A stretch of DNA of 64,000 nucleotides. Source: a virus. Its lineage: Duplodnaviria; Heunggongvirae; Uroviricota; Caudoviricetes; Crassvirales. The DNA lies in IMG/VR virus record IMGVR_UViG_2974789010_000001, positions 10,182 through 74,181 of that record; one strand, 5' to 3'. The position numbers and the translations under genes were made by a program. Below the pieces are notes generated by a model. That model did not search any database. It was not told where the DNA came from and worked only from the letters and a program-made list of their open reading frames with translations. This document shows positions 1 to 64,000 of this stretch, one piece after another; positions within the stretch are counted from its first letter, which is position 1, and each line of letters opens with the position of its first letter.

Positions 1-825
1 AGTAATTCTTGGTGCATTCTTACAAGGTCTTGCATTACAGGGAAACCTAAATCATCAAGTACTGGTTGACCATCCTTATATTGAGGTGTTCTTCCAATAA
101 CCTTTCTTACCTGCTTTCCAATTGAGCCAAATGATGACTCAAATTCAGCTTGTTCCATCCAACCTTCTCTCTTTGACTCTTCCATGATGAACTTCTCAGT
201 CATGTCATTATCATTGAAGTTGTTAGGATTAGCATCATCAGCAAAGCTAATGTCTTGTCCTATCTTAAGGTCTTCTGCTTCTCTAATTCTAATCTTTGCA
301 AAGGATAGTAAAGCTCCCCAGTTATCAAATATCTTTTGATACTTAGAAGCTGTTTCAGTGTCTCCCTCTTGTACAGCATCACTATATTGTGATTGGAGAG
401 TATCATATATCTCATTAAAGATGCCAGCTATACCACCAACTTGCTGACCATCAATAGTGAAACCAGCTACAATATCTCTTCTACTTACACTAGGATTCTC
501 CTCTTGAACAGCATCTACAATGTCTGAGAACATAGTAGAAATCATACTTATTCTATTGAACCTTTCTTCTGCACTAAAGTCATCCCTTAACTGTGTATAA
601 GACACAGCAGGATTATTAACAGCATCAAGGATTCTCTTAGCATCTTCTTTACTAAGACTTCTTCTGAACTCTACAAGAGTTTCAGCAGTAGGAGTCTCAG
701 CCTCAGGATTTCTTTCCTGATATAGACCTCTAAGATTAGCAACTAAGTATTTATTCCATCCTGTTACCTTACTAGCTATTACATCATCCAGTCCTTTAAC
801 TGGAGTATAACAAGTCTTACTCATA
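1..825 (-). CDS. Hypothetical protein, partial (N-terminal part; the gene continues beyond the window start)
   Basis: Open frame on the minus strand reads MSKTCYTPVKGLDD... from the ATG at 825-823 and runs off the window edge. No recognisable motif. Confidence 0.5.
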
Positions 826-1161
826 TAACATTCAATTAATTAGTTAATTACTTTGCAAAAGTAGAATATATTTTTTAAATAAACAAGAGAATAAGTCTAA
901 AAGTTCTGCACAAAAAGCAGAATCTTTACTAAAAAACAAAAGGGTAGCTAATGCTACCCTTACTATTATTGGAAATTACAATGATGGAGGCAAGTACTCC
1001 TATTACATCTATTCTTATACTCTTCAAGTGTGATAAGCTCTTCATTCCAAGAATAATCATAGTTCTTTCTATCCCAACCATCAGGGTCTAACACCTTAGG
1101 ATAAGGGTATAAAGACTGCCATTGTGCTGATGTTTTCTTTATTCCAATATCAGTTTTATCA

Positions 1162-1770
1162 TTACTCAACAACATACTTTGTACCTCCAATAATTAGCCA
1201 TTTGATAGTATTAATATTAACTGGTCTTATATTGTTATTGTCCTCTATGTCCATATCGACACAGTTATATCTGCCATCTCTACTCTCAAACTGAATCTTG
1301 AAGCCCCTCAGTACTCTATCTTCACCTTCTTCATAAGGAAGAATAGGATGTGTGATTAACTCTTCTGCAAATCTCTTTGCAGCATCAGCAACACCTTTCT
1401 TGCTCTTTTGAATAGTGTCAATTTCATTAGAGAAATCACTAATCAGTGTAGCAATCTCAGCATTCAGTTTCTTCTGAGACTTAGGGGTATCTTGCTTCTT
1501 AAAGCACACAGTAAACACTTGAGTACCATGAATACTCTCAAAGATACTTCTAATACCTAAAGTACCATCTTTCTTATCTTCTTTAGTTACCTTTACTTCA
1601 TTGATAACTTCATCAGCAGATTCAAGATACTTCTCAATGTACATCTTATTAATATGTACACTATCACCACTTTCTTGATGCTTTAGTACTGTATCATTAC
1701 CATAGATACCAGTCACTACATAGTGAGAACTCTCACTTAATACATCACCTACTTTAAAATTCTTTACCAT
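1162..1770 (-). CDS. Hypothetical protein
   Basis: 202-aa ORF with no recognisable motif. Confidence 0.5.
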   Translation of the reverse strand: MVKNFKVGDVLSESSHYVVTGIYGNDTVLKHQESGDSVHINKMYIEKYLESADEVINEVKVTKEDKKDGTLGIRSIFESIHGTQVFTVCFKKQDTPKSQKKLNAEIATLISDFSNEIDTIQKSKKGVADAAKRFAEELITHPILPYEEGEDRVLRGFKIQFESRDGRYNCVDMDIEDNNNIRPVNINTIKWLIIGGTKYVVE

Positions 1771-2033
1771 AATTAAATGAACTTTTCTAAATTGGACATA
1801 AAATCTCTTGCCTCTTTCTTAGTGGTAGCAATAGTATTAATATCTGCTTCAATAGAAGCAATCATTTCTTTCTTACTATCAATACTAGCTTGCATTTCTG
1901 TGTCTAATCTGAGGGCATCTTCATATGCTCTTTTAAACATAGATTTAACACCACCTAATCTCTCTTGGAATGTAGGTTTAGATACTTCTACACTCTTGTT
2001 TTTCTTTGTTCCAAATGTTCCTAATATAATTAA

Positions 2034-2423
2034 CTACTTTAAAAGGTTTCTATTCTTGAATTCTTCATGCAATGGATGTGCCAGTTCTCTTGCTTGAGGA
2101 TGAGCACTGCCTGCATCTCTCAACTTAAAGAAATGCTCCCAATCACTTATAAAACCAGTCATTACTAACTCTGTCTTAAGTGCATTAGGCAATACTGTTC
2201 TTGCCTGCTGGGGTGTCCAACCATGTTTAAGCAATCTAAAATATACTTCTTCTGCCTTACTTAAAGATTCATAAAAGCACCATCTATCATAAGTATCTTG
2301 ATTATCTTCTATCCAACAAGGGTGAATAAAAGTAATCTCATTACCAAATTTGTCCTTAGAATAGTTACAGTATCTTGTACTCTCTTGAGCAAAACTAAAT
2401 ACTCTATGTCTTACAAATTCCAT
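2034..2423 (-). CDS. thyX: FAD-dependent thymidylate synthase ThyX, C-terminal exon or fragment
   Basis: Contains the ThyX signature RHRvfsfaqeS (RHR-x7-S) and the downstream ARxVLPnalkTelvmTG...HFfkLR block. The ORF begins EFVRHR, directly continuing the ...DRGVSHKEFV end of ORF 3517..3981. Confidence 0.8.
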   Translation of the reverse strand: MEFVRHRVFSFAQESTRYCNYSKDKFGNEITFIHPCWIEDNQDTYDRWCFYESLSKAEEVYFRLLKHGWTPQQARTVLPNALKTELVMTGFISDWEHFFKLRDAGSAHPQARELAHPLHEEFKNRNLLK

Positions 2424-3516
2424 CTGTTATATTAAGGCTCTTTATCCTTAATTCTCCTCTTTTCAAAGGAGTATCGGACTATATCACCATCCTTTACAGG
2501 ATGCCCAGCACTCGTGTCAGTATTATATTCTATGTGTAGTATAGGAGACTCGAACTCCTGTGATAGCTAATCCTCTTCCAACATAGTAGTAGGTCTACCT
2601 ATTAATGTAGTTCGCATACAACTACCTCTTACCACATATAGTTTCAACTGTTAGTCTCTGAACCTTCCAACTTTGTTAAAGGTTGGCTCGGCTGCTGATT
2701 AGCATGATTTAGTATTTTATTACACATTTCAAATAGTTCCTCCGTTGACATATCCCCTTTCATCCAATTAACTCTCTTTGTTACCCATTGAAGATTTCCT
2801 CTAATATAACCTTTAGAAGAGTCTATTCTATCTAAAGATAAAGGTAAATCCTTCCTTACATGGTCTAAAGAACCATCTTCAGGAAGAAGATTATCTCCAG
2901 TTAAGGCACATTTGAAATCCTGTAATTCAAGTAAGTCATATAGATATTCAGGGGTTACATCTTCTGCAAATTCCTTATTTCTCAGAATTGCATTTCCTCT
3001 TAACCTATTTATAAAACTTTCTCTAAAGTTAGATACTATTTTTCCATTGGCGCATCTTCTACAACTTTGATATTTAGTTGAATCCATAATTTGTGATGCA
3101 GGCATCCATCTTTCATTCCCACATTGACATCTAACTCTATATCTAAGTTGATTATTTATGTACTCAGGTCCAGATATAACTTCCCATGTGCCAAATCTAT
3201 ATCCTAATGGGATATTTAACCTCCTATTTTTATTAGAGCATTCTTTACACATAGTAGTTCTGCCATTCTTAAGGGATGAGCATTGAACATAATACTCTTT
3301 CCCACACTCACATCTAACTTTATAGTAATAACTATTCTTAATTCTTGTCCTAGAATTTTCTATGACTGTTAATTTTCCAAATTTGTCTCCTATATTTACC
3401 ATATTCATTAAATTTTCATATGCAAATATACAACAAATTTTTCAATTACCCAAATAATAAAATACTAAATTTTAGCTTTCCAGCAATTCACTGGGTTTTC
3501 TTAACACATTACTGTA
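2424..3516 (-). mobile_element. Intron-like insertion (probably group I) interrupting thyX, carrying an HNH homing endonuclease ORF
   Basis: thyX is split after ...DRGVSHKEF-V and resumes at EFVRHR. Both junctions share GAATTTGT. About 108 nt of non-coding sequence lie 5' of the endonuclease ORF and about 220 nt lie 3'. The 3' part contains a structured tRNA-like T-loop element (GGAGTTCGAGTCTCC). Confidence 0.6.
2644..3408 (-). CDS. HNH homing endonuclease with an N-terminal Cys-rich DNA-binding region, encoded inside the thyX intron
   Basis: C-terminal block SLDRIDSSKGYIRGNLQWVTKRVNWMKG plus several CxxC pairs. Paralog of ORF 10464..11231. Confidence 0.75.
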   Translation of the reverse strand: MNMVNIGDKFGKLTVIENSRTRIKNSYYYKVRCECGKEYYVQCSSLKNGRTTMCKECSNKNRRLNIPLGYRFGTWEVISGPEYINNQLRYRVRCQCGNERWMPASQIMDSTKYQSCRRCANGKIVSNFRESFINRLRGNAILRNKEFAEDVTPEYLYDLLELQDFKCALTGDNLLPEDGSLDHVRKDLPLSLDRIDSSKGYIRGNLQWVTKRVNWMKGDMSTEELFEMCNKILNHANQQPSQPLTKLEGSETNS

Positions 3517-3981
3517 TTAAGCCACAAATTCTTTATGGGATACTCCTCTATCACATACAAAGTGAACAGTAATTCTCTTTGCATGGAACTCTGTAGGTTC
3601 ACACAGGTATTGTAGGTCATCAATCCACTCATTTTCTATAATAACTCTATAATTACTGGTTATATACCAATAGTCATTCTCACTATTATTCATTACTACA
3701 GAGTAAGGATTGTCTATATACTTTATAACTATAGGTTCATTAGAGAACTCTCCTCTATCATCCATAGTTCCATAAGGAATTTTAAGATATACAGTACCAT
3801 GCTCTAACATAGCTCCATGACCAGACTTAATCATTCTATCTACAAATCCTTTAGCAGAATCTTCTGTTATCTTGTCCTCAGACTTATAACATACTCTTCC
3901 TGCCCTTTCAATTTGTTTATAAACTCCTTCAAGACCTTCCTCTTGATTCCATATCTCAAAATCTGGTTTAATTATTTTCAT
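3517..3981 (-). CDS. thyX: ThyX N-terminal exon or fragment
   Basis: ThyX N-terminal motifs: IERAGRVCYKS, GHGAMLEHGTVY (matching GHxSvLEH), and ...CDRGVSHKEF immediately before the RHR motif that lies in the downstream exon. Confidence 0.8.
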   Translation of the reverse strand: MKIIKPDFEIWNQEEGLEGVYKQIERAGRVCYKSEDKITEDSAKGFVDRMIKSGHGAMLEHGTVYLKIPYGTMDDRGEFSNEPIVIKYIDNPYSVVMNNSENDYWYITSNYRVIIENEWIDDLQYLCEPTEFHAKRITVHFVCDRGVSHKEFVA

Positions 3982-4139
3982 ATTTTCAAATGTTATGATT
4001 TACATAGTCAGCAGTCATATTATGCTCAAATCCAAGTACTTGAATAGGGGTAAGATTAGCTACCCACTCCTCAAAGTACTTATGATATTTCTTTATGTTA
4101 GACTTGAGCTATTGGTCCTTAAGCCATAAATATAACTCA

Positions 4140-4376
4140 CTACTCATACTTCATGCACTGTTTAGCATCCATGAACCTCTCTTTAAGGTACTCTTGACCT
4201 CCCCAAGTAGTCCATTTATACCTAGCCTTAACTCTTACTCTGCCTAAGCTAACTATAACACCAAGGTTCATTGTTGTTGAACTAGTAGGTATGGCTACCT
4301 TATCTTCTAAGTGAAGCCTATTACCTCTGATGTCATACAACTCAGGCTCTCCTACTATTTTAACTTTATCTTCCAT
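4140..4376 (-). CDS. Hypothetical small protein
   Basis: 78-aa ORF. Confidence 0.4.
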   Translation of the reverse strand: MEDKVKIVGEPELYDIRGNRLHLEDKVAIPTSSTTMNLGVIVSLGRVRVKARYKWTTWGGQEYLKERFMDAKQCMKYE

Positions 4377-4533
4377 GTTTTTTTACAATTTTACAACAAT
4401 ACCACTTTGGTAGTCTTTGGACTCACTAAGGGCTTCTTCATAGGTATCAAATACCTTAGTTAAGCCAGTGTCTTCATCTACTACCAAGTTGATATTGCCA
4501 TTAAAATCTTCAATTACAACATACCTTTCCATA

Positions 4534-4782
4534 TCAGTCATCTAATACTACAACTTCATCAATATCAAACTCTTTAGGAAACTTGCCATCACTTACCTTC
4601 TGCCTAAAAGCATCTCTAATCTGCTCCTCAGTAGCATCTGGAGGCAACTCTACTTCATCATAGTAAGATATACTTGCACTAACAAACCTTTTATGTTTAA
4701 CATCTAAAGGTTCATTATATGGTGCTTTTTCATCATGAGTAGCACCAGCAGGCAAGTAACAGCTTTCAAATAAACATCCCAT
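4534..4782 (-). CDS. Hypothetical small acidic protein
   Basis: 82-aa ORF. Confidence 0.4.
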   Translation of the reverse strand: MGCLFESCYLPAGATHDEKAPYNEPLDVKHKRFVSASISYYDEVELPPDATEEQIRDAFRQKVSDGKFPKEFDIDEVVVLDD

Positions 4783-4784
4783 AG

Positions 4785-5066
4785 TTAGTTGTTATTAAAG
4801 AATTCTACATTCTGTTCTGCCATTAAACCACAACAAGGTGGAATGACAATCTCTTCTGTCTTAGTTACAAGATACTCTGATTGAGTACCATTGTACATAC
4901 CACTAGTCTTTAATATCTGCTCAGCATCATTTGCATTAGATGCCTTTACCATTGCAATACCTTTACCTACACCTCTCAAGTCATAGGTAATTACCCATAA
5001 TCTTGGTGGAAAGAATGAATCTTTCTCAGCTTCCACCATTACATTTTCAACTGATACTTCTGCCAT
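4785..5066 (-). CDS. Hypothetical protein
   Basis: 93-aa ORF tightly packed with its neighbours. Confidence 0.4.
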   Translation of the reverse strand: MAEVSVENVMVEAEKDSFFPPRLWVITYDLRGVGKGIAMVKASNANDAEQILKTSGMYNGTQSEYLVTKTEEIVIPPCCGLMAEQNVEFFNNN

Positions 5067-5067
5067 A

Positions 5068-5406
5068 TTAATATTGTCTTACATTATAACAATTATCACA
5101 TAAACCACCTTCATGTGTTGAAGGTTTACCACAATACCTACATCTTTCAACTGCATTGAACCCAAGTTCTCTACTTGATTGAGTAGAATTACTCACTACT
5201 TCTCTTATTAGTGAGAAAGCTTGTGTTAGCTTTTCCACTTCTACTGATGTTAGTATTCCAGTTCCAGAGTAATAGGGAATAGACATACCTTTCAACCTCC
5301 AAAGTATGTTATTTCTAGCTCTCCACTTCCTCTGTTTCTCAGTAGGTTGCCTATCTCTATTAGGACTAGCATTAACTGGTCCTGCATAAATCCCCTGTTG
5401 ACTCAT
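5068..5406 (-). CDS. Hypothetical protein with a C-terminal zinc ribbon
   Basis: C-terminal CRYCGKPSTHEGGLCDNCY (CxxC...CxxC). Confidence 0.45.
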   Translation of the reverse strand: MSQQGIYAGPVNASPNRDRQPTEKQRKWRARNNILWRLKGMSIPYYSGTGILTSVEVEKLTQAFSLIREVVSNSTQSSRELGFNAVERCRYCGKPSTHEGGLCDNCYNVRQY

Positions 5407-5849
5407 ACATTTTCAATTATTGATTTATACCTTTCATAAGTCTTCCTTATTACTTCTTCACCAATAGGATTCTCTCTCTTAGAGTCCCTCTCAATACACA
5501 CCTCAAGAGGTATAAAGAAATCTTTATACTCTAGTGAGTAACAATTCATATAACCAAGGGTACTATCAACTAAGTTTTCATAGTATTCTATCTCTTTTGG
5601 ATTGAAATTCATGTTATCAACAACAATATCATATCCAAATTCCATAGCACTTACTATGAAGTCTTTCTTTATATCAGATACAAGATGTTCTCTACTTGGA
5701 ACCCAGTATTTACCAAGCATGTTTCTGATGTCATCATTATTGAACCTTACTCTATGCTCTGGGTCTTCAAGTACCCATTGTTTAGCCCAAGTAGTTTTAC
5801 CTGAGCCTTGTATTCCTCTACATAAGATTATCTTACTCATAGCCTGCAT
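5403..5849 (-). CDS. P-loop NTPase or kinase (polynucleotide or nucleotide kinase-like)
   Basis: Walker A ILCRGIQGSGKTTWAKQW at the N-terminus. 148 aa. Confidence 0.55.
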   Translation of the reverse strand: MQAMSKIILCRGIQGSGKTTWAKQWVLEDPEHRVRFNNDDIRNMLGKYWVPSREHLVSDIKKDFIVSAMEFGYDIVVDNMNFNPKEIEYYENLVDSTLGYMNCYSLEYKDFFIPLEVCIERDSKRENPIGEEVIRKTYERYKSIIENV

Positions 5850-6258
5850 CTAATTGTCTGATTCTCTCTTTAGCTATATGAATTATCTTCTCATAGTCAA
5901 GTTTTCTACTATCAGTTTCCTTAGTTCTAAGTATCCTTTTAACAATATCTGCATCCCAAGGATTTAGATTATATTCTAACCATATATCCCAAGGTTGAAT
6001 TTTATGTTTAGCATAATCAGATTGTCCTACATTATAGCTTCTAACATCTTCTTGAGTCTGAGACACTTGAAGAGTATTGGGTAATGAGAAGCTTTTGAAG
6101 AAATAATTATACTCCCATTCATGCTCTTCTTTAGTATCATCTACTAAATAAATACTGGTATTTTTTATTTTAGTTACAGTATAACACTTGCCTACATCAA
6201 AGTATAAACTCTTTTTTCCTTCATATATGACCTTATCACCTACTTTTAACATTCCCAT
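5833..6258 (-). CDS. DUF3310-like phage protein
   Basis: The pattern YAKHKIQPWDIW...NPWDADIVKRILR resembles the DUF3310 family. From memory, not verified. Confidence 0.4.
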   Translation of the reverse strand: MGMLKVGDKVIYEGKKSLYFDVGKCYTVTKIKNTSIYLVDDTKEEHEWEYNYFFKSFSLPNTLQVSQTQEDVRSYNVGQSDYAKHKIQPWDIWLEYNLNPWDADIVKRILRTKETDSRKLDYEKIIHIAKERIRQLDAGYE

Positions 6259-6555
6259 TATTACTTTCCTCCCAATCTTCTAATGTTACAAACTTGTCAA
6301 GGAATTGCCTTTTATCCCTAACATAATACTGTTCATTCTTAAGACTAATATAAAGGACTGCATCTATCCATTCATTAGATAAGGTGTCCTTCATTTTAAC
6401 TATACCTTTAACAAGATATTTGTTCTTAGTCTTAGGATAAACATAAATGTTCTTCTTTTAAAGCTCATTAGCCTTGTATAGTAGCCATACTAAACCAATA
6501 GAGGCTACTACTAAGACTAATATTATTATAAATTCACTCATAACTTTTAATATGT

Positions 6556-8934
6556 TTAATGTATCCAACAGGAACCTATTTCAGGAACTGCCTTAATAGT
6601 TACACTCTTACAAAATAGTGATGCAGCATACTCCATACATTCACTTAACTTAGCTGCTTCCTCCTCAGCTATTTCAGCAGGAGGTTCAATCAAATACTCA
6701 TCATGTACATCATTTGGTATAAGAACTTTGAATATTCTCCCACTCTCTATCAGATGGTCAAAATACACACTACCAGCTATTTTAGTCATAGCTGCTGCTG
6801 TTCCTTGACTAGTATAATTACATGATTGATTCTCTGATGCACTCCTTCTTTTACTAAGGTGCTTGAAGACTTTGACTATTACAGTCTGCCAGTTAATATC
6901 AATGTATTTTGTTTCTACTTTACCAGCTACTTTAACCTTATATTCATACCTTATAGCTATAGCTTGAAGAGGTTCACCTTTAGCAAACTTTCTTGCAATC
7001 TCTTGCAGAACTGAGTTAGGAACATCCTCTATAACTAAGCCAGATTCCTTAGCACTTCTATATAAGTCCCAGAACTCTTGACCCATGCCATTCTTCCTTC
7101 TCTCAATACCTTTGAGGATAGGCCAGTCATAGATATATGCCCTCAATCCAGTTAATTCTGAGATTAAGATATATCCTCTTTCCCACATCTTTCTCTTAGA
7201 TACTTTAAAGAACCTGTCAATACCTTTAAAAGCATTAAAGTAAGTAACAAAGCACTTCTCACAGAAGTCAAGTGGCTTACCAGTATTAGCTGCTAATGCA
7301 CTAGCTGTACCATTATAATTAAAGGTAAATCTAGCAGGTTTAGCTGCATCTCTTAAGTCCTTTCTCTTCTTTTTTACTTCCTTTTCAGGTATATCTTTAA
7401 GCTCATCAGGGAATATCATTTTAGCTACAAAGGCATGACCATCTCTCTCAGCAGGGTCATTATAGAATTCAATCCATGCCTTATCTTGAGTTAATTCAGT
7501 AAACACATGACCTTCTTGGTCTCCATAATCACAGTCAACAAGCAGATTCCCTGTATTAGGTATAAAACATGCTCTAGTCTCCTCATCACTAGGTAACTGT
7601 TGCACATTTACACTCTTATCAACTGCAATAATTTCATCCGCACTTACATCAGTTTCATCCTCAGCTATATCATCATCTTTAGTCTTTCCTCCACCTTTCT
7701 TACCTCCTTTACCACAGCTCAATCTACCTGTATCCATCATTTGATTGAAGGTAGGATGTATTCTTCCAGTAACAGGATTAATAGCATCAAGGAAGTTTTG
7801 ACCAAAGGAAGTTACTACTTTAAATGCTGCTGAATACTCAAGATACAAGGGAAGAATATCACTCTTACCCTTCTGCTTTCCTAGCACCTTTGAATCTACA
7901 GACTTCTTTAACTTGCCTGTCTTTTTGTCCTTAGTCCACAACTCAAAGCCTAATTCTTCAAATAATGGAATAACCTGCTTGTTACTATTCCAGTTAATTA
8001 TACATCTAGGTTTAGACTCTTCAAACAAGTTTCTCTGTGGGTCTATAGCTACATATTTACCAGCACTAGCCTTAGCCCTCTTCTTCTTACCTCTTCTAGT
8101 GGTAGAATCATAAGCTATCTCAGCATTTTCACCTTTAGATAACACATAGTTAATCACCCATTCATTTAACTTGGTTTCAGCTTCTCTCAATCTAGCTTCA
8201 TCCTTAACCATCTTAGCCTTCCACTTAACAGCATCAAGTCTAATACCACAGAATTCAATATATGCAAGTACTCTAACAAATCTATTCTCAACCTCTAAAG
8301 CATTGAGTTGACCTCTAGCTTTAATCTGTTCTAATTGAGCATTCATTACATCCTCAAGCCAAACAACATCATTGGCTGAATATATAATTACCTCATCTGT
8401 TAAACCTGCATGTATCTTACCTCTAACAGTCTTGTCAAGATGTATATTCAAGTATCTATCACAACAAGCTTGTAAAGATAAAGAGACTGTGCCTGGAGGG
8501 AAACCTAAGAATAGTATCTTTTCACCTAAGAAAGTATCATAGACATTTCTTACTACAATTCCTTCTTTATATAGCCATCTTAAATCAAATTTGGCATTGT
8601 GAATGATAAAGAGTCTGTCACTTTCAAGGAACTCTTTGTACCTTCTTACATCTATAGTCAAGCAATCAATCACTATTTGAAAGTGTTTATTACCTAATTG
8701 AAGAAGTAACAACTGTCCTTGCCAGATTTCAGTACCTTTAGTTTCACTATCCAAGCCTACTATTCTCAGGGTTTCCAGTAGCTCCAAAGACTGCTCAACT
8801 GAGATACATTTGAAAGGTCTATCCTCATCTTCAAACAAATAAGATTGCCCTGTGACAAAGTATATTTGCTCACCATAGTAGATGGTTTCCTGCTGTTCCT
8901 CTCTAAATTCCCAGTCTTCTGTCATATTATTCAA
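6556..8934 (-). CDS. Family A DNA polymerase with an N-terminal 3'-5' exonuclease domain
   Basis: Exo motifs VGLDSETKG and KFDLRWL. Polymerase motif B-like RDAAKPARFTFNYNGTA and motif C LIPNDVHDEYLIE (HDE). 792 aa. Confidence 0.85.
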   Translation of the reverse strand: MNNMTEDWEFREEQQETIYYGEQIYFVTGQSYLFEDEDRPFKCISVEQSLELLETLRIVGLDSETKGTEIWQGQLLLLQLGNKHFQIVIDCLTIDVRRYKEFLESDRLFIIHNAKFDLRWLYKEGIVVRNVYDTFLGEKILFLGFPPGTVSLSLQACCDRYLNIHLDKTVRGKIHAGLTDEVIIYSANDVVWLEDVMNAQLEQIKARGQLNALEVENRFVRVLAYIEFCGIRLDAVKWKAKMVKDEARLREAETKLNEWVINYVLSKGENAEIAYDSTTRRGKKKRAKASAGKYVAIDPQRNLFEESKPRCIINWNSNKQVIPLFEELGFELWTKDKKTGKLKKSVDSKVLGKQKGKSDILPLYLEYSAAFKVVTSFGQNFLDAINPVTGRIHPTFNQMMDTGRLSCGKGGKKGGGKTKDDDIAEDETDVSADEIIAVDKSVNVQQLPSDEETRACFIPNTGNLLVDCDYGDQEGHVFTELTQDKAWIEFYNDPAERDGHAFVAKMIFPDELKDIPEKEVKKKRKDLRDAAKPARFTFNYNGTASALAANTGKPLDFCEKCFVTYFNAFKGIDRFFKVSKRKMWERGYILISELTGLRAYIYDWPILKGIERRKNGMGQEFWDLYRSAKESGLVIEDVPNSVLQEIARKFAKGEPLQAIAIRYEYKVKVAGKVETKYIDINWQTVIVKVFKHLSKRRSASENQSCNYTSQGTAAAMTKIAGSVYFDHLIESGRIFKVLIPNDVHDEYLIEPPAEIAEEEAAKLSECMEYAASLFCKSVTIKAVPEIGSCWIH

Positions 8935-9196
8935 ATGTTATTGTATATCCATAACCCATAGTATAGTCAATTGATTTGACTACTGCTTGAGCTTCTTCAA
9001 GAAGAGAACCAACCTTAATCATTGGACCACCAGAAGGGTCAATAAACTCGTATCCTGTAGCTAGCTTACTAACTCTTACAGTTGGTGTGCTAACTTTAAG
9101 TACATAAGTCTTTGACTCTTTGCCATCTGGTTTACTAAGTCTCTTGAGGTAATTGTTCTCCTCACCTCTTGAATTAAGTTTGATTATATTCTCCAT
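8927..9196 (-). CDS. Hypothetical protein
   Basis: 89-aa ORF overlapping its neighbours by a few nt (operon packing). Confidence 0.4.
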   Translation of the reverse strand: MENIIKLNSRGEENNYLKRLSKPDGKESKTYVLKVSTPTVRVSKLATGYEFIDPSGGPMIKVGSLLEEAQAVVKSIDYTMGYGYTITFE

Positions 9197-9699
9197 TACA
9201 TTGCTGAATATGCTACAAGTTTATCAAAGTCTATGACATATCTATATCTTTGGAAGAAAGAATTACCAAGAATTCCATGCAGGTTTACACCATGACTAAC
9301 CTTTAGATTACCAAAGGCAGCATCTAAATCTTTAGCATAGAACTCCTCATCAAAGGTATTATCTTTATAACTAATACCTATAGAAACTATATCAACTTCC
9401 TCTCTATTACCATCAGACCCATATATAGTATCTTTCTTCCCAGTAGGATTAGAGACCATATCTGCAAGTGCAGACTTATTAATTACTGAATTAGTGGCAC
9501 CAGTATCAAGCAGAAAGTTAAACTTCTTATCATTGTTCCTAAAGGTAACAATAGGAAGTTCAGTTAAATCCAATGTTTCTCTGAATGACATCTTATCTGC
9601 CAACATTCTTATATCTCCCTTTCTAGCCATATCAATCACCTTGGCAAAGAGAGCAGCCAGAAGTGCTAATCCTACCACAAATAATATATTTGTTATCAT
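9196..9699 (-). CDS. Membrane-anchored retropepsin-like aspartic protease
   Basis: N-terminal hydrophobic helix, then FLLDTGATNSVIN (the DTGA active-site motif) and ILGNSFFQRY. Confidence 0.6.
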   Translation of the reverse strand: MITNILFVVGLALLAALFAKVIDMARKGDIRMLADKMSFRETLDLTELPIVTFRNNDKKFNFLLDTGATNSVINKSALADMVSNPTGKKDTIYGSDGNREEVDIVSIGISYKDNTFDEEFYAKDLDAAFGNLKVSHGVNLHGILGNSFFQRYRYVIDFDKLVAYSAM

Positions 9700-9722
9700 G
9701 TTCTCATTTTTTTTTAGAGTTA

Positions 9723-10259
9723 TTACTTAACACCAGTACTACCTATTCCAGTTCTGTTGTTACCATTCAATTTCTGAACCTTTACAAGTTCAATGCCTGA
9801 GCTAAAGAGCCATTTAAGCTTCTGCCACATAGTAGCTTTCTGACTTAACTGAATTCTGAATTGGCAGATTCTATCACCTTTATGAATAGTAGTATCTCTG
9901 ATAGCAATAGCAGGGAACTTCCATTCATCATCATTTCCTTGATATGAATTATCAATTACACCTTGGCTATTAGCACAGATTATACCTAGCTTACTAGGAG
10001 TGCTACTTCTTGCATCTACAATTGCTTCAAAGCCAGCAGGGAGTTGCATTGCCACTCCTAAGTTAAGTAAGTGACAATTAAAAGATACATCTCTATGACT
10101 TATCACTTCACCATCAATAGTTTCTCTCTTCCTTACACCAGCTTGAGGTGCTTTTAACACTACATCCTCTGCTGCCCTAAGGTCAATCCAGTCACCTTTC
10201 TCTATTATTTCAGGCATACAGCCTTCTGTTATTTCTCTTATCTTTATCTTCAATTTCAT
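9723..10259 (-). CDS. dut: dUTPase
   Basis: All five dUTPase motifs are present: IDARSS, GVIDNSYQG, GDRICQF, RTGIGSTG. Confidence 0.85.
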   Translation of the reverse strand: MKLKIKIREITEGCMPEIIEKGDWIDLRAAEDVVLKAPQAGVRKRETIDGEVISHRDVSFNCHLLNLGVAMQLPAGFEAIVDARSSTPSKLGIICANSQGVIDNSYQGNDDEWKFPAIAIRDTTIHKGDRICQFRIQLSQKATMWQKLKWLFSSGIELVKVQKLNGNNRTGIGSTGVK

Positions 10260-10463
10260 AATGATTCTAATAATTCCTTTTTAGTTTTGAATACCTCTTT
10301 TTCTTTAAACCTCTCCAGACCATTACCAGTTGATATGTTTGCAGAGTAATAGGTTATTTCACCTGCATATCTATCTAAAGAGTAATGTACTCCCATAATA
10401 AGTATGGGAACTGCCTTGTTATTGTGCATAACAAAGGCAGCATCTCTTATACTATATTTAGTT

Positions 10464-11231
10464 TCAATCTTTATTTTTATTATAATTAGCTACTTTAGTA
10501 CATAGTTCTATAAATTCCTCATTACTTAGAGAACCTTTCATCATATTAATCCTTTTATCTACCCATTGAATATTACCTTCTTCATAGCCTATATCAGAGT
10601 TAATTCTGTCTATAGACATATTCTGCTGCTGCATAGTAAGATTCAAATCAGGTTCTAAAGATATTCCAGATAAAGCACAAACATGCTCCTGTTCCTCATA
10701 CAATTTATTAAGATATTCCACGGATATATTAAAGGTTAATTCAGGCTTCCTACTCCTATGTCTTCTTGTAGGAAGCCCTTGTATAGTTTGATTATACTTT
10801 GATAGTATAATAGAATTAACCTTGACTATTCCAGTGTCATCTATATAAACTTTATTGCCACATCTTTTACACCTTGTAGAATTTCCAGATTGTATAACTG
10901 CTGAGTTCCTCCAAGCAAGCTCTCCACATTCACATTGAACTAACCAATATAGGTTTCTTGAATTAGAAGTAGGAGATATTTGATTCCCAGATTTAACCTC
11001 CTCAGAAACAACAGTCCATAGACCAAATTTTCTACCTATAGGTGCTTTTGGTCTTAAACTTTCTCTCCTCTTAGCAGGTCTTGTTTGCACACCTTTTATA
11101 ATAAAATATTGATGGAGTTGATTCCAACTAATTTTAAAAGTTTTACAAATCTCTGTAGTTGACATACCTTCTTGATATTTCTTATCAATTTCTAATTCAT
11201 CATACCTTCTAATTGTTTCTTCTTTTATCAT
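10464..11231 (-). CDS. HNH homing endonuclease (free-standing), paralog of 2644..3408
   Basis: MSIDRINSDIGYEEGNIQWVDKRINMMKG, Cys pairs (CECG...CKRCG) and an N-terminal HTH-like region. Confidence 0.75.
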   Translation of the reverse strand: MIKEETIRRYDELEIDKKYQEGMSTTEICKTFKISWNQLHQYFIIKGVQTRPAKRRESLRPKAPIGRKFGLWTVVSEEVKSGNQISPTSNSRNLYWLVQCECGELAWRNSAVIQSGNSTRCKRCGNKVYIDDTGIVKVNSIILSKYNQTIQGLPTRRHRSRKPELTFNISVEYLNKLYEEQEHVCALSGISLEPDLNLTMQQQNMSIDRINSDIGYEEGNIQWVDKRINMMKGSLSNEEFIELCTKVANYNKNKD

Positions 11232-11319
11232 ATCTTTTAATATTAATTATATGCAAAGATATAAATAAAAGTTGAATGTAACAAGAGCTTAAGTAATTTA
11301 CTTACACTAATGATACAAC

Positions 11320-12975
11320 CTAACTGCATCTGCTCCACCCGCAGGAAGAACAATGCACACAGCCATTCTCTCTGATTAAAACTGAACCACAATCAGGACA
11401 TACCTCACCCTTGATTTCTTCATTAGGGATATACTTAGCTAGTATTCTACACATAGCTGAACTAAATGAACTAATATTATCATTGACTTTTCTTGCAGTC
11501 TTGATAATATAGTTAATATCTACACCATGTCTCAACAACATTGAAGAGTATAGTGTAGCTGCATTCTCTTCAATATTAGTATTAGCTAACTCTAGGTTAG
11601 ATATATTAATATGTTCAGAATCAAAGCTATAGTGCATCTTACTTACCTTAGTAATAGTACCTTTATGTGCTGGAATATTAACAGGATTGAGAGGTCTGAA
11701 TGCAAACACTTCATAAGGTTTACCTTCAAGAAGCCCTACAAGAACTATAAACTGCTCTTTCTTGACTTTAACTTGATAGTAATCAGCTTCAAGAACTTTA
11801 GGTCTCTTAGGAGCTTGTCTTCCTTCAATAGTTTTAGGTTTCTCAACCTGAGTTAATACACCTTCCCTGCATCCATCTCTATAAATAGTGATACCTTTCA
11901 ATCCTTGTTTCCATGCCTCAATATAGATGTCAGCAATCTCTTCTTCTGTAGTTTCTCTATCCAGATTAACTGTACTACTGATACTGTGAGTGATATACTT
12001 TTGAACTACTCCCTGTAATTTAACTCTCTGTCTCCAATCAATCTCTGGTGCTGTAGAACCATAATAAGGACTTTCTTTCCAGACTTCCTTCCATACTCCC
12101 AAGCTCCATTCATTGACTTCTGACTCAGAATAATTGAGAGTCTCTATTGCCCATTTCTTCAAGTTAGGATGAACTACTGTAAATAAAGTGTATTTCTCAC
12201 CTACTTTATCTACATAATCTACCCTATCACTTTCAGACATACATTTCCTCTTTCTTTGATAGAAAGGCATGAATACAGGCTCAATACCACTACTTGTACC
12301 AGCCATGATACTTACAGTTCCAGTAGGAGCCACAGTGGACCAACTGATGTTTCTTCTACCAGACTGAGCCATCTTAAGCCAAGTTTTAAGATAGTTACTT
12401 CTTATAAACTTTAGCCAATCTGAATTAGATTCTGCTTCTACAACAGAATCCCAAGCAGGGAATGAACCTCTCTCAATAGCCATATCAATATTACTATCAA
12501 GCTGACCTTTGAACATAACTTTCATTAGTTGTTCAACTTGACTAATCCCTTCATCAGAGTCATACTTCAAACCTAACATAGCTATTGCATCAGCTAAGCC
12601 AGTGAAACCTAAACCAGCTCTTCTTCCTTGAATTGCAGTCTCCTTGATTTTACTCCATAACTTGAACTCAGTATCATCAGTATCATTCTTCACTGTATCA
12701 ATAATCTTATCAACAGCTTCAATCTCCAAATCAACCAAATCATCAGCCAATCTCATAGCCTCATAAGAGTGCATATAGAGTAACTCTTCATCAATGTGAG
12801 CCTTATCTGTAAATGGGTCTACAATATAACTACTCAAGTTAATATGAATCAACCTACAGCTATCAAAGGGACCCATAAAAATTTCCCCGCAGGGGTTGCT
12901 AGACACTCCTTTAAAGTTCTCATATACCCCATCTGGTGCATAATTGTGCATGGTATTCTCAAACATTATTCCCAA
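11320..12975 (-). CDS. Ribonucleotide reductase catalytic subunit, C-terminal fragment or exon (class II NrdJ-like)
   Basis: NPCGEI active-site motif near the N-terminus of this fragment. C-terminal Cys-rich zinc ribbon CPDCGSVLIRENGCVHCSSCGWSRC, of the kind found in class II RNRs. Confidence 0.75.
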   Translation of the reverse strand: MGIMFENTMHNYAPDGVYENFKGVSSNPCGEIFMGPFDSCRLIHINLSSYIVDPFTDKAHIDEELLYMHSYEAMRLADDLVDLEIEAVDKIIDTVKNDTDDTEFKLWSKIKETAIQGRRAGLGFTGLADAIAMLGLKYDSDEGISQVEQLMKVMFKGQLDSNIDMAIERGSFPAWDSVVEAESNSDWLKFIRSNYLKTWLKMAQSGRRNISWSTVAPTGTVSIMAGTSSGIEPVFMPFYQRKRKCMSESDRVDYVDKVGEKYTLFTVVHPNLKKWAIETLNYSESEVNEWSLGVWKEVWKESPYYGSTAPEIDWRQRVKLQGVVQKYITHSISSTVNLDRETTEEEIADIYIEAWKQGLKGITIYRDGCREGVLTQVEKPKTIEGRQAPKRPKVLEADYYQVKVKKEQFIVLVGLLEGKPYEVFAFRPLNPVNIPAHKGTITKVSKMHYSFDSEHINISNLELANTNIEENAATLYSSMLLRHGVDINYIIKTARKVNDNISSFSSAMCRILAKYIPNEEIKGEVCPDCGSVLIRENGCVHCSSCGWSRCS

Positions 12976-13769
12976 ATATATTCACATAAATTCGTTAGAT
13001 TTATGCAGTTCTCTAATGAACTTCTCATACTTTCATATGAGTTTAGACTATATCATAGTCCCTAAAAGGGACTCCACTTGTTTCCACCCACTTGGGTGTA
13101 CTCTACTCCTTTCCACTATAATAAATAGTGTAGTTTCGATAGTCGTTGAAAATTATTTATAACTAATGATACTACAACCCTTATACATACCTCTTTTTAT
13201 TTCTCCAGATTTTATGTAATTATACATAGAACTTTTCTTGAAATCAGTTTTGCTAAGTAACTCAGTATAACCAATAGCTCTACATAACTCATTACCTTCA
13301 CTGTCTATAATAACATAGGTATGACTTTGTTTCTTAGGGTCAAATAGACCATTTCTTATAGCATGAATGTTATTTTCAGAACCAGACACCCATTCAAGGT
13401 TAGTATAATGATTATTACTTTTGTTCCCATCCTTATGATTAACCATTAACTTGTTATCAGGATTAGGTATATAAGTCTCAGCCACTAATCTATGAACTCT
13501 TTTATAGTAAACATTTCCTTCTACATTCAACTCAATATAGACATACCCATTTTCCTTAAGAGATGTCTTTAAGAACTTTTGACCTCTTTTAGAAAATATC
13601 CTGCCATCTTCTGTTATACTATAATATTCTTCAAATCCTTTTAAATCTTTCATACTATTTTGTTTTAAATAATTCTGCTGATTGCCCAATCCTTTAGATT
13701 ATTACACTTTGGTACTAAAGGCTCTAAGGGGTTTCCAGCAATTAAAGTGGTTTATACATAGCATTACTA
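12976..13769 (-). mobile_element. Intron-like insertion in the RNR gene carrying an HNH homing endonuclease
   Basis: The endonuclease ORF is flanked by a 77-nt and a 177-nt non-coding segment. The 3' segment contains hairpins (GTCCC-TAAAA-GGGAC and others), consistent with a group I intron core. The RNR frame resumes at 12975. Confidence 0.55.
13153..13689 (-). CDS. HNH homing endonuclease (HNH_3/NUMOD-type)
   Basis: EDGRIFSKRGQ...VNHKDGNKSNNHYTNLEWVSGSEN... Confidence 0.75.
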   Translation of the reverse strand: MGNQQNYLKQNSMKDLKGFEEYYSITEDGRIFSKRGQKFLKTSLKENGYVYIELNVEGNVYYKRVHRLVAETYIPNPDNKLMVNHKDGNKSNNHYTNLEWVSGSENNIHAIRNGLFDPKKQSHTYVIIDSEGNELCRAIGYTELLSKTDFKKSSMYNYIKSGEIKRGMYKGCSIISYK

Positions 13770-14108
13770 CTATGCAGCCCAGTTTTGTTTAGGCTCTGCA
13801 GTATTCCAAGCACAGTGCATGAGAGTATCCCATAACTCCCTTGCTCTTACTTTCTTGAAGAAAGAGTTTGGATGGTCATCATCTGAGAAGAACCATAATT
13901 CATTATATGGCATCTCTTCAATCATAAGACCTTGAGGTACACTTTCATCTACGGGAAATCTAAGGATATAATCCTTATCATTCTCAACAGCTTGCATAAA
14001 TTCATCAGTAACTTTAACTGATATATTAGCTCCAGTTACCTTAGTTAAGTCCTGCTTCTTAGTAATGAACTCTTCAATGTCAGGATGATTAATACTCATA
14101 CTTAACAT
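13770..14108 (-). CDS. Ribonucleotide reductase middle fragment or exon
   Basis: INHPDIEEFITKK and ANISVKVTDEFMQAVENDKDYILRFP resemble conserved RNR blocks. Its start codon overlaps the LAGLIDADG stop (TAATG). Confidence 0.65.
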   Translation of the reverse strand: MLSMSINHPDIEEFITKKQDLTKVTGANISVKVTDEFMQAVENDKDYILRFPVDESVPQGLMIEEMPYNELWFFSDDDHPNSFFKKVRARELWDTLMHCAWNTAEPKQNWAA

Positions 14109-15046
14109 TAATGCCCCCTATTTGGACTATATCTTAACTCATTAATTGAGTCTTGGGTACTACTCTGGTTATTAAGAGTTCCATTTAACTCTCCAGTAGT
14201 CTCTGCACTTTCCACAGAAAGGTCTGTGGCACAGCTCAGTATTGTACAATTTGTATTTTCACTGAGTTCTCCCAATTCAAGACGCAGGGCATTATAATTA
14301 TCAAATTTTCTTTTTAAAGGTATAAAAGAGTCATCAGCATATAAGTAATTATAAAATTTAAGTATATCCTTCTTATTAGCAAACTCTAATACATAACAAT
14401 CTTCATTTGCTTTAGGTCTTACTATAGTAGATATCCCTATTTTATATAATACTTTTTGTACACTTGTTAAGATACCTAAGGATGAAGTAAAACTAACTTT
14501 ATGCCATATCCTATTTCTATCCTTTCTATATCCCCAAGTTATACAACCATCAGCATCAAATATCCCTCTAATCAAATAGACTTCTAAGTCTTTTTGAATA
14601 ATAGGTACATTTCTATCTTTCTTTTTATTTCCCCCTATAAATTTATTTATTCCAACTATTTTTCTGACTAATCTTATTTTTGGAAATCTTCTTTTTTCTT
14701 TTACTAAAGTTAAATCTTCAAAAGATTTTATACCAAGTAATGGTGAAAATAAATCCATAAGTTCTGAGTCATTAATAGCTACACTAATTTCAACAATTTC
14801 ATTGTTAATACTTGAATCAGCTATTATAAAACCTAACATGTATGCCAATTCCTTACTATCTATTTTAGTAAGATGATATGGTAAGTATTTAGGTTTACTA
14901 TATAGATTATTCAGATTATAATTTCTGATATATCTACTTATAGTAGTATTAGCTACTCCTAATATTAATCCAATTTCTCTTGTTGTTTTACCTTCTTTAA
15001 GAAAATTCTCTAATAGTTCTTTTGAAATATTACATACTCTATTCAT
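14108..15046 (-). CDS. LAGLIDADG homing endonuclease with an N-terminal HTH
   Basis: Two LAGLIDADG motifs: MLGFIIADSS and LIRGIFDADGC. Sits between two RNR fragments. Confidence 0.8.
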   Translation of the reverse strand: MNRVCNISKELLENFLKEGKTTREIGLILGVANTTISRYIRNYNLNNLYSKPKYLPYHLTKIDSKELAYMLGFIIADSSINNEIVEISVAINDSELMDLFSPLLGIKSFEDLTLVKEKRRFPKIRLVRKIVGINKFIGGNKKKDRNVPIIQKDLEVYLIRGIFDADGCITWGYRKDRNRIWHKVSFTSSLGILTSVQKVLYKIGISTIVRPKANEDCYVLEFANKKDILKFYNYLYADDSFIPLKRKFDNYNALRLELGELSENTNCTILSCATDLSVESAETTGELNGTLNNQSSTQDSINELRYSPNRGH

Positions 15047-15070
15047 TTTCTGTAGATATTTAATTAATTA

Positions 15071-15628
15071 TTAATTTAAGAACATTTTACGTCTTCCATT
15101 CTGAGCCACTTCATTGGTTATATCTGAACATACATCCATGAAAGATGCTGCACCAGTTGAAGATTTAGCAGCATTATTAACTCTGGCTCCTCTTGGTCTA
15201 AGTTGAGATAAGTCATAACCAACTCCACCTCTTCTCTTCATAAGTTGAGCTTGTTGACTTCTTGTCTTCATTATCTCTGCATAACTATCTTTAGGACTAC
15301 CTATTACAAAACAATTACTAAGACTTACCAATGCTCCAGTTCCACAACCAGACATAACTGAACCTCCAGGTATAATATACTTGAAGTCCTTGAATAACTG
15401 ATAGATAGCCTCTTCATCAAGTTGTGGTCTAACATAGCCATAGTTTGATAAATTACTAAAAGCCCTATCTATATTACTCTTCCAGTTATAATTACTCTCT
15501 ACTCTTGCAAATTCCTTAGCTAACCTTTTGTGTGTATCATCAGGAGTTTGTTCTCCTTCTGCTGCATACTTATTCCTCCAAGTTGAGGCTGCAAGTTCAT
15601 CACCTTTAAAATATTCTAACTCTGTCAT
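15071..15628 (-). CDS. Ribonucleotide reductase N-terminal fragment or exon
   Basis: LSNCFVIGSP and RRGGVGYDLSQLRPRGARV blocks typical of RNR catalytic subunits. Terminated by stop codons 8 codons before the LAGLIDADG start. Confidence 0.7.
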   Translation of the reverse strand: MTELEYFKGDELAASTWRNKYAAEGEQTPDDTHKRLAKEFARVESNYNWKSNIDRAFSNLSNYGYVRPQLDEEAIYQLFKDFKYIIPGGSVMSGCGTGALVSLSNCFVIGSPKDSYAEIMKTRSQQAQLMKRRGGVGYDLSQLRPRGARVNNAAKSSTGAASFMDVCSDITNEVAQNGRRKMFLN

Positions 15629-16668
15629 GCTGGCTGTAAATTATTTATTTTCATAATACCATTCCTTTCTCTAGCTTCTTTAGTGTATTTAATATCTGGT
15701 GACTGTAAGTAATAATGAAGTTCTACAAGAAGTTTCCTCCAATTTCTATATATATTACCTTTATCATCCTTCATATCAACTTCACTAAAGTTACCATAAT
15801 ACCTCCATACAAGTGGAGCTAATGTAAACCTATTAATTACTATAAAACTATAGTGTGCAATCTTAAAGTCCTTGAAGTATTCATCTTTACTAATTACTTG
15901 TTGAAGTATATATGTATAAAGCTGTGCTTGTATCATATATCTCCATGTAACAAATGATTGTTCAAAGTCTTCCTCTGCATGACCAGAAGTCTTTAAGTCA
16001 ATAGGATAAATTATCTTCTCTTGATGGTCAACTACTAACTCATCAAACATACATCTGACAGATATTCCATTAAACTCAGCTTTGAATTTTAATTGGAATT
16101 CCTTTTCAAATCTAGTATCAAATGGGTTAATCTTGAAGAATCCTTTAGTATAAGGATTAGTCTTAAGTTCATTAACACAGGCAACAGTATCATCATAGTC
16201 TTTCTGAGACAAGATTTCTTTATCTGTTGATAGTGCAAGTAACTTATAATAATCTCCACATTTGCTTCTAATATGCTTGAGTTTAGCCTCATCCCCCCAA
16301 TTAGATTGATAGGAAGGAGAGTGTGCTAATATTATCTCATCAGGTACTAAATCAAGACTTCTATAGTCATTACCATAACCATTGAATAGTTCTTTAGTTA
16401 ATGATATTAGTACCTCTGATAATGATGGAAATTCACACACCATAAATCTCTGTGTAAAAGCTGCTTCACCATCAGTTAGCATAGTGTCAACTGCACTGCC
16501 AAATCTTAATGCTGGTGATTCAATCTTATCAAAGAGACTTCCAATCTTTCTCCAACCTTCTCTATCAAACCTACTTAATGTAGAATAACTGATAGCTGGG
16601 TCTGCTCTATAAACAGATTCTGTAACTTGCCAACTTATGGACTTAATACTCTTCTGCATAATCTTCAA
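15625..16668 (-). CDS. PD-(D/E)XK nuclease (RecB/Cas4-like exonuclease)
   Basis: IDLKTSGH (D-x-K) and a QAQLYTYIL QxxxY motif. Confidence 0.55.
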   Translation of the reverse strand: MKIMQKSIKSISWQVTESVYRADPAISYSTLSRFDREGWRKIGSLFDKIESPALRFGSAVDTMLTDGEAAFTQRFMVCEFPSLSEVLISLTKELFNGYGNDYRSLDLVPDEIILAHSPSYQSNWGDEAKLKHIRSKCGDYYKLLALSTDKEILSQKDYDDTVACVNELKTNPYTKGFFKINPFDTRFEKEFQLKFKAEFNGISVRCMFDELVVDHQEKIIYPIDLKTSGHAEEDFEQSFVTWRYMIQAQLYTYILQQVISKDEYFKDFKIAHYSFIVINRFTLAPLVWRYYGNFSEVDMKDDKGNIYRNWRKLLVELHYYLQSPDIKYTKEARERNGIMKINNLQPA

Positions 16669-16939
16669 ACTCTTCTACATCATCCTGATAAGGTATTTGT
16701 AACTGTTCTACATAAACATCTACCTCTTCTTTCAGTTTGACTAATTCATCCATATCTAAACTAAGATACTCTTCCTTAGGATTATCACTATTTAAACTCT
16801 TCCTTGCCTTGATAATAGCTGAATCAACAAGTTCTTGCAATGACTCAAAATCTCTTGAATCAATAAATCTCTGTGCTAATACAATGTCACTCTTTGGTAG
16901 GCACTTGGTTAAGTTCATCATTCTCTCTACTGGTTCCAT
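16643..16939 (-). CDS. Hypothetical acidic protein
   Basis: 98-aa ORF. Confidence 0.4.
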   Translation of the reverse strand: MEPVERMMNLTKCLPKSDIVLAQRFIDSRDFESLQELVDSAIIKARKSLNSDNPKEEYLSLDMDELVKLKEEVDVYVEQLQIPYQDDVEEFEDYAEEY

Positions 16940-17372
16940 AACCTTTAATTATTTCTATAGCTTCCAACAATTGTTTCTTTGTGAATATCTCAAAGATTAA
17001 ATACTTATCTTTATCTGGCTGTTGTTCAAGCAAATGTCTGAACATCTTAAACTTGTAAGGCCAGACATCATTCTCAAAGCCTTTAGCTTCAATGATAATC
17101 TTTAATCCTTTGTACTCTATGTAGAAGTCTGGGGTGTATGTTACATCCACTAGTTTCCTAAGGTTGAGTATCTGTTGTTTAGTTTTCTCATTCCTTGTAT
17201 AGAAAGGTATAGTAGGTCTAAATCCACTCCAGATTACATAAGTAATAGGTTCATATTGAGGTTCAAATCCATGTTGAACTAGGGTATTATATACCATAAC
17301 TTCAATCTTGGACTTGAACTCAATACCATTACTTACTGTTGGAGTAGCATTTTTGACCTTCTTATTTTCCAC
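16887..17372 (-). CDS. Putative Holliday-junction resolvase (T7 endonuclease I-like PD-(D/E)XK)
   Basis: YTPDFYIEYKG...IIIEAKG resembles the T7 endonuclease I catalytic D...E-x-K arrangement. Confidence 0.45.
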   Translation of the reverse strand: MENKKVKNATPTVSNGIEFKSKIEVMVYNTLVQHGFEPQYEPITYVIWSGFRPTIPFYTRNEKTKQQILNLRKLVDVTYTPDFYIEYKGLKIIIEAKGFENDVWPYKFKMFRHLLEQQPDKDKYLIFEIFTKKQLLEAIEIIKGYGTSRENDELNQVPTKE

Positions 17373-17898
17373 CTCTCTTAAACAATTCTTTCATAAAATC
17401 TTTCAGAATATGCTTAGCACATACAGCATCTTCAATTGTTCTGAATGCAGCAAAGTTTCTAAAATTCTTTACCTTATGTAACTCTTTTATCTTATGAATT
17501 TCACCATCAGCCATACCAATGACATAAATCTCCTTGCTTCTTTCAATATGGTCTGGATATTTCTTATCCATCACAATTGCAACTTCTCTCAACAGAATTG
17601 AGAACACAGCAGCTTCATTGATACTAGCTAAGTTTTCCAAATATTTAGGCAAGTTTTCAGGTTTCCAGTTAATTCTTGCAGCAAGATGTTCAATGTAATA
17701 GTTAATATTCACATGAGTGCATTTAGGTTCTTCTTCCTGTACTGAGATTACACCTTCCTTAATAAACTTAGGTAGTGTTTTCTCTGTAATCTCTACTTCT
17801 TCAACTGTGATAGGACCCATAAATGTGTTAGCAACTCTAGCCAATTTTTGACCTAACTCTACAGCTTCACCTGTCTTTACAAATACATACTTTTTCAT
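17362..17898 (-). CDS. Hypothetical protein
   Basis: 178-aa ORF. Confidence 0.4.
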   Translation of the reverse strand: MKKYVFVKTGEAVELGQKLARVANTFMGPITVEEVEITEKTLPKFIKEGVISVQEEEPKCTHVNINYYIEHLAARINWKPENLPKYLENLASINEAAVFSILLREVAIVMDKKYPDHIERSKEIYVIGMADGEIHKIKELHKVKNFRNFAAFRTIEDAVCAKHILKDFMKELFKRGGK

Positions 17899-17917
17899 GA
17901 TTTGAAATTATTATTTA

Positions 17918-18589
17918 TTAATACTCTTGGAACCATTTAATAGGTTCACCATACTTCTCTTTTGTTAGTTTGCTTACTTCTTCAAAGACTGTTGAAGGCA
18001 TCCTCTTTTCCATTCTAGCATAGTAGGCTGGATGCTTTTCCTCAAGAATGATATTAGACTTGCTATTAATATAAGGTATAAATGTTCTAGCTTGTTCTCC
18101 AAATAGAACATAGATTATACCTGTATTCCACTCTGATAAGTTCTTTAATAACTTAGTGATGAAAGGTCTCCATAACATTGTATGACTTCCCACTTTATTC
18201 ATCTCTACAGTTAATGCTGAGTTTATCATCAATATACCTTGATTAGCCCAACTTTCTAAAGTCTGGTCAAAGATAATACTATTATGTGGAACCTCAAAAT
18301 TAATAGATGCCTCTTTAACAATCTTTAGTGAAGGAGATAAGTTATCTTCGCTTACCTCACTCCTGTTACCAAATAGAACACCTGTGGCTATATCTTTCTG
18401 TGGATATGGGTCTTGCCCTATCATAACTACCTTCAAGTCTTCATAGGGACACAGAGTGAATGACCTGAATACATCAGGAATACTAGGACATATAGGCTTT
18501 CTTATATTGCCTATAATCCCAGTAACCTTATTCAACTCATTAACATCTATAACTCTAATCCAATTACCAAAATATTCATTTAGTGTCAT
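17918..18589 (-). CDS. Uracil-DNA glycosylase family 1-like protein
   Basis: VVMIGQDPYPQKDIATGVLFGN matches the UNG GQDPY water-activating loop region. The C-terminal His motif is degenerate (EKHPAYY). Confidence 0.55.
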   Translation of the reverse strand: MTLNEYFGNWIRVIDVNELNKVTGIIGNIRKPICPSIPDVFRSFTLCPYEDLKVVMIGQDPYPQKDIATGVLFGNRSEVSEDNLSPSLKIVKEASINFEVPHNSIIFDQTLESWANQGILMINSALTVEMNKVGSHTMLWRPFITKLLKNLSEWNTGIIYVLFGEQARTFIPYINSKSNIILEEKHPAYYARMEKRMPSTVFEEVSKLTKEKYGEPIKWFQEY

Positions 18590-19374
18590 AACTTAAACTG
18601 TCTTACAACTTCATCTGCATGAGCTGCTAACATTTCATTCATCTCTTCATTAGTAAAGTCAGCTCTCATAGGTGTAGGAGTTCTAAAGAACCTACTAGCA
18701 TCTTCAATAATAACCTTGACTTTAATATTCTCACTTATTTTTATCCAATTTATCCTAGAATAAGGAAGAACATCTCTGCTACTTAACAAATAAGGAAGAA
18801 CTTTCTTCATTATATCTTTACCTATTAAGTCACTACCGTCAATGATTATATTAGGATGTAAATACACTCTACATTCAGTCCAAGTCCAACCTCTCACTCT
18901 ATTGCTGACATCTTCAACATCATAATGACCTATCAGAGTAGCAAAGAATATAGGGTTAAAATTAGCATCAAAGATATAGCCTCTTCCTCCATGATACTCA
19001 ATATCTTTGTTTGTCTTTATATTCACCATGCCATATTGAATGGTAGATTCAAAGAGTTGTTTGAGTATAGAATCAGCAGTTCTTTTGTTATTAATATAAC
19101 TCTGCTGAATTATAGGAACCACTAACTCTTTTTCTCCTATACTTGAAAAGGTTTTCCCAATAGTAGTTCTTAGTTCTCTCTCAGCATAACCTCTTATAGC
19201 AACTGGAACCTCAAACTCTGGACCACTTAAATCACATTTAGTGAACCTATTAAGCACATTATTATTAGACCAACTTACACCTGCTTGAGATAACTGAGAA
19301 TACTCACCACTTCCTTCATTTCTGAATAAGCCAGCAATTGTACTAGCAAATCTATAGTTAATTGTTACTGCCAT
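18586..19374 (-). CDS. Hypothetical protein, co-operonic with the E1-like gene (contains an HPN tripeptide)
   Basis: 262-aa ORF overlapping both neighbours by 4 nt. Contains YLHPNIIIDG, which resembles the E2/UBC HPN motif but has no obvious catalytic Cys downstream. Confidence 0.4.
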   Translation of the reverse strand: MAVTINYRFASTIAGLFRNEGSGEYSQLSQAGVSWSNNNVLNRFTKCDLSGPEFEVPVAIRGYAERELRTTIGKTFSSIGEKELVVPIIQQSYINNKRTADSILKQLFESTIQYGMVNIKTNKDIEYHGGRGYIFDANFNPIFFATLIGHYDVEDVSNRVRGWTWTECRVYLHPNIIIDGSDLIGKDIMKKVLPYLLSSRDVLPYSRINWIKISENIKVKVIIEDASRFFRTPTPMRADFTNEEMNEMLAAHADEVVRQFKL

Positions 19375-19375
19375 A

Positions 19376-20389
19376 CTACATTTCTACTTTATAATACATA
19401 GTAGTTGCATCATAGGTAGTAAGGAAGGGCACATCTCTTGGGAATACTGGGTCACATTCATTAGCTACAAAGTTAACAAATATATTGACCATAACTGAGC
19501 CAATCATATTAGCCATAAATGTAGTTTGTTTATAGCTACAGAGAGTTTCTTCTGCCTCTGCATCACTAAATAACCACTCTTCTTCATAGAGTTTCATTGC
19601 CCTTTCATCATCACCTTGAATTGCAATTACTTGAAATTCTTCTGCTGCCAATCTACCATCAATGAATAGACATTTAGATGGATCATCAGTTGTGTTTCTC
19701 CAGTTCTTCCAACTTTGATAGAATACCTTTCTTGCTTCCATGTTATCAAAGCCACAAATCATTATAGGACCTCCTAAGGATTGGTCAGTAAATCTTTGAG
19801 TATTCACATTACCATTATAGAAGTTACCATAATTCTTCATCATTTGATAAATGGCATTACCTTTATAGTTTCCTACATCTGTTACACTATACAACTGACC
19901 TGACATATTAACAGCTTCTACTCTATCATCATCATACATAGTGATTCTAGCTGGTTGCATTCTAGCTAATAGAAATGCAACATAACTACCAATACCACCT
20001 AATCCAGCTAATATAATAGATTTCTGTCGAATAGCTTCATACCAGACAGCACCACTAAATCTACTTGTAGATTCCTGCAACTGTAAAGTAGCTGAATTCA
20101 CAGGTATCTCACTGTCTTGAGTAGCAATTGCTTGGTCAAGTACAGCTTGTTCTTCTGGTGTCAATTCTACTGATGGTTCCTCAGATACTTGAAGAGTATC
20201 ATCTATAAGGGTTGATTCTTCAACCTCTCTACTAGCTAAAAATCTATCAGCTTCTTCTATTAGTGCAGCTAAATCAGGAGATAATGGCTCCTCTACAACA
20301 GGTATTGGAGTCTCATCAAATGTAGCAGTCTGCATAGCCTCTTCATAATCAGTAGGCACTGCTTCTATTACTCTTTCTTCTTCATTCAT
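19376..20389 (-). CDS. E1-like / ThiF-MoeB family adenylyltransferase
   Basis: Rossmann motif ILAGLGGIGSYVAFLLAR followed by DDDRVE, typical of ThiF/MoeB/E1 enzymes. Confidence 0.7.
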   Translation of the reverse strand: MNEEERVIEAVPTDYEEAMQTATFDETPIPVVEEPLSPDLAALIEEADRFLASREVEESTLIDDTLQVSEEPSVELTPEEQAVLDQAIATQDSEIPVNSATLQLQESTSRFSGAVWYEAIRQKSIILAGLGGIGSYVAFLLARMQPARITMYDDDRVEAVNMSGQLYSVTDVGNYKGNAIYQMMKNYGNFYNGNVNTQRFTDQSLGGPIMICGFDNMEARKVFYQSWKNWRNTTDDPSKCLFIDGRLAAEEFQVIAIQGDDERAMKLYEEEWLFSDAEAEETLCSYKQTTFMANMIGSVMVNIFVNFVANECDPVFPRDVPFLTTYDATTMYYKVEM

Positions 20390-20391
20390 AA

Positions 20392-21648
20392 TTAAATGAT
20401 ATATCTATTTAATATTTCAATGAACTGATTAATATACTTACCTTTAGTAGTGAGTGCACTAAGCACCTCTGCTAAGTCATGTGCAATTAATGCAGCAAGT
20501 ACTTCATCATCAAACATCTCAAGCTTAGGGTCTTCTGTATAGTACACAAGGAACTCTACATATTGTTCTGCCCAAGCATGGAATAGCTTTTCATCTTCAA
20601 ACCTTTGTTCAAACATTTCTTCACCAGCCCTAGCTAATTCATCAAGAGTTGTATCAGTAGGCTTAAAGTAATTGATGTCACCAGTAACTAACTGAGCAGC
20701 TAAATCATTAATAGTCTCAGGGTCAACTTTAACATGACCATAAGGAGGTGGCACATCAACATCAGGTTCTTCAAAAGGTAACTCATTCTGTACAGGTGGT
20801 ACATAGTTAGGATTTGTAGGTACTGCTAGATTACCTCTTCCTACATTAGTCTGGTAACTGATGCCATTTGTAGGTACTGCTGGTTTATCCTCTTTCTTAC
20901 CCCAGTTTCCATATTGACCATAGTTATTATAGCCACCACCATAGTTACCATAAGGAGTTGTTGCAGCTTTTTCTTTAGCAGCTTTAGCTTTCTGTTCTTT
21001 AACTTCTTCAATCCTAGCAGCCATTTCTGAAAAGGGATTTTCAATGGCAGGTCTTTCTACATCAAGCATAAAGTACTCAAGCTTCTTTCTATTGAAGCTG
21101 TAAGTAACAGGGCTTCCAGTTACCTCTTGACCATTGAATGTAGGATATTTAATGAAGCCAGTAGCCTGCATCTCCTCAACAACCACTCTTGTAATAGCTG
21201 CTTGATAAGTACCTTTAGTATCAATAATCAAGGATACAAAGTGAATTCTATCAGTGCCCTCTTCTCTAAGAGTAGCTAAGTCTGTACCACTAAAGAATGC
21301 ACCTAATATATGATGTGAGTGCATTAATCCTTGATATACCTTTTCATCAAGTAACTCTGGATGCTCTACCATATAACCTATTACATCAGGAGACTGGTTA
21401 AACTCAGTATAGCCACTAGTTCCTATATCTTGCAATAGGAAATCAAAGGCATTAATTACCAAGTCTTTAGTTTCAAAACTTCCAGATACTGTATAGAATA
21501 AAGTACCTGAGTATTCATCTCTTGGAAATCTATCCAAGTAATATCTTATTTTCTGTTCCAATTCTGGGCTTACAATTAACTTATACGTAGATGACTGTTT
21601 TACTAGGTCCAGCAGTTTGGGTTTCTGTACTGTTGTTTCCATATTCAT
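20392..21648 (-). CDS. JAB/MPN (JAMM) metalloprotease domain protein
   Basis: Exact JAMM motif HSHHILGAFFSGTD (H-x-H-x7-S-x2-D). Low-complexity N/Y/G-rich C-terminal half. Confidence 0.7.
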   Translation of the reverse strand: MNMETTVQKPKLLDLVKQSSTYKLIVSPELEQKIRYYLDRFPRDEYSGTLFYTVSGSFETKDLVINAFDFLLQDIGTSGYTEFNQSPDVIGYMVEHPELLDEKVYQGLMHSHHILGAFFSGTDLATLREEGTDRIHFVSLIIDTKGTYQAAITRVVVEEMQATGFIKYPTFNGQEVTGSPVTYSFNRKKLEYFMLDVERPAIENPFSEMAARIEEVKEQKAKAAKEKAATTPYGNYGGGYNNYGQYGNWGKKEDKPAVPTNGISYQTNVGRGNLAVPTNPNYVPPVQNELPFEEPDVDVPPPYGHVKVDPETINDLAAQLVTGDINYFKPTDTTLDELARAGEEMFEQRFEDEKLFHAWAEQYVEFLVYYTEDPKLEMFDDEVLAALIAHDLAEVLSALTTKGKYINQFIEILNRYII

Positions 21649-22762
21649 AATTTACTACTTTCAAAATACATTTATATATGTATTCTGCAAGTCTGTTGTT
21701 AATAAAATTAGATAAGTTATTATCATTGGCTCTGCTTTCCAAATCCCTTACCACTAGTCTTACTTCTTCACCTTTAAAGATACATACTTTCTTTCCTACA
21801 TATCTTGAATAGTAAGTTCCTCTACCACTGTTATCATAATAGAACCTGTTGTTATTGATGATTCCTTTTACAAGTACACCTTCTGCAAGCAAGTCTAAAT
21901 ATGTAGCAGTTGCATTACCCTCAGCATATTGAATATTGTACCATTCAATGAATTCATTGCTCAAGAATATTCTCCAAGTGATATATGACATACTGATACC
22001 ATAGCTACCATTAGCAAAATCGAACTTGAGTTTCTTTCTCTCAAGAAGCCATTTGACAAATTGTCTAACTCTTTCATTATTAAATGAATTAAAATGAGGC
22101 AAATTTTCATCACTAAACATAGGCCAATTACTCTCACCATGACTCATACTATTCTTACCAAGATTTTCCATTCTCTTATAAGGACCACCAGCAAGTGACT
22201 CTACTTGAACATATTTACTAAGCTCAAGACAGAATAATTGCCATCTTAGTTCATCAAAGCCTGCTGCTAGTAACGCAAGAGTATCTCTAATAGGACCACT
22301 ACCTAAACAAGGAGATTGAAATGATGTGAAGTTACTTGTAGGTATAGAATGAATATGGCTGTGCATATAGTTATTCTGTAACTGGAATACATCATATTCA
22401 GCTCTATTTAGCAGGAAGTCTCCTCTTGATTTACCTCTCCAATTAAAAGTTACTTTAGCATACAACTCCCAGATGTCTATATATCTATCATTTTCATTAG
22501 TTACCCTAACTTCTGGAAATCTAACTAATATAAATATCTCATTGAACCTGTCAGAACCATAAAGATTATTCCCTGGTTCAAGAATACTTTCCTCTGAGAA
22601 GTTCCTTCTAATAAGAGATATATACCCTTCTAGTGATAGGTAGTTCTGCATATCTACAAACTCTTCACCATAGAAATCCTTAAATATATCATAAATAATA
22701 TTAGGCTTTTCCATGATAGAGTTATACATGCCTGTTATCTTTTCTATTATTCTTTCTTCCAT
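21581..22762 (-). CDS. Hypothetical protein
   Basis: 393-aa ORF overlapping the JAB gene. No recognisable motif. Confidence 0.45.
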   Translation of the reverse strand: MEERIIEKITGMYNSIMEKPNIIYDIFKDFYGEEFVDMQNYLSLEGYISLIRRNFSEESILEPGNNLYGSDRFNEIFILVRFPEVRVTNENDRYIDIWELYAKVTFNWRGKSRGDFLLNRAEYDVFQLQNNYMHSHIHSIPTSNFTSFQSPCLGSGPIRDTLALLAAGFDELRWQLFCLELSKYVQVESLAGGPYKRMENLGKNSMSHGESNWPMFSDENLPHFNSFNNERVRQFVKWLLERKKLKFDFANGSYGISMSYITWRIFLSNEFIEWYNIQYAEGNATATYLDLLAEGVLVKGIINNNRFYYDNSGRGTYYSRYVGKKVCIFKGEEVRLVVRDLESRANDNNLSNFINNRLAEYIYKCILKVVNYEYGNNSTETQTAGPSKTVIYV

Positions 22763-22769
22763 ATATCAC

Positions 22770-22810
22770 CAAAAAAAAGAGGCTGATGAATACTCACCAA
22801 CCTCTTAATG
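22770..22810 (-). terminator. Rho-independent terminator
   Basis: On the minus strand the stem AAGAGGTTGG...CCAGCCTCTT is followed by TTTTTTTT, immediately downstream of gene 22815..23753. Confidence 0.6.
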
Positions 22811-22814
22811 TTAT

Positions 22815-23753
22815 TTACTGTGCCCAACCACCAAACAGAGAATTAATCTCTGATTGAGAAAGGTTATCATCTTCTTTCTTAGGAGCAGGCTGTTCAGCTT
22901 TTGCCTCTACAGCTTGAGTTTCACCACATTCACCTTGTAGGTCATCAAGCAATTCTGAATAGTTGCCATATAAATCCTCTTCATCAATAAGAAGATTCAA
23001 TAATTGACCTAAGATTCTTCTTGCCTTTACATCTATTACTTGTACAGGTGCAACAGATGCAGGAGCACCACCTTGACCTTCAATAGATGCCATAGCACCT
23101 GCACCAATCAAGTCACTTACAAACTTAGCAGCAACTTCCTTAGTCAATCCTTGGATTCTTGAAGGAACGCCCTCAACGATGTCTTTAGCTTCTTTCGAGC
23201 TCACATTGACAGTTTCCATTACTACTTTCACAACTTTAAGCTTATCACTACCTGCATTGCTGATAATAACAGCAGTATTACCTATGGTAGGGGCAGCTTT
23301 AACAGCAGGAGCTTCTACTTTAGGTTCAACTTTAGGGGATGCACCTGCAATTAGTACCTCCAAATCAGAAGTACTGCACTGGGTAAAGTTCTTACCATAC
23401 TTAGCCTTACAAGCATCCTGCAATCCAAGCTGCTTAATCTTAGCATAAGCAGCAGGTCTATCACCAGCGCCACTTCTAATCTTCTTGTTAGCTGTGGTCA
23501 ACATGAACACCAAGTCATTGGTAGTAGTGGCAGGGGTTGTGCCCTTAGCTGCAACAGGAACATTAGTAGGCAGAACTGAGGCATCATCCTTCAATTCTGT
23601 TCTTGTTCTACCTTCATAGAATGTCATGTTGTCATAGTTGATACCTGCTCTTCTCATGTCTGCTTTTAAAGCACCAAGAGTTTCAGCTTCTGACATAATA
23701 CTTTTCTGACTTGAACTGTTGTTCATCACGAATAAAATCTTTCTTGCTTCCAT
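22815..23753 (-). CDS. Phage protein containing a ribosomal bL12 (L7/L12) C-terminal-like domain
   Basis: KLKVVKVVMETVNVSSKEAKDIVEGVPSRIQGLTKEVAAKFVSDLIGAGAMASIE aligns by eye with bL12 CTD ([27 protein letters not shown]...EEAGAEVEV). C-terminus ...SLFGGWAQ. Confidence 0.6.
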   Translation of the reverse strand: MEARKILFVMNNSSSQKSIMSEAETLGALKADMRRAGINYDNMTFYEGRTRTELKDDASVLPTNVPVAAKGTTPATTTNDLVFMLTTANKKIRSGAGDRPAAYAKIKQLGLQDACKAKYGKNFTQCSTSDLEVLIAGASPKVEPKVEAPAVKAAPTIGNTAVIISNAGSDKLKVVKVVMETVNVSSKEAKDIVEGVPSRIQGLTKEVAAKFVSDLIGAGAMASIEGQGGAPASVAPVQVIDVKARRILGQLLNLLIDEEDLYGNYSELLDDLQGECGETQAVEAKAEQPAPKKEDDNLSQSEINSLFGGWAQ

Positions 23754-23766
23754 AATGTTATTTAAT

Positions 23767-24783
23767 TTAAAATGGGATATTGATGTTTACTTGTTCTCCA
23801 TTTATAAGGCTGAGAATCACCTGTTTGAACTCATTCACATTGTTAAGGAGCTTGAATAAGTCACTACAATCTTTAGCTCCATAATCAGGTAATACTAAAT
23901 TAGTGAACCCAGTGGACTCTGACAGTTTCCTTGCATCTTCCAAGCCAGCTTCATCATTATCCAGTAGTATATAAATCTCTTTATATCTCCTTTTAAGTTC
24001 ACTAATTGCAGTATCACTTATACTATAACCTTCACCTTGAATTGCAATACATGGCACACCTGTATTAGACCAAACACATAGAGCATCTTTCATTGAAGAG
24101 CAGACTATTAACTTCTCTCCTTGCTCAGGTATTTTAGTCCAAAGACTTATTACTGACCTATCATGTTTGTTTGACCATTTATAGCCATTAGTATTGAATG
24201 GTTGATATATCTTAAGAGTAACTTTACCCTCTTTTCTCTCAACATAAGCATAAGCATACTTATCAGCAGCAAATATGAATTTGTTGTTACCCTTAATCAC
24301 TATCTTATGTGATATAGGATAAATGTCTGCATATTTTAGCCAATCGAGAGATATACCAAAGGATTGCCAATATTCAATATCATGCTTCCTCCATTCTCTT
24401 ACTCTGCATTGTAAGTCAGTACTTTCACTATAACTGCTAATTGACTGGGGTTTGCCCATCTTGTTTGATTTAGCATAAGTAGTGGATATATTAGGTAAGT
24501 CATCCCAGACTTTCTTTAAGACTTCTCTGTAACTCACCCCCCAATATTCACCTAGCATATCCCAAAGACCTCCTGAGGTATTCTTGGATAAGTCTTTCCA
24601 GTATATTTTACTTCCATCTAAGGTATAAATACCAAAAGAAGGGTCTTTATCTACCCTAAGAGGGCTAGATATTACACATGGAATATTACTCACGTTGAAA
24701 TAATGATAGAGTATATCAGCTTCACTGACTTTGCTCAGAATATCATTAAGAGTTATGCTAGTTGTACCACTACCAAATGCCAT
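23767..24783 (-). CDS. Toprim-domain DNA primase (DnaG-like)
   Basis: Toprim signature EKLIVCSSMKDAL...ILLDNDEAG (E...DxD). C-terminus ends NIPF. Confidence 0.55.
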   Translation of the reverse strand: MAFGSGTTSITLNDILSKVSEADILYHYFNVSNIPCVISSPLRVDKDPSFGIYTLDGSKIYWKDLSKNTSGGLWDMLGEYWGVSYREVLKKVWDDLPNISTTYAKSNKMGKPQSISSYSESTDLQCRVREWRKHDIEYWQSFGISLDWLKYADIYPISHKIVIKGNNKFIFAADKYAYAYVERKEGKVTLKIYQPFNTNGYKWSNKHDRSVISLWTKIPEQGEKLIVCSSMKDALCVWSNTGVPCIAIQGEGYSISDTAISELKRRYKEIYILLDNDEAGLEDARKLSESTGFTNLVLPDYGAKDCSDLFKLLNNVNEFKQVILSLINGEQVNINIPF

Positions 24784-24813
24784 ATATCAATTCAAGTTAA
24801 AGGTTATTTTTAA

Positions 24814-25794
24814 TTACTGTACCCAGCCCCAAGGACCTGCCTGTGCAGCAGGAGCTGCATTACCATTTGTAGGATTTGCAGGAGGGAAAGGCATAGCACC
24901 TGCTGAGAAGTCAGTTGACTCTACAGAATATTCATGCAAAGGTTCAATACTGAACTCAGTTGTAGGATAGGAGCCAGCAGCTTTTCTTCCTTGAATATCT
25001 GCATCAAGTTTGCTGTAATCAGTAATAATGTTCTTCAAGAACTTCTGAGTATAAACAGCTTGATATTGTTTGTTTTCATCAGTTGTTCTTACACCAAAAC
25101 ATGCCTTCACAACATTCTTAGGTTGCAGTTTCAAGATAGAGTCAAGCTCCTTGAAGTCACCCTTGAAATAGTTGTCAATGCTATCCAGTCTAGCCAGAGC
25201 ATCATCCAGATTAGGCAAAGTCTTGGTAACAAGTTCACCAGTGTTCTTGTCTTTGTAGCTGAATGATGGGTTAGGGATATTCAAATAGGCTTTGATAAAG
25301 CCTGTCAATTCTTCCTCACCAATATATGCAGGTCTGTAATCTTTGTCAAGGTTTGCAGGACCATTTTCATACTGAGGAATTGCATGTGCTTTGGCTTCCT
25401 CAATAGTAGGCCAAGCAGTCTGACCATACTTGTCAATCACCTGAACTTTGGTGTTATCTCTGTTGTATCTGAATGCTTTCTTAACAAAGAAAGTAATCTT
25501 GGTTCTCATCTCAATGCCATTAGTCTTAGCAGCATCAGAAACAACCAAGAAATCAATTCTTACTTGAGGAACTTTGGTTTTATTACCATCAGGACCTACC
25601 TCAGATTCACCAAGATATACAGGCTCTTCATCAATGTCACTCTCATAAAACTTACTCAGCATTTCCTTGTTAGGGTTAACTGCTGTTACAAATACAGGAG
25701 CAATACCCATATAGAGTTTTCTATTGCTCTCTTTAGATTCAGAGCCTGCGGCAAAAGCCATAAATACTTTAGCACCTTTTTTCAAATTATTCAT
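24814..25794 (-). CDS. Hypothetical protein, possible ssDNA-binding protein by position
   Basis: Sits between the primase and the Sak4-like ATPase. No motif recognised. C-terminus ...PWGWVQ. Confidence 0.3.
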   Translation of the reverse strand: MNNLKKGAKVFMAFAAGSESKESNRKLYMGIAPVFVTAVNPNKEMLSKFYESDIDEEPVYLGESEVGPDGNKTKVPQVRIDFLVVSDAAKTNGIEMRTKITFFVKKAFRYNRDNTKVQVIDKYGQTAWPTIEEAKAHAIPQYENGPANLDKDYRPAYIGEEELTGFIKAYLNIPNPSFSYKDKNTGELVTKTLPNLDDALARLDSIDNYFKGDFKELDSILKLQPKNVVKACFGVRTTDENKQYQAVYTQKFLKNIITDYSKLDADIQGRKAAGSYPTTEFSIEPLHEYSVESTDFSAGAMPFPPANPTNGNAAPAAQAGPWGWVQ

Positions 25795-25821
25795 ATCTCA
25801 AATTGTTTAAAATGTTATTAC

Positions 25822-26199
25822 TTATGCTTCAAAAGGCAATGGATTTACATCTGTGCCTACTTCTTCTGTAGGCATGAAGGGATTTGCAGGAGCATCTACA
25901 GGAGTCTCTGTAGCAACACTTGCAGTCTCAGTTGCCACTTCTTCAACAGGCTGTTCAGCAACCTTCAACTGTTGCAAAGCTGCATCCATTTCACCATTCA
26001 ATACTTGTTCTGAGGTATAACCACCAGTTACCTCAATGATGGGTTGCTCAAACAAATCAATACTTTTGTTCACAGACTCAAGTTCTGCATCAATCTTAGC
26101 CTTTTGTGCTTCCAACTTAGCTTTCTTAGCTCTGAATGTTTTCACATTAGCAGCAGTTCTCTTAACTGTTGCAAGTTCTGTTCTACTTAATTCTTTCAT
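25822..26199 (-). CDS. Hypothetical coiled-coil protein
   Basis: 125 aa, KAKLEAQKAKIDAELE coiled coil. Confidence 0.4.
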   Translation of the reverse strand: MKELSRTELATVKRTAANVKTFRAKKAKLEAQKAKIDAELESVNKSIDLFEQPIIEVTGGYTSEQVLNGEMDAALQQLKVAEQPVEEVATETASVATETPVDAPANPFMPTEEVGTDVNPLPFEA

Positions 26200-26212
26200 C
26201 TTCTCTTTAATT

Positions 26213-26467
26213 TTAATACATGTATAAAACTTGGTTATCTCTTAACCTTATAACTTCACATATAGCAAATTTCTTCTTATAGTACTCTATAACTTCTTCT
26301 ATATAAGGTTGTAACTGACCTGTTGTAATAAGCAATTGAATAAATGTATTAGTCATATTAACATCCTTATTATGCTCTGTTACACAATACTCTACTAAAA
26401 GTCTAGTAGCTATATTCAAAGATAACTTACCAGACTTTATATAAGAAAGAAATTCATCTCTATCCAT
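26213..26467 (-). CDS. Hypothetical small protein
   Basis: 84-aa ORF. Confidence 0.35.
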   Translation of the reverse strand: MDRDEFLSYIKSGKLSLNIATRLLVEYCVTEHNKDVNMTNTFIQLLITTGQLQPYIEEVIEYYKKKFAICEVIRLRDNQVLYMY

Positions 26468-27167
26468 AGTACTCTTTAGCCTTTTCTACCACCATACCTA
26501 AATCATTAGGCATATACAATGGGAACATTCCAACAGGACTTTTTGCTGGATATACACCATCATCATTGGTTACAAACTCTCTGATAGATTTCTTTTCTTT
26601 CTCATCATAAGTGGCTTTACCATAGAGAACTATCTCAAATTTACCCTCTGGTGTGATGTAAGAGTCCACCATACTTCCAGTACTCTTATACTTATAAGAG
26701 ATAGAATCACCATTCTTATCTTTATACTCTTCAAAGTGAGCTAATGCTATAAAGTTCTTATTCTCAGGAACTTTATTGATTGCATCAAAGATAAGTCCCA
26801 TACCATAGCCAATTTGCTTTGGTGTATCCCAACCACCCTTCATTGCATTCTTCATATAGTAGTCCTGACTAATGTAATTCATATCATCAAGAACTATATT
26901 AATGAATGGAGATTGTGAACTAGCTAATATTTCAATGATTTGAGCCACCTCTTTTGCATCATTGGTAATAATTCTATTACCACTAGCAATGTTTTGAAAT
27001 GTTGTAATCTTGAATTTACTGCTAGCACCCCTAAAAGGTAAGGGTTTGTTAACACAACTAATTAAATAAGTTATTTTAGGGTCTAGCCCTTTTAGCCCTA
27101 ATTCTGGTATTTCTCCAATAGATGTAGATTTACCAAAACCTGATTTAGCAAGTACTAATGCTTTCAT
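26460..27167 (-). CDS. Sak4-like (AAA_24) RecA-fold ssDNA-annealing ATPase
   Basis: N-terminal Walker A MKALVLAKSGFGKST. Size of about 235 aa is typical of Sak4/AAA_24. Confidence 0.6.
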   Translation of the reverse strand: MKALVLAKSGFGKSTSIGEIPELGLKGLDPKITYLISCVNKPLPFRGASSKFKITTFQNIASGNRIITNDAKEVAQIIEILASSQSPFINIVLDDMNYISQDYYMKNAMKGGWDTPKQIGYGMGLIFDAINKVPENKNFIALAHFEEYKDKNGDSISYKYKSTGSMVDSYITPEGKFEIVLYGKATYDEKEKKSIREFVTNDDGVYPAKSPVGMFPLYMPNDLGMVVEKAKEYYG

Positions 27168-27188
27168 TTACTTCTACTTTTTTTTTTT

Positions 27189-28406
27189 TTATTTAATAAA
27201 CCATGCAAAGATAGATAATCTTTTCCATCTATGCAAATATCTACTCATTTTATTTCTCTTCTCAGCTATGTGTATAAATAGACTTGCCTTGCCCTCTTTC
27301 ATTCTGATGTACTTGAGATATTCATACACTCTAGCTATACCATTCCTATCACTTGGTAAAGGTAGTTCATTGAAATCACATACAGCACCATCAAAGAATA
27401 GTGGACATAAGCCTCCCATTTCACCATCTCTATTAACAAGAACTTCAAGGAATCTTATGTTATCTCTAAACTTAGTGATATCATACTCCTTATAAGTTTC
27501 AAGTTCAAACTTGAATGGACTAAATAAACCAAGAAGTATATTACAATCTCTTGCAATGTACTTACTATCACCTAGACCTTGAGCTGATGGTCTGATTCTG
27601 CCACTAACAAAGTTGTCATTACTTTCATTCTCAAAGGATTGTTGCTGAATGATAACAGGACTAAATCCATAGTTATTTCTAAGATACTTTGCCAGATACT
27701 CTGACAATTTATCCATAGATTGCTTTAGATTCATTCCTCTCTCAGTATCAATCAAACCTATATGGTCTATGAATGCAATCTTGTACTCTTTAGGGTCATC
27801 TGGAACATAGTAATCAAAAGTATCAGTTTCCTTTAACTCTCCTAATTCCCCCCTGTACACTGACTTTTTCTTATGAGTAGTACCATGTTCTTCTGCATAT
27901 CTCTGACATTCTTTGAAGATGCCAGTAGGATTGGCAGTAGTGCTAAATATGATACTATCCTCGAAGAATTTAAGTATTTCTGCATACTCTGAACTCCTCA
28001 AGATTTCAAGTACCTCTTCTGGTAATGGCTTGTCATTCTTTGAACTTCTAAGGTCTTTTGGAGATATTCTAATCTTGCCTTTTGAAAGATGATACAAGAT
28101 ATAACTCATAAACCTCTGCATGACTCTCTCTTGTGTCTCTTCAAGTACAAAATAGAATATCTTCACTCTAACCTTATCTCTATTATAGAAAGCAAAAAGA
28201 ATAGGATTGTAGATAAAAGCATAGGAAGCAAATTGAGATTTACCACCTTTAGTGACAGAAGTGACACAATAATAGGTAGATTGTTCTACACCTATAAAGT
28301 CATCACTGAACCTTCTGAAAGATGATGGAATACTATTAATACCACCATCAATCAAGTTCTTTCTTCTATCCTCAAGTATCTTTAATGTTCTTTCATATAA
28401 GCCCAT
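27189..28406 (-). CDS. DnaB-like replicative helicase (RecA-fold)
   Basis: Walker A TSVTKGGKSQFA and Walker B KIAFIDHIGLI. 405 aa. Confidence 0.55.
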   Translation of the reverse strand: MGLYERTLKILEDRRKNLIDGGINSIPSSFRRFSDDFIGVEQSTYYCVTSVTKGGKSQFASYAFIYNPILFAFYNRDKVRVKIFYFVLEETQERVMQRFMSYILYHLSKGKIRISPKDLRSSKNDKPLPEEVLEILRSSEYAEILKFFEDSIIFSTTANPTGIFKECQRYAEEHGTTHKKKSVYRGELGELKETDTFDYYVPDDPKEYKIAFIDHIGLIDTERGMNLKQSMDKLSEYLAKYLRNNYGFSPVIIQQQSFENESNDNFVSGRIRPSAQGLGDSKYIARDCNILLGLFSPFKFELETYKEYDITKFRDNIRFLEVLVNRDGEMGGLCPLFFDGAVCDFNELPLPSDRNGIARVYEYLKYIRMKEGKASLFIHIAEKRNKMSRYLHRWKRLSIFAWFIK

Positions 28407-28409
28407 AGT

Positions 28410-29003
28410 TTACTTCAAGCTAGATGTCCAATCAGTATCTACTGATACTCCACTTTCATTCTCAATATAGGATGCCAAGTCTGATACTTCACTAATATAA
28501 CCAATTCCCTCAGAATCTAACTTCTTTTCATCTTTCCAAATGAAGTACTTAAGCACTCTCATATAGCTATAGTTGCCATTGAATGCTTTAACATACTTAT
28601 CAGTAGCTTCAAGAATTTGTTTATCAGTGAATCTATTTCCATAGAGCTTAAAGAACTTCTTCAACCTAAGAGTAATATCTTTTCTATTACCTCTATAATA
28701 TTGAGAAGTTCCTTGCTTCTTGCCACTAGGAAACAGTTCCATCATCTTGGCTGCAAGACTCTCAATCCTATCTTGTGGTTGTCTGTCTTTATCAGAGTCT
28801 AACAACACACTAGCTACTTTTTCATCATAGCCAAGAGTAACAAGATACTTATTGAACATATCTTTCACCAGTGCTTTCTTGTCTTCAAGACTAGCAAATA
28901 ATACTGGCACATCTACACCAGTTTTCACTAGTGTAAGTGCAAGTACTTCTGGCATAGTCAATCCCCAATTCTTGCATACTTCTTCATCAATTGTTATTGT
29001 CAT
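28410..29003 (-). CDS. Hypothetical protein (helicase-associated by position)
   Basis: 197-aa ORF between the two helicases. Confidence 0.35.
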   Translation of the reverse strand: MTITIDEEVCKNWGLTMPEVLALTLVKTGVDVPVLFASLEDKKALVKDMFNKYLVTLGYDEKVASVLLDSDKDRQPQDRIESLAAKMMELFPSGKKQGTSQYYRGNRKDITLRLKKFFKLYGNRFTDKQILEATDKYVKAFNGNYSYMRVLKYFIWKDEKKLDSEGIGYISEVSDLASYIENESGVSVDTDWTSSLK

Positions 29004-30181
29004 ACTTTAATCTGATTTAAACTTTCAACAGTCTCAACCAACTCTGGGTTGTAGTCCTCAAGCATAGTCTCAAGTATCTCTTCTTCCCTTGTGTTCTTGT
29101 AGTAAGGTATAATAAGCACAGGGTTAGAATGTCTAAGAATTCTTCCCAGCTTCTGCTTAATCATAACTTCACTACTATTCAAAGAAGCATATATTCCTAC
29201 CTGACAATCTACAAGGTTCATACCTTCATTCAACATATTACATGATGTAATCTGATTGACTTCTCTCTTGTTGAACTGCTCAAGTACTTTATCTGAGTCC
29301 TTGTTATTGCTATTAATGCAGTTCTTACCTAATGTCTCTGTCTGTTCAATAGAGTTACAGAAGGTCAGGCATCTTTGCTTTCTAAGATGCACTTGAAGGT
29401 TAGACACAATAGAGGTCTTGAAGTTACTTAGCATCTTTAGCCTTAAACCAGCTAGGTATAGCCATTTGTTTTTGAATACTTCATTTCTACCTCTCATGTA
29501 TATTCTCTTCCAGTAGTCTATCTTAGCACTCAATTCATTGATGTATTCCTGCTGAGTGCAGTTAACAATAACAGTAGTATAGGACTTGTCTTTGAGATAC
29601 TTCCACTTATCTGAATAGTCACAAGTAATACTCTTACCTTTAGCTGACTTCCTTAATTCAAAAGGATATTTTCTGTCAGTATTATCTAAAGTATAAGGTA
29701 TAAGATACACTTTTGGCTCTGCTAATACTTCCTCTTGAGCTTGCTTCATAGTGATTTTGTAACAATACAAATCCTTGAAACTAGCTCTTAATGCAGCTTT
29801 CTTTGAGTCTATAACAGTCCCTGATAAGAGAGTACTATACTTGAATGTCATAGTACTAATTACATCAAGTGATTTATCAGTGAAATGATGACATTCATCT
29901 GCTATCAACATATCAAAAGATTCTCCTTCATGCTTCTTAATACCTACATAAGTACTAAATGTAACTCTCTTCAAGTACTTGTCCATCTTCCATTTAACAA
30001 ATTCATCCTTCCAATTCTGTATTAATACTAGTCTTGGTACTAAGATAAGTATGTTCTTAGGGTTCCTTTTGACCATAATGTCAAGTGCTTGTTTAGTCTT
30101 GCCAAATGATGTAACTAACTCAAGGAGTATGTTCTTAGACTTTATTGCCTGTATTTCTTTACTTGCTTCTTCTCTATTCAT
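29000..30181 (-). CDS. SF2 DEAD/DEAH-box helicase
   Basis: Motif I region ILILVPRLVL and motif II LIADECHHF (DECH). Confidence 0.7.
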   Translation of the reverse strand: MNREEASKEIQAIKSKNILLELVTSFGKTKQALDIMVKRNPKNILILVPRLVLIQNWKDEFVKWKMDKYLKRVTFSTYVGIKKHEGESFDMLIADECHHFTDKSLDVISTMTFKYSTLLSGTVIDSKKAALRASFKDLYCYKITMKQAQEEVLAEPKVYLIPYTLDNTDRKYPFELRKSAKGKSITCDYSDKWKYLKDKSYTTVIVNCTQQEYINELSAKIDYWKRIYMRGRNEVFKNKWLYLAGLRLKMLSNFKTSIVSNLQVHLRKQRCLTFCNSIEQTETLGKNCINSNNKDSDKVLEQFNKREVNQITSCNMLNEGMNLVDCQVGIYASLNSSEVMIKQKLGRILRHSNPVLIIPYYKNTREEEILETMLEDYNPELVETVESLNQIKV

Positions 30182-30719
30182 ATTGCCACTTAAATCCTCC
30201 TGCTGTTTTTAACTTACCTAAACAACAACTACTTATATTACCTTGGGGTATATTTAGAGACTTAGCTGCATCTAATCCAGTTTCCCGAATATGAAGCAAC
30301 TTTCCACTTAAATCATATTGCAAAACACATTTACCAGTAACTGCTCTAGCAGCATTAATTCTCTTTGCCTTGCTATAGTTATGATTATAATCTCTATTAC
30401 ACCATTCAAGATTATCGTAGGAATTGTTAAAAATATTTTCATCAATATGATTCACTTCTGGAAGGTTATCTGGATTAGGAATAAATGCTTGAGCTACAAG
30501 TCTATGAATTAAATAGGCGTATTCTTTATGATTCTTCCACAACCTAACCATTAAATAATCACTAGTAGAACTCTTAATAGGTTTTATTTCTCTTCCTTGA
30601 AACTTTCTAATTCTTCCATCAGAAAATGTGATAATTCTCTCTAAACTTCTAACCCTTCCAAAGTTACTTACTTGATAGCTTCCCTCCCAGTTTTTAATAT
30701 CTTTCCATACTTCTTCCAT
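30174..30719 (-). CDS. HNH homing endonuclease (NUMOD4 + HNH_3) with a C-terminal NUMOD-like DNA-binding tail
   Basis: WEGSYQVSNFGRVRS...VNHIDENIFNNSYDNLEWCN. C-terminal KTAGGFKWQYE is shared with the three GIY-YIG proteins. Confidence 0.75.
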   Translation of the reverse strand: MEEVWKDIKNWEGSYQVSNFGRVRSLERIITFSDGRIRKFQGREIKPIKSSTSDYLMVRLWKNHKEYAYLIHRLVAQAFIPNPDNLPEVNHIDENIFNNSYDNLEWCNRDYNHNYSKAKRINAARAVTGKCVLQYDLSGKLLHIRETGLDAAKSLNIPQGNISSCCLGKLKTAGGFKWQYE

Positions 30720-30721
30720 AA

Positions 30722-31192
30722 CTACGGAGGCATTAATTTAACTAAATTTCTCAGCTTATCCACATATAACTTATCCTCTGCATACTTAATCCTAAGTAGG
30801 AAATGATAGTAATCTTCACCATCCTTTTGTTTATATTCTATCATGTTCTTATATGCTAGAATACAATTAGTCCAATGGTCAAAGTTATAATACTGTCCAG
30901 CTTTACTATTATACAATCCAAAGATATTATTCTTCTCCTTACATAACCTTGATTTATAATTAGCACTCTCAAGCTTAGCTTGTGCTAATACAATCAAAGG
31001 TTCATTGATTTCATAATAGATAAGTGCCTTAAGTAAAGTACTATCACTAAGTTCTTCATTCAAGAACTCTGGTTGCTCAAGTTTTACATATGGTTGAGGC
31101 TTGTGTTCATTGGTATCATGGTCTATGTACACATAGATACCCAGACCAATCAACATAATGAACAGTAGAATATTGATTATTCGCTGTTTCAT
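30722..31192 (-). CDS. Endolysin, glucosaminidase (FlgJ-like N-acetylmuramidase/glucosaminidase) with an N-terminal signal anchor
   Basis: AQAKLESANYKS...NNIFGL matches the glucosaminidase family. N-terminal TM helix. Confidence 0.6.
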   Translation of the reverse strand: MKQRIINILLFIMLIGLGIYVYIDHDTNEHKPQPYVKLEQPEFLNEELSDSTLLKALIYYEINEPLIVLAQAKLESANYKSRLCKEKNNIFGLYNSKAGQYYNFDHWTNCILAYKNMIEYKQKDGEDYYHFLLRIKYAEDKLYVDKLRNLVKLMPP

Positions 31193-31554
31193 AACTCTTT
31201 ATTTAGTAAATTACTTAGCTTGGTAATCACTGACTTTGTGAACTTACCAAACTTCAATCTCCAGATAACACAGGTAGTTTCTCTATCTTCTGGGTAACTT
31301 GCTCTTTTAATCCACCATCCTATAAAGAATAAGAAGTAGAGTATATTAACTACAGAAATTATGTTAGCTACTATAAGAACTAACAGTCTTCCAACAGTTA
31401 ATGTGAGCTTCTCCTCACTGCCTTCTATGATGCCATAGATTTTTCTATAGTTATTGCTATCTCTTTTAATAAGACCATACTCTGATTCATAGGTGTGAGA
31501 AATTACATACAATTCTATTAAGAAAAATATGATTCCAGTAATAATCCATTCCAT
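31189..31554 (-). CDS. Membrane protein, holin-like
   Basis: 121 aa with two or three TM helices. Adjacent to the endolysin. Confidence 0.45.
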   Translation of the reverse strand: MEWIITGIIFFLIELYVISHTYESEYGLIKRDSNNYRKIYGIIEGSEEKLTLTVGRLLVLIVANIISVVNILYFLFFIGWWIKRASYPEDRETTCVIWRLKFGKFTKSVITKLSNLLNKEL

Positions 31555-31556
31555 AA

Positions 31557-32387
31557 TTACTTACCTGCTACATCTTTAAATAATTGAGGCACAGTACCAT
31601 AAGTAGGCAACTTGCCATCCCATCTATCAACAAAGTTCTGTTGTACAATTAGAGGAGATAATGAAGCGCTAATCTTTCTGTTATACTCTGCCTCTGCATC
31701 ACCTTTAATCTTCAAAGCTTCTGCTGCCTTAGTAGCTGCTGCAACCTGTTTCTTACCTTCTGCCTCTACTGACTTAATCTCATTCTCAATCTTCAAAGCA
31801 TCTTGCACAGCTTTATTCTTGGCAGTAATTGAAGCTTCAAGAGATTCTGGGTATTTAAGACCAGAAGTCATTTCACCAAGAGCAAAGTTTTCTCTAGCTA
31901 ACACTTCCCTTAAATAGTCTTCTGTAACCTTCTCAAACTCTTCTCTCTTACTCACCAAATCATCAGTAGTATAAGCATTGAGTTTCAATCTGTAGGCATT
32001 CCTAATATGGGTAACAAGAACATTCTGAATTACATCCTCAAGAGGTTTTCTATACTTCCTAAAGATTTCAGGAGCCTTTCCTGCAATGGGGTTGATGTTA
32101 ATTGTAGGGTCAATTACAAACTTACTACCATCCTTAGCATTGATTTCAAATGCAGGATAATCTACAGTCTGAACATACATTGGGTATTCATATACCTCAG
32201 TAGTAAAGGGATTATACCACACTCTACCAGATACCAAAGCCACATCACCAACACCCTTGTCATCACCATAAAGGTTTACTTTGATGCCTTCACAGCCTGC
32301 ATCAATTCTCTCACATGATGAGAACACAATTACACTTGCCATCACCATAAAGGCTGTCAACAGCCTCTTTACAAACTTACTTTTCAT
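31557..32387 (-). CDS. SPFH/band-7 (prohibitin/HflK-like) lipoprotein
   Basis: Signal peptide with lipobox (VFSSC), an SPFH-like core and an Ala/Lys-rich coiled coil (EAEGKKQVAAATKAAEALKIKGDAEAE). Confidence 0.5.
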   Translation of the reverse strand: MKSKFVKRLLTAFMVMASVIVFSSCERIDAGCEGIKVNLYGDDKGVGDVALVSGRVWYNPFTTEVYEYPMYVQTVDYPAFEINAKDGSKFVIDPTININPIAGKAPEIFRKYRKPLEDVIQNVLVTHIRNAYRLKLNAYTTDDLVSKREEFEKVTEDYLREVLARENFALGEMTSGLKYPESLEASITAKNKAVQDALKIENEIKSVEAEGKKQVAAATKAAEALKIKGDAEAEYNRKISASLSPLIVQQNFVDRWDGKLPTYGTVPQLFKDVAGK

Positions 32388-32571
32388 GTTTTCTTGTAAA
32401 TTTAATTGTTGTAAAACATCTGGTCTTGTAGGAAACCAGTACTATTGCCACTAATAAGAAGAACCCTACAACATTCTCCACTGTATTAGCTTGTGAAATC
32501 ATATTGAAAGATTGATTAATCCCCCATATAATTAACACCAGCCATACAGCAATTTTAATCACTTTATTCAT
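32377..32571 (-). CDS. Small membrane protein
   Basis: 64 aa with two TM segments. Confidence 0.4.
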   Translation of the reverse strand: MNKVIKIAVWLVLIIWGINQSFNMISQANTVENVVGFFLLVAIVLVSYKTRCFTTIKFTRKHEK

Positions 32572-32573
32572 AT

Positions 32574-33383
32574 CTACACCACTTTAATAACACTTACATT
32601 GCTAGGCAGCTCAAGGTTTTCCCAGTTGAAATATGAGTTAGTGAAGTAAACTTCATCATAGTTCTCACTAAGAGTTGTAATACCCTTACGATTAACCATG
32701 TGAGTTACAAAGATAGCCAATCTTCTGTTGGGATTTATCTCTCTGATTTTACTAGCAACACCTGCAAAGGTTCCACCAGCATCACACAAATCATCAATCA
32801 CAACTAAAGGCATACCAATGAGTTCTTCATCTTCAAGTAATTCTGGATTCTCAATAGAAAATCCTTCTAACTTGCCTGTCTCTGGATTACGAGTTTTACT
32901 GCATATAAGTTTATGTTCACCCATATATTCATGTCTTTCAACTGCACCTGCATCTGGAAATACTGGAATATATCCAGTGAAGTTAGGCATTTGCATGAAC
33001 ATATCTCCCCAGTATTTGTCAATCAAGTCCTGAACTTTACCTGAATGAGGTTCAAGAACATGAACTGACTCTGCTCCCATACTGTTGATTAGATTAGCAA
33101 CCACTTTCAAACTGAATGATTCATTGAAAGATATTACTCTGTCCATTCTCATAGACATAAGATAATAGATTTGTAGTGTAAATATCACTTCATGTCTGCT
33201 GAGAATATCAGCCACTTGAAGTAGTATGTACATATCATTAGGATTTGCTATTCTACATACAACTGTTACACTATCCTTTCTATTAATGTCACCAAGGACT
33301 ATGTGAGGTTCACCGTCAGGGAATGTAGTAACATTATAGGTAATATTACTCTTCTCTGGTCTAATTAAATTTAATACTTGCAT
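32574..33383 (-). CDS. prs: Ribose-phosphate pyrophosphokinase (PRPP synthetase)-like
   Basis: FPDGEPHIVLGD (the FSDGE motif), IYYLMSMRMDRV (matching IPYFGYARQDRR) and a PRPP-binding loop VVIDDLCDAGGTF. Confidence 0.75.
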   Translation of the reverse strand: MQVLNLIRPEKSNITYNVTTFPDGEPHIVLGDINRKDSVTVVCRIANPNDMYILLQVADILSRHEVIFTLQIYYLMSMRMDRVISFNESFSLKVVANLINSMGAESVHVLEPHSGKVQDLIDKYWGDMFMQMPNFTGYIPVFPDAGAVERHEYMGEHKLICSKTRNPETGKLEGFSIENPELLEDEELIGMPLVVIDDLCDAGGTFAGVASKIREINPNRRLAIFVTHMVNRKGITTLSENYDEVYFTNSYFNWENLELPSNVSVIKVV

Positions 33384-33574
33384 CTTTTTTTTTTAGTTAT
33401 ATATTTAGTTCTATATCCAATCTAACTTTATAGCCCTCCAAGCCTCTCTCATAGCTTGATGAGTTCCGTCAAACTCCTTTAGAGCTAAATTACACCTTGG
33501 GAACTTATAGTCTCTAACTGGATTTCTTGACTTCCTTCTTTGACCATTATTCCACTTTTTCTTAGTACCTTTAT

Positions 33575-33760
33575 TCATAAACTAAATAGTTTTATGTAAG
33601 TTCTTTTACAATCACCTGTCCAATCATACTTATTATACCAGAAGAGTAATATATACTTTCTACCTGACTCAACTAAATCAAGTTTAGGGTTGTATCTAAA
33701 TAATCCTCTGATTAACAGTATGATTGTGGTGATACTAAATAACAATTTAATGAACATCAT
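33575..33760 (-). CDS. Small membrane protein
   Basis: 61 aa, hydrophobic. Confidence 0.35.
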   Translation of the reverse strand: MMFIKLLFSITTIILLIRGLFRYNPKLDLVESGRKYILLFWYNKYDWTGDCKRTYIKLFSL

Positions 33761-33761
33761 A

Positions 33762-34268
33762 CTATGGCTTGTTACATATCATTGTATCAAATCTGTTTAT
33801 CACTTCATAGAACATTATTCTACCATTCTCTTTTCTTCCTATCAAAACAGACTCATCTAAGAAGTTAGCTGTACAAAGAAAAGGATAGGTGTTCCACTTG
33901 ATAAAAGCGCCTAAGTCTTTAAGAATCTCACCAATAGTATCACCACTTGAAATGAAGTCATCAATAACCACTGGTACTGCACCTTTGAGTATCTTATAAT
34001 ACCCATCCATATTGCCTCCATGAGTGTTCTTACTTTTCCTTGATATGACTATAGTTACTTTTCTACCTTTCTTCTTTAATATATAACCAACTGCACCAGC
34101 TATAATACAGCCAGATGTACCTCTACAGACTAAAGCAATATCTTCATCTTTATCAACGACAGTATGTAATGTTCTAGCTGCTTCTCTTACATAATTGAAG
34201 TTATCATAGAACTCCCCACCTATTGGATAGGTAACATCTGCTACCTTCTCAAAATATATAAAGTTCAT
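33762..34268 (-). CDS. Type I phosphoribosyltransferase
   Basis: PRPP-binding motif VPVVIDDFISSGDTIGE. 168 aa. Confidence 0.7.
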   Translation of the reverse strand: MNFIYFEKVADVTYPIGGEFYDNFNYVREAARTLHTVVDKDEDIALVCRGTSGCIIAGAVGYILKKKGRKVTIVISRKSKNTHGGNMDGYYKILKGAVPVVIDDFISSGDTIGEILKDLGAFIKWNTYPFLCTANFLDESVLIGRKENGRIMFYEVINRFDTMICNKP

Positions 34269-34288
34269 CTCACCTTCCCCCCTATTAA

Positions 34289-34603
34289 CTAATTCTGACT
34301 ATCTTCTACCTTTGTAGCATATACTACAAGCTCATCTTCTTCCTTAAAAATAATTGTCTTAATAGGATACATCTTAGTAGAGTTGATTCCATTTCTCAAC
34401 TCACCAGTCTGTGCATTGTAGAACTTATAATCAGCATCAATTACATCAGTTACCTGCATGGATTTGCTGTAGTCTTTTGATTCAATCAAATCACCTACTT
34501 CTACATCTTCTGATGTCCTGAAAGCATACTTAGTTAGCTTGTTATCAGCTATTTCCTTATTGGTAAGCTTTACATTCGTATATACAACTAATATAGTTTT
34601 CAT
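34289..34603 (-). CDS. Hypothetical protein
   Basis: 104-aa ORF. Confidence 0.4.
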   Translation of the reverse strand: MKTILVVYTNVKLTNKEIADNKLTKYAFRTSEDVEVGDLIESKDYSKSMQVTDVIDADYKFYNAQTGELRNGINSTKMYPIKTIIFKEEDELVVYATKVEDSQN

Positions 34604-34721
34604 ATGTTACTCCTTTCTTTATTAGATTATTAATGATATAATTGTGAAAAATAAAGGGACTACTCATCACGAGCAATCCCTTTCAGTTAACAATTTAAAA
34701 ATCAATTAAAACGCCAGTTTC

Positions 34722-35096
34722 TCAATCTTCAAACACTTGATAAGTGTATGATGTTCCACCAAGACCTTCACATATTATTCTCAAGTGAGCTTCAAGTCTC
34801 ATCTTTGCATTCATACCCTTCCAAGCACCTTCTTTAGACCAATAAGGAACATTCTCCTTATCAGTCATAGCATCATAACCTTCCTTACTGATATTAAGTG
34901 ATTGACTTGCAGGTGCAGACTTTCTGGTCTTAACATGAATTACTTCTCTGTTCTGACCTTTTGCATCTGACACCTCCATATTAAACTCATCATACCCTGC
35001 TAAACCTTGTTCCTCAAGAGCTTTAGCTGCCTCTTGGCTTAACATAGTTCTTCCTTGAAGTACTACACTAAGACTTACTTTGATTTCATTATTCAT
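34722..35096 (-). CDS. Hypothetical protein
   Basis: 124-aa ORF. Confidence 0.4.
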   Translation of the reverse strand: MNNEIKVSLSVVLQGRTMLSQEAAKALEEQGLAGYDEFNMEVSDAKGQNREVIHVKTRKSAPASQSLNISKEGYDAMTDKENVPYWSKEGAWKGMNAKMRLEAHLRIICEGLGGTSYTYQVFED

Positions 35097-35256
35097 AATT
35101 ATTATTACTTTGAGGTAAACTAAAGTCTACCTCAATTGGTTCTAGTACTATAGGTGCAATGGTTAAATCTTCTTGTGAAATAACCATTGCACTGTCATCC
35201 CATAGGTCAATACCAGAGTTCTGGGGTATAATCTCTTCCATATTCAAATGTTGTTA

Positions 35257-35670
35257 TCATACTGTTGTATCTAAGTCTGGATGTTTATTAATTAGCCATC
35301 TACATGACATTGCTACTACTAAATGTTGTACTCCACTAGCTGCAATTACACCAATCACTATATATTGCCAACTAGGTAGTGATTCCCATGCTGATAAGTA
35401 AATAGCACATAAGAAGAATGTTATCCATGTAGTACTACAGTAAATACAATAGCCTAATGGTTTAGCTACCCAAGCTTTAACTTTATCCCAAGCTTTAGGA
35501 GTAAATCCAGCCTCTATTATATCCTCAGTACACTCTGCCCAAGGTTTCAACCATCCATAATAGATGAAGTTGAAAATCATACCACTTGGTTTCAAACAGT
35601 TTCTGTAGAACAGACCTAGTAAACCACCTACTAATCCTACAAGTATAAATTCAAATACTAACTCAATCAT
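35257..35670 (-). CDS. Integral membrane protein
   Basis: 137 aa with about 4 TM helices. A11 tract immediately upstream of the start. Confidence 0.45.
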   Translation of the reverse strand: MIELVFEFILVGLVGGLLGLFYRNCLKPSGMIFNFIYYGWLKPWAECTEDIIEAGFTPKAWDKVKAWVAKPLGYCIYCSTTWITFFLCAIYLSAWESLPSWQYIVIGVIAASGVQHLVVAMSCRWLINKHPDLDTTV

Positions 35671-35775
35671 CTTTTTTTTTTAAGTGAATAACTTGTTATT
35701 TATACATTTTGAGATTCTTCCCATTGCATTCTGCAATAAGAAAGAATAACTTACTTCCTTTTCTTCTCACTGGTT

Positions 35776-36096
35776 TCATGACAGTAATATTAATGAATTT
35801 TGGATGTTTGTTATCTGTTGTCTTATAATGGGCATAAGGTACTCTGCATCCATGTAGTTATTTTGCTCAAGACTACATAGTGAGTCATTTAGTGCATCTG
35901 CATTCTCTTTTGCTCTATTAAGCTGTGCTTCTTTTGCCTTCTCTTCCTTGGTACTTGGTATAGGAATATCAAACAGAAAGAAAAAGGCTGCTATTAACAC
36001 TAGAAGTGGAAATAACAATAGAGATAGTGGTAGCATAACAGCTATTGCTAACACTCTCTTAAGAAATTTTAGTAGCTTTTTCATAACTCTCCTCAT
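35776..36096 (-). CDS. Membrane protein
   Basis: 106 aa with a TM segment. Confidence 0.4.
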   Translation of the reverse strand: MRRVMKKLLKFLKRVLAIAVMLPLSLLLFPLLVLIAAFFFLFDIPIPSTKEEKAKEAQLNRAKENADALNDSLCSLEQNNYMDAEYLMPIIRQQITNIQNSLILLS

Positions 36097-36352
36097 ATAT
36101 TAGTGAATCTTCTTTTAAATAATTACTTCTATTGCACTCAAGCCACTGTTTGGCTTCATCAAGAGTGGGTTTACTGGTTAATCTTCTGTCATTAAGCCTA
36201 ATGTCATACATTCCTTCACTTAAAACTATCTGGAATGTGTCCTTCTTTGTAACATCTAACTTGTCATGCTCATCACCATAATATTCAATGAGCGCAAATA
36301 TTATACCTGATATACCAAGTGATATTCCAAGTACAAAGAGTAAGGGAATCAT
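36059..36352 (-). CDS. Membrane protein
   Basis: 97 aa with an N-terminal TM segment. Confidence 0.4.
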   Translation of the reverse strand: MIPLLFVLGISLGISGIIFALIEYYGDEHDKLDVTKKDTFQIVLSEGMYDIRLNDRRLTSKPTLDEAKQWLECNRSNYLKEDSLIYEESYEKATKIS

Positions 36353-36564
36353 CCTACACTCCTTTCTGGATTAGGTATTATCTCCCATCCTTCTTTAAAG
36401 TATGGTTTATCTGCCCACAACAGGAATTCTTCTTCTGTGAAGTTAATTCCATCTTCAAAGTAGTAAAGACCATTGGTACACTTAGTTACCCACTCTTCTT
36501 TGTCAAAATATCTATGCCTTACTCTATGAGTTTGCATAGCCTTTAATGCTTCTTGTAATGTCAT
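36349..36564 (-). CDS. Hypothetical small protein
   Basis: 71-aa ORF. Confidence 0.4.
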   Translation of the reverse strand: MTLQEALKAMQTHRVRHRYFDKEEWVTKCTNGLYYFEDGINFTEEEFLLWADKPYFKEGWEIIPNPERSVG

Positions 36565-36765
36565 ACTATTCCTCTTTTAAAGTACAATCTATGTATTTTA
36601 ATTATATACAATGAAAATACCAGATGTTTGATTACCTGTAATCAGCAGGAACATCTGGTATTAATAGTAGTCTATCAGCCAACACAACCGTTCTTATTGA
36701 GTCTACTAAAGTAACTTTACTAATGTAAGAGGTTACAATCCATCATGGGTGAAAGTTAGTGTATA

Positions 36766-36897
36766 CAAACCATCGTACTCCTTATAAGACTCGAACCTAT
36801 GACCCACAGATTAGAAATATGTCAACTATTATGTGCTAATTGTCATAGAATAGTTCACTCTGAAATGGAATAACTTCTGTTGCTCTATCCAACTGAG
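36766..36897 (-). tRNA. tRNA gene with a roughly 58-nt insertion in the anticodon loop (anticodon unresolved; possibly TCT)
   Basis: Minus-strand reading gives a canonical scaffold: acceptor GCTCCTT/AAGGAGT, D-arm TAGCTCAGTTGGATAGAGCA, anticodon stem ACAGA/TCTGT, variable GGGTC, T-arm ATAGG-TTCGAGT-CTTAT. A 65-nt element replaces the 7-nt anticodon loop. Confidence 0.5.
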
Positions 36898-37001
36898 CTA
36901 AAGGAGCATTTGTATAGTCTATATTCACATACTGACTATACTAAGTTAACTGAAAATTACCAAAACAGTTAACATACAAAACCATTATTCATCTATAAAA
37001 C

Positions 37002-37454
37002 CTAATCCTTATCTATAGTTATGAGTATGTTTGTCTTATCTTTATATAGTATTACAAATTCATACTCATCACATATCTCTTTCCATTCTTGGCTATATGG
37101 CTCTACATCTTGTATTGCATCTAATGCCTCAAGCAGTAGAGTGAATGTTTCTTCATCCATTGAGATTACTGCATTATCAAATTCAGCATCTAAGTCTGTA
37201 TAGACTGCCCAATATACTTCATCACCATCAGCAGTTGTAGACATCTTTGTATCTATAACATTATTGATATAGAATCCACAATAGTCCCAGCCTTCATAGC
37301 CTTCATCAGGAACTAATGTACCATCAAGGTCTTTCTCCTTATATACATTATCTACACAAGAAGAACACATTGTTACTACTGTTGCTATTAATAAGCAACT
37401 GATAAGGGCTGACATTAAGTACAGCCCAAATGATTTGATACTAATCTTTTCCAT
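37002..37454 (-). CDS. Putative acidic lipoprotein
   Basis: Signal peptide with a Cys-containing lipobox-like region (MCSSC). Acidic. Confidence 0.4.
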   Translation of the reverse strand: MEKISIKSFGLYLMSALISCLLIATVVTMCSSCVDNVYKEKDLDGTLVPDEGYEGWDYCGFYINNVIDTKMSTTADGDEVYWAVYTDLDAEFDNAVISMDEETFTLLLEALDAIQDVEPYSQEWKEICDEYEFVILYKDKTNILITIDKD

Positions 37455-37553
37455 GTTTCACAAGTTTACCAATTGGACCATATTTATTTAGCTCTTTCTT
37501 AAGAACAGCATACTTTCTTCTGCTCTCTTCATTTTTGAAATCTTGCATTGTTT

Positions 37554-37832
37554 TCATAATGAATCAAATACCTCTTTAGGTAAATACTGTCTATACTCTT
37601 TGCCAGTTCTAGCACTTATCCTTAGTATGAAACAAGACTTTGAAGTCTTGTATATAGGATACTTCTTGCCTTTAGTCTCAAAGAAATAGGTTGTTTTAAC
37701 AGGCTCCTCCTTTACCTTTTTCTTTGATACATAACTGAATGTATTATCAGTTTTAACTACTTTAATGCTATCATTAGCATAGATAGCCACACTACCTAGT
37801 AACATGGCTATCATTATAATAAGATGTTTCAT
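37554..37832 (-). CDS. Secreted small protein
   Basis: N-terminal signal peptide MKHLIIMIAMLLGSVAIYA. Confidence 0.4.
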   Translation of the reverse strand: MKHLIIMIAMLLGSVAIYANDSIKVVKTDNTFSYVSKKKVKEEPVKTTYFFETKGKKYPIYKTSKSCFILRISARTGKEYRQYLPKEVFDSL

Positions 37833-38059
37833 ACTGCTCTATTTAGTCTAAACTCTTCAAGTTTCTTAATCAAACCTTCCTCAAATCTCTCAAGAGGTGA
37901 GAGAGTTTTAGGTGTGGAAGTAGTGCTAATCATAAGGAATAATGCACTATTGTTTACATGATTCTCTTCAAGCATAGCTCTATGAGCTTTCTTTGATTGA
38001 GTATAATTGCTTGATGAAGCAATACATGCTCTATTAATTCTCTTTCTCATGTTATTCAA
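37829..38059 (-). CDS. Hypothetical small protein
   Basis: 76-aa ORF. Confidence 0.35.
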   Translation of the reverse strand: MNNMRKRINRACIASSSNYTQSKKAHRAMLEENHVNNSALFLMISTTSTPKTLSPLERFEEGLIKKLEEFRLNRAV

Positions 38060-38378
38060 ATATTATATTAAGGATTCTTCTCCACTTAGATTGTCTTATT
38101 TCTATAGGAGATTGTTTAGTAGCTCTACTTCCTAGCCTAGTTACCTTTCTATTGGTATTCTGATTTTTACTACCAAACAAGCTAAATAGTGCTTTATCTT
38201 TAGTATTACAATTTGCTTTAGCTAATACTTGATAGTAATGTGTAGATACACTCCCTACACTTCTATTTAACTCTTGAGCACACTCTCTAAAAGCTTGAGA
38301 TAAATTGCTAGGATTAGCACTTACTTTACTAAGGATTATTAAATTTTCTTCCTTAGTGTACCTGTTTCTACTTTCCAT
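38052..38378 (-). CDS. Hypothetical protein, possible HTH DNA-binding
   Basis: 108 aa with a helix-turn-helix-like stretch LSQAFRECAQELNRSVGSVSTHYYQV. Confidence 0.35.
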   Translation of the reverse strand: MESRNRYTKEENLIILSKVSANPSNLSQAFRECAQELNRSVGSVSTHYYQVLAKANCNTKDKALFSLFGSKNQNTNRKVTRLGSRATKQSPIEIRQSKWRRILNIIFE

Positions 38379-38571
38379 TTTGATTGTTATTTGTTAATTG
38401 TTATACTCTAAAGAATAAATGAGTAGCTCTATAGCATTGACAGGCTTTTATTTAACTATAGAATCTTATGTTTCCCAGCTTCAAGGGTACTACTCATTTA
38501 TAAAAAGGGAACCAGTTATCAGAGTCCACTGAGGGGTTGCCCAGACACTTGCCTTTCCCAACACATGTGTG

Positions 38572-38683
38572 AAGCATATACTGGATTTGAACCAGTGACC
38601 TTTCTTTATTAGTACAATTACAGGAGTACTACCCAATTTACCATAGTCAATAAAGAATGCTCTAACCACTGAGCTAATATGCT
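38572..38683 (-). tRNA. tRNA gene with a roughly 39-nt hairpin insertion in the anticodon loop (anticodon unresolved; possibly TGA)
   Basis: Scaffold: acceptor AGCATAT/ATATGCT, D-arm TAGCTCAGTGGTTAGAGC, anticodon stem TTCTT/AAGAA, variable AGGTC, T-arm ACTGG-TTCAAAT-CCAGT. 46 nt lie between the anticodon stem halves, including a perfect hairpin TAGTAC...GTACTA. Confidence 0.5.
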
Positions 38684-39423
38684 TATACTTCTTCTAAACT
38701 AATGTAGCTGTAAGGTATCCATTACACATTTAATTCCTTGAACTAACCTAGGAAACTACTTAATAACTAAACAGTTTTACTTGCTTTTATTTTCTTTTTA
38801 CCAGCACTGTAACAGATATCTGGACTTGTTATCCCTTTACTTTCATTTGGATACAACAGTACGTAATTTACCGTAACTAAGATATAAGACATCACTACTA
38901 TGTAGATTATAGTCTGCACACAGTCCTTGGACCATACCCTAAGGCTCTCTAGATTTCATGCGGGTTAGATAATACTTTCAAACTGTATACTTTGCTGGCT
39001 TAATACACTAATGTATGTCACAGCTATACACCTTCTCTAGTGAAGCTTATAGTTATTATATTAGTCTAGCTTTCTATTATTTATATGTATCTTCTTATAA
39101 GTTTCATAGGTTTAGCCCCCTATGCAATGTCATTAGTTACTATTCCTTCAACTAATAAACCAGGCATGATTGTGCATTGGTTCAATTAATTCTGATTTGT
39201 ATCTCCAATATGTGTTATTTAATGCAATAAGGAGAGGTTTTATTGCTTATTTTAGTCTCTTTTGCTCTCTTTTGATGATATAATACAGCCAATTGTTATA
39301 GCAAATACAGCTATTATTGTCCATACTATGTCACTTGTTAATGATGGTTCTAATAAGTTCATACAGTAAATATAGTTATGTATTTGCTAATCTTTGCTTA
39401 TGACAAGTAGTAAAAAGGAGTGT

Positions 39424-39457
39424 AAGGGTGGTAGGGTTTTTTCTCTGTAACCTACCA
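39424..39457 (-). terminator. Probable terminator hairpin downstream of gene 39477..39758
   Basis: Inverted repeat GTGGTAGG...CCTACCAC with T-runs nearby. Confidence 0.4.
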
Positions 39458-39476
39458 CTCTACACTCACACTTGTA

Positions 39477-39758
39477 TTAAGCTTTCACTCTTACAATATC
39501 ACTCTCTCCATCCTTCTCAAGAGTAAGTAACTGAGCTTTACTTAAGTCTACTGAATCACCTACTGCTAATGCAGAATCATTACTCAATGGAATATAAGTC
39601 TGCCCTCCTGCTTTCATGAAGAAGCACACACTGTTACCATACTGTGAAGCAACTACCTCAGCCTTATTAACTGCTGCAATTTCTTCTGCTTCAAAACTTC
39701 TTGATGCTTTCAAGTTCCACTTTCCAGCATACACTTGTAACTTACTAAAAATGTTCAT
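39477..39758 (-). CDS. Hypothetical protein, paralog A (about 70 percent identical to 40821..41102)
   Basis: 93 aa, MNIFSKLQVYAGKW...GESDIVRVKA. First gene of the minus-strand block, next to the divergent switch region. Confidence 0.55.
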   Translation of the reverse strand: MNIFSKLQVYAGKWNLKASRSFEAEEIAAVNKAEVVASQYGNSVCFFMKAGGQTYIPLSNDSALAVGDSVDLSKAQLLTLEKDGESDIVRVKA

Positions 39759-39821
39759 AATGTAAATTGTTAAATGTTAATGATATGTTATAACACCAAC
39801 TCGTGTTGAGTGTCAGGAGCT

Positions 39822-39838
39822 AAGGAGGAGTAATGAGC
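39822..39838. repeat. Repeat motif AAGGAGGAGTAATGAGC, copy 1 of 4
   Basis: Identical 17-mer at 40144..40160. Related copies at 41165..41179 and 41458..41472. Each paralog gene has one copy about 70 nt and one copy about 385 nt upstream. Confidence 0.6.
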
Positions 39839-40143
39839 CATGCTCTTAAGATTCAGTATTATACTAACACTAGAAGAGTATTAGTAATAGGCTAATTATC
39901 ACTATTCACTATCTAATTATAACACATTGCTCCTATCTCTTTACTCTAGCCTACTAATTTTAGATTGTTTGGCGAAGCCAAACCTTCCACTTCAAGTACT
40001 GAATAACTCACTATTGATAGTTATTGCTTATACCAATTGCATAAGTTTACTCTCTTGATTAGCACTATTACTACTCAAACTTACTACAAACTTCAATAAC
40101 TAGACTAATATAAACTCACAACTCAGAGTAACCACAAGTACCA

Positions 40144-40160
40144 AGGAGGAGTAATGAGCT
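40144..40160. repeat. Repeat motif AAGGAGGAGTAATGAGC, copy 2
   Basis: Exact match to copy 1. Confidence 0.6.
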
Positions 40161-40196
40161 TTAATTGTTATTTATTGTTAATGAAATTTGGATATC

Positions 40197-40222
40197 TCAA
40201 TTATTTTACTTATCTTTGCATT
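40197..40222 (+). promoter_or_regulatory. Promoter-like motif ATTATTTTACTTATCTTTGCATTTC (variant of the recurring TTTTACTTACCTTTGCAAG motif)
   Basis: Same core as the motifs at 41587, 42158, 53192 and 59837. Contains TAtcTTTG (Bacteroidota -7 TAnnTTTG). Confidence 0.45.
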
Positions 40223-40512
40223 TCAGAGACATAGCAAGTATTTAGATTACTTAATAAGTCTCTTAGACATAGGAGCATACATTAGGTGGTAATTTGTTGC
40301 AGCCAACATAGGAGAATAAAGGGTACTATTAGTAGGGCACAGGTAATGCAACCTAGAGATAACTGAGAGAGAATACTAATAATATATAAACGGGGTTATC
40401 AACTAGTGGTATGTAGTTTGCTAGAAGGTTAGAGAAAGCACTTCTGGTCTCTCCTATACCTAAGGGATTCTGATTAAGAGATAATCTAGAGAATAACTCA
40501 AATTATACCCAA

Positions 40513-40746
40513 ATGGCAAATCAAATTAAAAGAAAACTAGCATTAGCAGGAATTCCAGTTAAGAGTTACTCTGTATATGATATGGAATTACTTGAACAAT
40601 ACAAGCAAACTAATGAGTATAAAAAGAAAGAAAAATATAAGAAGGAGTTGATAGCTAAAGCTAAAAAGAAAGGCAAGGTTAACTATGATGAAATATATGA
40701 TAAAGTATATCCAAAGACTAAATATAATGTAAGAGCTAAGTATTAA
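40513..40746 (+). CDS. Small Lys-rich basic protein
   Basis: 77 aa, about 30 percent Lys (KKKEKYKKELIAKAKKKGK). Confidence 0.45.
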   Translation: MANQIKRKLALAGIPVKSYSVYDMELLEQYKQTNEYKKKEKYKKELIAKAKKKGKVNYDEIYDKVYPKTKYNVRAKY

Positions 40747-40774
40747 ATTTAGCTCTTTTTTTATTGCTTCTACC

Positions 40775-40812
40775 TTATGGGTAAAAAAGAAAAGTGAGGG
40801 ATTAACCCTCAC
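40775..40812 (-). terminator. Rho-independent terminator for gene 40821..41102
   Basis: Minus strand: hairpin GTGAGGG-TTAAT-CCCTCAC followed by TTTTCTTTTTT. Confidence 0.65.
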
Positions 40813-40820
40813 TCATTATA

Positions 40821-41102
40821 CTAAATACTCACTCTAACAATGTCTGATTCACCATCCTTAGACAAAGTAACTAACTGTGCCTTAGCTAAGTCAATAGACT
40901 CACCAACAGCAACAGTGGCATCATTAGATAATGGTATGTAGGTCTGACCACCAGCAACCATAGTAAACATCACTGAGTTACCATACTGTGATGGCACAAC
41001 AACTGCTGACTTAACAGCATTGATTTCCTCAGCATCAAATGCTCTTGTAGATTTAACACTCCACTTACCTGCATAAACTTGTAAACTTGCAAAGATATTC
41101 AT
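40821..41102 (-). CDS. Hypothetical protein, paralog B of 39477..39758
   Basis: 93 aa, MNIFASLQVYAGKW...GESDIVRVSI. Confidence 0.55.
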   Translation of the reverse strand: MNIFASLQVYAGKWSVKSTRAFDAEEINAVKSAVVVPSQYGNSVMFTMVAGGQTYIPLSNDATVAVGESIDLAKAQLVTLSKDGESDIVRVSI

Positions 41103-41164
41103 AATATAAGTATGGTTAACCTAAGCACCAAAAGGTTCAAAATGTTAGTTAATTCAAATACAAT

Positions 41165-41179
41165 GGAAGAGTAATGAGT
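41165..41179. repeat. Repeat motif variant GGAAGAGTAATGAGT, copy 3
   Basis: Related to the 17-mer at 39822 and 40144. About 65 nt upstream of the start of gene 40821..41102. Confidence 0.5.
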
Positions 41180-41365
41180 TTAATAGTTATACCACTCACT
41201 ATAAGCATCACCTCCTGATACAGTATCCACATAATCAGGGTAGCATGATTCAAGGTCATTAATGTAGTTAATAGCTGCATCATACCTGTTAGTTAGGAAT
41301 TGTACTAAGGTTAATGATAGTACTAAGAACAGTGCTAAGACTGCAATGATAAGATTCTTCTTCAT
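41180..41365 (-). CDS. Small secreted or membrane protein
   Basis: 61 aa with an N-terminal hydrophobic segment. Confidence 0.35.
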   Translation of the reverse strand: MKKNLIIAVLALFLVLSLTLVQFLTNRYDAAINYINDLESCYPDYVDTVSGGDAYSEWYNY

Positions 41366-41457
41366 GATTATAATGTTTTAAGTTCAAATACTATGGATAA
41401 GTAATAAGCATTCTATGCTAAACTAGGAGGGGGAGGAACCCCAAATTCAAAGTCTAT

Positions 41458-41472
41458 GGGGGTGTAATGAGT
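41458..41472. repeat. Repeat motif variant GGGGGTGTAATGAGT, copy 4
   Basis: Related to copies 1-3. Confidence 0.45.
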
Positions 41473-41586
41473 AATTGATACTCACATAGATAAATATTCT
41501 AAAAAAAAAAATTAGAAGTTAGGTCTAACACTCCCCCTACCTTAACTCACTTAGTTAAACTTTTATAATTACTTGCACATGTTATT

Positions 41587-41609
41587 TATTATACTTACCT
41601 TTGCAAAGC
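41587..41609 (+). promoter_or_regulatory. Promoter-like motif TTATTATACTTACCTTTGCAAAG
   Basis: Recurring motif containing TAccTTTG (Bacteroidota -7 consensus TAnnTTTG). About 30 nt upstream of the ATG at 41641. Confidence 0.55.
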
Positions 41610-41640
41610 AATGAAATATTAGACACTAAACTATATAACT

Positions 41641-42033
41641 ATGAAGAAAGTTTGGAAGTTTATAGAAGATTGGATATGGCAACTACCACAGAATCTATGT
41701 GGTATAATCTATAAGAATGCTATTAAGAATGATATAATATCAAATATAAATGCAGACTCTGGGTATAGTATATACCTAAAAAGAAGTAATGGTGGAGTTA
41801 CTCTTGGTAAATACATATTTGTATATCAAAGATACAGTGATTTATCAAAGACAATTCAGCATGAAACAGGTCATGTTAAGCAGAGTAAAATACTAGGTCC
41901 ATTATACCCTATTGTAGTAGGTATTCCATCAATAATACATGCTGCATTACATAAGAATAAGTGTAAAGATGCTAACTATTATCACTTCTATACAGAAGCT
42001 TGGGCTAATAAGTTAGCAGGACTTAAGGTATGA
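41641..42033 (+). CDS. Small HExxH-motif protein (putative zinc metallopeptidase-like)
   Basis: IQHETGHVKQS. Paralog-like to 62174..62650 (HETIH). Confidence 0.45.
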   Translation: MKKVWKFIEDWIWQLPQNLCGIIYKNAIKNDIISNINADSGYSIYLKRSNGGVTLGKYIFVYQRYSDLSKTIQHETGHVKQSKILGPLYPIVVGIPSIIHAALHKNKCKDANYYHFYTEAWANKLAGLKV

Positions 42034-42157
42034 TGTCATGTATTTAAGTGGACAAGCCACTTGTTAATACTCTTCTAGTGCTACAGACTAACTTGATTAT
42101 CAGTGGCTTGACATTTGTTAACTAAAATATATTGCATTTTATTTGCATATATCAATG

Positions 42158-42179
42158 ATTTTACTTACCTTTGCAGAGT
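42158..42179 (+). promoter_or_regulatory. Promoter-like motif GATTTTACTTACCTTTGCAGAG, with TTTG about 21 nt upstream
   Basis: The -7-like TAccTTTG sits at 42166-42173 and TTTG at 42142-42145. This spacing fits Bacteroidota sigma-A promoters. The motif precedes the tRNA cluster. Confidence 0.55.
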
Positions 42180-42196
42180 CATTTGATAAGAGATAC

Positions 42197-42269
42197 TGCC
42201 CCATAGTATAAAGGGTTATTACATATGATTTTGGCTCATATAATGTAGGTTCAATTCCTGCTGGGGTAA
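42197..42269 (+). tRNA. tRNA-Gln (anticodon TTG)
   Basis: Acceptor TGCCCCA/TGGGGTA, anticodon arm TATGA-TTTTGGC-TCATA, T-arm GTAGG-TTCAATT-CCTGC. Confidence 0.65.
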
Positions 42270-42285
42270 CTGTTGATTAATAGAT

Positions 42286-42879
42286 ATGATAGAAAATAAT
42301 AAAGAAACTTTAGAGAGATTAATATTAGAAGAGGAAAAATCCTATGAAGAAATAGGAAGGATGTTTAATGTGTCAGGCAATGCTATAAAGAAAAGAGCAC
42401 TGAAATTTGGAATGGAATTGCCTAAAAGGAGAGTTATAAATAACTCAGAGAATTTTAATAAAGGTCTAGTTAAAGTTAATATGAATACCTGTAAGACTTG
42501 TGGGAGGGAGTACAAGTTAAGGAAGTCTAATTCTAACCATTACTGCTCTCACAAATGTCAGCAATTAGCTAGACATAAAGAGGCATACAACAAGATAAAA
42601 GTAGGAGATAGCTCAATAATGAGAGCTAATTATTCTCCCTCTTTATTCAGAGAGGATATATTAAAGGAGCAGGGAAATAAATGTGATATATGTGGTATAT
42701 CTCCTATATGGAATGAAAAGAAATTGGTATTTATAGTAGACCATATAGATGGAAATGCTTCAAACAATAGAAGAGATAACCTTAGATGTATATGTCCTAA
42801 TTGTGACTCTCAATTAGATACTTATAAGTCTAAAAATAAAAATGGAGCAAGATATTATTATAGATATAAGCAGGGATAG
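42286..42879 (+). CDS. HNH homing endonuclease
   Basis: VFIVDHIDGNASNNRRDNLRCICPNCD. Confidence 0.7.
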   Translation: MIENNKETLERLILEEEKSYEEIGRMFNVSGNAIKKRALKFGMELPKRRVINNSENFNKGLVKVNMNTCKTCGREYKLRKSNSNHYCSHKCQQLARHKEAYNKIKVGDSSIMRANYSPSLFREDILKEQGNKCDICGISPIWNEKKLVFIVDHIDGNASNNRRDNLRCICPNCDSQLDTYKSKNKNGARYYYRYKQG

Positions 42880-42953
42880 AACGTAATGGAAGCGTAATAG
42901 TCTTCTAAACTATTGTCTTTATGACCTTGTGAGTTCGAGTCTCACTCCCTGTA
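42870..42953 (+). tRNA. tRNA with anticodon loop CTTCTAA (anticodon TCT, Arg-like) and a 15-nt variable region
   Basis: Acceptor GCAGGGA/TCCCTGT, anticodon arm ATAGT-CTTCTAA-ACTAT, T-arm GTGAG-TTCGAGT-CTCAC. The 5' end overlaps the stop of the HNH ORF. Confidence 0.5.
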
Positions 42954-43059
42954 CTTGGATTTTCTATTTCATAATGTAAATGAACTACAATGGGATAAAT
43001 TGGATTTCATGTTTTTAGACCACTCTGGTCTGTGAAGATAGGAGTGGTTATTTTTTAAA

Positions 43060-43134
43060 TGTTGGGTTGGACAAATTGGTTAAGTCACCACCCTTTCAAG
43101 GTGGTCAATATGGGTTCAGGTCCTATATCCTCCG
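43060..43134 (+). tRNA. tRNA-like sequence, possibly Glu (TTC), with a poorly paired acceptor stem
   Basis: Clear anticodon arm CCACC-CTTTCAA-GGTGG and T-arm ATGGG-TTCAGGT-CCTAT. I could not pair the acceptor stem. Possible pseudo-tRNA. Confidence 0.3.
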
Positions 43135-43140
43135 CATAAT

Positions 43141-43213
43141 ATAGGTGTAATTCAGTTGGTAGAATGCTGCATTTGGGATGCAGTTGTCACAGGTTCGAGT
43201 CCTGTCATCTATA
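43141..43213 (+). tRNA. tRNA-Pro (TGG)
   Basis: Acceptor ATAGGTG/CATCTAT, D-arm ATTC...GAAT, anticodon arm CTGCA-TTTGGGA-TGCAG, T-arm CACAG-GTTCGAGT-CCTGT. Confidence 0.7.
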
Positions 43214-43218
43214 CAAAT

Positions 43219-43290
43219 GGGTCATGTAGTGTAATTGGCTAACACATCACATTTGCACTGTGAAGTTGGGGTTCAAGTCCCACATGTATC
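43219..43290 (+). tRNA. tRNA-Ala (TGC), approximate boundaries
   Basis: Anticodon arm TCACA-TTTGCAC-TGTGA and T-loop GGGGTTCAAGTCCC. Acceptor pairing is only partly resolved. Confidence 0.5.
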
Positions 43291-43364
43291 CACTTGTTTT
43301 CATGTTTTCATAATGTTAGAGTTTTTAGTTCACAGGTCTAGGGTACACCTTAAGTACCCTGCAC

Positions 43365-43438
43365 TGCTCCTTAGTTCAGTGGTTTAGAATAGCACTTTTA
43401 CACAGTGAAGGTCATTAGTTCGATTCTAATAGGAGCAA
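43365..43438 (+). tRNA. tRNA-Val (TAC)
   Basis: Acceptor TGCTCCT/AGGAGCA (perfect), D-arm GTTC-AGTGGTTTA-GAAT, anticodon loop TTTACAC, T-arm ATTAG-TTCGATT-CTAAT. Confidence 0.7.
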
Positions 43439-43447
43439 CATTTAATT

Positions 43448-43518
43448 GGGAGTATAGCTCGAAGGTCGAGCACTTGACTGTTAATCAATAGGTGAAAGTT
43501 CGATTCTTTCTATTCCCG
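43448..43518 (+). tRNA. tRNA-Asn (GTT)
   Basis: Acceptor GGGAGTA/TATTCCC, D-arm GCTC...GAGC, anticodon arm CTTGA-CTGTTAA-TCAAT, T-loop GTTCGATTC. Confidence 0.7.
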
Positions 43519-43519
43519 C

Positions 43520-43768
43520 ATGGAAGAAATAAGATATTGTAATAAACATGGAAACACTTTATTTGCAGTAGATTCAGAAGGCAGATGGAGGTGTAGAAAA
43601 TGTAGAGTTGAAGCTGTACAGAAAAGAAGAGAAAGAACCAAAGAAATGGCTGTAGAATACAAAGGTGGAAAATGTTGTATTTGTGGCTATGATAGGTATC
43701 TTGGAGCTTTGGAGTTTCATCATTTAGACCCAGATGAAAAAGACTTTGTTATGTACATTAGAGTTTGA
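43520..43768 (+). pseudogene. Truncated HNH endonuclease ORF (N-terminal zinc finger and HH motif only)
   Basis: CNKHGN...CRKC...CCICGY...ALEFHHLDPDEKDF, then the ORF ends before the final CxxC-H block expected in a complete HNH domain. Starts inside the 3' end of tRNA-Asn. Confidence 0.45.
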
Positions 43769-43859
43769 AACAAGTGAGAAAGATATAGTGAACTATGAAT
43801 CTTATGCACTATTCAAGGGTATGGGTAATGATACATTAGGTCATTATAATACATAATAT

Positions 43860-43930
43860 GTATCCTTAGTTTAATGATAGAATGTTGCTCTCCAAAAGCA
43901 AAGGTAGTAGTTCGATTCTATTAGGATATG
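43860..43930 (+). tRNA. tRNA-Trp (CCA)
   Basis: Acceptor GTATCCT/AGGATAT, anticodon arm TTGCT-CTCCAAA-AGCAA, T-arm AGTAG-TTCGATT-CTATT. Confidence 0.7.
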
Positions 43931-43936
43931 CTATAT

Positions 43937-44013
43937 TGAGTTGTATCTCCTCTGTCTGATAAGCAGTAGAAAGAGTAATTGGTCACATGTGGGTTCAATT
44001 CCCACCTTCTCAA
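43937..44013 (+). tRNA. tRNA-like sequence, degenerate
   Basis: Clear T-arm GTGGG-TTCAATT-CCCAC and a partial acceptor TGAGTTG/CTTCTCA (5 of 7 bp). No clean anticodon arm found. Confidence 0.3.
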
Positions 44014-44019
44014 CTTATA

Positions 44020-44094
44020 TTCTGATATACTTCAACAGGTAGGAGGCTGCTCTCATAAGGCAGTAGTTATAGGTTCAAGTCCTATTATCAGAAC
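44020..44094 (+). tRNA. tRNA-Met (CAT)
   Basis: Acceptor TTCTGAT/ATCAGAA, anticodon arm CTGCT-CTCATAA-GGCAG, T-arm TTATAGGTTCAAGTCCTATTA. Confidence 0.7.
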
Positions 44095-44167
44095 TGTGTG
44101 GATAGCTTATCTGGTAAAAGTGCTTCACTGTGAATGAAGAGATAGGGTTCGAGTCCCTGCCACACCC
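44095..44167 (+). tRNA. tRNA-His (GTG)
   Basis: Anticodon arm CTTCA-CTGTGAA-TGAAG, T-arm TAGGG-TTCGAGT-CCCTG, acceptor GTGTGG/CCACAC with an extra 5' nucleotide. Confidence 0.65.
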
Positions 44168-44181
44168 TTTTAACTTATAAT

Positions 44182-44255
44182 GCTGAGGTAGCACAAGTGG
44201 TAAATGCAGATGGCTTATATCCATAAGATAGTGGGTTCAAATCCTACCCTCAGTA
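44182..44255 (+). tRNA. tRNA with anticodon TAT (Ile-AUA reader?)
   Basis: Acceptor GCTGAGG/CCTCAGT, anticodon loop CTTATAT, T-arm GTGGG-TTCAAAT-CCTAC. Confidence 0.55.
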
Positions 44256-44264
44256 CAATTAAAT

Positions 44265-44337
44265 GCCTCTATAGCTGAATGGTTAAAGCTGCTCCCTCTT
44301 AAGGAGAAGATTCTAAGTTCGATTCTTAGTGGAGGTA
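44265..44337 (+). tRNA. tRNA-Lys (CTT)
   Basis: Acceptor GCCTCTA/TGGAGGT, anticodon loop CTCTTAA, T-arm CTAAG-TTCGATT-CTTAG. Confidence 0.6.
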
Positions 44338-44458
44338 CATAGTTTATAGGATACTTGATTTGGGACAGAAGGCTTACACAACTGCTCCACCAGAGGACAA
44401 CCATTAAGATAACCAGTCAAGATATAGATGATAATGTCATGGAAGCTAACTATAAAAC

Positions 44459-44531
44459 TCCCCTATAGCAGACAGGTTGTGGGCACTAATCTTTTAAATT
44501 AGGAGGTCTGGTTCAATTCCAGATGGGGGAA
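44459..44531 (+). tRNA. tRNA-Lys (TTT)
   Basis: Acceptor TCCCCTA/TGGGGGA, anticodon arm CTAAT-CTTTTAA-ATTAG, T-arm TCTGG-TTCAATT-CCAGA. Confidence 0.65.
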
Positions 44532-44542
44532 CAAAATATAAT

Positions 44543-44637
44543 GGGTACATAACATCAGCAGACTGTAAATCTGCCCTCCTTTATCAAATTGATGTAATGG
44601 ACTTTGGAGTAGGGGAGTTCGAGTCTCTCTGTGCCCA
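44543..44637 (+). tRNA. tRNA-Tyr (GTA)-like with aberrant architecture (very short D region, 38-nt variable region containing a hairpin)
   Basis: Acceptor GGGTACA/TGTGCCC, anticodon arm GCAGA-CTGTAAA-TCTGC, T-arm GGGAG-TTCGAGT-CTCTC. Only about 8 nt separate the acceptor from the anticodon stem. The variable region contains ATCAA-A-TTGAT. Confidence 0.45.
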
Positions 44638-44705
44638 CTTCAACAGAAATCTTTGTCCTTGACTTATGGAAGGTGATGTAGGTAGAGATACAAATAAGTC
44701 ATTAT

Positions 44706-44780
44706 GGGTGCTGGGCAGGTATGGTTACATTGCGCAGGTCTGAAAAACCTGAGAATAAAGTTCGATTCTTTAAACACCCA
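44706..44780 (+). tRNA. tRNA-Phe (GAA)
   Basis: Acceptor GGGTGCT/AACACCC (one mismatch), anticodon arm CAGGT-CTGAAAA-ACCTG, T-arm TAAAG-TTCGATT-CTTTA. Confidence 0.7.
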
Positions 44781-44785
44781 CTAAT

Positions 44786-44874
44786 GCCCTTTTGGTGGAA
44801 TTTGGTAGACACTCTGGATTTAGGCTCCAGTACGAAATAATAGTAGTGTAAGAGTTCGAGTCTCTTAGAGGGCA
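44786..44874 (+). tRNA. tRNA-Leu (TAG), type II
   Basis: Acceptor GCCCTTT/AGAGGGC, anticodon arm CTGGA-TTTAGGC-TCCAG, 19-nt variable arm, T-arm AAGAG-TTCGAGT-CTCTT. Confidence 0.7.
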
Positions 44875-44875
44875 C

Positions 44876-45331
44876 ATGAATAGTAAAAGAAAATATATAG
44901 AGGATAATATTGATTTCATTCTAAAATGTAATGAGGAAAGATTACCATTAGTAGAAGTTTCAAGGAGATTAAAAGTTAAGTATTTAACTTTAAGAAAATA
45001 CATTAAACTACTAAATATTCCTTATACAAACAATCCTAATAGAAAGGGTCTTCCACATACAGATGGAAGGAAATCAATAGAGGAAATATTGCATGGAAAT
45101 AGTTCTAATACTTTTAAGAGAATAGTTCTTATAAGAGAGGGAATTAAAGAAGAAGTGTGTGAATGTTGTAAGTTATCAGAATGGATGGGTAAGCCAATTC
45201 CATTAGAATTACATCATATAGATTTTAATCATTATAATAATGATTTATCTAACATTCAAATATTATGTGCTAACTGTCACATGCAAGCTCATAACTATAG
45301 TAATACAAGGGAAGCTGGTGCAACTGGTTGA
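44876..45331 (+). CDS. HNH homing endonuclease flanked by two tRNA-Leu(TAG) genes
   Basis: CECCKLSEWMGKPIPLELHHIDFNHYNNDLSNIQILCANCH. The last roughly 12 codons overlap the 5' half of the second tRNA-Leu. Confidence 0.75.
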   Translation: MNSKRKYIEDNIDFILKCNEERLPLVEVSRRLKVKYLTLRKYIKLLNIPYTNNPNRKGLPHTDGRKSIEEILHGNSSNTFKRIVLIREGIKEEVCECCKLSEWMGKPIPLELHHIDFNHYNNDLSNIQILCANCHMQAHNYSNTREAGATG

Positions 45332-45395
45332 GACACAATGGATTTAGGCTCCATAAGTAGAAATACTTCTAAGGGTTCGACTCCCTTGCTTCCTA
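45309..45395 (+). tRNA. tRNA-Leu (TAG), second copy, type II
   Basis: Acceptor GGGAAGC/GCTTCCT, anticodon arm ATGGA-TTTAGGC-TCCAT, 16-nt variable arm AAGTA...TACTT, T-arm AAGGG-TTCGACT-CCCTT. Confidence 0.7.
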
Positions 45396-45453
45396 CTACA
45401 ACATTTTTTAACAATAAAAAGTATGTGATTTACTTGTATAGTTCAATTAAAAT

Positions 45454-45470
45454 ACATACCTTTGTAACAT
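45454..45470 (+). promoter_or_regulatory. Promoter-like motif TACATACCTTTGTAACA
   Basis: TAccTTTG core, about 20 nt upstream of the ATG at 45487. Confidence 0.45.
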
Positions 45471-45486
45471 CAAAACAAAGAGATAT

Positions 45487-45933
45487 ATGGAATATGGTTT
45501 ACTAACTCCAATTGAGGATAATGAGGTAAATGAAACATCATTTAATGGTGCAGAATTCTTTATTAACTTCATAAATAAACTAGAAGGTTACAAGACAAAG
45601 TGTAAGAATCTTCACTGGGCAGCACCTAAGAAGAATATTCATGTTTACTTAGATGACTTTCTAGAGAAAGTCGAAGACTTTCAAGATATTCTAGCAGAAG
45701 GTTATATGGGAATTTTAGGTAAGATGCAGCCTAATGTTATTAAAGGAGTCCCTAGTGATGCACTAAATGCAATGGACTTCATTGAAGAAGTTAGGAGTAA
45801 TACACTAGCTTTCTATGATAAGATTCCCCAAGAAACAATCTATGTTGGTATCAAGTCTGAGTGTGAGACTTTCATTCAAGAGGTTAATCAATACAAGTAT
45901 TTATTTAGCTTGTGTGATATTAGACCTTACTAA
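45487..45933 (+). CDS. Hypothetical protein
   Basis: 148-aa ORF. Confidence 0.45.
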   Translation: MEYGLLTPIEDNEVNETSFNGAEFFINFINKLEGYKTKCKNLHWAAPKKNIHVYLDDFLEKVEDFQDILAEGYMGILGKMQPNVIKGVPSDALNAMDFIEEVRSNTLAFYDKIPQETIYVGIKSECETFIQEVNQYKYLFSLCDIRPY

Positions 45934-45934
45934 T

Positions 45935-46010
45935 AGCTTAGTGGTGCAACTTGGTAGACACAACAGACTTAAACCCTGTACAAGTGAGGGTTCAACTCCC
46001 TCCTAAGCTA
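45935..46010 (+). tRNA. tRNA with anticodon TAA (would read UUA) but class I (short variable loop) architecture
   Basis: Acceptor AGCTTAG/CTAAGCT (perfect), anticodon region ACAGA-CTTAAAC-CCTGT (4 bp plus a mismatch), 6-nt variable loop, T-arm GAGGG-TTCAACT-CCCTC. Confidence 0.55.
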
Positions 46011-46020
46011 CTAAGTTAAT

Positions 46021-46092
46021 GCTTCTTTCATATAAAGGTTATTATGCCTCTCTTGTAAAGAGGTCATGTGGGTTCAATTCCTACAAGAAGCT
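46021..46092 (+). tRNA. tRNA-Thr (TGT)
   Basis: Acceptor GCTTCTT/AAGAAGC (perfect), anticodon arm CCTCT-CTTGTAA-AGAGG, T-arm GTGGG-TTCAATT-CCTAC. Confidence 0.75.
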
Positions 46093-46254
46093 CAAGAAGT
46101 TACTAAAAGCTGTGTTCCATTCAGTGACAGAGTAACATTCCTTGGCTCAATGGAAACTAGGTTTTTATCATTTTTCCCTAGTGAGATGTGAAGGAAGGTG
46201 CTGGCTAAGGTCATCCCAGCAAGAGAAGTACCAGTTGCCAAATCTTCTCAATAA

Positions 46255-46327
46255 GCAGGTGTGGTGTAGTGCTTTACATGTCTGCCTTCCAAGCAGAAGA
46301 CCAAGGGTTGGAATCCCTTTACCTGCA
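46255..46327 (+). tRNA. tRNA-Gly (TCC)
   Basis: Acceptor GCAGGTG/TACCTGC, anticodon arm TCTGC-CTTCCAA-GCAGA, T-arm AAGGG-TTGGAAT-CCCTT. Confidence 0.7.
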
Positions 46328-46342
46328 CAAACTTAGATAAAG

Positions 46343-46798
46343 TTGAAAGACAATATTATGAAAGAAAGTAGGAAAAAGAAAGATGAACAATTAGGAATGC
46401 CACTAGGAACTGCTAGTGCCAAACTTAGAAAGTCAATACTATTCTCTTTATTAAGAGAATCTCATAAGAATGTATGCTATCAATGTGGTAGAATAATAGA
46501 TGAAGAAGATGAGTTATCTATAGAACATAAGATACCTTGGCTGGATTCTGATAATCCAAAAGAGCTATTCTTTAATTTAGAGAATATAGCATTCTCACAT
46601 CTGTCCTGCAATATAAGTGCTGCTAGGCAGAATAGAGAGGGCAAAAGAGAATCTCAAAGAAAATTAGTAGTAGAGGGAAGAACTAAAAGAACTAATCTCA
46701 CTATAGAAACAGTGAGAAATATAAAAACTGATTTAGCTACTATGAGTAGAAAAGACATATGTAATAAATATGGTATTACTAAAATCTACTTTGGCTAA
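46343..46798 (+). CDS. HNH homing endonuclease
   Basis: CYQCGRIIDEEDELSIEHKIPWLD...NIAFSHLSCN. Confidence 0.65.
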   Translation: MKDNIMKESRKKKDEQLGMPLGTASAKLRKSILFSLLRESHKNVCYQCGRIIDEEDELSIEHKIPWLDSDNPKELFFNLENIAFSHLSCNISAARQNREGKRESQRKLVVEGRTKRTNLTIETVRNIKTDLATMSRKDICNKYGITKIYFG

Positions 46799-46843
46799 CA
46801 TTTGCTAGAGGAGAAACATTTCAGTATATAGATTAAGGGATAA

Positions 46844-46913
46844 TGCAGGTTGGTGTAAAGGCTAGCATTTGAGGCTCATAACCTCAAGATAGGGTTCGAG
46901 TCCCTGCCTGCCA
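46844..46913 (+). tRNA. tRNA with anticodon CAT (second Met/Ile2-type), approximate boundaries
   Basis: Anticodon arm TGAGG-CTCATAA-CCTCA, T-arm TAGGG-TTCGAGT-CCCTG. The acceptor pairing is imperfect: a CCTGCCTGCC duplication lies at the 3' end. Confidence 0.5.
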
Positions 46914-47113
46914 CTATTAGAAACTAAAAGCAATATAGCTATGGGAGAGAAAGAAGAAGTTAAAGCTACATATATGACAGCATTTGCTGAGAACAGCATT
47001 AGAGCTATTGTAGAAAGAGCTAATGAATTAGAGATTAAAAGAGAGAATATAGTGTCTCTTCTTAGTGAGAGAGGTCAGTATGTTCTAGTATATTACAAGT
47101 AAACTTAGAAAAC

Positions 47114-47371
47114 ATGGAAAGAGAAATGGGAGAAGTGTTAGTTGCAGGACCTGAAATTCTAAAGAATTTGATTATCTTTGAAGCTGTAACTAAGTATAAG
47201 TCAGTTGCAAGAGCAATGAGAAGAGGTGATGTAACTAAGTTTGGTACTCTTGTACCTAAGAGACCTTTTAATAACAGAGCTAATACCTCTACTAGAAAAG
47301 GTACTCACAGTAGAGTAATGAATGAGACTAAGAAGAATATTTATGGAAGACTTACAGGACAAGCAATCTGA
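47114..47371 (+). CDS. Hypothetical small basic protein
   Basis: 85-aa ORF. Confidence 0.4.
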   Translation: MEREMGEVLVAGPEILKNLIIFEAVTKYKSVARAMRRGDVTKFGTLVPKRPFNNRANTSTRKGTHSRVMNETKKNIYGRLTGQAI

Positions 47372-47549
47372 TTATAACAATGAACCTGTAGAATACTGCA
47401 CACATTGTTTATCTCTTGCAATAAGAGATGTAAATGGTCAACCATACTGTGATAAGTGTGGCTGCACTAAAACAGCCAAAACAGATATACATACATGGGA
47501 GAAGAAGTATGGAACTGTATATGGTGGTAGTTATGTAACTAAGAAATAA
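47322..47549 (+). CDS. Small zinc-ribbon protein
   Basis: CTHC...CDKCGC. Confidence 0.4.
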   Translation: MRLRRIFMEDLQDKQSDYNNEPVEYCTHCLSLAIRDVNGQPYCDKCGCTKTAKTDIHTWEKKYGTVYGGSYVTKK

Positions 47550-47556
47550 GAGTAGA

Positions 47557-47877
47557 ATGGAAAAAGAATTAAAGATTGAAGGTACTTGCACTACTGGTGG
47601 TTGCAAGCAAGATGCTCCTCAAGAGTTAACTAGAGAGCAGTTAGTTGGTATGTTGCACCAAATGTCTGAACAAGACAGAAAGTTGTTTGAAGAGAATAAG
47701 CAATTGAGAGGTGTTATTGAGGAAATGAATATGACTAATCTATTCAAGAGATTAGATTATCTATTCAAAGTAATCACAGAAGATAACAAGTATCTTACTA
47801 CTGAGTTCAAGAGTAAATGTGCTCAAGAGATTGAGTTCTTAATGACTCAACCAGAACAAGAAACACCAGAAGAATAA
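47557..47877 (+). CDS. Hypothetical protein
   Basis: 106-aa ORF. Confidence 0.4.
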   Translation: MEKELKIEGTCTTGGCKQDAPQELTREQLVGMLHQMSEQDRKLFEENKQLRGVIEEMNMTNLFKRLDYLFKVITEDNKYLTTEFKSKCAQEIEFLMTQPEQETPEE

Positions 47878-47888
47878 GGAGTATAACT

Positions 47889-48269
47889 ATGGAAGTGGCT
47901 GTTAATAATGTAATTAGGATACCCACTTCACTAAAGAAGTTCTTTAGATACTGGTTTGAATTCTTAAAGCCTTTTCACAAGTTAACTGATAGAGAGATTG
48001 ATGTAATCACTGCCTTTACTTATGAAAGATACCTACTCAGTAAAGTAATATCAGACTCTGATATACTTGATAAAGTAGTAATGTCAGAAGATACAAAGAA
48101 GAAAGTAAGAGAAGAGAGTAACATAACTCTTGCTCACTTTCAAGTGATTATGGGAAAGCTGAGAAGGAACAAAGTCATCATAGATAATAGGATAAATCCA
48201 AGGTTCATACCTAATATCACTGATGAAAATGGTTCATTTAAACTAATGCTTTTATTTGATATTCAATGA
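47889..48269 (+). CDS. Hypothetical protein
   Basis: 126-aa ORF. Confidence 0.4.
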   Translation: MEVAVNNVIRIPTSLKKFFRYWFEFLKPFHKLTDREIDVITAFTYERYLLSKVISDSDILDKVVMSEDTKKKVREESNITLAHFQVIMGKLRRNKVIIDNRINPRFIPNITDENGSFKLMLLFDIQ

Positions 48270-48544
48270 GTTATCAAGAGATATTAAAGAGAGTATCTGA
48301 GGAGCTGAACCTTCCTTTGGAAGTAGTGAAGGAGGCTTATGAGTCCTATTGGTTATTTATAAGGCAGTCTATTACAGACTTACCTTTGAGAGAAGACTTG
48401 AGTGAAGAGGACTTTAACAAGTTAAGAAGTAACTTTAACATACCTTCCCTAGGCAAACTTACTTGCACTTATGAAAGGATGAAAGGAGTTAAAGAAAGAT
48501 TTAAGTACATAAATAGAATAAGAAATGGAAGATTGGAAAGTTAG
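48266..48544 (+). CDS. Hypothetical protein
   Basis: 92-aa ORF with a 4-nt overlap to the previous gene. Confidence 0.4.
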   Translation: MSYQEILKRVSEELNLPLEVVKEAYESYWLFIRQSITDLPLREDLSEEDFNKLRSNFNIPSLGKLTCTYERMKGVKERFKYINRIRNGRLES

Positions 48545-48734
48545 ATTAGTAGAGGAGTATAAACAACTTCTTGAGAGAATGGAGAAGCTAAGTATAGCTT
48601 TGAGTAAAGAAGAGTTCTATGAGAAAGTTGGCAGAGTTCAGCATTTCTATATGGTATCTCAGTACACTGGAATGAGAATTTATAAGGAGGCTCTTGAAGA
48701 TAGACTGAAAGATTTAGGAATAAAAGTGGAATAA
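48525..48734 (+). CDS. Hypothetical small protein
   Basis: 69-aa ORF. Confidence 0.35.
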   Translation: MEDWKVRLVEEYKQLLERMEKLSIALSKEEFYEKVGRVQHFYMVSQYTGMRIYKEALEDRLKDLGIKVE

Positions 48735-48737
48735 GAA

Positions 48738-49202
48738 ATGAAAGTAATAAAGAAAGTTAGACCTCAGTTCACTGGTTTGATTACAACCATGAACATGTTT
48801 GAGGAAAAGGATATGTATATCAAAGGAACTAGCTTAATTGATGGAAGAAAGATTAAGAAATCAATTGATGAGTTCCAGACAGTAGTAGCTGTAGGGCCAC
48901 ATGTGAATGGTATTCAAGTAGGTGATTTAGTACATATTGACCCTACAAGATTTATGAAACCTGTACAAGTTAAGAAGCCTAATCAGCCAGACTCATTAAA
49001 GACTGGTATGGAGGAATACTCATCAGAGATGAGGTATCAATTTGATGTCATTGAACTTGATGGTAAGCCTTACTTGAAGTTACAAGACAGAGATGTCGAT
49101 TATGTAGTTGAGGAATATGAAGAAGTTGAAGACTTTGACCCAAATCCTACAATTGTTACTGAGGAACACCTTAAGGGTAAACCCAGACTTGAATTAAACT
49201 AA
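48738..49202 (+). CDS. Possible GroES/gp31-like co-chaperonin
   Basis: N-terminal VRPQF, then a VAVGP...GIQVGDLV pattern reminiscent of GroES (VLAVGNG...VKVGDIV). Weak. Confidence 0.3.
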   Translation: MKVIKKVRPQFTGLITTMNMFEEKDMYIKGTSLIDGRKIKKSIDEFQTVVAVGPHVNGIQVGDLVHIDPTRFMKPVQVKKPNQPDSLKTGMEEYSSEMRYQFDVIELDGKPYLKLQDRDVDYVVEEYEEVEDFDPNPTIVTEEHLKGKPRLELN

Positions 49203-49204
49203 TA

Positions 49205-49240
49205 ACAAGCCTAGCCTAATGAATAGGCTGGGCTTTTTTA
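49205..49240 (+). terminator. Rho-independent terminator
   Basis: AGCCTAGCC-taatgaat-AGGCTGGGCT followed by TTTTTT. Confidence 0.7.
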
Positions 49241-49252
49241 ATTTATATACCT

Positions 49253-49801
49253 ATGAGATTAATGAAATTTGAAGGCTATACTCTTACTATAGAGCCAGAG
49301 GCTCTTGTTATAAAGAGTATTAGAACTTTATGGAATAGAGATAAGACCCAAAGCAAGGAAAGAGCACTAGCTGAGTTAGGCTATATCTACTTTATGGTTG
49401 ACCCTAGAAGTACTTATTCTTACTTGACTGACTTAGCTGATAGGTCAGAGAAGATAGTACTTGAGGAAGGTTTACCTAAGAATTGGAAACCTGATAAGAT
49501 AGTACAAGAAGCGATGAAGTCTTATGGAGACTCAGTAATTACTACATCATCTCTTCTATTAGAAGACACTAGAGTAGCAGTTGATAAGTTAAGGAAATAT
49601 TTAAGAGATATAGACCTTACTGCTGAGGATGATAAGAATAAGCCTAAATACCCCCTTAACACTGTAACTTCCTCTATTAAGTTAGTTCCCTCATTAGCTG
49701 AGGACTTAATGAAAGCTGAAAGAATAGTAGCTCAAGAGATAGTAGAAAGTAACAAGATGAGAGGTCAGAAAGAAAAGACTATATTGGAGGATGGGCTTTA
49801 G
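49253..49801 (+). CDS. Hypothetical protein
   Basis: 182-aa ORF. Confidence 0.45.
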   Translation: MRLMKFEGYTLTIEPEALVIKSIRTLWNRDKTQSKERALAELGYIYFMVDPRSTYSYLTDLADRSEKIVLEEGLPKNWKPDKIVQEAMKSYGDSVITTSSLLLEDTRVAVDKLRKYLRDIDLTAEDDKNKPKYPLNTVTSSIKLVPSLAEDLMKAERIVAQEIVESNKMRGQKEKTILEDGL

Positions 49802-49825
49802 TAACTAACTGTAAATTAAGCAATT

Positions 49826-50509
49826 ATGGAATTAAAATTTATAGTATATGAGCATGTTAATCTTTTTAATAATAAGAGATACATAGGAATTACCTCTCAA
49901 ATACCTGAGGTTAGATGGCAGAGAGGTAGTGGTTATAGAGAGAATACTATATTCTTTAGGGCTATTAAGAAATATGGGTGGGATAATTTTGAGCATAACA
50001 TATTATATGAAGGTTTGTCAAATAGAGAAGCTCTAGAGATAGAAAGTACCCTGATTAAGAAGTATAAAAGCCTAGGAGTCAGTTATAATATATCTGATGG
50101 GTATGAAGAATTAGGTATTTCTAAAAGAATACCTATAATAGTATATGACACAGGTGGAAATTATGTAGGAGCATATATTTCAATTCATAAAGCAAGTATA
50201 GAATTAGGTATACCCGAAACTAATATAACTATGGCTTTAAGTAATAAGTATAATATAACTCAAGCAAAAGGATATGTATTTCTTAAAGAAGGTGATAATA
50301 TATTAGATAAATTAGATAAAGTAAATAAAAGACATTCTTCTGCTAGAAGGCCAGTGATTCAATTAACTAAAAATGGACAGATATTAGCTGAGTTTAATAG
50401 TGTATCTGATGCAGCTAACAGTCTAGGTTGTGGTACAGGCTCAATATCAAATTGCCTAAAAGGTAGATATAAAACAGCAGCGGGATATAAATGGAGATAT
50501 AAGGTATGA
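49826..50509 (+). CDS. GIY-YIG homing endonuclease (free-standing), upstream of terL
   Basis: FIVYEHVNLFNNKRYIGIT...R...E...NISDG. C-terminal KTAAGYKWRYK NUMOD-like tail. Confidence 0.75.
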   Translation: MELKFIVYEHVNLFNNKRYIGITSQIPEVRWQRGSGYRENTIFFRAIKKYGWDNFEHNILYEGLSNREALEIESTLIKKYKSLGVSYNISDGYEELGISKRIPIIVYDTGGNYVGAYISIHKASIELGIPETNITMALSNKYNITQAKGYVFLKEGDNILDKLDKVNKRHSSARRPVIQLTKNGQILAEFNSVSDAANSLGCGTGSISNCLKGRYKTAAGYKWRYKV

Positions 50510-50853
50510 GAATAGAAGATGTAGTAGAATCACTAAATCAGTATATAGAGGATATTAGAAAATCTAAGCTCCTAGAAGCTAAATCCTTTCTAGTACTGAA
50601 AAGACACATAGAACCTTCTGAGCATTTTAAAGCTTATAAGGTTGCAATAGTAGAGATATTTGTAGTCAATGGACCAACAAACTATATATTAACTACTCAT
50701 AGTTATCAAGGTAGATTAGTATCTTCTCAAGAAGAAGAGGTACTTTTAGACCTTGAAAGACAAGTAGTTAAAACACTGTTTGGAATAGTAAACACTGATA
50801 TATTTGATAAAATAGTAAAGGGAGAATACAATGAAGATACTATTGGAAACTAA
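50506..50853 (+). CDS. Hypothetical protein
   Basis: 115-aa ORF overlapping terL. Confidence 0.4.
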   Translation: MRIEDVVESLNQYIEDIRKSKLLEAKSFLVLKRHIEPSEHFKAYKVAIVEIFVVNGPTNYILTTHSYQGRLVSSQEEEVLLDLERQVVKTLFGIVNTDIFDKIVKGEYNEDTIGN

Positions 50854-53131
50854 TGAATTCCAAACACCAATCACTGATGAGTTACTTGAAAGATACCCTA
50901 AAGAAGTTCAAGAGCAATTCTTTGATTATGTGAATAATGTGGAGTTTATTAAAAGACTAATATCTCCTAAGAGGAAAAGAGCTAAAGATATGCCTAAGGA
51001 TGCTGATGGTAAAATAATTGTAGATTTACTTAACCCCCATATCCTTGAGGATATGGACTACTTTAGAGAGACAGCTTTACATAAGAAAAAGACTGGTAAA
51101 TATACTGACCTTAGACCTAATGGTAATCCTAATTCAGACTATATGAAGTGGTTGAGAAGAGAAACTCAAAGGTGTTGGTATGGTATGGTTAGACCTTCTG
51201 ATGGTGAATGGATTACAGGTGATATGTATTTCTATTTGAATTACATGCCTATTGAACTTACTGAGAAGATTGAAGGTCAGAAGAAAGCTGTAAACAGAGT
51301 AACATCTACTCCTAAAGCATGGGAGGGTGCATATCTGTGGTTCCATTATGTACATCAAGCAAGATATGGTGGATTATATGATTGGGATGGGGGTAAAGAT
51401 GCTATTCAGATAGCTACTAGAGGTGCTTCAAAGTCATTCTCTTGTGCTTCTATGTTAGGTAAAGATTTCATAGTTGGTGAGAATGAAAACTATAATAAGA
51501 AGGTAAATGCTTTCATATTGGCTGCTGAGAAAGGTACTCTTAGTGATAAGGATGGTACTCTAAAGAAGTTTGAAGCATGTGCTGACTTGAATGCAGAGTT
51601 AATGCAGTGGCCAGCTAGAAGACTATACTCTTCACTTGATAAGATGACTTGGGAAATGGGTTATCTTGATGCTGAAACTGGGCTTAAGAAAGGAACTAGA
51701 AATAGTGTATTCGGAGTAACAACTAATGATAACCCAGAGAAGGCTAGAGGTAGTAGAGCAGCTAGAATTATATATGAAGAGATAGGTAAGTTCCCTAAGT
51801 TTCAAGTGGCTTGGACTACTAATGAACCTTCTGTTAGAGAAGGTAAAGAGACATGGGGTCAGCAAATAGGTATTGGTACTGGAGGTTCAGAAGGTTCTAA
51901 CTTCTATGGTATTCTACAGATGCTTTATAATCCAAGAGGTTACAACATCTATGCACTGCCTAATATCTATGACAAGAATGCTAATGGCAAAGGTGAGACT
52001 GTATTCTTCTTTGGAGCTTACTTAAATAGAGGTGGTTTCTATAATGAAAATGGAGTATCAGATGTAGTAGCTACTATACTTGATATTCTGATGAAGAGAT
52101 ATACAGTTAAGTATAACTCTACTGACCCTGCCAGACTAACTCAGGTAGTAGCTGAGAGACCTTTGACTATTCAAGAAGCTATTATGAGAAAGGAATCTTC
52201 TCTCTTCCCTGCTGCACAGTTAAGTGACAGGAAGAATGAGCTTGATGCTAATCCTAATATCTATGATGATGTTTATACAGGTAGAATGGTAATTAAGAAT
52301 GGTAAGCCAGACTTTGTACCATCAGATGTGAATGTTATTAGAGAATTCCCACATAAGGATAATAAGCTTGAAGGAGGTATAGAGATATTCCAGCTACCTA
52401 AGAAAGACAGTAGTGGCAATGTTCCTTATAATAGGTATATTGCAGGTACTGACCCTGTAGATGATGATGATGCTAAAGAATCTCTATCACTTCAATCTAC
52501 TTTCATATTAGACCTATGGACTGATGAAATAGTAGCTGAGTACACTGGTAGACCTACATTTGCTGATGATTATTATGAGCAATTGAGATTACTTCTAATG
52601 TTCTATAATGCAAGAGATAACTATGAAAACAACAAGAAAGGTTTGTTTGCATACTTCAATAGAATGAACTCTTTGTATTTACTTAGTGACAGATTGGAGT
52701 ACTTGAAGGATAAAGAGATAACAAAGGTGCCTGGAGTTGGTAATAACAGTAAGGGTTACACAGCTAATAAGTTTATCAATAGTTATGGTAGGTTGTTATA
52801 TAGAAACTGGTTACTTACACCTGTTCCTATTATACAAATAGTAGATGGCGAACAGACTGAAATGATGGTTCCAAGACTATATACCATGAAGAGTAGAGCA
52901 CTCATTCAAGAGTCTATTCAATGGGAATCTTTAGGTAACTATGATAGAGTTTCAGCTATGACTGCCCTAATGTTATACAGAGAATTCATGGTTATACAAT
53001 ATCAAGGAGACTTTAGCCAAGAGAGAGTTGAGGCTAATGATAAGACCTATCTTGGTAATGATAAGTTCTTTTCAGATAACTATGATAATAGAGTGTATAG
53101 AGGTTCACAGTGGGCTGTGAGGGGGCAGTAA
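50831..53131 (+). CDS. terL: Terminase large subunit
   Basis: ATPase-like ATRGASKSFSCASML region and the nuclease motif IAGTDPVDDDDAKESLSLQSTFILD. 766 aa. Confidence 0.65.
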   Translation: MKILLETNEFQTPITDELLERYPKEVQEQFFDYVNNVEFIKRLISPKRKRAKDMPKDADGKIIVDLLNPHILEDMDYFRETALHKKKTGKYTDLRPNGNPNSDYMKWLRRETQRCWYGMVRPSDGEWITGDMYFYLNYMPIELTEKIEGQKKAVNRVTSTPKAWEGAYLWFHYVHQARYGGLYDWDGGKDAIQIATRGASKSFSCASMLGKDFIVGENENYNKKVNAFILAAEKGTLSDKDGTLKKFEACADLNAELMQWPARRLYSSLDKMTWEMGYLDAETGLKKGTRNSVFGVTTNDNPEKARGSRAARIIYEEIGKFPKFQVAWTTNEPSVREGKETWGQQIGIGTGGSEGSNFYGILQMLYNPRGYNIYALPNIYDKNANGKGETVFFFGAYLNRGGFYNENGVSDVVATILDILMKRYTVKYNSTDPARLTQVVAERPLTIQEAIMRKESSLFPAAQLSDRKNELDANPNIYDDVYTGRMVIKNGKPDFVPSDVNVIREFPHKDNKLEGGIEIFQLPKKDSSGNVPYNRYIAGTDPVDDDDAKESLSLQSTFILDLWTDEIVAEYTGRPTFADDYYEQLRLLLMFYNARDNYENNKKGLFAYFNRMNSLYLLSDRLEYLKDKEITKVPGVGNNSKGYTANKFINSYGRLLYRNWLLTPVPIIQIVDGEQTEMMVPRLYTMKSRALIQESIQWESLGNYDRVSAMTALMLYREFMVIQYQGDFSQERVEANDKTYLGNDKFFSDNYDNRVYRGSQWAVRGQ

Positions 53132-53159
53132 ATTTAGTAAAGAATGTAGGTAAGTCTAA

Positions 53160-53198
53160 ATAATCCACTTATACTATTGCATGAGTGGATTATTTTAC
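53160..53198 (+). terminator. Terminator hairpin after terL
   Basis: TAATCCACT-tatactattgcatg-AGTGGATTA followed by TTTTAC. Overlaps the next promoter motif. Confidence 0.5.
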
Positions 53199-53211
53199 TT
53201 ACTTTTGCAAG
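53192..53211 (+). promoter_or_regulatory. Promoter-like motif ATTTTACTTACTTTTGCAAG
   Basis: Recurring motif about 20 nt upstream of the ATG at 53231. Confidence 0.55.
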
Positions 53212-53230
53212 TGTTTAATGAAAGGTAATT

Positions 53231-53953
53231 ATGGAAGAAGAGAAGTATATAGTATATCTCCATGTTAATAAGATTAATGGAAAGATATATGTAGGAATAA
53301 CACACTATACTAATCCTGAATTAAGGTGGAGGTGTGGCTATAAGAACAATCCACATTTTACTGCTGCTATAAGTAAGTATAGTTGGAGTAACTTTGAACA
53401 TATAATTCTATTCAAGGATTTACCTAAAGAGGTAGCTTGTAGAGAAGAACAGCTACTTATTAAAAGATATAGGAAGAAAGGGAAATGCTATAATATATCT
53501 GATGGTGGAGAGGCTACTACTCAAACTAAAAGTATTAGAGATAAGATTTCTAAAGCACTCAAAGGTAAACCTAAGTCAGAAGAACATAAAAGAAAGTGTA
53601 GTATAGCAGCACTGGGAAAACATTGGAGCAAGAATAAAGAAGCAGTATTACAGTCTGTAAGTACTAGAAAAGCAAAAGGAGGCTATAAAACTCCTACTTG
53701 GTTAGGGAAATATGATAAGTCTGGAAGTAATAATCCATTCTATGGTAAAAAACACTCAGAGGACTCTTTAGCTAAGAAGTACAAAGCTGTCCTGCAATTA
53801 GATATACATAATAAATACATACAAGAATATAAATCAATCAAAGAGGCTGCTGATACAGTTGGTATATCAAAAACTCATCTAGTGGCTGCTCTAAAGGGCA
53901 GGTCTAAAACAGCAGCAGGATTTATATGGAAATATAAGGAGGACAATATATGA
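53231..53953 (+). CDS. GIY-YIG homing endonuclease between terL and the portal gene
   Basis: YIVYLHVNKINGKIYVGIT...NISDGGE. C-terminal KTAAGFIWKYKE tail. Confidence 0.75.
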   Translation: MEEEKYIVYLHVNKINGKIYVGITHYTNPELRWRCGYKNNPHFTAAISKYSWSNFEHIILFKDLPKEVACREEQLLIKRYRKKGKCYNISDGGEATTQTKSIRDKISKALKGKPKSEEHKRKCSIAALGKHWSKNKEAVLQSVSTRKAKGGYKTPTWLGKYDKSGSNNPFYGKKHSEDSLAKKYKAVLQLDIHNKYIQEYKSIKEAADTVGISKTHLVAALKGRSKTAAGFIWKYKEDNI

Positions 53954-56364
53954 ACATCGAATTTGCCAATTTCCCTCGACAAATGTTGCCATACTCTCAG
54001 AAAACTAAAAAGTGGCGCAAAGACTGCGTGTTGTGGGGGAATAATAAGACATTTTTTAATTACTCATTAGTTAGGAAGTCAGTCATACATAAGCAAATAA
54101 ACTATAACTTGCTTCGTGGGAAATTAAATATGCAAGATATGCAACTAATATTGAATCCTGATGATTTGAAAGCTGGGTTTATTCCTGATAGGATACAACA
54201 TTATCCAATTATGCAGTCCAAATTAAACCTTCTTAGAGGTGAAGAAAGTAAGAGAGTGTTTGACTTTAGAGTAGTTGTAACTAATCCTTTAGCTATCTCA
54301 GAAATAGAGAACAATAAGAAGAATGAGTTATTACAGAGACTTCAAGAAGAGATAAGTGATACTTCACAAAGTGAAGATGAATTCAATGAAAAGCTTGAGA
54401 AGATTAATGACTACTATACCTATGAATGGCAAGACCTTAAGGAGATAAGAGCTAATGCACTTCTTAATCATTATATCAAGGAATATGATATTCCTCTTAT
54501 GTTTAATGAAGGGTTTATGGATGCTATGGCAGTAGGTGAAGAGATATATCAATGTGATATAGTAGGAGGTGAGCCTGTACTTGAGAGATTAAACCCTCTT
54601 AAAGTAAGAATCTTCAAATCTGGTTATAGCAATAGAATAGAAGATGCTGATATTATTATTCTTGAAGATTACTGGAGTCCAGGGAGAGTTATTGATACTT
54701 ATTATGATGTCCTTACAGCTAAGGACATTAAGTATATTGAAACTCTACCAGACCATATAGGTCAGAATACAGTAGATAGCATGGATAATATTGATGAGAG
54801 ATATGGCTTTGTTAATGCTAATATGATTGGTGATGAAGTCACTGCATCAGATGGCTTTTACTTTGACCCTGCTAACTTATTCCCTGAAAGTGTAGGTACT
54901 TCTTTACTTCCTTATGATTTAGCTGGTAACTTAAGAGTACTTAGAGTATATTGGAAGAGTAAGAGAAAGATTAAGAAAGTTAAGTCATATAATCCACAAA
55001 CAGGTGAAGAAGAGTTTAACTTCTATCCAGAAGATTATGTGATTAACAAGGCCAGAGGTGAAGAAGAATACTCAATGTGGATTAATGAAGCATGGGAAGG
55101 AACTATGATTGGTAATGAGATATTTGTTAATATGAGACCAAGATTAGTTCAATATAACAGACTCTCTAATCCATCAAGATGCCACTTTGGTATTGTAGGT
55201 TCAATCTATAACTTAAATCAAGGAAGACCTTTCAGTTTAGTAGATATGATGAAACCTTATAACTATCTGTATGATGCAATTCATGATAGATTGAACAAGG
55301 CTATAGCTAATAACTGGGGTGCTTTAGTGAGGATGGATTTAGCTAAGGTTCCTAAAGGTTGGGAAGTAGATAAATGGATGTATTATGCTAAAGTAAACCA
55401 CATACTTGTAGAAGACTCTTTTAAAGAAGGTAACTATGGTGCTGCTGCTGGTAAGCTAGCAGGGGCTATGAACAATGCTTCAACAGGTGGTATTAACTTA
55501 GACCAAGGTAATTACATTCAGCAATTAGTCAATCTTCTTGAGTTTATCAAGATGGAAATGGCAGAAGTTGCAGGTATTACTAAGCAAAGAGAAGGTCAGA
55601 TTAGCAATAGAGAAACAGTAGGTGGAGTTGAAAGAGGTAATCTACAGTCATCACATATTACTGAATGGTTATTCATTCAACATGATGATGTCAAGAAGAG
55701 AACTCTTGAGTGTCTCCTTGAAACAGCTAAGATAGCTCTTAAAGGCAGGTCAACCAAGTTCCAATACATACTATCAGATACATCAACTAGAATAATGGAG
55801 ATTGATGGTGATGAGTTTGCAGAAGCAGACTATGGTTTGGTAGTAGATAATAGTAATGGAACTCAAGAGTTAAATGCTAAGCTTGATACTTTAGCTCAAG
55901 CTGCCTTACAGACACAGACTTTATCCTTCTCCACTATCACTAAGCTCTACACTTCAAGTAGCTTAGCTGAAAAGCAGAGATTGATAGAGAGAGATGAACA
56001 GCAAATTAGAGAAAGACAACAACAAGCTCAACAAGAACAGTTACAGGCTCAACAGAACATAGCTCAAGCTCAGATGCAACAGAAACAAGCTGAAATGCAA
56101 TTGAAAGATACTATGAATGTTAGAGATAATGAAACTGCAATTCTAATAGCTCAAATGGGTAAATATGCTAATGAGGAGACTAGTGAAGATGTTGAGTTCA
56201 GTGAGGAAGCTAAAGCTAATTTATTGCAAAAGATGGAAGAGTTTGATGCTAAACTAGCTTTAGATAAAGCTAAACTTGCTTTTGAAAAGCAAAAGCATAG
56301 AGAGGATAATCAGCTAAAGGATAAAATTAGTTTGAGGCAATCTAGAAAGAAATCAAATGAATAA
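53950..56364 (+). CDS. Putative portal protein
   Basis: 804-aa protein immediately following terL (separated only by the GIY-YIG insert). Gln-rich coiled-coil C-terminus. Call is by position and size only. Confidence 0.45.
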   Translation: MNIEFANFPRQMLPYSQKTKKWRKDCVLWGNNKTFFNYSLVRKSVIHKQINYNLLRGKLNMQDMQLILNPDDLKAGFIPDRIQHYPIMQSKLNLLRGEESKRVFDFRVVVTNPLAISEIENNKKNELLQRLQEEISDTSQSEDEFNEKLEKINDYYTYEWQDLKEIRANALLNHYIKEYDIPLMFNEGFMDAMAVGEEIYQCDIVGGEPVLERLNPLKVRIFKSGYSNRIEDADIIILEDYWSPGRVIDTYYDVLTAKDIKYIETLPDHIGQNTVDSMDNIDERYGFVNANMIGDEVTASDGFYFDPANLFPESVGTSLLPYDLAGNLRVLRVYWKSKRKIKKVKSYNPQTGEEEFNFYPEDYVINKARGEEEYSMWINEAWEGTMIGNEIFVNMRPRLVQYNRLSNPSRCHFGIVGSIYNLNQGRPFSLVDMMKPYNYLYDAIHDRLNKAIANNWGALVRMDLAKVPKGWEVDKWMYYAKVNHILVEDSFKEGNYGAAAGKLAGAMNNASTGGINLDQGNYIQQLVNLLEFIKMEMAEVAGITKQREGQISNRETVGGVERGNLQSSHITEWLFIQHDDVKKRTLECLLETAKIALKGRSTKFQYILSDTSTRIMEIDGDEFAEADYGLVVDNSNGTQELNAKLDTLAQAALQTQTLSFSTITKLYTSSSLAEKQRLIERDEQQIRERQQQAQQEQLQAQQNIAQAQMQQKQAEMQLKDTMNVRDNETAILIAQMGKYANEETSEDVEFSEEAKANLLQKMEEFDAKLALDKAKLAFEKQKHREDNQLKDKISLRQSRKKSNE

Positions 56365-56980
56365 TTATTGTGTATATAAACATACTTCTCCATCAGGAAA
56401 AGTATATGTAGGTATTACTAAATTAAAACCTAAATATAGGTGGAATAATGGTAAAGGATATACAAGAACTGATGAACAGATATTATTTAAGAGAGCTATT
56501 ATTAAATATGGTTGGGACAACTTTACTCATACAATAATACTAGATAATGTATCAGAACTAGAAGCTAAATATACTGAAAGGTACTTAATTAGATGGTATA
56601 AAATACATAACTTATCTTATAACATAACTGATGGAGGTGATGGAGCTTTAGGAGCTGGGCATACTCATACTGGATGGCATCATTCTACTGAATCTAAAAG
56701 AAAGATGTCTGAAAGTAGAAAAGGTATTCTTTCAGGAATAAATAACCCAATGTTTGGTAGACATGAAACTAATCCTACTTTTGGGAAGTTTGGGAAAAAC
56801 CATCCTGCCAGTAAAATGGTTAAGCAATATACTAAAGAAGATATCTTTGTAAGATATTGGGATTGTATTTCAGACGTAGAAAGAGAATTGAATATAAAAG
56901 TAACACATATAACTGCTTGCTGTAATGGTAGGCAAAAGACAGCAGGAGGTTATATTTGGAAGAGAGAAACAAATAAATAA
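56357..56980 (+). CDS. GIY-YIG homing endonuclease
   Basis: CVYKHTSPSGKVYVGIT...NITDGGDG. C-terminal KTAGGYIWKRE tail. Confidence 0.75.
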   Translation: MNNYCVYKHTSPSGKVYVGITKLKPKYRWNNGKGYTRTDEQILFKRAIIKYGWDNFTHTIILDNVSELEAKYTERYLIRWYKIHNLSYNITDGGDGALGAGHTHTGWHHSTESKRKMSESRKGILSGINNPMFGRHETNPTFGKFGKNHPASKMVKQYTKEDIFVRYWDCISDVERELNIKVTHITACCNGRQKTAGGYIWKRETNK

Positions 56981-57003
56981 GAAACCAAATAATACTAAGT
57001 AAT

Positions 57004-57402
57004 ATGAAAAGAATTAATAGTATAATTGAGTCAGAATTTGCCCCAGCATCAAAGAATGATATGTGGTTATTCAAAGGCTCATTAAAGTACTTTGGACCTA
57101 GTGGTTGGGCTGACATTCAAGCAGCTATTGAAGGCTCAGTAGATTGGGATGGTATAACTAATAAACCAAACTTTGCTACAGTAGCTACAAGTGGAAGTTA
57201 TAATGACTTATCAGACAAACCTACTATACCTCCAGCTTACACTCTTCCTGCTGCAACTATAAGTACAATAGGAGGTGTAAAGAAGGCTACTAATGTGGAT
57301 AATTTAGCTACTGGAGCTGAGTTAGCAACAGTAGTTACTAAGGTGAATGCAATTCTGTCTGCATTAAAGGTGGCAGATATAATGGTTGAAGATGCAAACT
57401 AA
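57004..57402 (+). CDS. Hypothetical virion-associated protein
   Basis: 132-aa ORF preceding the tail fibre genes. Confidence 0.35.
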   Translation: MKRINSIIESEFAPASKNDMWLFKGSLKYFGPSGWADIQAAIEGSVDWDGITNKPNFATVATSGSYNDLSDKPTIPPAYTLPAATISTIGGVKKATNVDNLATGAELATVVTKVNAILSALKVADIMVEDAN

Positions 57403-57408
57403 TATACT

Positions 57409-59775
57409 ATGTTTTTTACACAAGAAGATTATAGAAAAATAGAGAAGTGGCTATTAGCAAATAGTGTTAAAGATACTGAGTTTGCTGGAGCTTCTCTACC
57501 TCTTAAAGGTAATGAGACAGTAGCATTTGTACAAGATGGTAAGAATGTTAATGTACTCTTGAAGGATTTGATAGAACAAATCTTTCTATTAGGAGTATCA
57601 GACTTTCTTAATGTTACAGATAAGTATGGTGAATCAAGAATTAGCCTTACTCAAGCTATTCAACTAATACCTTATAAGAGTAGAAAGATTGGTCAAGTTA
57701 TTACCTTTCTTGATGAAGATGGAGAATGGAAACTATTCCAATTTCAAGGAGAAAGGGTGAATCAATGGAATAATGCAACTTTATGGGTTGATTTAATTAA
57801 GAGAATACAAGGTATATCTATTATAGATAGTGAAGATATAACAGCTACTGTAGATAACTTGGATCAAACTTCCTTAACATTTGCAGATAAGAACTATAAT
57901 ACTATTGACTATTCAGGTTTAGGTAGAGTGTATCTTAGAAAGAATATACAAAGGGTTCAGAATCCAAATACAGGTATATTCTATAATACTAATTTGCTTA
58001 CTCAGCAAATGATAAGTAAAGAGAATACTATTTATATTATACAGTATGACTATAACTTAAACAAACAAACCATTATTATTCCTAATAACTCAGTTTTAGT
58101 GTTTGAAGGAGGTTCTATATCAAATGGTACTATAACAGGGACTAACACTGATATAGTGTCAATAGATAATAATAAAATAATCTTTGGAGAGGATACTGTT
58201 ATTACTGGTATATGGAGTGTATTAGAAATTTATGATTCGTGGTTCTATAGTGGAGAAGATGATACATTAGGCATAAAATCTTTATTTGCTTTATGTAATG
58301 ATACTGTAATAAATAATGTATTTATAAATCTTAATCACAAAGTATCAGTAACTACTAATAATGGTGATGTAATTAATGTACCAAGTAATACCACAATTTT
58401 TATTGAGGGTACTATAGAATTATTACCTAATAATTTCCCAAGATACAATATTATTAAAATTCAAGATAAAAATAATATTGTAATAAGTGGAAATGGGAAA
58501 ATAGTAGGGGATGTAAGAAATCATATTGGTGTAGATGGAGAATGGGGGATGGGGATTAACATTTTAAATTCCACTGATATTAGAATTAGTAAAATAAAAA
58601 TAGATGAGTGCTGGGGAGATGGAATTTATATAGGACAACATAATACAGAAAGTGTATTACCCAAGTATATTTATATAGATGATATAGTAATGTCTAATAA
58701 TAGAAGGCAGGGAATAAGTGTTATCTCAGCAGCCTACTTATTTATAAGTAATTCCCATTTATATAGAACTGGTCAAATTAGCACTACCTCTCCTTCTGCT
58801 GGTATAGACATAGAACCTAATGACATTTCTTTTCAAAGAGTTAAAGAAATTTATATAGATAGTTGTGTGTTTGAGGAAAATATAGGAGGTGGAATTCTAT
58901 TTCATAACCTTCCAGAGAATGCTACAGTATATGTAAATAACTGCGAGTTTATTAAAAATAATATAAGATTTGGTAATTGTAATGGGGTATCTATAAATTC
59001 ATGTAATGTAGACACTATTAACTTAGTTAATAATACATCCCAGCAGAACATAATAATGAACTCCTGTGTATTTAACACATTAAAGGAAACTGATTCTAAT
59101 AAATATAAACCTTCCTTTATATTTAATAGGTGCTTATTTAACTTCCCTTTAAGCTATCATAGTTCAAGAAACATCTCAATTCCAGATAATTCTTGCATGA
59201 AAGTAACTTTACCTGAAAATGCTGCTGCTCTATTAGAAGTGGTTTTTGTGGGTAATTATAATGCCAAGAATATGAATGTTATAAATAGGACTCTTTTTAA
59301 TATAAATGAAAATTCTTCTTATATTGAGGCAAGAAGGGTAAGGACAAGTTTATTTAGGACAGATTCTACCACTTACTCTTACCAAAGAGTAGACCAGACT
59401 ATACTATTTAGTAACCCAATCATAGACTCAAGCAAAAGGCAAGTACATTTTTATATAAAAAATGCCTCAAGTGCTAACTATAGATTTTCTGGAACCTTGT
59501 CAATAAAAGCTATTATTAAATATAACAGTAGTTATGATTTAAACTGGAATAACATCAAGTTGGAAACTGTGCCAGTAGAGCAGGTAACAGATAATCCTGT
59601 ATATGACCTTATTACAGATGGGACAATTGCAGGAAGTACTGAGGATTTCAGTAAATTTGCTTTCTCCAGAGGAGAACTTATGTTTGATACTACTATAGAA
59701 AGAAACATATATTCTAATGGAGTAACTCTAATTAATGAAGATGGCACACTATTAGATAAGGTAACAATAATCTAA
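57409..59775 (+). CDS. Tail fibre or tailspike with a right-handed parallel beta-helix (pectate-lyase fold-like)
   Basis: Periodic N/G/I-rich repeats typical of beta-helix proteins (ISGNGKIVGD, ...NNRRQGISVISAAYLFISNSHL). 788 aa. Confidence 0.55.
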   Translation: MFFTQEDYRKIEKWLLANSVKDTEFAGASLPLKGNETVAFVQDGKNVNVLLKDLIEQIFLLGVSDFLNVTDKYGESRISLTQAIQLIPYKSRKIGQVITFLDEDGEWKLFQFQGERVNQWNNATLWVDLIKRIQGISIIDSEDITATVDNLDQTSLTFADKNYNTIDYSGLGRVYLRKNIQRVQNPNTGIFYNTNLLTQQMISKENTIYIIQYDYNLNKQTIIIPNNSVLVFEGGSISNGTITGTNTDIVSIDNNKIIFGEDTVITGIWSVLEIYDSWFYSGEDDTLGIKSLFALCNDTVINNVFINLNHKVSVTTNNGDVINVPSNTTIFIEGTIELLPNNFPRYNIIKIQDKNNIVISGNGKIVGDVRNHIGVDGEWGMGINILNSTDIRISKIKIDECWGDGIYIGQHNTESVLPKYIYIDDIVMSNNRRQGISVISAAYLFISNSHLYRTGQISTTSPSAGIDIEPNDISFQRVKEIYIDSCVFEENIGGGILFHNLPENATVYVNNCEFIKNNIRFGNCNGVSINSCNVDTINLVNNTSQQNIIMNSCVFNTLKETDSNKYKPSFIFNRCLFNFPLSYHSSRNISIPDNSCMKVTLPENAAALLEVVFVGNYNAKNMNVINRTLFNINENSSYIEARRVRTSLFRTDSTTYSYQRVDQTILFSNPIIDSSKRQVHFYIKNASSANYRFSGTLSIKAIIKYNSSYDLNWNNIKLETVPVEQVTDNPVYDLITDGTIAGSTEDFSKFAFSRGELMFDTTIERNIYSNGVTLINEDGTLLDKVTII

Positions 59776-59782
59776 ATTAAAT

Positions 59783-59822
59783 AAAGTAGTATTTGACATA
59801 TAAGTCAAGTACTACTTTTACT
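59783..59822 (+). terminator. Terminator hairpin after the tail fibre gene
   Basis: AAAGTAGTA-(19 nt)-TACTACTTT followed by TTAC. Confidence 0.45.
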
Positions 59823-59836
59823 TGCATATATGAGAA

Positions 59837-59857
59837 CTTTTACTTATATTTGCAAGC
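59837..59857 (+). promoter_or_regulatory. Promoter-like motif CTTTTACTTATATTTGCAAGC (a second partial copy lies at 59817..59831)
   Basis: Recurring motif about 28 nt upstream of the ATG at 59885. Confidence 0.5.
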
Positions 59858-59884
59858 AATAAAACAATAAAACAATATAAAAAT

Positions 59885-61609
59885 ATGGCTTTAAATATAA
59901 CAATAAATAAGGTAAGTGTAGCAGCATCTTTTGCTGCTGGAGCTACAGTAGCAACTGCTGTTGCATCTGGGGGAACTGCTCCTTATGTATATAGTTTAGC
60001 TACAGGTGGAGATAAGTTTGCTATTAATAGTTCTACAGGAGTAGTTACTACTATTGCAGCTATGGATATAAACAATATTGCCTCCTTTAGTGTAACTGCT
60101 ACAGATAGTACTACTGGAACTGCTCTTACTGGAACCTCAAGTGTAACTTATCCTCCTATTCAATCTGCAATTCAGAATAGGTTTAATAAACCTAATACAA
60201 TATATAAAGTTACAAAAGATATTACTTTAAGTGGAGGTACTCTTACTATACCAGAAGGATGTACACTTGATTTTCAAGGAGGCTCATTTACTAATGGGAC
60301 TATAGTTGGTAATAATACAAAGATTAAAGCTGGCTTAGAAAAGATATTTAATACTAACATTATCCTATCTGAGAGTTGGGATGTAGAAGGATTATATCCA
60401 GAATGGTTTGGAGCTAAAGGAGATGGTGTTAATGATGATCATTCCTATATACAGAAGTGTATTGATATAGGTATAAGTATTAGAATAGACACAATACTTA
60501 ATAAAATATATTCTATAAGTAAGTCCTTATATTTTAATCAAGATTCAAACAATCATGATTGGTATAATATAATAGGAAAGAATGGTGCTATCATAAAAAG
60601 TGTCGGTAACATTGTAGTTTTTGATTCTTCACTACCTTATGGGGGCAGTCACCCCTGTTCCCAATATTTGAGAATTAAAGGGTTACATTTTACTGGTACT
60701 GTGCCTTATTCAACTGTTCTTGATTGCAAAATCATGAGAGTAGAAATAATTGAATGTATATTCAATGTAAGGTTAAGTACTTGCCCTAAATACTTTCAAT
60801 CTTGGTATATTACCAATTGTAAAATAAATAATTATGGAGATACAACCCACACTGATGGATGGCTATACACTCAAGATGGTTTAAATGATTTTAAAATATC
60901 ACAATGCCAATTTGAGTATTCTTTTGGTCCTGCTCTAAGACTTATGGGAGGGGCTAATTATGGAGTTACTGGAGCTTCTATTTCTCAGTGTTTATTTGAA
61001 GCTATAAGAAATGGTGCTGCTATAGAATACTCAAGAAGTTATAACCTTACAGTAATGGGCTGTTATTTTGAAGATAACAAGGGTGGACATGTAGTAGCTA
61101 AAGATGCTGGTACTCATACTGTAGCTCTTCTAGGAAATTTATTTGCTCCTATAGCAGCAAGTGAATCCATAGATAATACGGGAGGCAGTGGAACTTATAA
61201 AGTAGTATGGTGGGGAATGAGAGGATGTGTTTCTTTAGGAAACAATGGAATGGGAACTATGGATAAGGGGCATTTCTTTAAAAGTGCTTCTGAATATACA
61301 ATATCTATATATGATAATGATTTTGTATTTAACACTCATGCTAAAAATGGATATTTACCTACAGGCTCTTTTGGTCAAGGGTTACTTAGAGGTAATACAA
61401 ATTATAACACTGCTACTAATAAAATGACTCTTTGGACTGGGAAGGCTTGGGTAAACTTAGATGGTACTTCCTTAAAGGATAAAGGTACTACTGCTGAAAG
61501 ACCTACAGATTATAGAGCAATTGGTTTTATATATATGGACACTACTTTAAACAAACTTATAGTTTGGGATGGTACAGTTTGGAGGGATTTTAGTGGTACA
61601 GCCGTTTAA
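59885..61609 (+). CDS. Tailspike or depolymerase-like protein with a pectate-lyase superfamily beta-helix
   Basis: EWFGAKGDGVNDDHSYIQKCID matches the Pectate_lyase_3 / tailspike N-terminal signature. C-terminal repeats LWTGKAWVNLDGT and IVWDGTVWRDFSGT. Confidence 0.6.
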   Translation: MALNITINKVSVAASFAAGATVATAVASGGTAPYVYSLATGGDKFAINSSTGVVTTIAAMDINNIASFSVTATDSTTGTALTGTSSVTYPPIQSAIQNRFNKPNTIYKVTKDITLSGGTLTIPEGCTLDFQGGSFTNGTIVGNNTKIKAGLEKIFNTNIILSESWDVEGLYPEWFGAKGDGVNDDHSYIQKCIDIGISIRIDTILNKIYSISKSLYFNQDSNNHDWYNIIGKNGAIIKSVGNIVVFDSSLPYGGSHPCSQYLRIKGLHFTGTVPYSTVLDCKIMRVEIIECIFNVRLSTCPKYFQSWYITNCKINNYGDTTHTDGWLYTQDGLNDFKISQCQFEYSFGPALRLMGGANYGVTGASISQCLFEAIRNGAAIEYSRSYNLTVMGCYFEDNKGGHVVAKDAGTHTVALLGNLFAPIAASESIDNTGGSGTYKVVWWGMRGCVSLGNNGMGTMDKGHFFKSASEYTISIYDNDFVFNTHAKNGYLPTGSFGQGLLRGNTNYNTATNKMTLWTGKAWVNLDGTSLKDKGTTAERPTDYRAIGFIYMDTTLNKLIVWDGTVWRDFSGTAV

Positions 61610-61620
61610 TATAATATTAT

Positions 61621-62103
61621 ATGAAAGATATACAACAACTAATTAAAAAGAATAGTCAAGAGGGAAGATATGAAGATATTTTCCCTAAGACTTTTATTGA
61701 TGCAGTAGAAGATAGAGAATCTGGTAATACTTTAACTGAGATATTATCAGGATTTAACATGTACTTTCTATCTTATAATAGAAGTAGAGAACTAACTAGA
61801 TTACAAGTTCCTTTATCTCTCAGAAAGACTGGATTATGGATTACTTATGTTTTATATGATAAAACTGTAATGACTGAATGGTATGCAGGAGAGGCTATTG
61901 ATGATACTTCATGGACCAATGGTGCTAATTGGAGAGAAGGTCTTACTTCTGATATTTGGAAAAATTATAGAGGATATACTAATGAGAGACCTATATTAAA
62001 AGTAACAGATGATGGGTATCCTTTTTATGATAGAAATTTATCCAAGTATATAGTATGGGATGGGTTTAATTGGTTAAATATGGATGGAACCCCACTAACT
62101 TAA
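61621..62103 (+). CDS. Tail fibre-associated protein sharing the C-terminal W-x-G repeat
   Basis: Ends YIVWDGFNWLNMDGTPLT, the same motif as the C-terminus of 59885..61609. Confidence 0.4.
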   Translation: MKDIQQLIKKNSQEGRYEDIFPKTFIDAVEDRESGNTLTEILSGFNMYFLSYNRSRELTRLQVPLSLRKTGLWITYVLYDKTVMTEWYAGEAIDDTSWTNGANWREGLTSDIWKNYRGYTNERPILKVTDDGYPFYDRNLSKYIVWDGFNWLNMDGTPLT

Positions 62104-62173
62104 TAATATAAATCATTTATACTCTTGTATAGGTGATTTATTTTATATAGATTTGTATTAAAATAGAGAAGAT

Positions 62174-62650
62174 ATGGAATTAATTAAATTAATAAAGATG
62201 TTATTTACACCTATAAAAGATGTAAATGAATTAAATCTTATAGGAATGAAGCATTTCCCATTCAAAGGGTATAAATATATGATGTGGTGTGGTAACATTA
62301 TATATAGAGGAAATGAAACTCCTATTATAAGTGAAGAAAGCTTGACCCATGAAACCATTCACCTCATGCAGGCTAAAGTTAAAGGGAGCTGGATTAAATA
62401 TTATTGGTCATACTTTATTCAATGGATGAAAGGTAATCCTATCATTCATCCTGCTTCCTCAGCTTATTACACTATTCCTTATGAGATGGAAGCATATGCC
62501 AACCAACATAATAAGGAGTATATTGATAATTATCATGGGCAATTTTTACACTGCTATGTTATTAAAGATAGAAAGAAGACTTACAAGTTAAAAGGAGGTA
62601 CTCCAAGAACTTGGAAAGTATATCTTAAAACTATTAAGTTAGAACTATGA
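62174..62650 (+). CDS. Small HExxH-motif protein
   Basis: SLTHETIHLMQAK. Related to 41641..42033. Confidence 0.4.
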   Translation: MELIKLIKMLFTPIKDVNELNLIGMKHFPFKGYKYMMWCGNIIYRGNETPIISEESLTHETIHLMQAKVKGSWIKYYWSYFIQWMKGNPIIHPASSAYYTIPYEMEAYANQHNKEYIDNYHGQFLHCYVIKDRKKTYKLKGGTPRTWKVYLKTIKLEL

Positions 62651-63249
62651 AAAGGATAATAACATTAATAATATTAGCACTTATAGCAGGTATCTCTTAT
62701 TTATATACAGAGAATCTAAGATTAAATCATGAATATAAAATAGCTGCTGAGAATATTAAAGCCTATGATGCACAATTGAGTGGACTTGAAGGTGATAATA
62801 GAGTATTAAAACTAACAGTTGAACAGCTTAATTACTTCAATGATTCAATCATTAAGAAGATAAAGGAAGCACAGAAAGAGTTAAATATAAAAGACTCTAA
62901 GTTAAAACAAGCTCAGTATGAGTTATCTTTTGCAAGTAGAAAAGATACTATTCTTTTGAAGGATACTATATTTAGCTCTACCTTTACTTCACTTGATACT
63001 ATAATGGGAGATAAATGGTTTAGCAATAGAATACAATTATCCTATCCTAACCTTATCTCTTCTAGTGTTAGTTTCAAAAGTGAGAAGTTTTGCTTTGTAC
63101 AATTAAGAAAAGAAACTATCAAACCTCCTAAGAAATTCTTTTTAGCTAGATGGTTTCAGAAGAAGCATTATGTATCTATAGTAACAATAAAAGAGAACAA
63201 TCCTTATATAGAAATAAAAAACAGTAGATTTATACAGATAATAGAATAG
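62647..63249 (+). CDS. Membrane-anchored coiled-coil protein
   Basis: N-terminal TM helix followed by a coiled coil. Confidence 0.4.
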   Translation: MKRIITLIILALIAGISYLYTENLRLNHEYKIAAENIKAYDAQLSGLEGDNRVLKLTVEQLNYFNDSIIKKIKEAQKELNIKDSKLKQAQYELSFASRKDTILLKDTIFSSTFTSLDTIMGDKWFSNRIQLSYPNLISSSVSFKSEKFCFVQLRKETIKPPKKFFLARWFQKKHYVSIVTIKENNPYIEIKNSRFIQIIE

Positions 63250-63251
63250 AT

Positions 63252-63659
63252 ATGGAAATGGATACTATACAGATTATTAGTTTAGTACTTGGGTCCAACT
63301 TGGTTAATACTATAGTTACAGCATGGATTTCTAGAAGAAAGAATACTGCTGAGGTTAATAAAACCAATGCAGAAGTTGATGGAACTCAACTAGATAATCT
63401 TGTGAAGCAACTAGAGTTCTACAAGAAGTTGGTTACTGACTATAAACACCAATTAGAAGAGTACATTCAAATAAGTGAGGAAAACAGGTTAGAGCTTATT
63501 AGGCTAAGGAAAGTAGTTGGTAAGATAGTCAATGATGTTTGCTTAGCCAAGGGGTGCAACAAAAGGGTGTACATTGATGATAAGGCAGTTGAAGATTTGA
63601 TTGGTGGAGTTAAAGAGGATATTAAAATTAAAGTAGATAACAATGAGACGATTAATTAG
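63252..63659 (+). CDS. Membrane-anchored protein
   Basis: N-terminal TM helix. 135 aa. Confidence 0.4.
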   Translation: MEMDTIQIISLVLGSNLVNTIVTAWISRRKNTAEVNKTNAEVDGTQLDNLVKQLEFYKKLVTDYKHQLEEYIQISEENRLELIRLRKVVGKIVNDVCLAKGCNKRVYIDDKAVEDLIGGVKEDIKIKVDNNETIN

Positions 63660-63996
63660 TTATAATGTATTTGAAGGAGACCCTAACTTAATTGCAGAAG
63701 GTCAAATTCTAGTGATTAGAGATGCTAGTGTTGAAGGTAAGATTATAGATATTCAGCAAAGAGTTAATAGTAAACTAGTATCTATAATAACAGATAAGTT
63801 TACCTTTGCAATTAACCCTACTCCTGCTGATGCCACAGTAGTTATCAATGGTTCAACTACTAAGAGTATTAGGGCAGCTAAAGGACATACAGTTACTTGG
63901 TCTGTATCAAAGACAGGGTTTGTAACTCAGTCTGGTAGTGAGGTAATCTCAGGTGATGTATTAAAGAATATAACATTAGTAGAATCTGGCAGTTAA
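63643..63996 (+). CDS. Hypothetical protein (3' end at or near the window edge)
   Basis: 117-aa ORF. Confidence 0.35.
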   Translation: MRRLISYNVFEGDPNLIAEGQILVIRDASVEGKIIDIQQRVNSKLVSIITDKFTFAINPTPADATVVINGSTTKSIRAAKGHTVTWSVSKTGFVTQSGSEVISGDVLKNITLVESGS

Positions 63997-64000
63997 TGAA

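Follow-up and report, generated by a model that had tools for sequence, protein, structure and literature searches.

Two putative mobile group I introns, each with a homing endonuclease gene, in the class II ribonucleotide reductase gene of a crAss-like phage

A crAss-like, Kolpuevirus-like Bacteroides phage (Steigviridae, crAss001 group) encodes a B12-dependent ribonucleotide reductase (RNR) of class II, and the layout of its nrdJ gene is best explained, with a probability of about 0.9, by two mobile group I introns that interrupt the coding sequence and whose splicing and homing are both predicted here from sequence. With the same confidence, each of the two insertions is read as a group I intron that carries its own homing endonuclease gene, LAGLIDADG in intron A and HNH in intron B. 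As the interrupting elements appear to be of this type, it is almost certain that the parts of nrdJ are reunited in the RNA and that the gene is not truly broken. The window analysed is the 64,000-nt stretch at positions 10,182 to 74,181 of IMG/VR record IMGVR_UViG_2974789010_000001.

A previous sequence-only reading had described RNR motifs spread over three ORFs that are separated by one LAGLIDADG and one HNH gene, and all of these ORFs and motifs are present on the minus strand (Table 1). The spacings also hold: the LAGLIDADG stop codon TAA (14110..14108) overlaps the ATG at 14108, the N-fragment stop and the LAGLIDADG ATG are 24 nt apart, and the HNH ORF has flanks of about 80 nt and 177 nt. 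In the relative cr126_1, nrdJ is uninterrupted and has an 839-aa product. Excision of 15088..14118 (971 nt) and 13790..12973 (818 nt) from the window gene leaves a single 839-aa ORF (predicted product, 96 kDa), and this restored NrdJ is 96.5% identical to that of cr126_1 over 838 aa with 0 gaps. It also passes NCBIfam model TIGR02504 (NrdJ_Z) with 493.3 bits against a cut-off of 399.95. Alignment of the predicted proteins therefore confirms that the three ORFs are colinear parts of one class II RNR gene, as had been suggested, and maps the exact insertion points; being colinear and gapless, it argues against a set of duplicated, paralogous fragments. The exons are free of frameshifts and stop codons, and exon 1 DNA is 98% identical to cr126_1 nrdJ, with the junction directly readable. 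The first base of exon 2 lies 9 nt before the ATG from which the middle fragment had been read, and the intervening GGG GCA TTA (Gly-Ala-Leu) are reductase codons that overlap the 3' end of the LAGLIDADG ORF. The loss of these residues between fragments is only apparent, a result of starting the middle fragment at its ATG, and nothing is missing.

Table 1. Features of the nrdJ locus (window coordinates; introns, helices and junctions are predictions; slash in the guide, boundary between its P10 and P1 parts).
Feature	Position	Strand	Remarks
nrdJ N fragment ORF	15628..15071	-	motifs SNCF, GGVGYDLSQLRPRG
nrdJ middle fragment ORF	14108..13770	-	motifs HPDIEEFI, ISVKVTDEFMQAVEND
nrdJ C fragment ORF	12975..11320	-	NPCGEI and C-terminal CxxC...CxxC
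nrdJ exon 1	15628..15089	-	codons 1-180; ends ...AGA CGU, last base U
nrdJ exon 2	14117..13791	-	codons 181-289; GGG GCA UUA AUG ... GAG CCU, last base U
nrdJ exon 3	12972..11320	-	codons 290-839 and stop; starts GGA AUA AUG; NPCGE, C-terminal Cys cluster
Predicted spliced-mRNA junctions			AAUGGAAGACGU joined to GGGGCAUUAAUG; ACUGCAGAGCCU joined to GGAAUAAUGUUU
Intron A	15088..14118	-	971-nt group I intron; starts AAAAUG..., ends ...AAAUAG
LAGLIDADG homing endonuclease ORF	15046..14108	-	312 aa; between 5' splice site and guide sequence (P1 loop)
Intron A internal guide sequence	14290..14279	-	GCCCU/GCGUCUU
Intron A P10	14290..14286 with 14117..14113	-	GCCCU with exon 2 GGGGC
Intron A P1	15095..15089 with 14285..14279	-	exon 1 AAGACGU with GCGUCUU; U·G at splice site
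Intron A catalytic core	14275..14118	-	no P2, no P9
Intron A P3	14275..14271 with 14157..14153		
Intron A P4	14266..14261 with 14240..14235		
Intron A P5	14255..14252 with 14248..14245		
Intron A P6	14229..14224 with 14217..14212		
Intron A P7	14201..14197 with 14129..14125		
Intron A P7.1	14196..14193 with 14168..14165		
Intron A P7.2	14192..14187 with 14180..14175		
Intron A P8	14151..14147 with 14141..14137		
Intron B	13790..12973	-	818-nt group I intron; HNH gene in P6 loop; ends ...AUAUUUG
HNH homing endonuclease ORF	13653..13153	-	166 aa from likelier start ATG 13653
Intron B P1	13795..13791 with 13780..13776	-	exon AGCCU with guide GGGCU
Intron B P2	13774..13768 with 13763..13757		
Intron B P3	13750..13745 with 13079..13074		
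Intron B P4	13740..13735 with 13681..13676		
Intron B P6	13675..13666 with 13159..13150		
Intron B P7	13144..13139 with 13051..13046		
Intron B P7.2	13098..13093 with 13090..13085		
Intron B P8	13073..13068 with 13062..13057		
Intron B P9	13041..13036 with 13029..13024		followed by P9.1, P9.2

The two insertions have several features in common. In both, the 5' exon ends in U and the insert in G (14118 and 12973), a U·G pair in the P1 helix marks the splice site, and all helices of a full P3-P8 core could be located, including the P3/P7 pseudoknot, with P7 formed from GACUA and UAGUC elements. The exon reading frame soon meets a stop codon in each intron, after six codons in intron A (UAA, 15073..15071) and after seven in intron B (UAG, 13772..13770). 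Searches with the Rfam group I model RF00028 (gathering score 50 bits) gave matches below the cut-off: a scan of 7 kb at E<=1 returned no match, and neither intron attains 50 bits in one hit. Narrow searches gave significant matches: the core of intron A scored 35.6 bits (E=7e-8; 14323..14117, whole model covered), and the halves of intron B, which are split by its ORF, scored 24.3 bits (5') and 27.9 bits (3'), all still under the 50-bit cut-off. Identity to cr126_1 falls only beside both introns and beside a third endonuclease gene, and exon divergence confined to endonuclease flanks is what co-conversion would give. The synonymous differences from cr126_1 (CGU and CCU) are those needed by P1.

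Intron A is compact because its guide and a ribozyme of about 175 nt sit within the 3' end of the endonuclease gene; the LAGLIDADG ORF runs through the entire ribozyme, the guide, the 3' splice site and 10 nt of exon 2. Its core contains GCAGAGACUAC and AAGAUAUAGUCC, within which P7 falls and which we take to be the R and S consensus elements typical of group I introns. The encoded protein matches Pfam LAGLIDADG_3 (44.3 bits; cut-off 22.5) and, over residues 7-252, PHROG 4645, with the tail (253-312) outside both profiles. It has two motifs ending in acidic residues, LAYMLGFIIADSS and YLIRGIFDADGC, and by these signatures is a homing endonuclease with predicted cleavage activity. Lacking P2 and P9, and with a P1 loop of about 800 nt, intron A may need help in folding from a maturase or host factors, and translation of the ORF through the ribozyme core could disturb folding.

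Seven IMG/VR contigs, 84 to 368 kb in length, have a related LAGLIDADG gene at the GRR/GA site of nrdJ (slash, insertion point). The intron in one of them (L007) is almost identical to intron A (970/971 nt); the other six phage contigs hold diverged versions at the same site, with the splice site one codon upstream in the 368-kb contig (L013). Covariation was assessed across the window and these six diverged contigs (7 loci), with helices assigned by hand in each sequence. All ten helices form in the 7 loci, with standard pairs in 361 of the 364 cells, and under this hand assignment compensatory double changes occur in 29 of the 52 pair columns. P1 is conserved; in P10, the guide changes along with the 3' exon (five variants across the 7 loci). 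Furthermore, six of the 7 loci retain the P9-less architecture while showing compensatory changes, which argues for selection on the RNA. The guide sequence also codes for a C-terminal motif, LRLEL (as in ALRLELGE), common to 6/7 family members. It is conceivable, although we think it rather doubtful, that intron A belongs to a lineage of minimal group I introns not described before. Such a lineage would combine a ribozyme of about 175 nt without P2 and usually without P9, a LAGLIDADG gene in the P1 loop and an LRLEL-coding guide, and would be specialised on the GRR/GA site in the class II RNR genes of gut phages ranging from crAss-like to jumbo. In this reading, with the stop of the endonuclease ORF falling within exon 2 in the window genome, the complete enzyme could come only from unspliced RNA; if true, this would tie endonuclease expression to delayed splicing.

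The HNH insertion had already been suspected to be a group I intron, and the sub-threshold RF00028 matches, the helices and relatives found by blastn all bear this out. The flanks of intron B match phage group I introns, among them one in Clostridium phage D-1873 that is annotated as a group I intron. Direct sequence relatives of its RNA are found in Bacillus phages AR9, PBS1 and Internexus, Acinetobacter phage YMC13/03/R2096 and Clostridium phages c-st and D-1873, with 82-85% identity over 96-124 nt of the 5' or 3' flank and covarying helices. On RF00028 the AR9 intron scores 76.6 bits and that of YMC13/03/R2096 78.8 bits (both 84-85% identical to intron B in the 5' flank), and the Internexus intron used in the helix comparison scores 104.4 bits; these relatives (76-104 bits) have no ORF inside the matched stretch. 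Unlike intron B, they lie in other genes (RNA polymerase, near terminase) of unrelated phages, and only the ribozyme scaffold is common. In L003-L006 and L014, helices P2, P3, P7.2, P8, P9 and P9.2 differ in sequence with pairing kept; the L014 intron lies at the same AEP/G site of an NrdJ that is 33% identical, and its HNH gene is 53% identical. We found no convincing P10 between intron B and its 3' exon. The HNH ORF, which is also open from an upstream TTG (13689..13153), has its stop codon within the 3' strand of P6. Its product matches Pfam HNH_3 (39.5 bits; cut-off 24.8), NUMOD4 (36.3 bits; cut-off 23.4) and PHROG 59 (E=4e-42), and with this HNH_3 and NUMOD4 combination is, by profile, an I-HmuI-like homing endonuclease.

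In the proposed mechanism, nrdJ would be transcribed as one pre-mRNA in which each intron folds as a ribozyme and excises itself. Intron A would be guided by GCCCU/GCGUCUU, pairing with both exon ends, and intron B by GGGCU. Free guanosine would attack after the exon U of the U·G pair, as is standard for group I introns; the terminal intron G would then dock and the exons be ligated, giving the mRNA for the 839-aa NrdJ. During mixed infection, the endonuclease may cut or nick an intron-less nrdJ allele at the same conserved site, and repair would copy in the intron together with some flanking exon sequence.

For the LAGLIDADG insertion, the sequence-only reading had hesitated between an unusually tight intron and genuine gene splitting; the ribozyme inside the ORF and its covariation decide in favour of the former. 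Were nrdJ truly split, three separately translated products of 185, about 110 and about 550 aa would have to assemble into an active reductase. None of the fragments lacks an open frame or a potential start codon, and the functional split RNR of Aeromonas phage Aeh1 (nrdA/mobE; PMC3045599) is a precedent that looks alike at the ORF level, with RNR fragments parted by a homing endonuclease gene. However, the Aeh1 insertion has no ribozyme and its fragments are separately translated, whereas both insertions here hold complete, covarying putative ribozymes with guides that match the exon ends. In addition, the middle fragment read from its ATG would be without the upstream Gly-Ala-Leu codons, and the unspliced ends of the N fragment (...RRKMFLN) and middle fragment (...AEPKQNWAA), from KMFLN and KQNWAA to the stop, are intron read-through and not conserved interaction tails. 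We regard a working split reductase as most unlikely.

It is also highly improbable that one or both introns have decayed and no longer splice, leaving nrdJ a pseudogene in a phage that uses host deoxynucleotides. The Rfam scores under threshold, the absence of P9 and P2 from intron A and the loss of RNR in some crAss-like phages (Yutin et al., PMC7886860) would fit such decay, but all core helices and both endonuclease ORFs are intact, the uninterrupted exon frames still encode a protein 96.5% identical to an intact homologue, and selection on the RNA is implied by the P9-less family described above. The probability that the insertions are inteins, spliced out of the protein, or group II introns is negligible. 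LAGLIDADG endonucleases are common in RNR inteins, yet the frames are interrupted by stop codons on either side of each insertion and the Pfam matches found for the LAGLIDADG protein include no intein (Hint) family, so that inteins are ruled out by sequence, as had been argued before. Group II introns fare no better: no reverse-transcriptase family is among the Pfam matches, the sole hit to a group II model is a weak, chance-level one in another phage, and features of group I introns are positively present.

Group I introns with endonucleases in phage RNR genes are a familiar kind of element, of which the nrdJ pair is a further case. In the td, nrdB and nrdD (sunY) introns of phage T4, the endonuclease gene is looped out of the ribozyme. 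Intron B presumably resembles these in layout, with P7.1/P7.2 between P7 and P3', P9.1/P9.2 extensions, an endonuclease ORF closed by the P6 stem and an early stop in the exon frame; it differs from them in endonuclease family, host gene and phage lineage. Group I introns are also known from nrdE of Staphylococcus phage Twort (Landthaler et al., 2002, as cited in PMC3653736). Twort nrdE and bnrdE/bnrdF of Bacillus prophage SPbeta are alike in having several self-splicing introns in one RNR large-subunit gene, at highly conserved codons and at least one with an HNH homing endonuclease. However, those are class Ib nrdE genes of phages with Gram-positive hosts, whereas here the gene is a class II nrdJ of a crAss-like Bacteroides phage, and one intron carries a LAGLIDADG enzyme. 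Phage introns mostly encode GIY-YIG, HNH, PD-(D/E)xK or EDxHD enzymes (reviewed in PMC3984707).

Among crAss-like phages, group I introns and inteins have been described in the Delta and Zeta groups (Yutin et al., 2021; PMC7886860), which are distinct from the Steigviridae of the window phage. In the literature consulted on crAss-like phages we found no description of introns in Steigviridae, and the paper on the crAssBcn isolates (PMC10354031) nowhere mentions introns. In Jug jumbo phages, 37 of the 76 predicted introns were confirmed as spliced by metatranscriptomes (PMC12880540). Like the window phage, the Delta and Zeta groups and the Jug phages are gut Bacteroides phages with core genes fragmented by endonuclease-bearing group I introns, and beside the Jug phages we note the intron A family member on the 368-kb contig.

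The ribonucleotide reductase gene of the window had been described in the sequence-only reading as three fragments separated by two endonuclease ORFs, and the minus-strand ORF list shows all five ORFs in this arrangement. The window belongs to a crAss-like phage; in megablast it is 97% identical to cr126_1, an uncultured phage (Kolpuevirus hominis, Steigviridae), and 82-90% identical to crAss001 and the cultured phages related to it. The B12-dependent ribonucleotide reductase gene (nrdJ) of cr126_1 is a single uninterrupted ORF of 839 codons. By aligning the window to cr126_1, and by following the reading frames by eye, we were able to place the junctions of the LAGLIDADG-bearing insertion (A) and the HNH-bearing insertion (B). 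U is the last base of each upstream exon, and G that of each insertion. The predicted spliced junctions are ...AATGGAAGACGT to GGGGCATTAATG... (exon 1/exon 2) and ...ACTGCAGAGCCT to GGAATAATGTTT... (exon 2/exon 3), and the intron-less sites in cr126_1 are GGAAGAAGA/GGTGCTCTT (A) and GCTGAACCA/GGGATTATG (B).

Parts of the interrupted nrdJ gene in the window
Feature	Position	Strand	Length	Basis
N-terminal RNR fragment	15628..15071	minus		ORF list
312-aa ORF	15046..14108	minus		ORF list; Pfam LAGLIDADG_3
Middle RNR fragment	14108..13770	minus		ORF list
178-aa ORF	13689..13153	minus		ORF list; Pfam HNH_3 + NUMOD4 when read from ATG at 13653
Large C-terminal RNR fragment	12975..11320	minus		ORF list
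nrdJ exon 1	15628..15089	minus		cr126_1 alignment
nrdJ exon 2	14117..13791	minus		cr126_1 alignment
nrdJ exon 3	12972..11320	minus		cr126_1 alignment
Insertion A	15088..14118	minus	971 nt	
Insertion B	13790..12973	minus	818 nt	

Alignment to an uninterrupted NrdJ, the comparison proposed in the sequence-only reading, confirms that the fragments are parts of one reductase: the joined exons encode 839 amino acids, 96.5% identical to cr126_1 over 838 residues with no gaps, and this product scores 493 bits on the NCBIfam NrdJ_Z equivalog model, above its cut-off of 400. No reductase codons have been lost. BLAST ends suggested a 12-nt loss (Arg-Gly-Ala-Leu) at junction A, but the reading frame rules this out: the Arg codon (CGU) is the end of exon 1, and Gly-Ala-Leu is present directly upstream of the middle-fragment ATG, synonymously diverged (GGG GCA UUA vs GGU GCU CUU in cr126_1) and overlapping the end of the LAGLIDADG ORF. 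Across most of nrdJ the DNA is 98-100% identical to cr126_1, but identity is lower near junction A (85-93%), near junction B (65-80%) and at the 3' end (53-80%), which adjoins a third endonuclease gene; co-conversion during homing would be expected to leave such a pattern. At the junctions, the exons differ synonymously from cr126_1 in having CGU for AGA and CCU for CCA, and these are the changes that helix P1 of the introns proposed below requires.

Insertion B is, on the evidence of its relatives and predicted fold, a group I intron, with which its flanks had already seemed compatible, and has its HNH gene in the P6 loop. In blastn searches, its non-coding flanks match phage group I introns: intron positions 20-117 are 84-85% identical to introns of Bacillus phages AR9 and PBS1 and Acinetobacter phage YMC13/03/R2096, and an intron of Clostridium phage D-1873 annotated 'Group I catalytic intron' shares 82% identity with positions 691-814. 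The Rfam group I model RF00028 (gathering score 50 bits) gives 76.6 bits for the AR9 intron, 78.8 for the Acinetobacter phage intron and 104.4 for one from Bacillus phage Internexus. Intron B matches in two halves because the ORF splits the match, with 24.3 bits for model positions 1-143 and 27.9 bits for 128-253, both below the gathering score. The helices identified are P1, in which AGCCU pairs with GGGCU and a U·G pair marks the splice site; P2, capped by a GUAA loop; and P3, P4, P6, P7, P7.2, P8, P9, P9.1 and P9.2. P6 (10 bp) closes off the ORF and holds its stop codon, and P2, P3, P7.2, P8 and P9 are altered in relatives with pairing kept. Our first strand choices for P5/P5a/P5b contained mismatches and were dropped. 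A distant IMG/VR locus (L014; NrdJ 33% identical) has an intron at the identical AEP/G site, with an HNH gene 53% identical and a compensatory change in P9.2.

Insertion A is a group I intron too. The full RF00028 model aligns to its last 207 nt (14323..14117) with 35.6 bits (E=7e-8, below the gathering score of 50), and this stretch contains GCAGAGACUAC and AAGAUAUAGUCC, which we take to be the classic R and S consensus elements of group I introns. Comparison across the intron A family identified the guide sequence, GCCCU followed by GCGUCUU, at 14290..14279. Its 3' part pairs with the exon 1 end AAGACGU, with U·G at the splice site, and its 5' part pairs with the exon 2 start GGGGC (P10); this P10 strand co-varies with the 3' exon, with five versions across loci. 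A local hairpin after the 5' splice site (AAGACGU/..GUUCUU), together with an AT-rich 'P2' closing the ORF, was also considered as P1. It was dropped because the family keeps GCGUCUU about 800 nt downstream, adjacent to the covarying P10 strand; the local GUUCUU is not conserved in four members (L008 and L011-L013). All seven family sequences compared can fold P1, P10, P3, P4, P5, P6, P7, P7.1, P7.2 and P8. With helices assigned by hand in each of the seven and pairs counted by script, 361 of 364 cells are standard and 29 of 52 columns have compensatory double changes, positional homology being approximate in hairpins of variable length. A MAFFT alignment was not used for these counts, as variable loops and the 3' end were misaligned. 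There is no P2, and a small P9 occurs in one relative only (L011).

The P1 loop of intron A, which extends from the 5' splice site to the guide sequence, houses the endonuclease gene, whose frame runs on across the guide. P10-P1-P3 thereby encodes a motif, LRLEL (ALRLELGE in the window), common to six of the seven family members. In the window and in L007, the frame spans the whole core and then 10 nt of exon 2; in the other relatives the stop comes earlier, at varying points. The Pfam and PHROG profile matches of the window protein do not include residues 253-312, and G+C is 24.8% in the ORF body and 39.2% in the core. Thus, the compactness of insertion A is explained by a group I ribozyme with its guide sequence inside the endonuclease frame.

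With the LAGLIDADG protein as query, seven loci were found in IMG/VR. One (L007) has a near-identical intron A (970/971 nt) and is without intron B; the other six, on contigs of 84 to 368 kb, encode LAGLIDADG proteins 42-73% identical. All seven share the nrdJ insertion point, GRR/GAL, with the splice site of L013 one codon upstream. Blastn with intron A against 50,697 GenBank phage records gave no match, and tblastn with its protein found only distant LAGLIDADG genes (25-28% identity). Further interruptions make nrdJ a hotspot for such elements: in L011 (about 4290..4467) and L012 (about 4240..4417) the NP/C-G-E site holds a second element that has an R-like motif, and L009 has an endonuclease ORF (4787..5479) within the C-terminal half.

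An Rfam scan of 10000..17000 (7 kb) at E<=1 found no group I intron. Narrow scans (160-380 nt) found RF00028 in three introns, including A and B (160-230 nt); in the covariance-model check suggested from the sequence alone, both nrdJ insertions thus give matches with scores below the curated threshold. Since the short searches recover both introns, the broad-scan miss is a problem of sensitivity, and ORF-bearing, AT-rich phage introns are easily missed in this way.

The structural facts are directly established, and from them we infer splicing and homing. Most likely, nrdJ is transcribed as one RNA, from which each ribozyme would remove itself in the two guanosine-initiated steps usual for such introns, leaving a ligated mRNA for full-length NrdJ. 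The exon reading frame meets a stop 6-7 codons into each intron, which would prevent ribosomes from entering the ribozyme. Mobility would come from the two endonucleases, through cleavage of nrdJ alleles that lack the introns in co-infecting phages. Both insertion sites are in highly conserved parts of the reductase, and homing sites are usually in such regions.

For insertion A, the sequence-only reading had left the choice between an unusually tight intron and genuine gene splitting. Aeh1 nrdA is a precedent for a split gene (PMC3045599), but the production of three polypeptides from nrdJ is an unneeded assumption that conflicts with intact, covarying ribozymes; we consider it extremely improbable, and the RF00028 match and covarying helices favour the tight intron. 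Scarcely more credible is that splicing has been lost and nrdJ is a pseudogene, given intact helices, intact exons and an architecture conserved across diverged relatives. Inteins, already dismissed because of the stop codons, and group II introns are excluded by those stops and because no protein domain of either kind appears among the Pfam matches. Self-splicing group I introns are therefore our preferred reading of both insertions.

Phage RNR genes are a classic location of group I introns. Among the nucleotide-metabolism genes of phages, they are reported to be the ones that introns interrupt most often, as in T4, Twort and SPbeta, among others (PMC3653736), and endonuclease ORFs can overlap intron core sequences (PMC3984707). 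Phage intron enzymes are mostly GIY-YIG, HNH, PD-(D/E)xK or EDxHD (PMC3984707), so the LAGLIDADG enzyme of intron A is the less usual case. Dense introns and inteins have been described in the crAss-like Delta and Zeta groups (PMC7886860) and in Jug jumbo phages, where metatranscriptomes confirmed splicing (PMC12880540). For the crAss001 family we found no published description of introns, and the paper on 25 crAssBcn isolates never mentions them (PMC10354031). In the cultured crAss001-like phages PhiCrAssBcn14, 15, 16 and 18, nrdJ is split near the NPCGE active site. PhiCrAssBcn14 (OQ221549) has an nrdJ group I intron at 3016..4190 (RF00028, 31.2 bits) with a LAGLIDADG_2 ORF annotated 'DNA polymerase III subunit gamma/tau', and its nrdJ halves are annotated as separate RNR genes. 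This intron differs from intron A in site and ORF; its 312-aa ORF is unrelated to the window protein despite equal length.

Although knowledge of introns or RNR is unchanged and the finding is unsurprising, it is useful for annotation. Automated pipelines would report this nrdJ as three fragments or a pseudogene, and the gamma/tau label on a similar intron ORF recurs across PhiCrAssBcn14-18. Intron A is a worked example of a compact endonuclease insertion that hides a ribozyme in a protein-coding frame and is missed by a broad Rfam scan. The Steigviridae (the crAss001 family) contain group I introns that look active, as well as several homing endonuclease genes that are free-standing, and crAss phages are among the most abundant human gut phages. 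As cr126_1 provides a nearly identical intron-less genome and close relatives can be cultivated on Bacteroides, a phage pair could serve for the study of intron homing and marker exclusion.

Compared with the 97%-identical cr126_1, the window genome is unusually rich in homing-endonuclease-like elements. At 10464..11231 (minus), 88 nt downstream of the nrdJ stop, is a free-standing 255-aa endonuclease gene absent from cr126_1, whose product matches PHROG endonuclease, endonuclease VII and HNH families, with no Pfam match; the last ~70 nt of nrdJ beside it are those with 53-80% identity, as if co-converted. An insert at 2421..3534 (minus) ends in G after an exon U, matches RF00028 at 2759..2454 (28.4 bits, E=2e-5) and carries a 265-aa ORF (3441..2644) with no significant Pfam match, whose C-terminus (NLQWVTKRVNWMKG...FEMC) resembles, by eye, that of the 10464..11231 ORF. 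Other insertions relative to cr126_1 are a NUMOD4+HNH_3 gene at 30174..30737 (minus), between HKD nuclease and hydrolase genes; a GIY-YIG+NUMOD gene at 53222..53953 (plus), between terminase and portal genes; and a homing-endonuclease-like gene with NUMOD motifs at 56336..56980 (plus), at the end of the portal gene. A 544-nt insertion (3983..4526) between thyX and a hicA-like gene has an 80-aa ORF (4382..4140) with no Pfam match. Finally, the window has an array of 20 tRNA genes (42197..46914, plus strand), and a 112-nt Rfam tRNA match (38572..38683, minus; 52 bits), not called by ARAGORN, may be interrupted or contain an intron.

What the first reader, a model, noticed from the sequence alone, without database searches (positions are those of the whole stretch)
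17918..23753. Tightly packed operon of E1-like, JAMM/JAB, an HPN-containing protein and UDG-like genes, preceded by a bL12-like protein ending in FGG-WAQ: candidate ubiquitin-like conjugation module in a phage replication block
Six minus-strand genes overlap by 1-4 nt. They are a bL12-CTD-containing protein, a 393-aa unknown, a JAB protein with the exact JAMM motif HSHHILGAFFSGTD, a ThiF/E1-like protein with GLGGIGS, a 262-aa protein with an E2-like HPNI tripeptide, and a UDG-like protein. E1 plus JAB, often with E2, is the hallmark of prokaryotic ubiquitin-like transfer systems (Bil/Bub, Cap2/Cap3, sulfur-carrier systems). I have not seen one embedded between primase and UDG in a phage replisome module. 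The upstream protein ends ...SLFGGWAQ, a diglycine followed by a short tail. That is the arrangement JAB peptidases process in Ubl precursors, although the bL12 fold is not a beta-grasp. The function, whether host takeover, anti-defence, or DNA or tRNA thiolation, is unknown.
Basis: partly seen in the sequence, partly recalled or inferred. Interest (0 to 1): 0.75.

Follow-up and report, generated by a model that had tools for sequence, protein, structure and literature searches.

The report
Phage-encoded ubiquitin-like protein conjugation cassette
This crAss-like gut phage, like about 160 related phage loci examined, carries next to its DNA primase a conserved gene set resembling a complete ubiquitin-type tagging machine (tag precursor, E2-like, JAMM protease, E1-like), a kind of system so far characterised in bacteria as anti-phage defence.

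Summary
The window is a crAss-like phage, 97.7% identical to Kolpuevirus cr126_1. All six genes and the quoted motifs are present.

The part assignments do not.

- **Ubl:** it is the N-terminal 95 residues of the "bL12" protein, not its C-terminal FGG-WAQ tail. The model is a beta-grasp with a floppy tail K-I-R-S-G95. G95 is the only invariant column in 60 diverse homologues.
- **Independence of the Ubl:** some phages encode it alone, ending G plus 3-4 residues. In others a homing endonuclease splits the gene exactly after SG.
- **Non-conserved features:** HPN, the FGG tail and the bL12 domain are lineage-specific. UDG is only a neighbour.
- **Enzymes:** the JAMM motif and the E1 adenylation residues are conserved.
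- **Synteny:** Ubl > E2-like > JAB > E1 (> p262) is syntenic in about 160 loci. A terminator-like hairpin follows the Ubl gene.

No biochemistry exists, targets are unknown, and the E2 call rests on fold only.

The parts
22815..23753 (-). Ubl-fusion precursor gene (312 aa): N-terminal Ubl, then a small helical domain, a linker with a bL12-CTD insert, and a C-terminal peptide motif.
   Evidence: ORF. Homologues sit immediately upstream of the E2-like gene in about 150 loci. There are 4244 clusters at 90% identity in public data.
23469..23753 (-). Ubiquitin-like beta-grasp domain, aa 1-95, ending in the flexible tail K-K-I-R-S-G95. The predicted JAMM cleavage and E1 activation site is after G95 (codon 23469-23471).
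   Evidence: AF2 model: topology bb-a-b..b. pLDDT is 83-93 over aa 1-60, and the tail 92-95 is below 50. Foldseek against the PDB: all top 50 hits are Ub-like folds, prob about 1.0, E about 1e-3. G95 is the only invariant column in 60 sequences, and K93 and S94 are at least 90% conserved. Standalone forms end KSG plus 3-4 aa. A homing endonuclease splits the gene exactly after SG.
23343..23459 (-). Small three-helix domain (aa 99-137) with the conserved motif GKNxTQxST..L. It is the first part of the 'cargo' released from the Ubl.
   Evidence: Helices 99-109, 112-119 and 128-137 in the model. The motif is conserved in the alignments. Only two weak Pfam SAP hits were found, so function is unknown.
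23082..23270 (-). bL12 C-terminal-domain insert (aa 162-224). It is lineage-specific and not a core part.
   Evidence: Pfam PF00542, 3e-10. NCBIfam L12 scores 31 bits, far below the cut-off of 84. It is present in only 8 homologues, all of the window's lineage.
22818..22853 (-). C-terminal peptide motif SEINSLFGGWAQ. The conserved core is S-x-E-I-[DN]-x-[ML]-F, and the GG is not conserved.
   Evidence: Tails of 78 unique gut-phage homologues. crAss001 ends ..SEINKMFDFVD and FpV4 ends ..AKMFG. Environmental relatives end in an acidic helix plus an aromatic residue, or carry a separate 54-56 aa ORF ending DLPF or DHPF.
22767..22806 (-). Terminator-like hairpin (13-bp stem, then a T-run) between the Ubl gene and the enzyme genes.
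   Evidence: A hairpin plus T-run is present in 82 of 100 unique Ubl>E2-like gaps. The comparison gaps give 0/50 for primase>Ubl, 6/77 for SSB>primase and 0/31 for UDG>Ubl.
21581..22762 (-). E2-like protein p393. The N-terminal UBC-like domain spans about aa 1-200, with near-invariant H134 and invariant S135-H136 (22355-22363) and invariant C152 (22307-22309). The C-terminal domain (aa 229-370) is of unknown fold.
20392..21648 (-). JAMM/MPN+ metalloprotease. The JAB domain spans about aa 1-200, with E45 (21514-21516) and H110-x-H112-x7-S120-x2-D123 (21280-21321). A low-complexity linker and a C-terminal helical region follow.
   Evidence: The motif residues are invariant in 41 diverse homologues. 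A family profile hits CSN5 (6e-4), Rpn11-like proteins and JAMM1 in the PDB. Pfam Prok-JAB gives 3e-4.
19376..20389 (-). E1-like adenylating enzyme. It is a single ThiF-type domain (aa ~105-337) behind a variable acidic N-terminal extension. GLGGIG is at 19988-20005 and C284 at 19538-19540.
   Evidence: Pfam ThiF, 7.9e-16. PADLOC Cap2 E1-E2 and BilD partial hits, 1e-10 to 1e-6. PDB profile hits to PaaA, MccB, UBA5, NAE1 and Cap2. R110, G129-G132, D153, D155, N161, Q165, K176, D215-N216, R220 and C284 are conserved.
18586..19374 (-). p262, the fifth and usually co-conserved gene (homologous to FpV4 gp49). It has no conserved catalytic residues and its role is unknown (adaptor or target?).
   Evidence: The jackhmmer families p262 and gp49 overlap. 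Only P57 and G132 are nearly invariant. There are no Pfam, PHROG, PADLOC, NCBIfam or PDB hits.
17918..18589 (-). Uracil-DNA glycosylase. It is a neighbour, not a core component.
   Evidence: Pfam UDG, 5e-11. It lies upstream of the Ubl gene in FpV4-like phages and downstream of p262 in gut phages.
23767..24783 (-). DnaG-type primase (Toprim). It is the constant upstream neighbour.
   Evidence: Pfam Toprim_2, 4e-6. The annotation is, and the synteny.

Best explanation
The cassette is most likely a phage-encoded ubiquitin-like protein conjugation system made of five genes.

Proposed mechanism:
1. Gene 22815-23753 makes a precursor. Its first 95 residues are a beta-grasp Ubl with a flexible tail ending K-I-R-S-G95.
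2. The JAMM protease (20392-21648) cuts after G95. This frees the Ubl from its C-terminal 'cargo' (helical domain, linker, C-terminal peptide motif).
3. The ThiF-type E1 (19376-20389) adenylates the Ubl C-terminal glycine with ATP. It possibly forms a thioester on C284.
4. The Ubl is passed to C152 of the E2-like p393 (21581-22762).
5. p393 attaches the Ubl to lysines of unknown phage or host targets during the replication phase. Its C-terminal domain and/or p262 (18586-19374) would confer target choice.
6. The JAMM enzyme may also reverse conjugation.
7. A terminator-like hairpin after the Ubl gene would let the substrate be made in excess over the overlapping enzyme genes.

Shown here: the folds, the conserved catalytic residues, the invariant glycine, the synteny and the natural gene fissions.

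Inferred: cleavage, adenylation, thioester transfer and the existence of targets.
For: Identity: the window is 97.7% identical to crAss-like phage cr126_1.

Synteny: the order primase > Ubl > p393 > JAB > E1 (> p262/gp49) holds in essentially all 160 loci fetched through E1. E1 identity goes down to 33-39%. It also holds in crAss001 gp79-75 and FpV4 gp53-49.

Ubl:
- The AF2 model is a beta-grasp with a disordered C-terminal tail.
- All 50 best Foldseek PDB hits are ubiquitin-like folds: SUMO1, ISG15, UBX, DWNN, and the bacterial Ubl 8tyx.
- G95 is the only invariant column, and K93 and S94 are at least 90% conserved.
- The linker after G is variable in length.
- Standalone 90-91 aa forms end ..KTKSG-LINQ or ..TKAG-KQN.
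- A free-standing HNH endonuclease gene is inserted exactly after the SG codons in cr106_1-like and other phages. The ORFs then end SGKF* or SGIC*, and the cargo is translated separately. There is no room for an intron and no Rfam intron at that site.

E2-like:
- The model is confident.
- H134 is nearly invariant and S135, H136 and C152 are invariant. They lie in the loop between strand 4 and helix 2.

JAMM: the full E..HxH..S..D motif is invariant.

E1: the adenylation site is conserved.

Precedent: in Type I Bub, a JAB-E1 fusion cleaves a Ubl-E2 fusion to release the Ubl (PMC11601596).

Expression layout: hairpin statistics and overlapping enzyme genes.
Against: - There are no experimental data for any step.
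- The canonical HPN motif is replaced by H-S-H, and the His-to-Cys spacing is 16 residues rather than about 8.
- The Ubl ends in a single Gly preceded by Ser, not GG.
- The Ubl model is only moderately confident (pLDDT 77.5), and its Foldseek E-values are about 1e-3.
- The region just after G95 is itself conserved. A non-cleaved UBL-domain protein therefore cannot be excluded.
- The E1 is a minimal ThiF-like domain without CYS or UFD domains. Its best PDB matches are the peptide-modifying PaaA and MccB.
- No E3 and no target are identified.
Confidence: 0.6

Rival explanations
1. Sulfur-carrier pathway. The Ubl is a ThiS/MoaD/Urm1/TtuB-type carrier. The E1 adenylates it, it is converted to a thiocarboxylate, and it donates sulfur for a thio-modification. 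Candidates are s2U34 on the phage's own tRNA-Lys/Glu/Gln, a DNA base, or a cofactor. The JAMM enzyme would only mature the carrier.
For: - The E1's best NCBIfam matches are ThiF-type adenylyltransferases, though far below their cut-offs.
- Ubl + E1 + JAB without an E2 is the classic sulfur-carrier set (Iyer et al. 2006, PMC1779556).
- The phage encodes 20 tRNAs, including Lys-UUU, Glu-UUC and Gln-UUG.
Against: - A fourth strictly co-conserved protein has a UBC-like fold and an invariant Cys. Such a protein has no role in sulfur relay.
- No rhodanese domain is fused to the E1.
- No PP-loop SGGxDS motif occurs in any frame of the 64-kb window.
- The tail ends in a single Gly (..KSG), not the GG typical of ThiS, MoaD or Urm1.
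- The E1 scores 16-56 bits against cut-offs of 150-650 for every sulfur-pathway equivalog.
Confidence: 0.12
2. The N-terminal beta-grasp is a permanent, uncleaved UBL interaction domain of a replisome accessory protein. The E1-like, JAMM and p393 proteins act on something else. Examples are a MccB/PaaA-like modification of a peptide C-terminus, or a deconjugase that strips host Bil- or CBASS-type conjugates as counter-defence.
For: - The sequence after G95 (helical domain, GKNxTQ motif) is conserved and contiguous with the Ubl in most phages.
- The best PDB matches of the E1 are PaaA and MccB.
- The cargo ends in an SSB-tip-like acidic/aromatic peptide, which suggests replisome docking.
- Host Bil systems tag phage proteins (PMC11601596), so a phage JAMM deconjugase would make sense.
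Against: - The single invariant residue of the whole family is the glycine at the end of a disordered tail.
- The linker right after it varies in length.
- The Ubl occurs as a standalone ORF ending G plus 2-4 residues, both naturally and after endonuclease insertion.
- No alternative E1 substrate is co-conserved. The cargo C-terminus is not conserved in its final residues.
Confidence: 0.15
3. The bL12-like protein is the modifier through its C-terminal FGG-WAQ, and the HPN protein p262 is the E2.
For: Both motifs are literally present in the window.
Against: - FGG is confined to the Kolpuevirus lineage. crAss001 has MFDFVD and most others have MF[AEND]GMG...
- Even within the close family, single variants read LFGS and LFDG.
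- HPN is VNPK in crAss001, and p262 has no conserved Cys or His.
- The bL12 CTD is present in only 8 homologues.
Confidence: 0.02

Closest known systems
Bil systems (BilABCD; bacterial ISG15-like anti-phage defence)
   Same: Same four functional parts as separate genes: Ubl, E2, JAB/JAMM peptidase and E1. The E2 is thought to pick targets without an E3 (PMC11601596). The PADLOC BilD model hits the phage E1 weakly (1e-6).
   Different: - It is encoded by a lytic-type crAss-like phage, inside its replication module, not by a bacterial defence island.
- The E1 is a single ~230-aa ThiF domain, not IAD-AAD-CYS.
- The Ubl and the E2-like protein belong to families with no sequence match to any Pfam, PADLOC or PDB entry.
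- The Ubl is made as an N-terminal fusion to a cargo protein.
Type I Bub operons (BubAB Ubl-E2 fusion, BubCD JAB-E1 fusion, BubE)
   Different: - Here the Ubl is fused to a non-enzymatic cargo, not to the E2.
- JAB and E1 are separate genes.
- No DUF6527/BubE serine protease was detected among the cassette genes.
- The E2-like protein keeps an invariant Cys, which suggests a thioester. Bub works through oxyesters.
CBASS Cap2/Cap3
   Same: An E1 domain related at the Rossmann level (PADLOC E1-E2 models, 1e-10; Cap2 in PDB hits). A JAB peptidase partner. Conjugation through a protein C-terminus.
   Different: There is no E2-E1 fusion, no CD-NTase and no effector. The substrate here is a genuine beta-grasp Ubl.
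Mobile-element E1/E2/JAB/Ubl operons of Iyer, Burroughs and Aravind (e.g. the PRTRC cassette)
   Same: E1-like, E2-like, JAB and Ubl genes are linked on mobile DNA next to DNA-maintenance genes. The PRTRC ThiF model hits the phage E1 (3e-10).
   Different: The score is 40 bits against a cut-off of 145, so this is not a member. The composition of the PRTRC cassette is from my own recollection and was not checked here. No Prok-E2 or Prok_Ub Pfam hits were seen. The setting is phage replication rather than a plasmid or ICE.
Lambda/T1 tail assembly proteins I (Ubl) and K (JAB+NlpC)
   Same: This is the only previously described phage Ubl + JAB pair found in the literature checked here. That Ubl also has a C-terminal Gly and is fused through a linker to a C-terminal domain, and JAB cleavage is predicted (PMC1779556).
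   Different: It has no E1 or E2 and sits in the tail-assembly module. The family is ThiS/MoaD-like.
Eukaryotic ubiquitin-ribosomal protein fusion genes (Ub-eL40, Ub-eS31)
   Same: A Ub-type modifier is translated as an N-terminal fusion and cut after its terminal Gly. In this window's lineage the downstream part even contains a ribosomal-protein domain (bL12 CTD). This comparison rests on established knowledge.
   Different: This is an analogy only. The bL12 insert is lineage-specific, and the cargo is not a ribosomal protein.

Membership tests
E1/ThiF superfamily (PF00899) | Rossmann-type ATP-binding GxGxxG, with a Pfam score above the gathering threshold. | tested here: met
   GLGGIG at aa 129-134. 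PF00899 scores 58.4 bits against a cut-off of 28.1.
E1/ThiF superfamily (PF00899) | Adenylation-site residues (Arg finger, ribose/Mg Asp, Lys). | tested here: met
   R110, D153, D155, N161, Q165, K176, D215-N216 and R220 are invariant or at least 95% conserved across 43 nr homologues. The functional roles are assigned by analogy to MoeB/ThiF from established knowledge.
E1/ThiF superfamily (PF00899) | Catalytic Cys for a thioester or acyl-disulfide. | tested here: inconclusive
   C284 is at least 95% conserved. Equivalence to ThiF C184 / MoeB C187 is inferred from sequence position only.
Specific E1 equivalogs (ThiF, MoeB, PRTRC ThiF, Cap2, TcdA, UbaA) | Score above the NCBIfam curated cut-off. 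| tested here: not met
   The best is 56 bits against a cut-off of 159. All 20 hits are far below their cut-offs and cover only the nucleotide-binding part.
JAMM/MPN+ metalloproteases | E ... HxH x7 S xx D zinc/catalytic motif. | tested here: met
   E45, H110, H112, S120 and D123 are invariant in 41 diverse homologues.
JAMM/MPN+ metalloproteases | Significant profile match. | tested here: inconclusive
   Prok-JAB scores 21 bits against a cut-off of 25. A family profile hits CSN5 at 6e-4, and Rpn11-like and JAMM1 more weakly.
Ubiquitin-like (beta-grasp) modifiers | Beta-grasp fold. | tested here: met
   AF2 model, with aa 1-60 at pLDDT 83-93. The top 50 Foldseek PDB hits are all Ub-like folds, with prob at least 0.9 for nearly all (lowest 0.80) and TM (target) 0.5-0.7 for the single-domain Ubl targets. 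E-values are only about 1e-3.
Ubiquitin-like (beta-grasp) modifiers | Conserved Gly at the end of a flexible C-terminal tail. | tested here: met
   G95 is the only invariant column of 60 sequences. The tail has pLDDT below 50. It is a single Gly (K-S-G), not GG.
Ubiquitin-like (beta-grasp) modifiers | A free C-terminal Gly is produced by processing and then activated. | not testable with these tools
   Support is indirect only: standalone forms ending G plus 2-4 aa, and endonuclease-split genes.
Ubiquitin-like (beta-grasp) modifiers | Sequence membership in a known Ubl family (ubiquitin, ThiS, MoaD, Prok_Ub ...). | tested here: not met
   No Pfam or PDB sequence hit for 49 members or for their profile.
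E2/UBC superfamily | UBC fold (helix, 4-strand meander, active-site loop, two helices). | tested here: inconclusive
E2/UBC superfamily | Catalytic Cys in the loop after strand 4. | tested here: inconclusive
   C152 is invariant and lies in loop 130-156 between strand 112-124 and helix 157-167. No residue-level superposition was available.
E2/UBC superfamily | HPN motif, and sequence match to UQ_con or Prok-E2. | tested here: not met
   The motif is Y-x-H-S-H instead of HPN. No Pfam hit in 121 members. hhalign against human E2s has probability 0.1%. The HPN in p262 is not conserved.
Bil (BilABCD) | BilD-type E1 with IAD-AAD-CYS architecture, and a bacterial defence-island context. | tested here: not met
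   The E1 core is about 230 aa with a single domain (FpV4 homologue is 228 aa). The context is a phage replication module.
Sulfur-carrier systems (ThiS/ThiF, MoaD/MoeB, Urm1/Uba4, TtuB/TtuC) | Associated sulfurtransferase, rhodanese or PP-loop thiolase, and a GG terminus. | tested here: not met
   No SGGxDS motif in the window. No rhodanese on the E1. The tail is KSG.
Ribosomal protein bL12 | N-terminal dimerisation/bL10-binding domain plus CTD, with a score above the cut-off. | tested here: not met
   Only the CTD is present (aa 162-224). TIGR00855 scores 31 bits against a cut-off of 84.

The most novel reading that the evidence does not exclude
crAss001-like gut phages (Steigviridae) and their Flavobacterium and environmental relatives run their own ubiquitination-like cascade. 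It would use previously unrecognised Ubl and E2 families to tag host or replisome proteins during genome replication. This would be a viral counterpart, and possibly a countermeasure or evolutionary source, of the bacterial Bil, Bub and CBASS conjugation systems. The modifier would be delivered as a self-processing fusion to a replisome-docking protein.
Probability: 0.45. Interest if true: 0.88.

Novelty: new variant of a known kind. Interest (0 to 1): 0.75.

Why it matters
Prokaryotic ubiquitin-like conjugation (Bil, Bub, Cap2/3) has so far been characterised as a host weapon against phages. A complete and strictly conserved Ubl/E2-like/JAMM/E1 set inside the replication module of a phage would show that viruses of bacteria also use this chemistry. 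These phages are widespread in human-gut metagenomes. The E2-like family alone has 1728 clusters at 50% identity.

The finding also does three practical things:
- It defines two sequence-orphan families (Ubl and E2-like).
- It gives hypotheses for five genes that public records annotate only as 'hypothetical', 'thiamine biosynthesis protein' or 'metalloprotease domain' in cultivable phages (crAss001, DAC15/17, FpV4).
- It makes a sharp, testable prediction. The conserved Lys at position -2 means that trypsin should leave a Ser-Gly remnant on modified lysines.

Tried and rejected
1. **C-terminal FGG-WAQ as a Ubl-type diglycine.** Rejected by the tails of about 140 homologues.
2. **p262 as an E2 via HPNI.** Rejected, because there is no conserved Cys, His or HPN. 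No family or structure hits either.
3. **bL12 CTD as the core of the system.** Rejected as a lineage-specific insert.
4. **The split Ubl genes as intron-containing genes.** Rejected. The endonuclease ORF abuts both flanks, and Rfam finds no intron there.
5. **Sequence-level proof that p393 is an E2.** None was found with a PDB profile, Pfam on 121 members, PADLOC, NCBIfam, hhalign against human E2s, or Foldseek.
6. **Sequence-level link of the Ubl to known Ubl families.** None.
7. **MSAs from IMG/VR loci for structure prediction.** I had to use database hits, which left the Ubl MSA shallow (44 rows).
8. **The cassette in bacterial chromosomes.** There were only 4 hits in 185,579 species genomes, all on MAG contigs that look like mis-binned phage. 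One homologue sits on a 1.58-Mb Puia contig, with the same phage context.
9. **Literature.** Searches combining crAss-like or crAss001 with ThiF, E1-like, ubiquitin-like or MPN returned nothing relevant. Yutin 2018 was not held under the PMC id I tried from memory. The library is incomplete, so a prior mention cannot be excluded.
10. **PP-loop thiolase for the sulfur-relay rival.** No such motif exists in the window.

Full report
**What the window is**

Region 17918-23753 is 97.7% identical over its full length to uncultured phage cr126_1 (Kolpuevirus hominis, Steigviridae, Crassvirales). The bL12-containing protein is 100% identical to a cr151_1 protein. The region lies in the minus-strand replication block. 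That block runs helicase, Sak4-like ATPase, a putative SSB, primase, the cassette, UDG, nucleases, RNR, dUTPase and PolA. In GenBank the cassette genes are annotated only as 'thiamine biosynthesis protein ThiF', 'contains metalloprotease domain' and 'hypothetical protein'. One record (PQ006092.1) says 'E1 enzyme family protein'.

**Checking the observation**

All ORFs and quoted motifs are real.
- UDG: Pfam 5e-11.
- E1-like: ThiF 7.9e-16, above the gathering threshold, with GLGGIGS.
- JAB: contains HSHHILGAFFSGTD.
- bL12 CTD: 3e-10 at aa 162-224.
- C-terminus: ..SLFGGWAQ.
- HPNI: present in p262.

The packing claim is only partly right. UDG/p262 overlap by 4 nt. p262/E1 and E1/JAB are separated by 1 and 2 nt. 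JAB/p393 overlap by 68 nt. A 52-nt gap with a strong hairpin separates p393 from the bL12-containing gene.

**Comparative genomics**

crAss001 (gp79-gp75) and Flavobacterium phage FpV4 (gp53-gp49) have the same gene order. Two scans of IMG/VR with an E1 alignment returned 160 loci, with E1 identity from 99% down to 39%. jackhmmer family assignment shows the order primase > Ubl-fusion > p393 > JAB > E1 in essentially every locus that is not truncated. This is usually followed by p262/gp49, which form one family.

UDG lies after p262 in gut phages but before the Ubl gene in FpV4-like phages. It is therefore a neighbour, not a component. In the few loci where the search missed the Ubl, a divergent ORF with the same features occupies the slot. 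A homologue on a 103-kb contig, and on a 1.58-Mb Puia MAG contig, has the same phage context. A scan of 185,579 species genomes with the p393 profile found only 4 MAG contigs. The cassette therefore appears essentially phage-restricted, within the limits of a scan seeded by two short peptide patterns.

**The modifier**

- crAss001 ends ..SEINKMFDFVD and FpV4 ends ..AKMFG. Most gut relatives end ..DEIDDMFAGMGVN.
- The conserved part is S-x-E-I-[DN]-x-[ML]-F. In environmental relatives it is an acidic helix plus an aromatic residue.
- GG is confined to the Kolpuevirus lineage.

The N-terminal ~95 residues are conserved in all homologues and end in [FY]xLFLxPxK[TIV][KR]SG.
- In a MAFFT alignment of 60 diverse sequences, G95 is the only invariant column. 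K93 and S94 are at least 90% conserved.
- The sequence directly after the Gly varies in length: A-MS, ATTMS, AVAMS, A-LSPE and others.
- An AlphaFold2 model of aa 1-145 (44-row MSA, mean pLDDT 77.5, 83-93 over aa 1-60) gives a b-b-a-b...b beta-grasp. The tail is disordered (aa 92-95, pLDDT below 50), and a three-helix domain follows.
- All top 50 Foldseek PDB hits are ubiquitin-like folds: Mpe1 Ubl, DIX, DWNN, UBX, SUMO1, ISG15 and the bacterial Ubl 8tyx. Probability is about 1.0 for nearly all, but E-values are only about 1e-3.
- No Pfam or PDB sequence relationship exists.

Two kinds of natural experiment show that the Ubl need not stay attached to the rest.
- Distant phages encode it alone. 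These are 90-91 aa proteins ending ..KTKSG-LINQ..KTKSG-STNS or ..TKAG-KQN. A separate 54-56 aa ORF ending ..DLPF or ..DHPF follows.
- In cr106_1-like and other gut phages, a free-standing HNH homing-endonuclease gene sits exactly after the SG codons. It is degraded in L079 and L068. The Ubl ORFs then end SGKF* or SGIC*, and the cargo restarts at its own ATG. The endonuclease ORF starts 1 nt after the Ubl stop codon, so there is no room for an intron, and Rfam finds none there.

**The bL12 domain**

The bL12 CTD occurs in only 8 homologues, all of the window's lineage. It is a late insertion into the linker.

**The E2 candidate**

p262 is poorly conserved, at 13% mean column identity. Only one Pro and one Gly are nearly invariant. 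HPN is VNPK in crAss001. It has no hits in any library. It is not an E2.

p393 is the better candidate.
- The family is large: 1728 clusters at 50% identity.
- Conserved residues include H134 (nearly invariant), and S135, H136, C152, G154 and E188-S189 (invariant).
- Its AF2 model is confident: 121-row MSA, pLDDT 90.8, pTM 0.81.
- The N-terminal half runs helix 2-31, strands 36-39, 76-88, 94-106 and 112-124, a long loop carrying H-S-H and C152, then helices 157-167 and 171-186. This is the UBC topology, with the Cys where an E2 active site lies.

This evidence is fold-level only. Foldseek, a PDB sequence profile, Pfam on 121 members, PADLOC, NCBIfam and hhalign against human E2s all found nothing. 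I therefore rate the E2 assignment as probable, not established.

**The enzymes**

The JAB protein has the full JAMM motif, E45...H110xH112...S120xxD123, invariant in 41 diverse homologues. Its profile hits CSN5, Rpn11-like proteins and JAMM1.

The E1 is a minimal ThiF-type domain. The FpV4 homologue is only 228 aa. R110, the GxGGIG loop, D153, D155, N161, Q165, K176, D215-N216, R220 and C284 are conserved. It belongs to no specific equivalog, because all NCBIfam scores are far below their cut-offs. Its Rossmann part resembles Cap2, BilD, PaaA, MccB and UBA5.

**Expression layout**

A 13-bp hairpin plus T-run lies at 22806-22777, right after the Ubl gene. Such a hairpin plus T-run is present in 82 of 100 unique Ubl>p393 gaps. 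The comparison gaps give 0/50 for primase>Ubl, 6/77 for SSB>primase and 0/31 for UDG>Ubl. The four downstream genes overlap, with median spacings of -62, -4 and -1 nt. This fits high Ubl output with lower, translationally coupled enzyme output. That reading is inferred.

**Mechanism and rivals**

The best-supported reading is a Ubl conjugation cascade:
1. The JAMM protease cleaves after G95. A precedent is BubCD cleaving the BubAB fusion (PMC11601596).
2. The E1 adenylates the exposed glycine.
3. The Ubl transfers to p393 C152.
4. p393 conjugates it to unknown targets.

I give this a confidence of about 0.6.

The rivals are:
- **Sulfur-carrier pathway (0.12).** It is weakened by the co-conserved E2-like protein, the absence of rhodanese or PP-loop genes, and the KSG rather than GG tail.
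- **An uncleaved UBL domain, with the enzymes acting elsewhere (0.15).** It is weakened by the invariant Gly, the variable linker and the standalone forms.

**Novelty**

The kind is known: prokaryotic E1/E2/JAB/Ubl systems such as Bil, Bub, Cap2/3 and the Aravind-type operons, plus the lambda TAPI/TAPK Ubl+JAB pair (PMC1779556). Three things differ here. The setting is a phage replication module. The Ubl is fused N-terminally to a putative replisome-docking cargo. Both the Ubl and the E2-like protein are sequence-orphan families. Literature searches found no description of this cassette. The library is incomplete, however, and Yutin 2018 could not be read under the PMC id I tried. I class the finding as a new variant of a known kind.

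Noticed in passing
window 22767-22806 (minus strand): A terminator-like hairpin with a 13-bp stem and a T-run sits directly after the Ubl-fusion gene. An equivalent hairpin plus T-run occurs in 82 of 100 unique Ubl>E2-like intergenic gaps across related phages. It is almost never found in the neighbouring gaps.
   Followed up: yes
L066 4047-4562; L036 4476-4988 and 3613-4167; remnant at L079 4700-4947: Free-standing HNH/NUMOD-type homing endonuclease genes are inserted exactly after the SG codons of the Ubl domain. They split the gene into two ORFs. In L079 and L068 the endonuclease has decayed, but the fission persists.
   Followed up: yes
window 13770-15628 (minus strand): The ribonucleotide reductase gene is a single 2520-nt CDS in cr126_1. 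Here it is interrupted by a 312-aa ORF (14108-15046) that I judged LAGLIDADG/HTH-like by eye. It is flanked by RNR fragments at 13770-14108 and 15071-15628. Rfam finds no group I intron there at gathering threshold. It could be an intein, an intron or a free-standing endonuclease; this is unresolved.
   Followed up: partly
window 23082-23270 (minus strand): A ribosomal bL12 C-terminal domain (38% identical to E. coli bL12 CTD, using a sequence recalled from memory) is inserted in the linker of the Ubl-fusion protein. It is present only in this Kolpuevirus sub-lineage (8 homologues). Its function there, possibly contact with translational GTPases, is unknown.
   Followed up: partly
window 22818-22853; L143 4365-4529; L148 4432-4602: The cargo part ends in a conserved acidic/aromatic peptide, S-x-E-I-D/N-x-M/L-F. 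In phages with a standalone Ubl, a separate 54-56 aa ORF ends ..DLPF or ..DHPF. This is reminiscent of the SSB C-terminal tip (DDDIPF) and of clamp-binding motifs. The resemblance is from memory and was not tested.
   Followed up: partly
window 42197-46914 (+) and 38572-38683 (-): There is a cluster of 20 tRNA genes, including Lys-UUU, Glu-UUC, Gln-UUG and two Met. In addition, Rfam reports a 112-nt tRNA match on the minus strand that ARAGORN does not call. It may contain an intron.
   Followed up: no
L036 10691-10934: A group I intron (RF00028, 84.8 bits) lies downstream of the cassette in a related gut phage.
   Followed up: no
window 24814-25794 (minus strand): A 326-aa protein upstream of primase is conserved in crAss001 (gp81) and FpV4 (gp56). 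All end in a Trp-containing tail (..PWGWVQ..TPWG..KSTW). It has no family hits. Position and tail suggest an SSB-like protein, which is my guess only.
   Followed up: no
L165 (JGI 3300036781, 1.58-Mb contig binned as Puia sp.): The same phage replication module, with the cassette, lies inside a 1.58-Mb contig and also on a separate 103-kb contig. This could be an integrated or pseudolysogenic crAss-like phage, or an assembly chimera.
   Followed up: no

Follow-up and report, generated by a model that had tools for sequence, protein, structure and literature searches.

Can short inserts in the anticodon loops of phage tRNA genes be taken for introns? The question is raised by a Kolpuevirus-like crAss phage (~98 % identity to cr126_1), of which a stretch of 64,000 nucleotides, here called the window, was analyzed. 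A preliminary description had pointed to two minus-strand tRNA genes with inserts in the anticodon loop and to a plus-strand tRNA-Tyr of aberrant architecture, and had proposed either a new class of short, spliced inserts (mini-introns) or disabled or regulatory tRNA-like elements. Both minus-strand elements are real and tRNA-shaped save for an oversized anticodon loop, as judged from an Rfam match for the one (a 112-nt element) and from ARAGORN for the other (tRNA-Arg). Comparison with related phages makes it probable that three unrelated things have been brought together here, none of them a spliced mini-intron: a tRNA-Arg holding the stump of an HNH insertion, a conserved non-decoding tRNA-like RNA of 112 nt, and a working but rewired tRNA-Tyr. 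The second of the earlier proposals appears essentially right, with the tRNA-Arg copy being disabled and the 112-nt element being a non-decoding tRNA-like RNA.

The Disrupted tRNA-Arg Gene

When introns are allowed, ARAGORN reports tRNA-Arg(tct) at c[36775,36907], interrupted by 58 nt behind nt 32 (counted along the gene); the gene is found in this mode only and lies below the Rfam threshold. It had previously been placed at 36766..36897, about 10 nt off its true position at 36775..36907 on the minus strand, whereas the count of 65 nt in place of the anticodon loop was right (58 + 7). The gene is composed of the following parts:

36876..36907, minus strand: 5' part of tRNA-Arg(UCU), 32 nt, with acceptor, D-arm and 5' strand of the anticodon stem (ARAGORN, introns allowed)
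36818..36875, plus strand: 58-nt insert, antisense to the tRNA and assigned by comparison as the stump of an HNH homing endonuclease; the plus strand reads ...CQLLCANCHRIVHSEME*
36775..36817, minus strand: 3' part of tRNA-Arg(UCU), with anticodon loop TTTCTAA, 3' strand of the anticodon stem, variable loop, T-arm and 3' strand of the acceptor (ARAGORN, relatives, alignment with contig L011)

The 5' part shows no difference from the uninterrupted tRNA-Arg in cr126_1 and others. The insert position falls between nt 31 and 32, with a junction that is ambiguous by just 1 nt, and not at 37/38 as a mini-intron would have it. Translated from the plus strand, the insert contains CQLLCANCHRIVH and has its top Pfam match at positions 33–47 of 47 of the HNH profile, while blastn returned HNH genes of many phages. 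One relative, L011, carries a 467-nt insertion at the identical tRNA-Arg site with an antisense HNH ORF inside that spans positions 1–47 of 47 of the Pfam HNH profile (E = 3.6e-4; 21.1 bits at a cut-off of 21.4). Apart from 2 mismatches, the insert in the window equals the first ~57 nt of this insertion. A comparison of orthologues had been suggested for both minus-strand elements, and for tRNA-Arg it did reveal occupied and empty alleles: the site is empty in ~18 related contigs, filled by the complete insertion in one (L011), and occupied by the stump in the window, without target-site duplication. Empty orthologues include those of cr126_1 (flanks 98–99 % identical) and of the cultured phages frurule (Kolpuevirus) and DAC15 as well as all other relatives examined. 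Neither the 58-nt insert nor the insertion in L011 matched a group I or group II intron in Rfam.

These relationships suggest that an HNH homing-endonuclease gene landed antisense in the anticodon-loop DNA of tRNA-Arg, a state that survives in L011. According to the alignment, an internal 409-nt deletion may then have taken most of the insertion in the phage of the window, and the 58 nt left behind would comprise the final 17 codons with their stop codon plus several bases. By this comparison, the insert is a deletion stump of a homing-endonuclease insertion, that is, a truncated HNH gene instead of a member of a new class of spliced inserts. Since the transcript is unable to form a 7-nt anticodon loop, this tRNA-Arg copy is most likely inactive; the exons show no disabling mutations, so that its inactivity would rest solely on the disrupted anticodon arm. 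A further tRNA-Arg(UCU) in the plus-strand tRNA array could likely back up the broken copy. The same array holds three further HNH genes (Pfam):

42286..42879, plus strand: HNH_3 endonuclease gene between tRNA-Gln and tRNA-Arg (Pfam)
42870..42954, plus strand: second tRNA-Arg(UCU) (ARAGORN; Rfam 38.5 bits)
44876..45331, plus strand: HNH endonuclease gene within the tRNA array (Pfam HNH)
46343..46798, plus strand: HNH endonuclease gene between tRNA-Gly and tRNA-Met (Pfam)

The HNH_3 gene is missing from the cr126_1-like array (array comparison), and the gene at 44876..45331 shares 92 % identity, over its positions 45256..45279, with part of the 58-nt stump (blastn, alignment).

Free-standing homing-endonuclease genes occur in phage tRNA clusters, for example, SegB of T4 and the HNH enzymes F-TflI/II/IV of T5. 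The present phages share with T4 and T5 endonuclease genes among tRNA genes, presence/absence polymorphism in close relatives, and mosaic arrays. Here, however, the HNH gene entered a tRNA gene itself, within the DNA of the anticodon loop and in antisense orientation, and would then have been trimmed to a 58-nt stump that mimics a short intron.

The 112-nt tRNA-like Element

The second minus-strand element and its most conspicuous internal feature are located as follows:

38572..38683, minus strand: conserved tRNA-like RNA of 112 nt, read as non-decoding (Rfam tRNA 52.3 bits; family covariation)
38610..38631, minus strand: hairpin in the long arm, UAGUAC-UCCUGUAAUU-GUACUA (compensatory change in L010; present in L078)

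It covers the full Rfam tRNA model (1–71) with 52.3 bits, and this match bears out that 46 nt at 38607..38652 stand in place of the 7-nt loop of an otherwise full cloverleaf. As read from the sequence, all nucleotides for tertiary contacts are there (U8, A14, G15:C48, G18 G19, and the T-loop UUCAAAU). The TAGTAC...GTACTA hairpin, noticed earlier, is real, as L010 has a compensatory change to UAGUGC/GCACUA with the loop kept.

The element is part of a syntenic family with 26 distinct sequences (~50 contigs, four genera), located upstream of homologues of a 76-aa gene at the head of the early-gene block of Asinivirinae crAss-like phages and annotated inconsistently in database records (tRNA-Ile, tRNA-Leu, or nothing). 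All four cloverleaf stems covary, with several pair types at most positions and non-canonical pairs in only 7 of 546 stem cells (1.3 %), the T-arm conservation being partly imposed by the exact-match search pattern; "compensatory" changes in this arm could in principle also stem from swaps of tRNA-gene segments in mosaic arrays. The anticodon loop measures 10, 17, 22–25, 46, 51 or 57 nt, and thus the 7-nt loop with U33 of a decoding tRNA was found in none of the 26 distinct members. The arm is very different from genus to genus; its stem extension covaries (TAA/TTA, CAA/TTG, TCCAA/TTGGA), and Kehishuvirus-type members share a conserved apical loop, UGAUU..UAAAGGUAG. The sequences are conserved precisely from the RNA 5' end onward, with diverging flanks upstream of it. 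The insert is present in 11/11 contigs (8 metagenome, 3 viral) that have this 5' half or the acceptor/T-arm, and here the comparison of orthologues yielded no empty allele among the relatives examined. A long loop that is integral, conserved and covarying argues against a mini-intron. Degenerate or truncated copies in L022, L018 and L085 indicate that the RNA is dispensable in some lineages.

The best reading of these data is a non-decoding RNA built on a tRNA scaffold, in which an extended arm replaces the 7-nt loop. Such an RNA would presumably be cut out and matured in the fashion of a tRNA by RNase P, RNase Z and CCA addition, and its tRNA body may serve as a stable scaffold that offers the arm to some partner, much like a Y RNA and without decoding. 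No tmRNA was called in the window by ARAGORN or Rfam, and on inspection a short frame in the insert was not conserved in L010.

A suppressor tRNA was also considered and rejected: ARAGORN calls the element tRNA-Stop(UUA), a call that hinges on an arbitrary splice site (a slide by one base yields CUA), and the standard code leaves the large ORFs, terminase and portal among them, intact.

Splicing, Artefact or Decay

The tRNA introns of archaea and eukaryotes with their bulge-helix-bulge motifs are short inserts in the anticodon arm, and a search for such motifs at the insert boundaries had been advised. A custom scan of the exon–intron boundaries for a 4-bp helix flanked by two 3-nt bulges, which found its positive control, gave 0 matches in the 112-nt element and 1 match in tRNA-Arg, the latter off the boundaries and involving the T-arm (shuffled sequences, ~0.86). 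In contrast to archaeal and eukaryotic introns, the present inserts show no bulge-helix-bulge at either boundary pair, are not at 37/38, come without an annotated endonuclease and, for the 112-nt family, give no consistent mature anticodon. Bacterial tRNA group I introns (cyanobacterial tRNA-Leu; Patescibacteria, PMC13011429) reside in the anticodon loop and may carry homing-endonuclease ORFs. However, 46–58 nt are far too short for these, the HNH ORF is antisense to the tRNA, neither element has a group I core, and Rfam gave no match to Intron_gpI in the window, in 36500–39000 at E<=10, or in the L011 insertion.

Could both inserts still be genuine short introns, removed by an endonuclease and a ligase (of archaeal type, or a phage or host RNA-repair pair) to yield a suppressor tRNA besides tRNA-Arg(UCU)? 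In favor of this, each exon is an intact half of a cloverleaf, both gene models come from ARAGORN with introns allowed, the close relative cr126_1 encodes a polynucleotide kinase, and "enigmatic" tRNA introns have been reported in Lak megaphages of Prevotella (10.1101/356790). Excision from tRNA-Arg would moreover leave TTTCTAA, a 7-nt loop with U33 and a purine at 37, but this holds for tRNA-Arg only, as in the 112-nt family no single excision provides the members with a common loop that has U33 and a purine at 37. Likewise, the ARAGORN model of the 112-nt element requires a shifted anticodon stem and an intron within the anticodon, its anticodons are inconsistent across the family (UUA, AUA, AUU, AAG, AAU), and splicing would imply "introns" of 3 and 12 nt, which is implausible. 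Neither a splicing endonuclease nor an RNA ligase is listed in the cr126_1 annotation, in which many ORFs are hypothetical, and the large late genes show no sign of stop-codon recoding, being intact under the standard code. Together with the missing bulge-helix-bulge and the HNH coding sequence at 31/32, this renders splicing of both inserts very improbable.

An assembly or sequencing artefact, such as a chimeric join, might be suspected for the 58-nt insert, as it was seen in just one other contig among thousands searched; that independent contig, however, has the same exon–insert junction followed by a complete HNH gene and differs by two substitutions in the shared part, which leaves an artefact with next to no plausibility. 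Somewhat more, albeit still little, can be said for the 112-nt element being a decaying pseudogene without present function, for instance an Ile-like tRNA hit by a mobile insertion, with lineage-specific deletion remnants. Exactly such a decay is documented for the tRNA-Arg of the same genome, loop lengths vary widely among lineages, some copies are truncated or degenerate (those in L018, L022 and L085), and the 3' half is like phage tRNA-Ile genes, with "TGAT" persisting in the loop. Decay would nevertheless hardly keep four stems through many compensatory changes in four genera and ~50 contigs, nor would it explain covariation in the stem extension and the inner hairpin, the conserved Kehishuvirus-type apical loop, or the sharp onset of conservation at the RNA 5' end. 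A conserved, non-decoding tRNA-like RNA is therefore the reading that we retain.

A Probable tRNA-Tyr with Rewired Strands

The Tyr-like element was left uncalled by ARAGORN and Rfam. Its earlier description stands, that is, a 7-bp acceptor, 8 nt in place of the D-arm, GCAGA-CTGTAAA-TCTGC, ~37 nt before the T-arm, and a discriminator A. The ATCAA-A-TTGAT hairpin, which had been proposed for the variable region, does exist in the sequence but is not a real pairing: relatives show A/C mismatches, and the same bases covary with nt 10–15 instead. The following segments can be distinguished:

44543..44637, plus strand: non-canonical, "rewired" tRNA-Tyr(GUA), 95 nt including discriminator A, as assigned from relatives and covariation
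44552..44557, plus strand: H1 5' strand ACATCA, equivalent to the D-stem 3' strand plus nt 26; pairs with 44590..44595 and is continuous with the anticodon stem
44590..44595, plus strand: H1 3' strand TGATGT, equivalent to the D-stem 5' strand, within the variable-arm loop (covariation)
44576..44579, plus strand: H2 5' strand CTCC, variable-arm stem; pairs with 44606..44609
44606..44609, plus strand: H2 3' strand GGAG (covariation)

The D-stem is formed by nt 10–15 with nt 48–53, and a contiguous D-arm between nt 9 and 26 is absent; directly after the H1 3' strand follows a D-loop-like AATGG. H1 is 100 % paired in 11 sequences with 2 covarying pairs and 4 pair types at one position, and H2 (4 bp), which is likewise 100 % paired with 2 covarying pairs, crosses H1 to give a pseudoknot. 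Across the 11 distinct relatives (phage contigs of 47–241 kb, perhaps 7–8 independent lineages), 99.3 % of the cells are paired and 18 of 27 pairs have changes on both sides; slid partners reached 42–54 % pairing, and 0/500 shuffles attained the observed values. The anticodon loop CUGUAAA and the discriminator A are invariant, U8 and the D-loop-like A..UGG invariant or nearly so, and the entire element is 100 % identical in crAss001, cr112_1 and L004, hence invariant across two genera. GUA in a 7-nt loop on a 5-bp stem, discriminator A73 and a long variable arm agree with a bacterial class II tRNA-Tyr, and the stretch TAAC-NNC-A-GCAGACTGTAAATCTGCC corresponds, in a canonical bacterial tRNA-Tyr, to the end of the D-loop, the 3' strand of the D-stem, nt 26 and the anticodon arm.

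Covariation demonstrates these pairings and supports a pseudoknotted tRNA-Tyr(GUA). Its chain would run from the acceptor stem via U8-A9 directly into the D-stem 3' strand and on into the anticodon stem, while the D-stem 5' strand and the D-loop (A-N-U-G-G) would come from within the variable-arm loop; reasoning from canonical tRNA structure, the pseudoknot would let all canonical helices and elbow contacts still form. We infer that the element works as a charged, decoding tRNA. A rearranged pseudogene or a non-decoding mimic, for example, a decoy for defence nucleases that target tRNA-Tyr, is an unlikely though serious competitor, since the architecture is unprecedented and rejected by tRNA finders and phages are known to counter tRNA-Tyr-targeting nucleases (PMC11555353). 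Against it, all helices covary with zero broken pairs in H1, H2, the anticodon stem and the T-stem, and the loop, discriminator, U8 and D-loop-like motif are conserved as described. Furthermore, cr126_1 has its canonical tRNA-Tyr at exactly this array slot, and no other tRNA-Tyr accompanies the rewired element in phages that have it, including the window (ARAGORN, also with introns allowed).

Comparison with Known RNAs

Permuted and split tRNA genes (Cyanidioschyzon, Nanoarchaeum) have a non-canonical order of segments, with connectivity being restored at bulge-helix-bulge sites. The segment order of the phage tRNA-Tyr also departs from the canonical one, but here the 5' half of the D-arm alone has changed place and now lies in the variable loop. 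The canonical order is not regained by any simple cut-and-join, and so the mature tRNA-Tyr probably keeps its pseudoknotted topology. D-armless mitochondrial tRNAs are functional and break the cloverleaf rules. Functional, too, are tRNAs whose cloverleaf is non-standard (acceptor/T branches of 8/4 and 9/3; PMC5389517), which standard finders miss and some of which are phage-encoded. While such tRNAs alter helix lengths or drop an arm, the tRNA-Tyr keeps all arms and has its strand connectivity altered. The rewired layout was seen in phage contigs only, and we found no published description of it.

Bacterial Y RNAs (YrlA/Yrn1) are Ro60-binding tRNA mimics and substrates of tRNA enzymes that are also found in phages (PMC4201824). 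They resemble the 112-nt element in that a tRNA-like module (T-arm, D-arm, acceptor-like stem) is joined to a functional stem. However, YrlA ends at the anticodon-stem side and has a loop-capped acceptor stem, whereas the ends of the 112-nt element form a normal 7-bp acceptor stem. Rfam gave no Y RNA or YrlA match in the window (gathering threshold), in 36500–39000 (E<=10) or in L068 (E<=1), a GNCGAA motif was not seen by eye in the 112-nt element, and tblastn with the TROVE protein of cr112_1 found no TROVE gene in the window or in cr126_1. Within the 112-nt family, a Ro60/TROVE gene lies nearby only for the Kehishuvirus-type members. Kehishuvirus also has a second oversized tRNA-shaped RNA of 142 nt that adjoins the TROVE/Ro60 gene, which indicates that the tRNA-scaffold design recurs in the crAss phage group.

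Engineered tRNA scaffolds for RNA expression carry their insert in the anticodon stem and benefit from tRNA-like processing and stability. They share the architecture of the 112-nt element, in which the tRNA body stays intact and a foreign structured module takes the place of the anticodon loop, but are synthetic; to our knowledge, no natural phage counterpart of this design has been characterized. A bolder synthesis, which we hold to be evenly balanced between right and wrong, would view the element at 44543..44637 as a functional, tyrosine-accepting and ribosome-competent tRNA with a topology unlike all known ones (D-stem 5' strand and D-loop from the variable-arm loop, pseudoknot), widespread in phages of gut Bacteroidota and perhaps evading host nucleases that recognize canonical tRNA-Tyr. 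In the same view, the tRNA-like RNAs with oversized arms would constitute a class of small phage RNAs on a natural tRNA scaffold, and one of them may be the Y RNA of a phage Ro60.

Implications

Short tRNA "introns" in this phage, and perhaps in other Bacteroidota phages, should not be accepted at face value. The conserved "enigmatic introns" of Lak megaphage tRNAs, whose excision points come from software prediction only (Devoto et al., bioRxiv 10.1101/356790), may merit equal re-examination: by description, they too are oversized tRNA genes in Bacteroidota phages. For the phage studied here, comparative data speak against splicing. The homing-endonuclease scar would show that such genes can enter a tRNA gene and decay into intron look-alikes. 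Moreover, an abundant group of human-gut phages appears to have a hidden, conserved tRNA-shaped RNA with a structured arm for an anticodon loop, and this family, along with the 142-nt Ro60-adjacent RNA, may lend itself well to the study of natural tRNA-scaffold RNAs and phage Y RNAs. If functional, the rewired tRNA-Tyr shows that the L-shape of a tRNA is compatible with another order of strands, and it would explain the apparent lack of tRNA-Tyr in cultured crAss-like phages such as crAss001.

Oversized anticodon loops on the minus strand

The preliminary description had proposed mini-introns in two tRNA genes of the minus strand, alongside an aberrant tRNA-Tyr. The oversized anticodon loops are indeed real. 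At 38572..38683, the Rfam tRNA model matches end to end (52.3 bits) with 46 nt where the 7-nt loop belongs, and ARAGORN models a tRNA-Arg(tct) with a 58-nt insert at c[36775,36907], approximately 10 nt away from the position first proposed; the remaining described features of the elements are likewise present in the sequence. A reading of both as mini-introns fails, for the tRNA-Arg because its insert is the stump of an HNH gene and for the element at 38572..38683 because its loop is never 7 nt long in any member of its family. Furthermore, the suggested search for bulge-helix-bulge motifs detected none, either at the boundaries of the tRNA-Arg insert or in the tRNA-like RNA at 38572..38683. 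Comparison of orthologs, also suggested there, gave different results for the two: empty alleles exist for the tRNA-Arg and none was found for the tRNA-like RNA, for which exon-pattern scans of viral and metagenome sequences returned insert-bearing copies only.

Genomic setting

Uncultured phage cr126_1 (Kolpuevirus hominis; Steigviridae, Asinivirinae) shares 97.8 % identity with the window over positions 36500-39000. Replication and early genes occupy the minus strand as far as approximately 41 kb. On the plus strand, 20 tRNA genes form an array from 42197 onward, with the late genes behind it. This array is a mosaic: in the alignment of 42100..47100 with 6800..11900 of the cr126_1-like contig L004, blocks of 96-99 % identity alternate with blocks that are 82-92 % identical or unmatched, and the window lacks tRNA-Asp, two tRNA-Ser, and tRNA-Ile(gat). 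The array contains three HNH endonuclease genes:

42286..42879, HNH endonuclease gene
44876..45331, HNH endonuclease gene
46343..46798, HNH endonuclease gene

On either side of the gene at 44876..45331 are tRNA-Leu(tag) calls (44786..44875 and 45309..45396, plus strand). The former passes the Rfam threshold and the latter falls short of it; the HNH reading frame begins directly behind the former and terminates within the latter. The endonuclease gene could have brought about a duplication or displacement here. Scans for sigma-70 promoters and terminators gave counts equal to the shuffled expectation, with models that do not cover Bacteroides/crAss promoters. The annotation of cr126_1 includes genes for a polynucleotide kinase and a HicA-like mRNase (locus L058, 15692..16129), the window equivalent of which is predicted near 5600..6060 by coordinate offset; it lists no RNA ligase.

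A decayed endonuclease insertion in tRNA-Arg(UCU)

The tRNA-Arg gene is detected only if introns are allowed in ARAGORN, which places the insert directly 3' of the 5' strand of the anticodon stem. Its cr126_1 orthologue is uninterrupted (75 nt) between flanks that are 98-99 % identical to those of the window, and the gene is also uninterrupted in frurule, DAC15, and all other related IMG/VR and metagenome contigs carrying it, except for contig L011. In plus-strand translation, which is antisense to the tRNA, the insert gives ...CQLLCANCHRIVHSEME followed by a stop; its top Pfam match covers the C-terminal 15 positions of the HNH profile, and blastn against the phage collection retrieves HNH endonuclease genes from many unrelated phages. 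In L011, the tRNA-Arg is broken at the identical position by a 467-nt insertion bearing an antisense HNH ORF (Pfam HNH positions 1-47 of 47, E = 3.6e-4). The 58 nt of the window align with the first ~57 nt of this insertion with two substitutions and then run straight into its final one or two bases, which border the 3' exon. Because L011 holds the full 467-nt version at the same site, the 58-nt insert is, judged by sequence comparison, the stump of a homing-endonuclease gene insertion after a 409-nt internal deletion. The exon-insert junction occurs in a single IMG/VR contig, that of L011, and an exact copy of the stump was not found in IMG/VR.

Other origins were considered. The HNH gene at 44876..45331 resembles the stump over 24 nt (92 % identity to 45256..45279) and was rejected as donor, as nothing beyond these 24 nt is shared. 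A miniature repeat element was rejected as well, since neither minus-strand insert has a second copy in the window at up to three mismatches. Neither the 58-nt insert nor the L011 insertion has an Rfam match to group I or group II introns, and the insertion site shows no target-site duplication, its junction being ambiguous by only 1 nt. The HNH gene of L011 may itself be in decay: its long frame (4200..4568, minus strand) is interrupted by TAA at codon 11, and an ORF of 94 aa that begins at an internal ATG retains the complete HNH motif.

We conclude that the window copy of tRNA-Arg(UCU) is broken; its RNA would be non-functional. A second tRNA-Arg(UCU) lies in the array (42870..42954, plus strand; 85 nt, 13-nt variable arm, weak D-stem, Rfam 38.5 bits), where it overlaps the end of an HNH_3 gene; the same slot of the cr126_1-like contig holds an unrelated normal 74-nt tRNA-Arg(UCU).

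A conserved RNA family on a tRNA scaffold

Relatives of the 112-nt tRNA-like RNA (38572..38683) were gathered by using the conserved downstream gene for a 76-aa protein as an anchor, followed by sequence patterns. This yielded syntenic relatives in approximately 50 contigs with 26 distinct sequences, including cr126_1, frurule, DAC15, and cr112_1. Public records treat these copies inconsistently, either as tRNA-Leu or as a 91-nt tRNA-Ile, and some go unannotated. Sequence conservation sets in precisely at the 5' terminus of the RNA. Of 546 stem cells, all but 7 are canonical, and the majority of stem positions vary among several pair types: between the window and the related locus L010, A1:U72 changes to G:C and the T-stem from ACUGG/CCAGU to AUCAG/CUGAU, and the anticodon stem differs wholly by group (UUCUU/AAGAA, UCACA/UGUGA, CUAGU/ACUAG, or UCCAU/AUGGA). 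The anticodon "loop" measures 10, 17, 22-25, 46, 51, or 57 nt. In Kehishuvirus-type relatives, 3-5 covarying pairs lengthen the stem, which ends in a conserved loop, UGAUU(N1-3)UAAAGGUAG; in window-type members, the corresponding region has diverged (...UGGGUAG), with an additional hairpin behind it, UAGUAC-UCCUGUAAUU-GUACUA, that takes the covarying form UAGUGC/GCACUA in L010.

ARAGORN calls the window copy tRNA-Stop(tta) with a 37-nt intron, a model that requires a one-base shift of the anticodon stem and an intron within the anticodon, and no single excision yields a family-wide loop combining U33 with a purine at position 37. A role as suppressor is unsupported because the large late genes read through intact under the standard code. 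A tmRNA-like reading was rejected, the short ATG..TAA frame of the window insert not being conserved in L010; by inspection, translations of the insert on both strands showed neither an endonuclease-like motif nor a conserved frame. We read the element as a non-decoding RNA on a tRNA scaffold; it would undergo tRNA-like processing, and its long arm would be the working part. The fallback of the preliminary description, disabled or regulatory tRNA-like elements, hence came close to the truth, with a broken tRNA-Arg on the one hand and an RNA read as non-decoding on the other. Some copies are truncated to the 3' half or degenerate in their arms (L018 ~2800..2880, L085, and L022 ~2930..3010), and the RNA is therefore dispensable in those lineages. 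Between the RNA and the 76-aa gene, the window carries a 316-nt stretch (38055..38370) missing from cr126_1, with a 108-aa ORF (38052..38378, minus strand) that has a weak Myb-like DNA-binding match (E = 0.008).

Bacterial Y RNAs are tRNA mimics encoded near Ro60 genes, in phages as well (PMC4201824). In Kehishuvirus relatives (cr112_1, L068 5299..6601, and 12 further loci), a TROVE (Ro60-like) gene lies 2-4.6 kb downstream of the tRNA-like RNA; it is missing from the window, cr126_1, and all window-, frurule-, and DAC15-type loci with sufficient flank. Because the window phage lacks TROVE, Rfam Y RNA models match neither 36500-39000 nor L068, and the orientation is unlike that of YrlA, the tRNA-like RNA was not filed as a Y RNA. 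Directly downstream of the TROVE gene in Kehishuvirus-like contigs is a 142-nt tRNA-shaped RNA (L107 5927..6068, plus strand; L077 5553..5695, minus strand) that matches the full Rfam tRNA model (52.9 and 46.7 bits, respectively) and contains an anticodon-arm insert of ~77 nt forming a long bulged helix with compensatory changes. This RNA is a candidate phage Y RNA on a tRNA scaffold.

Related crAss-like contigs also encode tmRNAs (L012 4722..5026; L077 8097..8400, minus strand; Rfam 74.3 and 67.6 bits) with the tag DNTYRVAA (ARAGORN); their neighbors are tRNA-Arg(CCU) and an unusual tRNA-like gene of 86-88 nt. In the window, Rfam matches near the elements to Bacteroides-1, snoRNAs, and Plastid-ycf2 were dismissed as chance-level (E = 6-10).

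A probable rewired tRNA-Tyr

The 98 nt around the plus-strand tRNA-Tyr (44543..44640) are 100 % identical among the window, a cr126_1-like contig, crAss001, and cr112_1, and the element is unannotated in all 35 phage records containing it. These phages have no other tRNA-Tyr; in cr126_1, the same slot between tRNA-Lys and tRNA-Phe holds a canonical 83-nt tRNA-Tyr. In pattern scans, 40+ viral contigs (47-241 kb) showed the architecture; bacterial and archaeal genomes gave a sole match, which was a canonical Spartobacteria tRNA-Tyr.

An alignment of 11 distinct sequences supports five helices, namely the acceptor, T-stem, and anticodon stem together with H1 and H2:

columns 10-15 with 48-53, H1
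columns 34-37 with 64-67, H2

In these helices, 99.3 % of cells are paired and both sides have changed in 18 of 27 pairs, values attained by 0 of 500 shuffles; slid partners are 42-54 % paired. H1 and H2 cross, and the structure is therefore a pseudoknot. Substitutions supporting H1 contradict the ATCAA/TTGAT hairpin previously described here. Single-sequence minimum-free-energy folds were not significant (z about -1 to -1.8) and are misleading for both this element and the tRNA-Arg.

Set against a canonical tRNA-Tyr, the 5' stretch U-A-A-C-N-N-C-A is equivalent to the last D-loop residues, the D-stem 3' strand, and nucleotide 26, and U-G-N-N-G-U-A-N-U-G-G in the loop of the variable arm is equivalent to the D-stem 5' strand and the D-loop (A14, R15, G18, G19). 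Since U8 adjoins A21 in the canonical fold (U8-A14-A21 contact) and the variable region packs on the D-stem, we infer that an L-shape could still form with the rewired backbone. Literature searches found no published account of any tRNA in which a D-arm strand has been transplanted.

Implications

Beyond the "enigmatic" tRNA introns of Lak megaphages (10.1101/356790), the phage precedent, no account of short spliced phage tRNA introns was found in the literature, and the Lak introns may require the same comparative test. The tRNA-Arg documents a decay in which a homing-endonuclease insertion becomes an intron look-alike, the tRNA-like RNA represents a conserved family on a tRNA scaffold, and the third element is a tRNA-Tyr with altered strand topology. 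Phage tRNA-Tyr genes counteract a defence that destroys host tRNA-Tyr (PMC11555353), and one may speculate that the unusual core of the rewired tRNA-Tyr could aid evasion of such nucleases.
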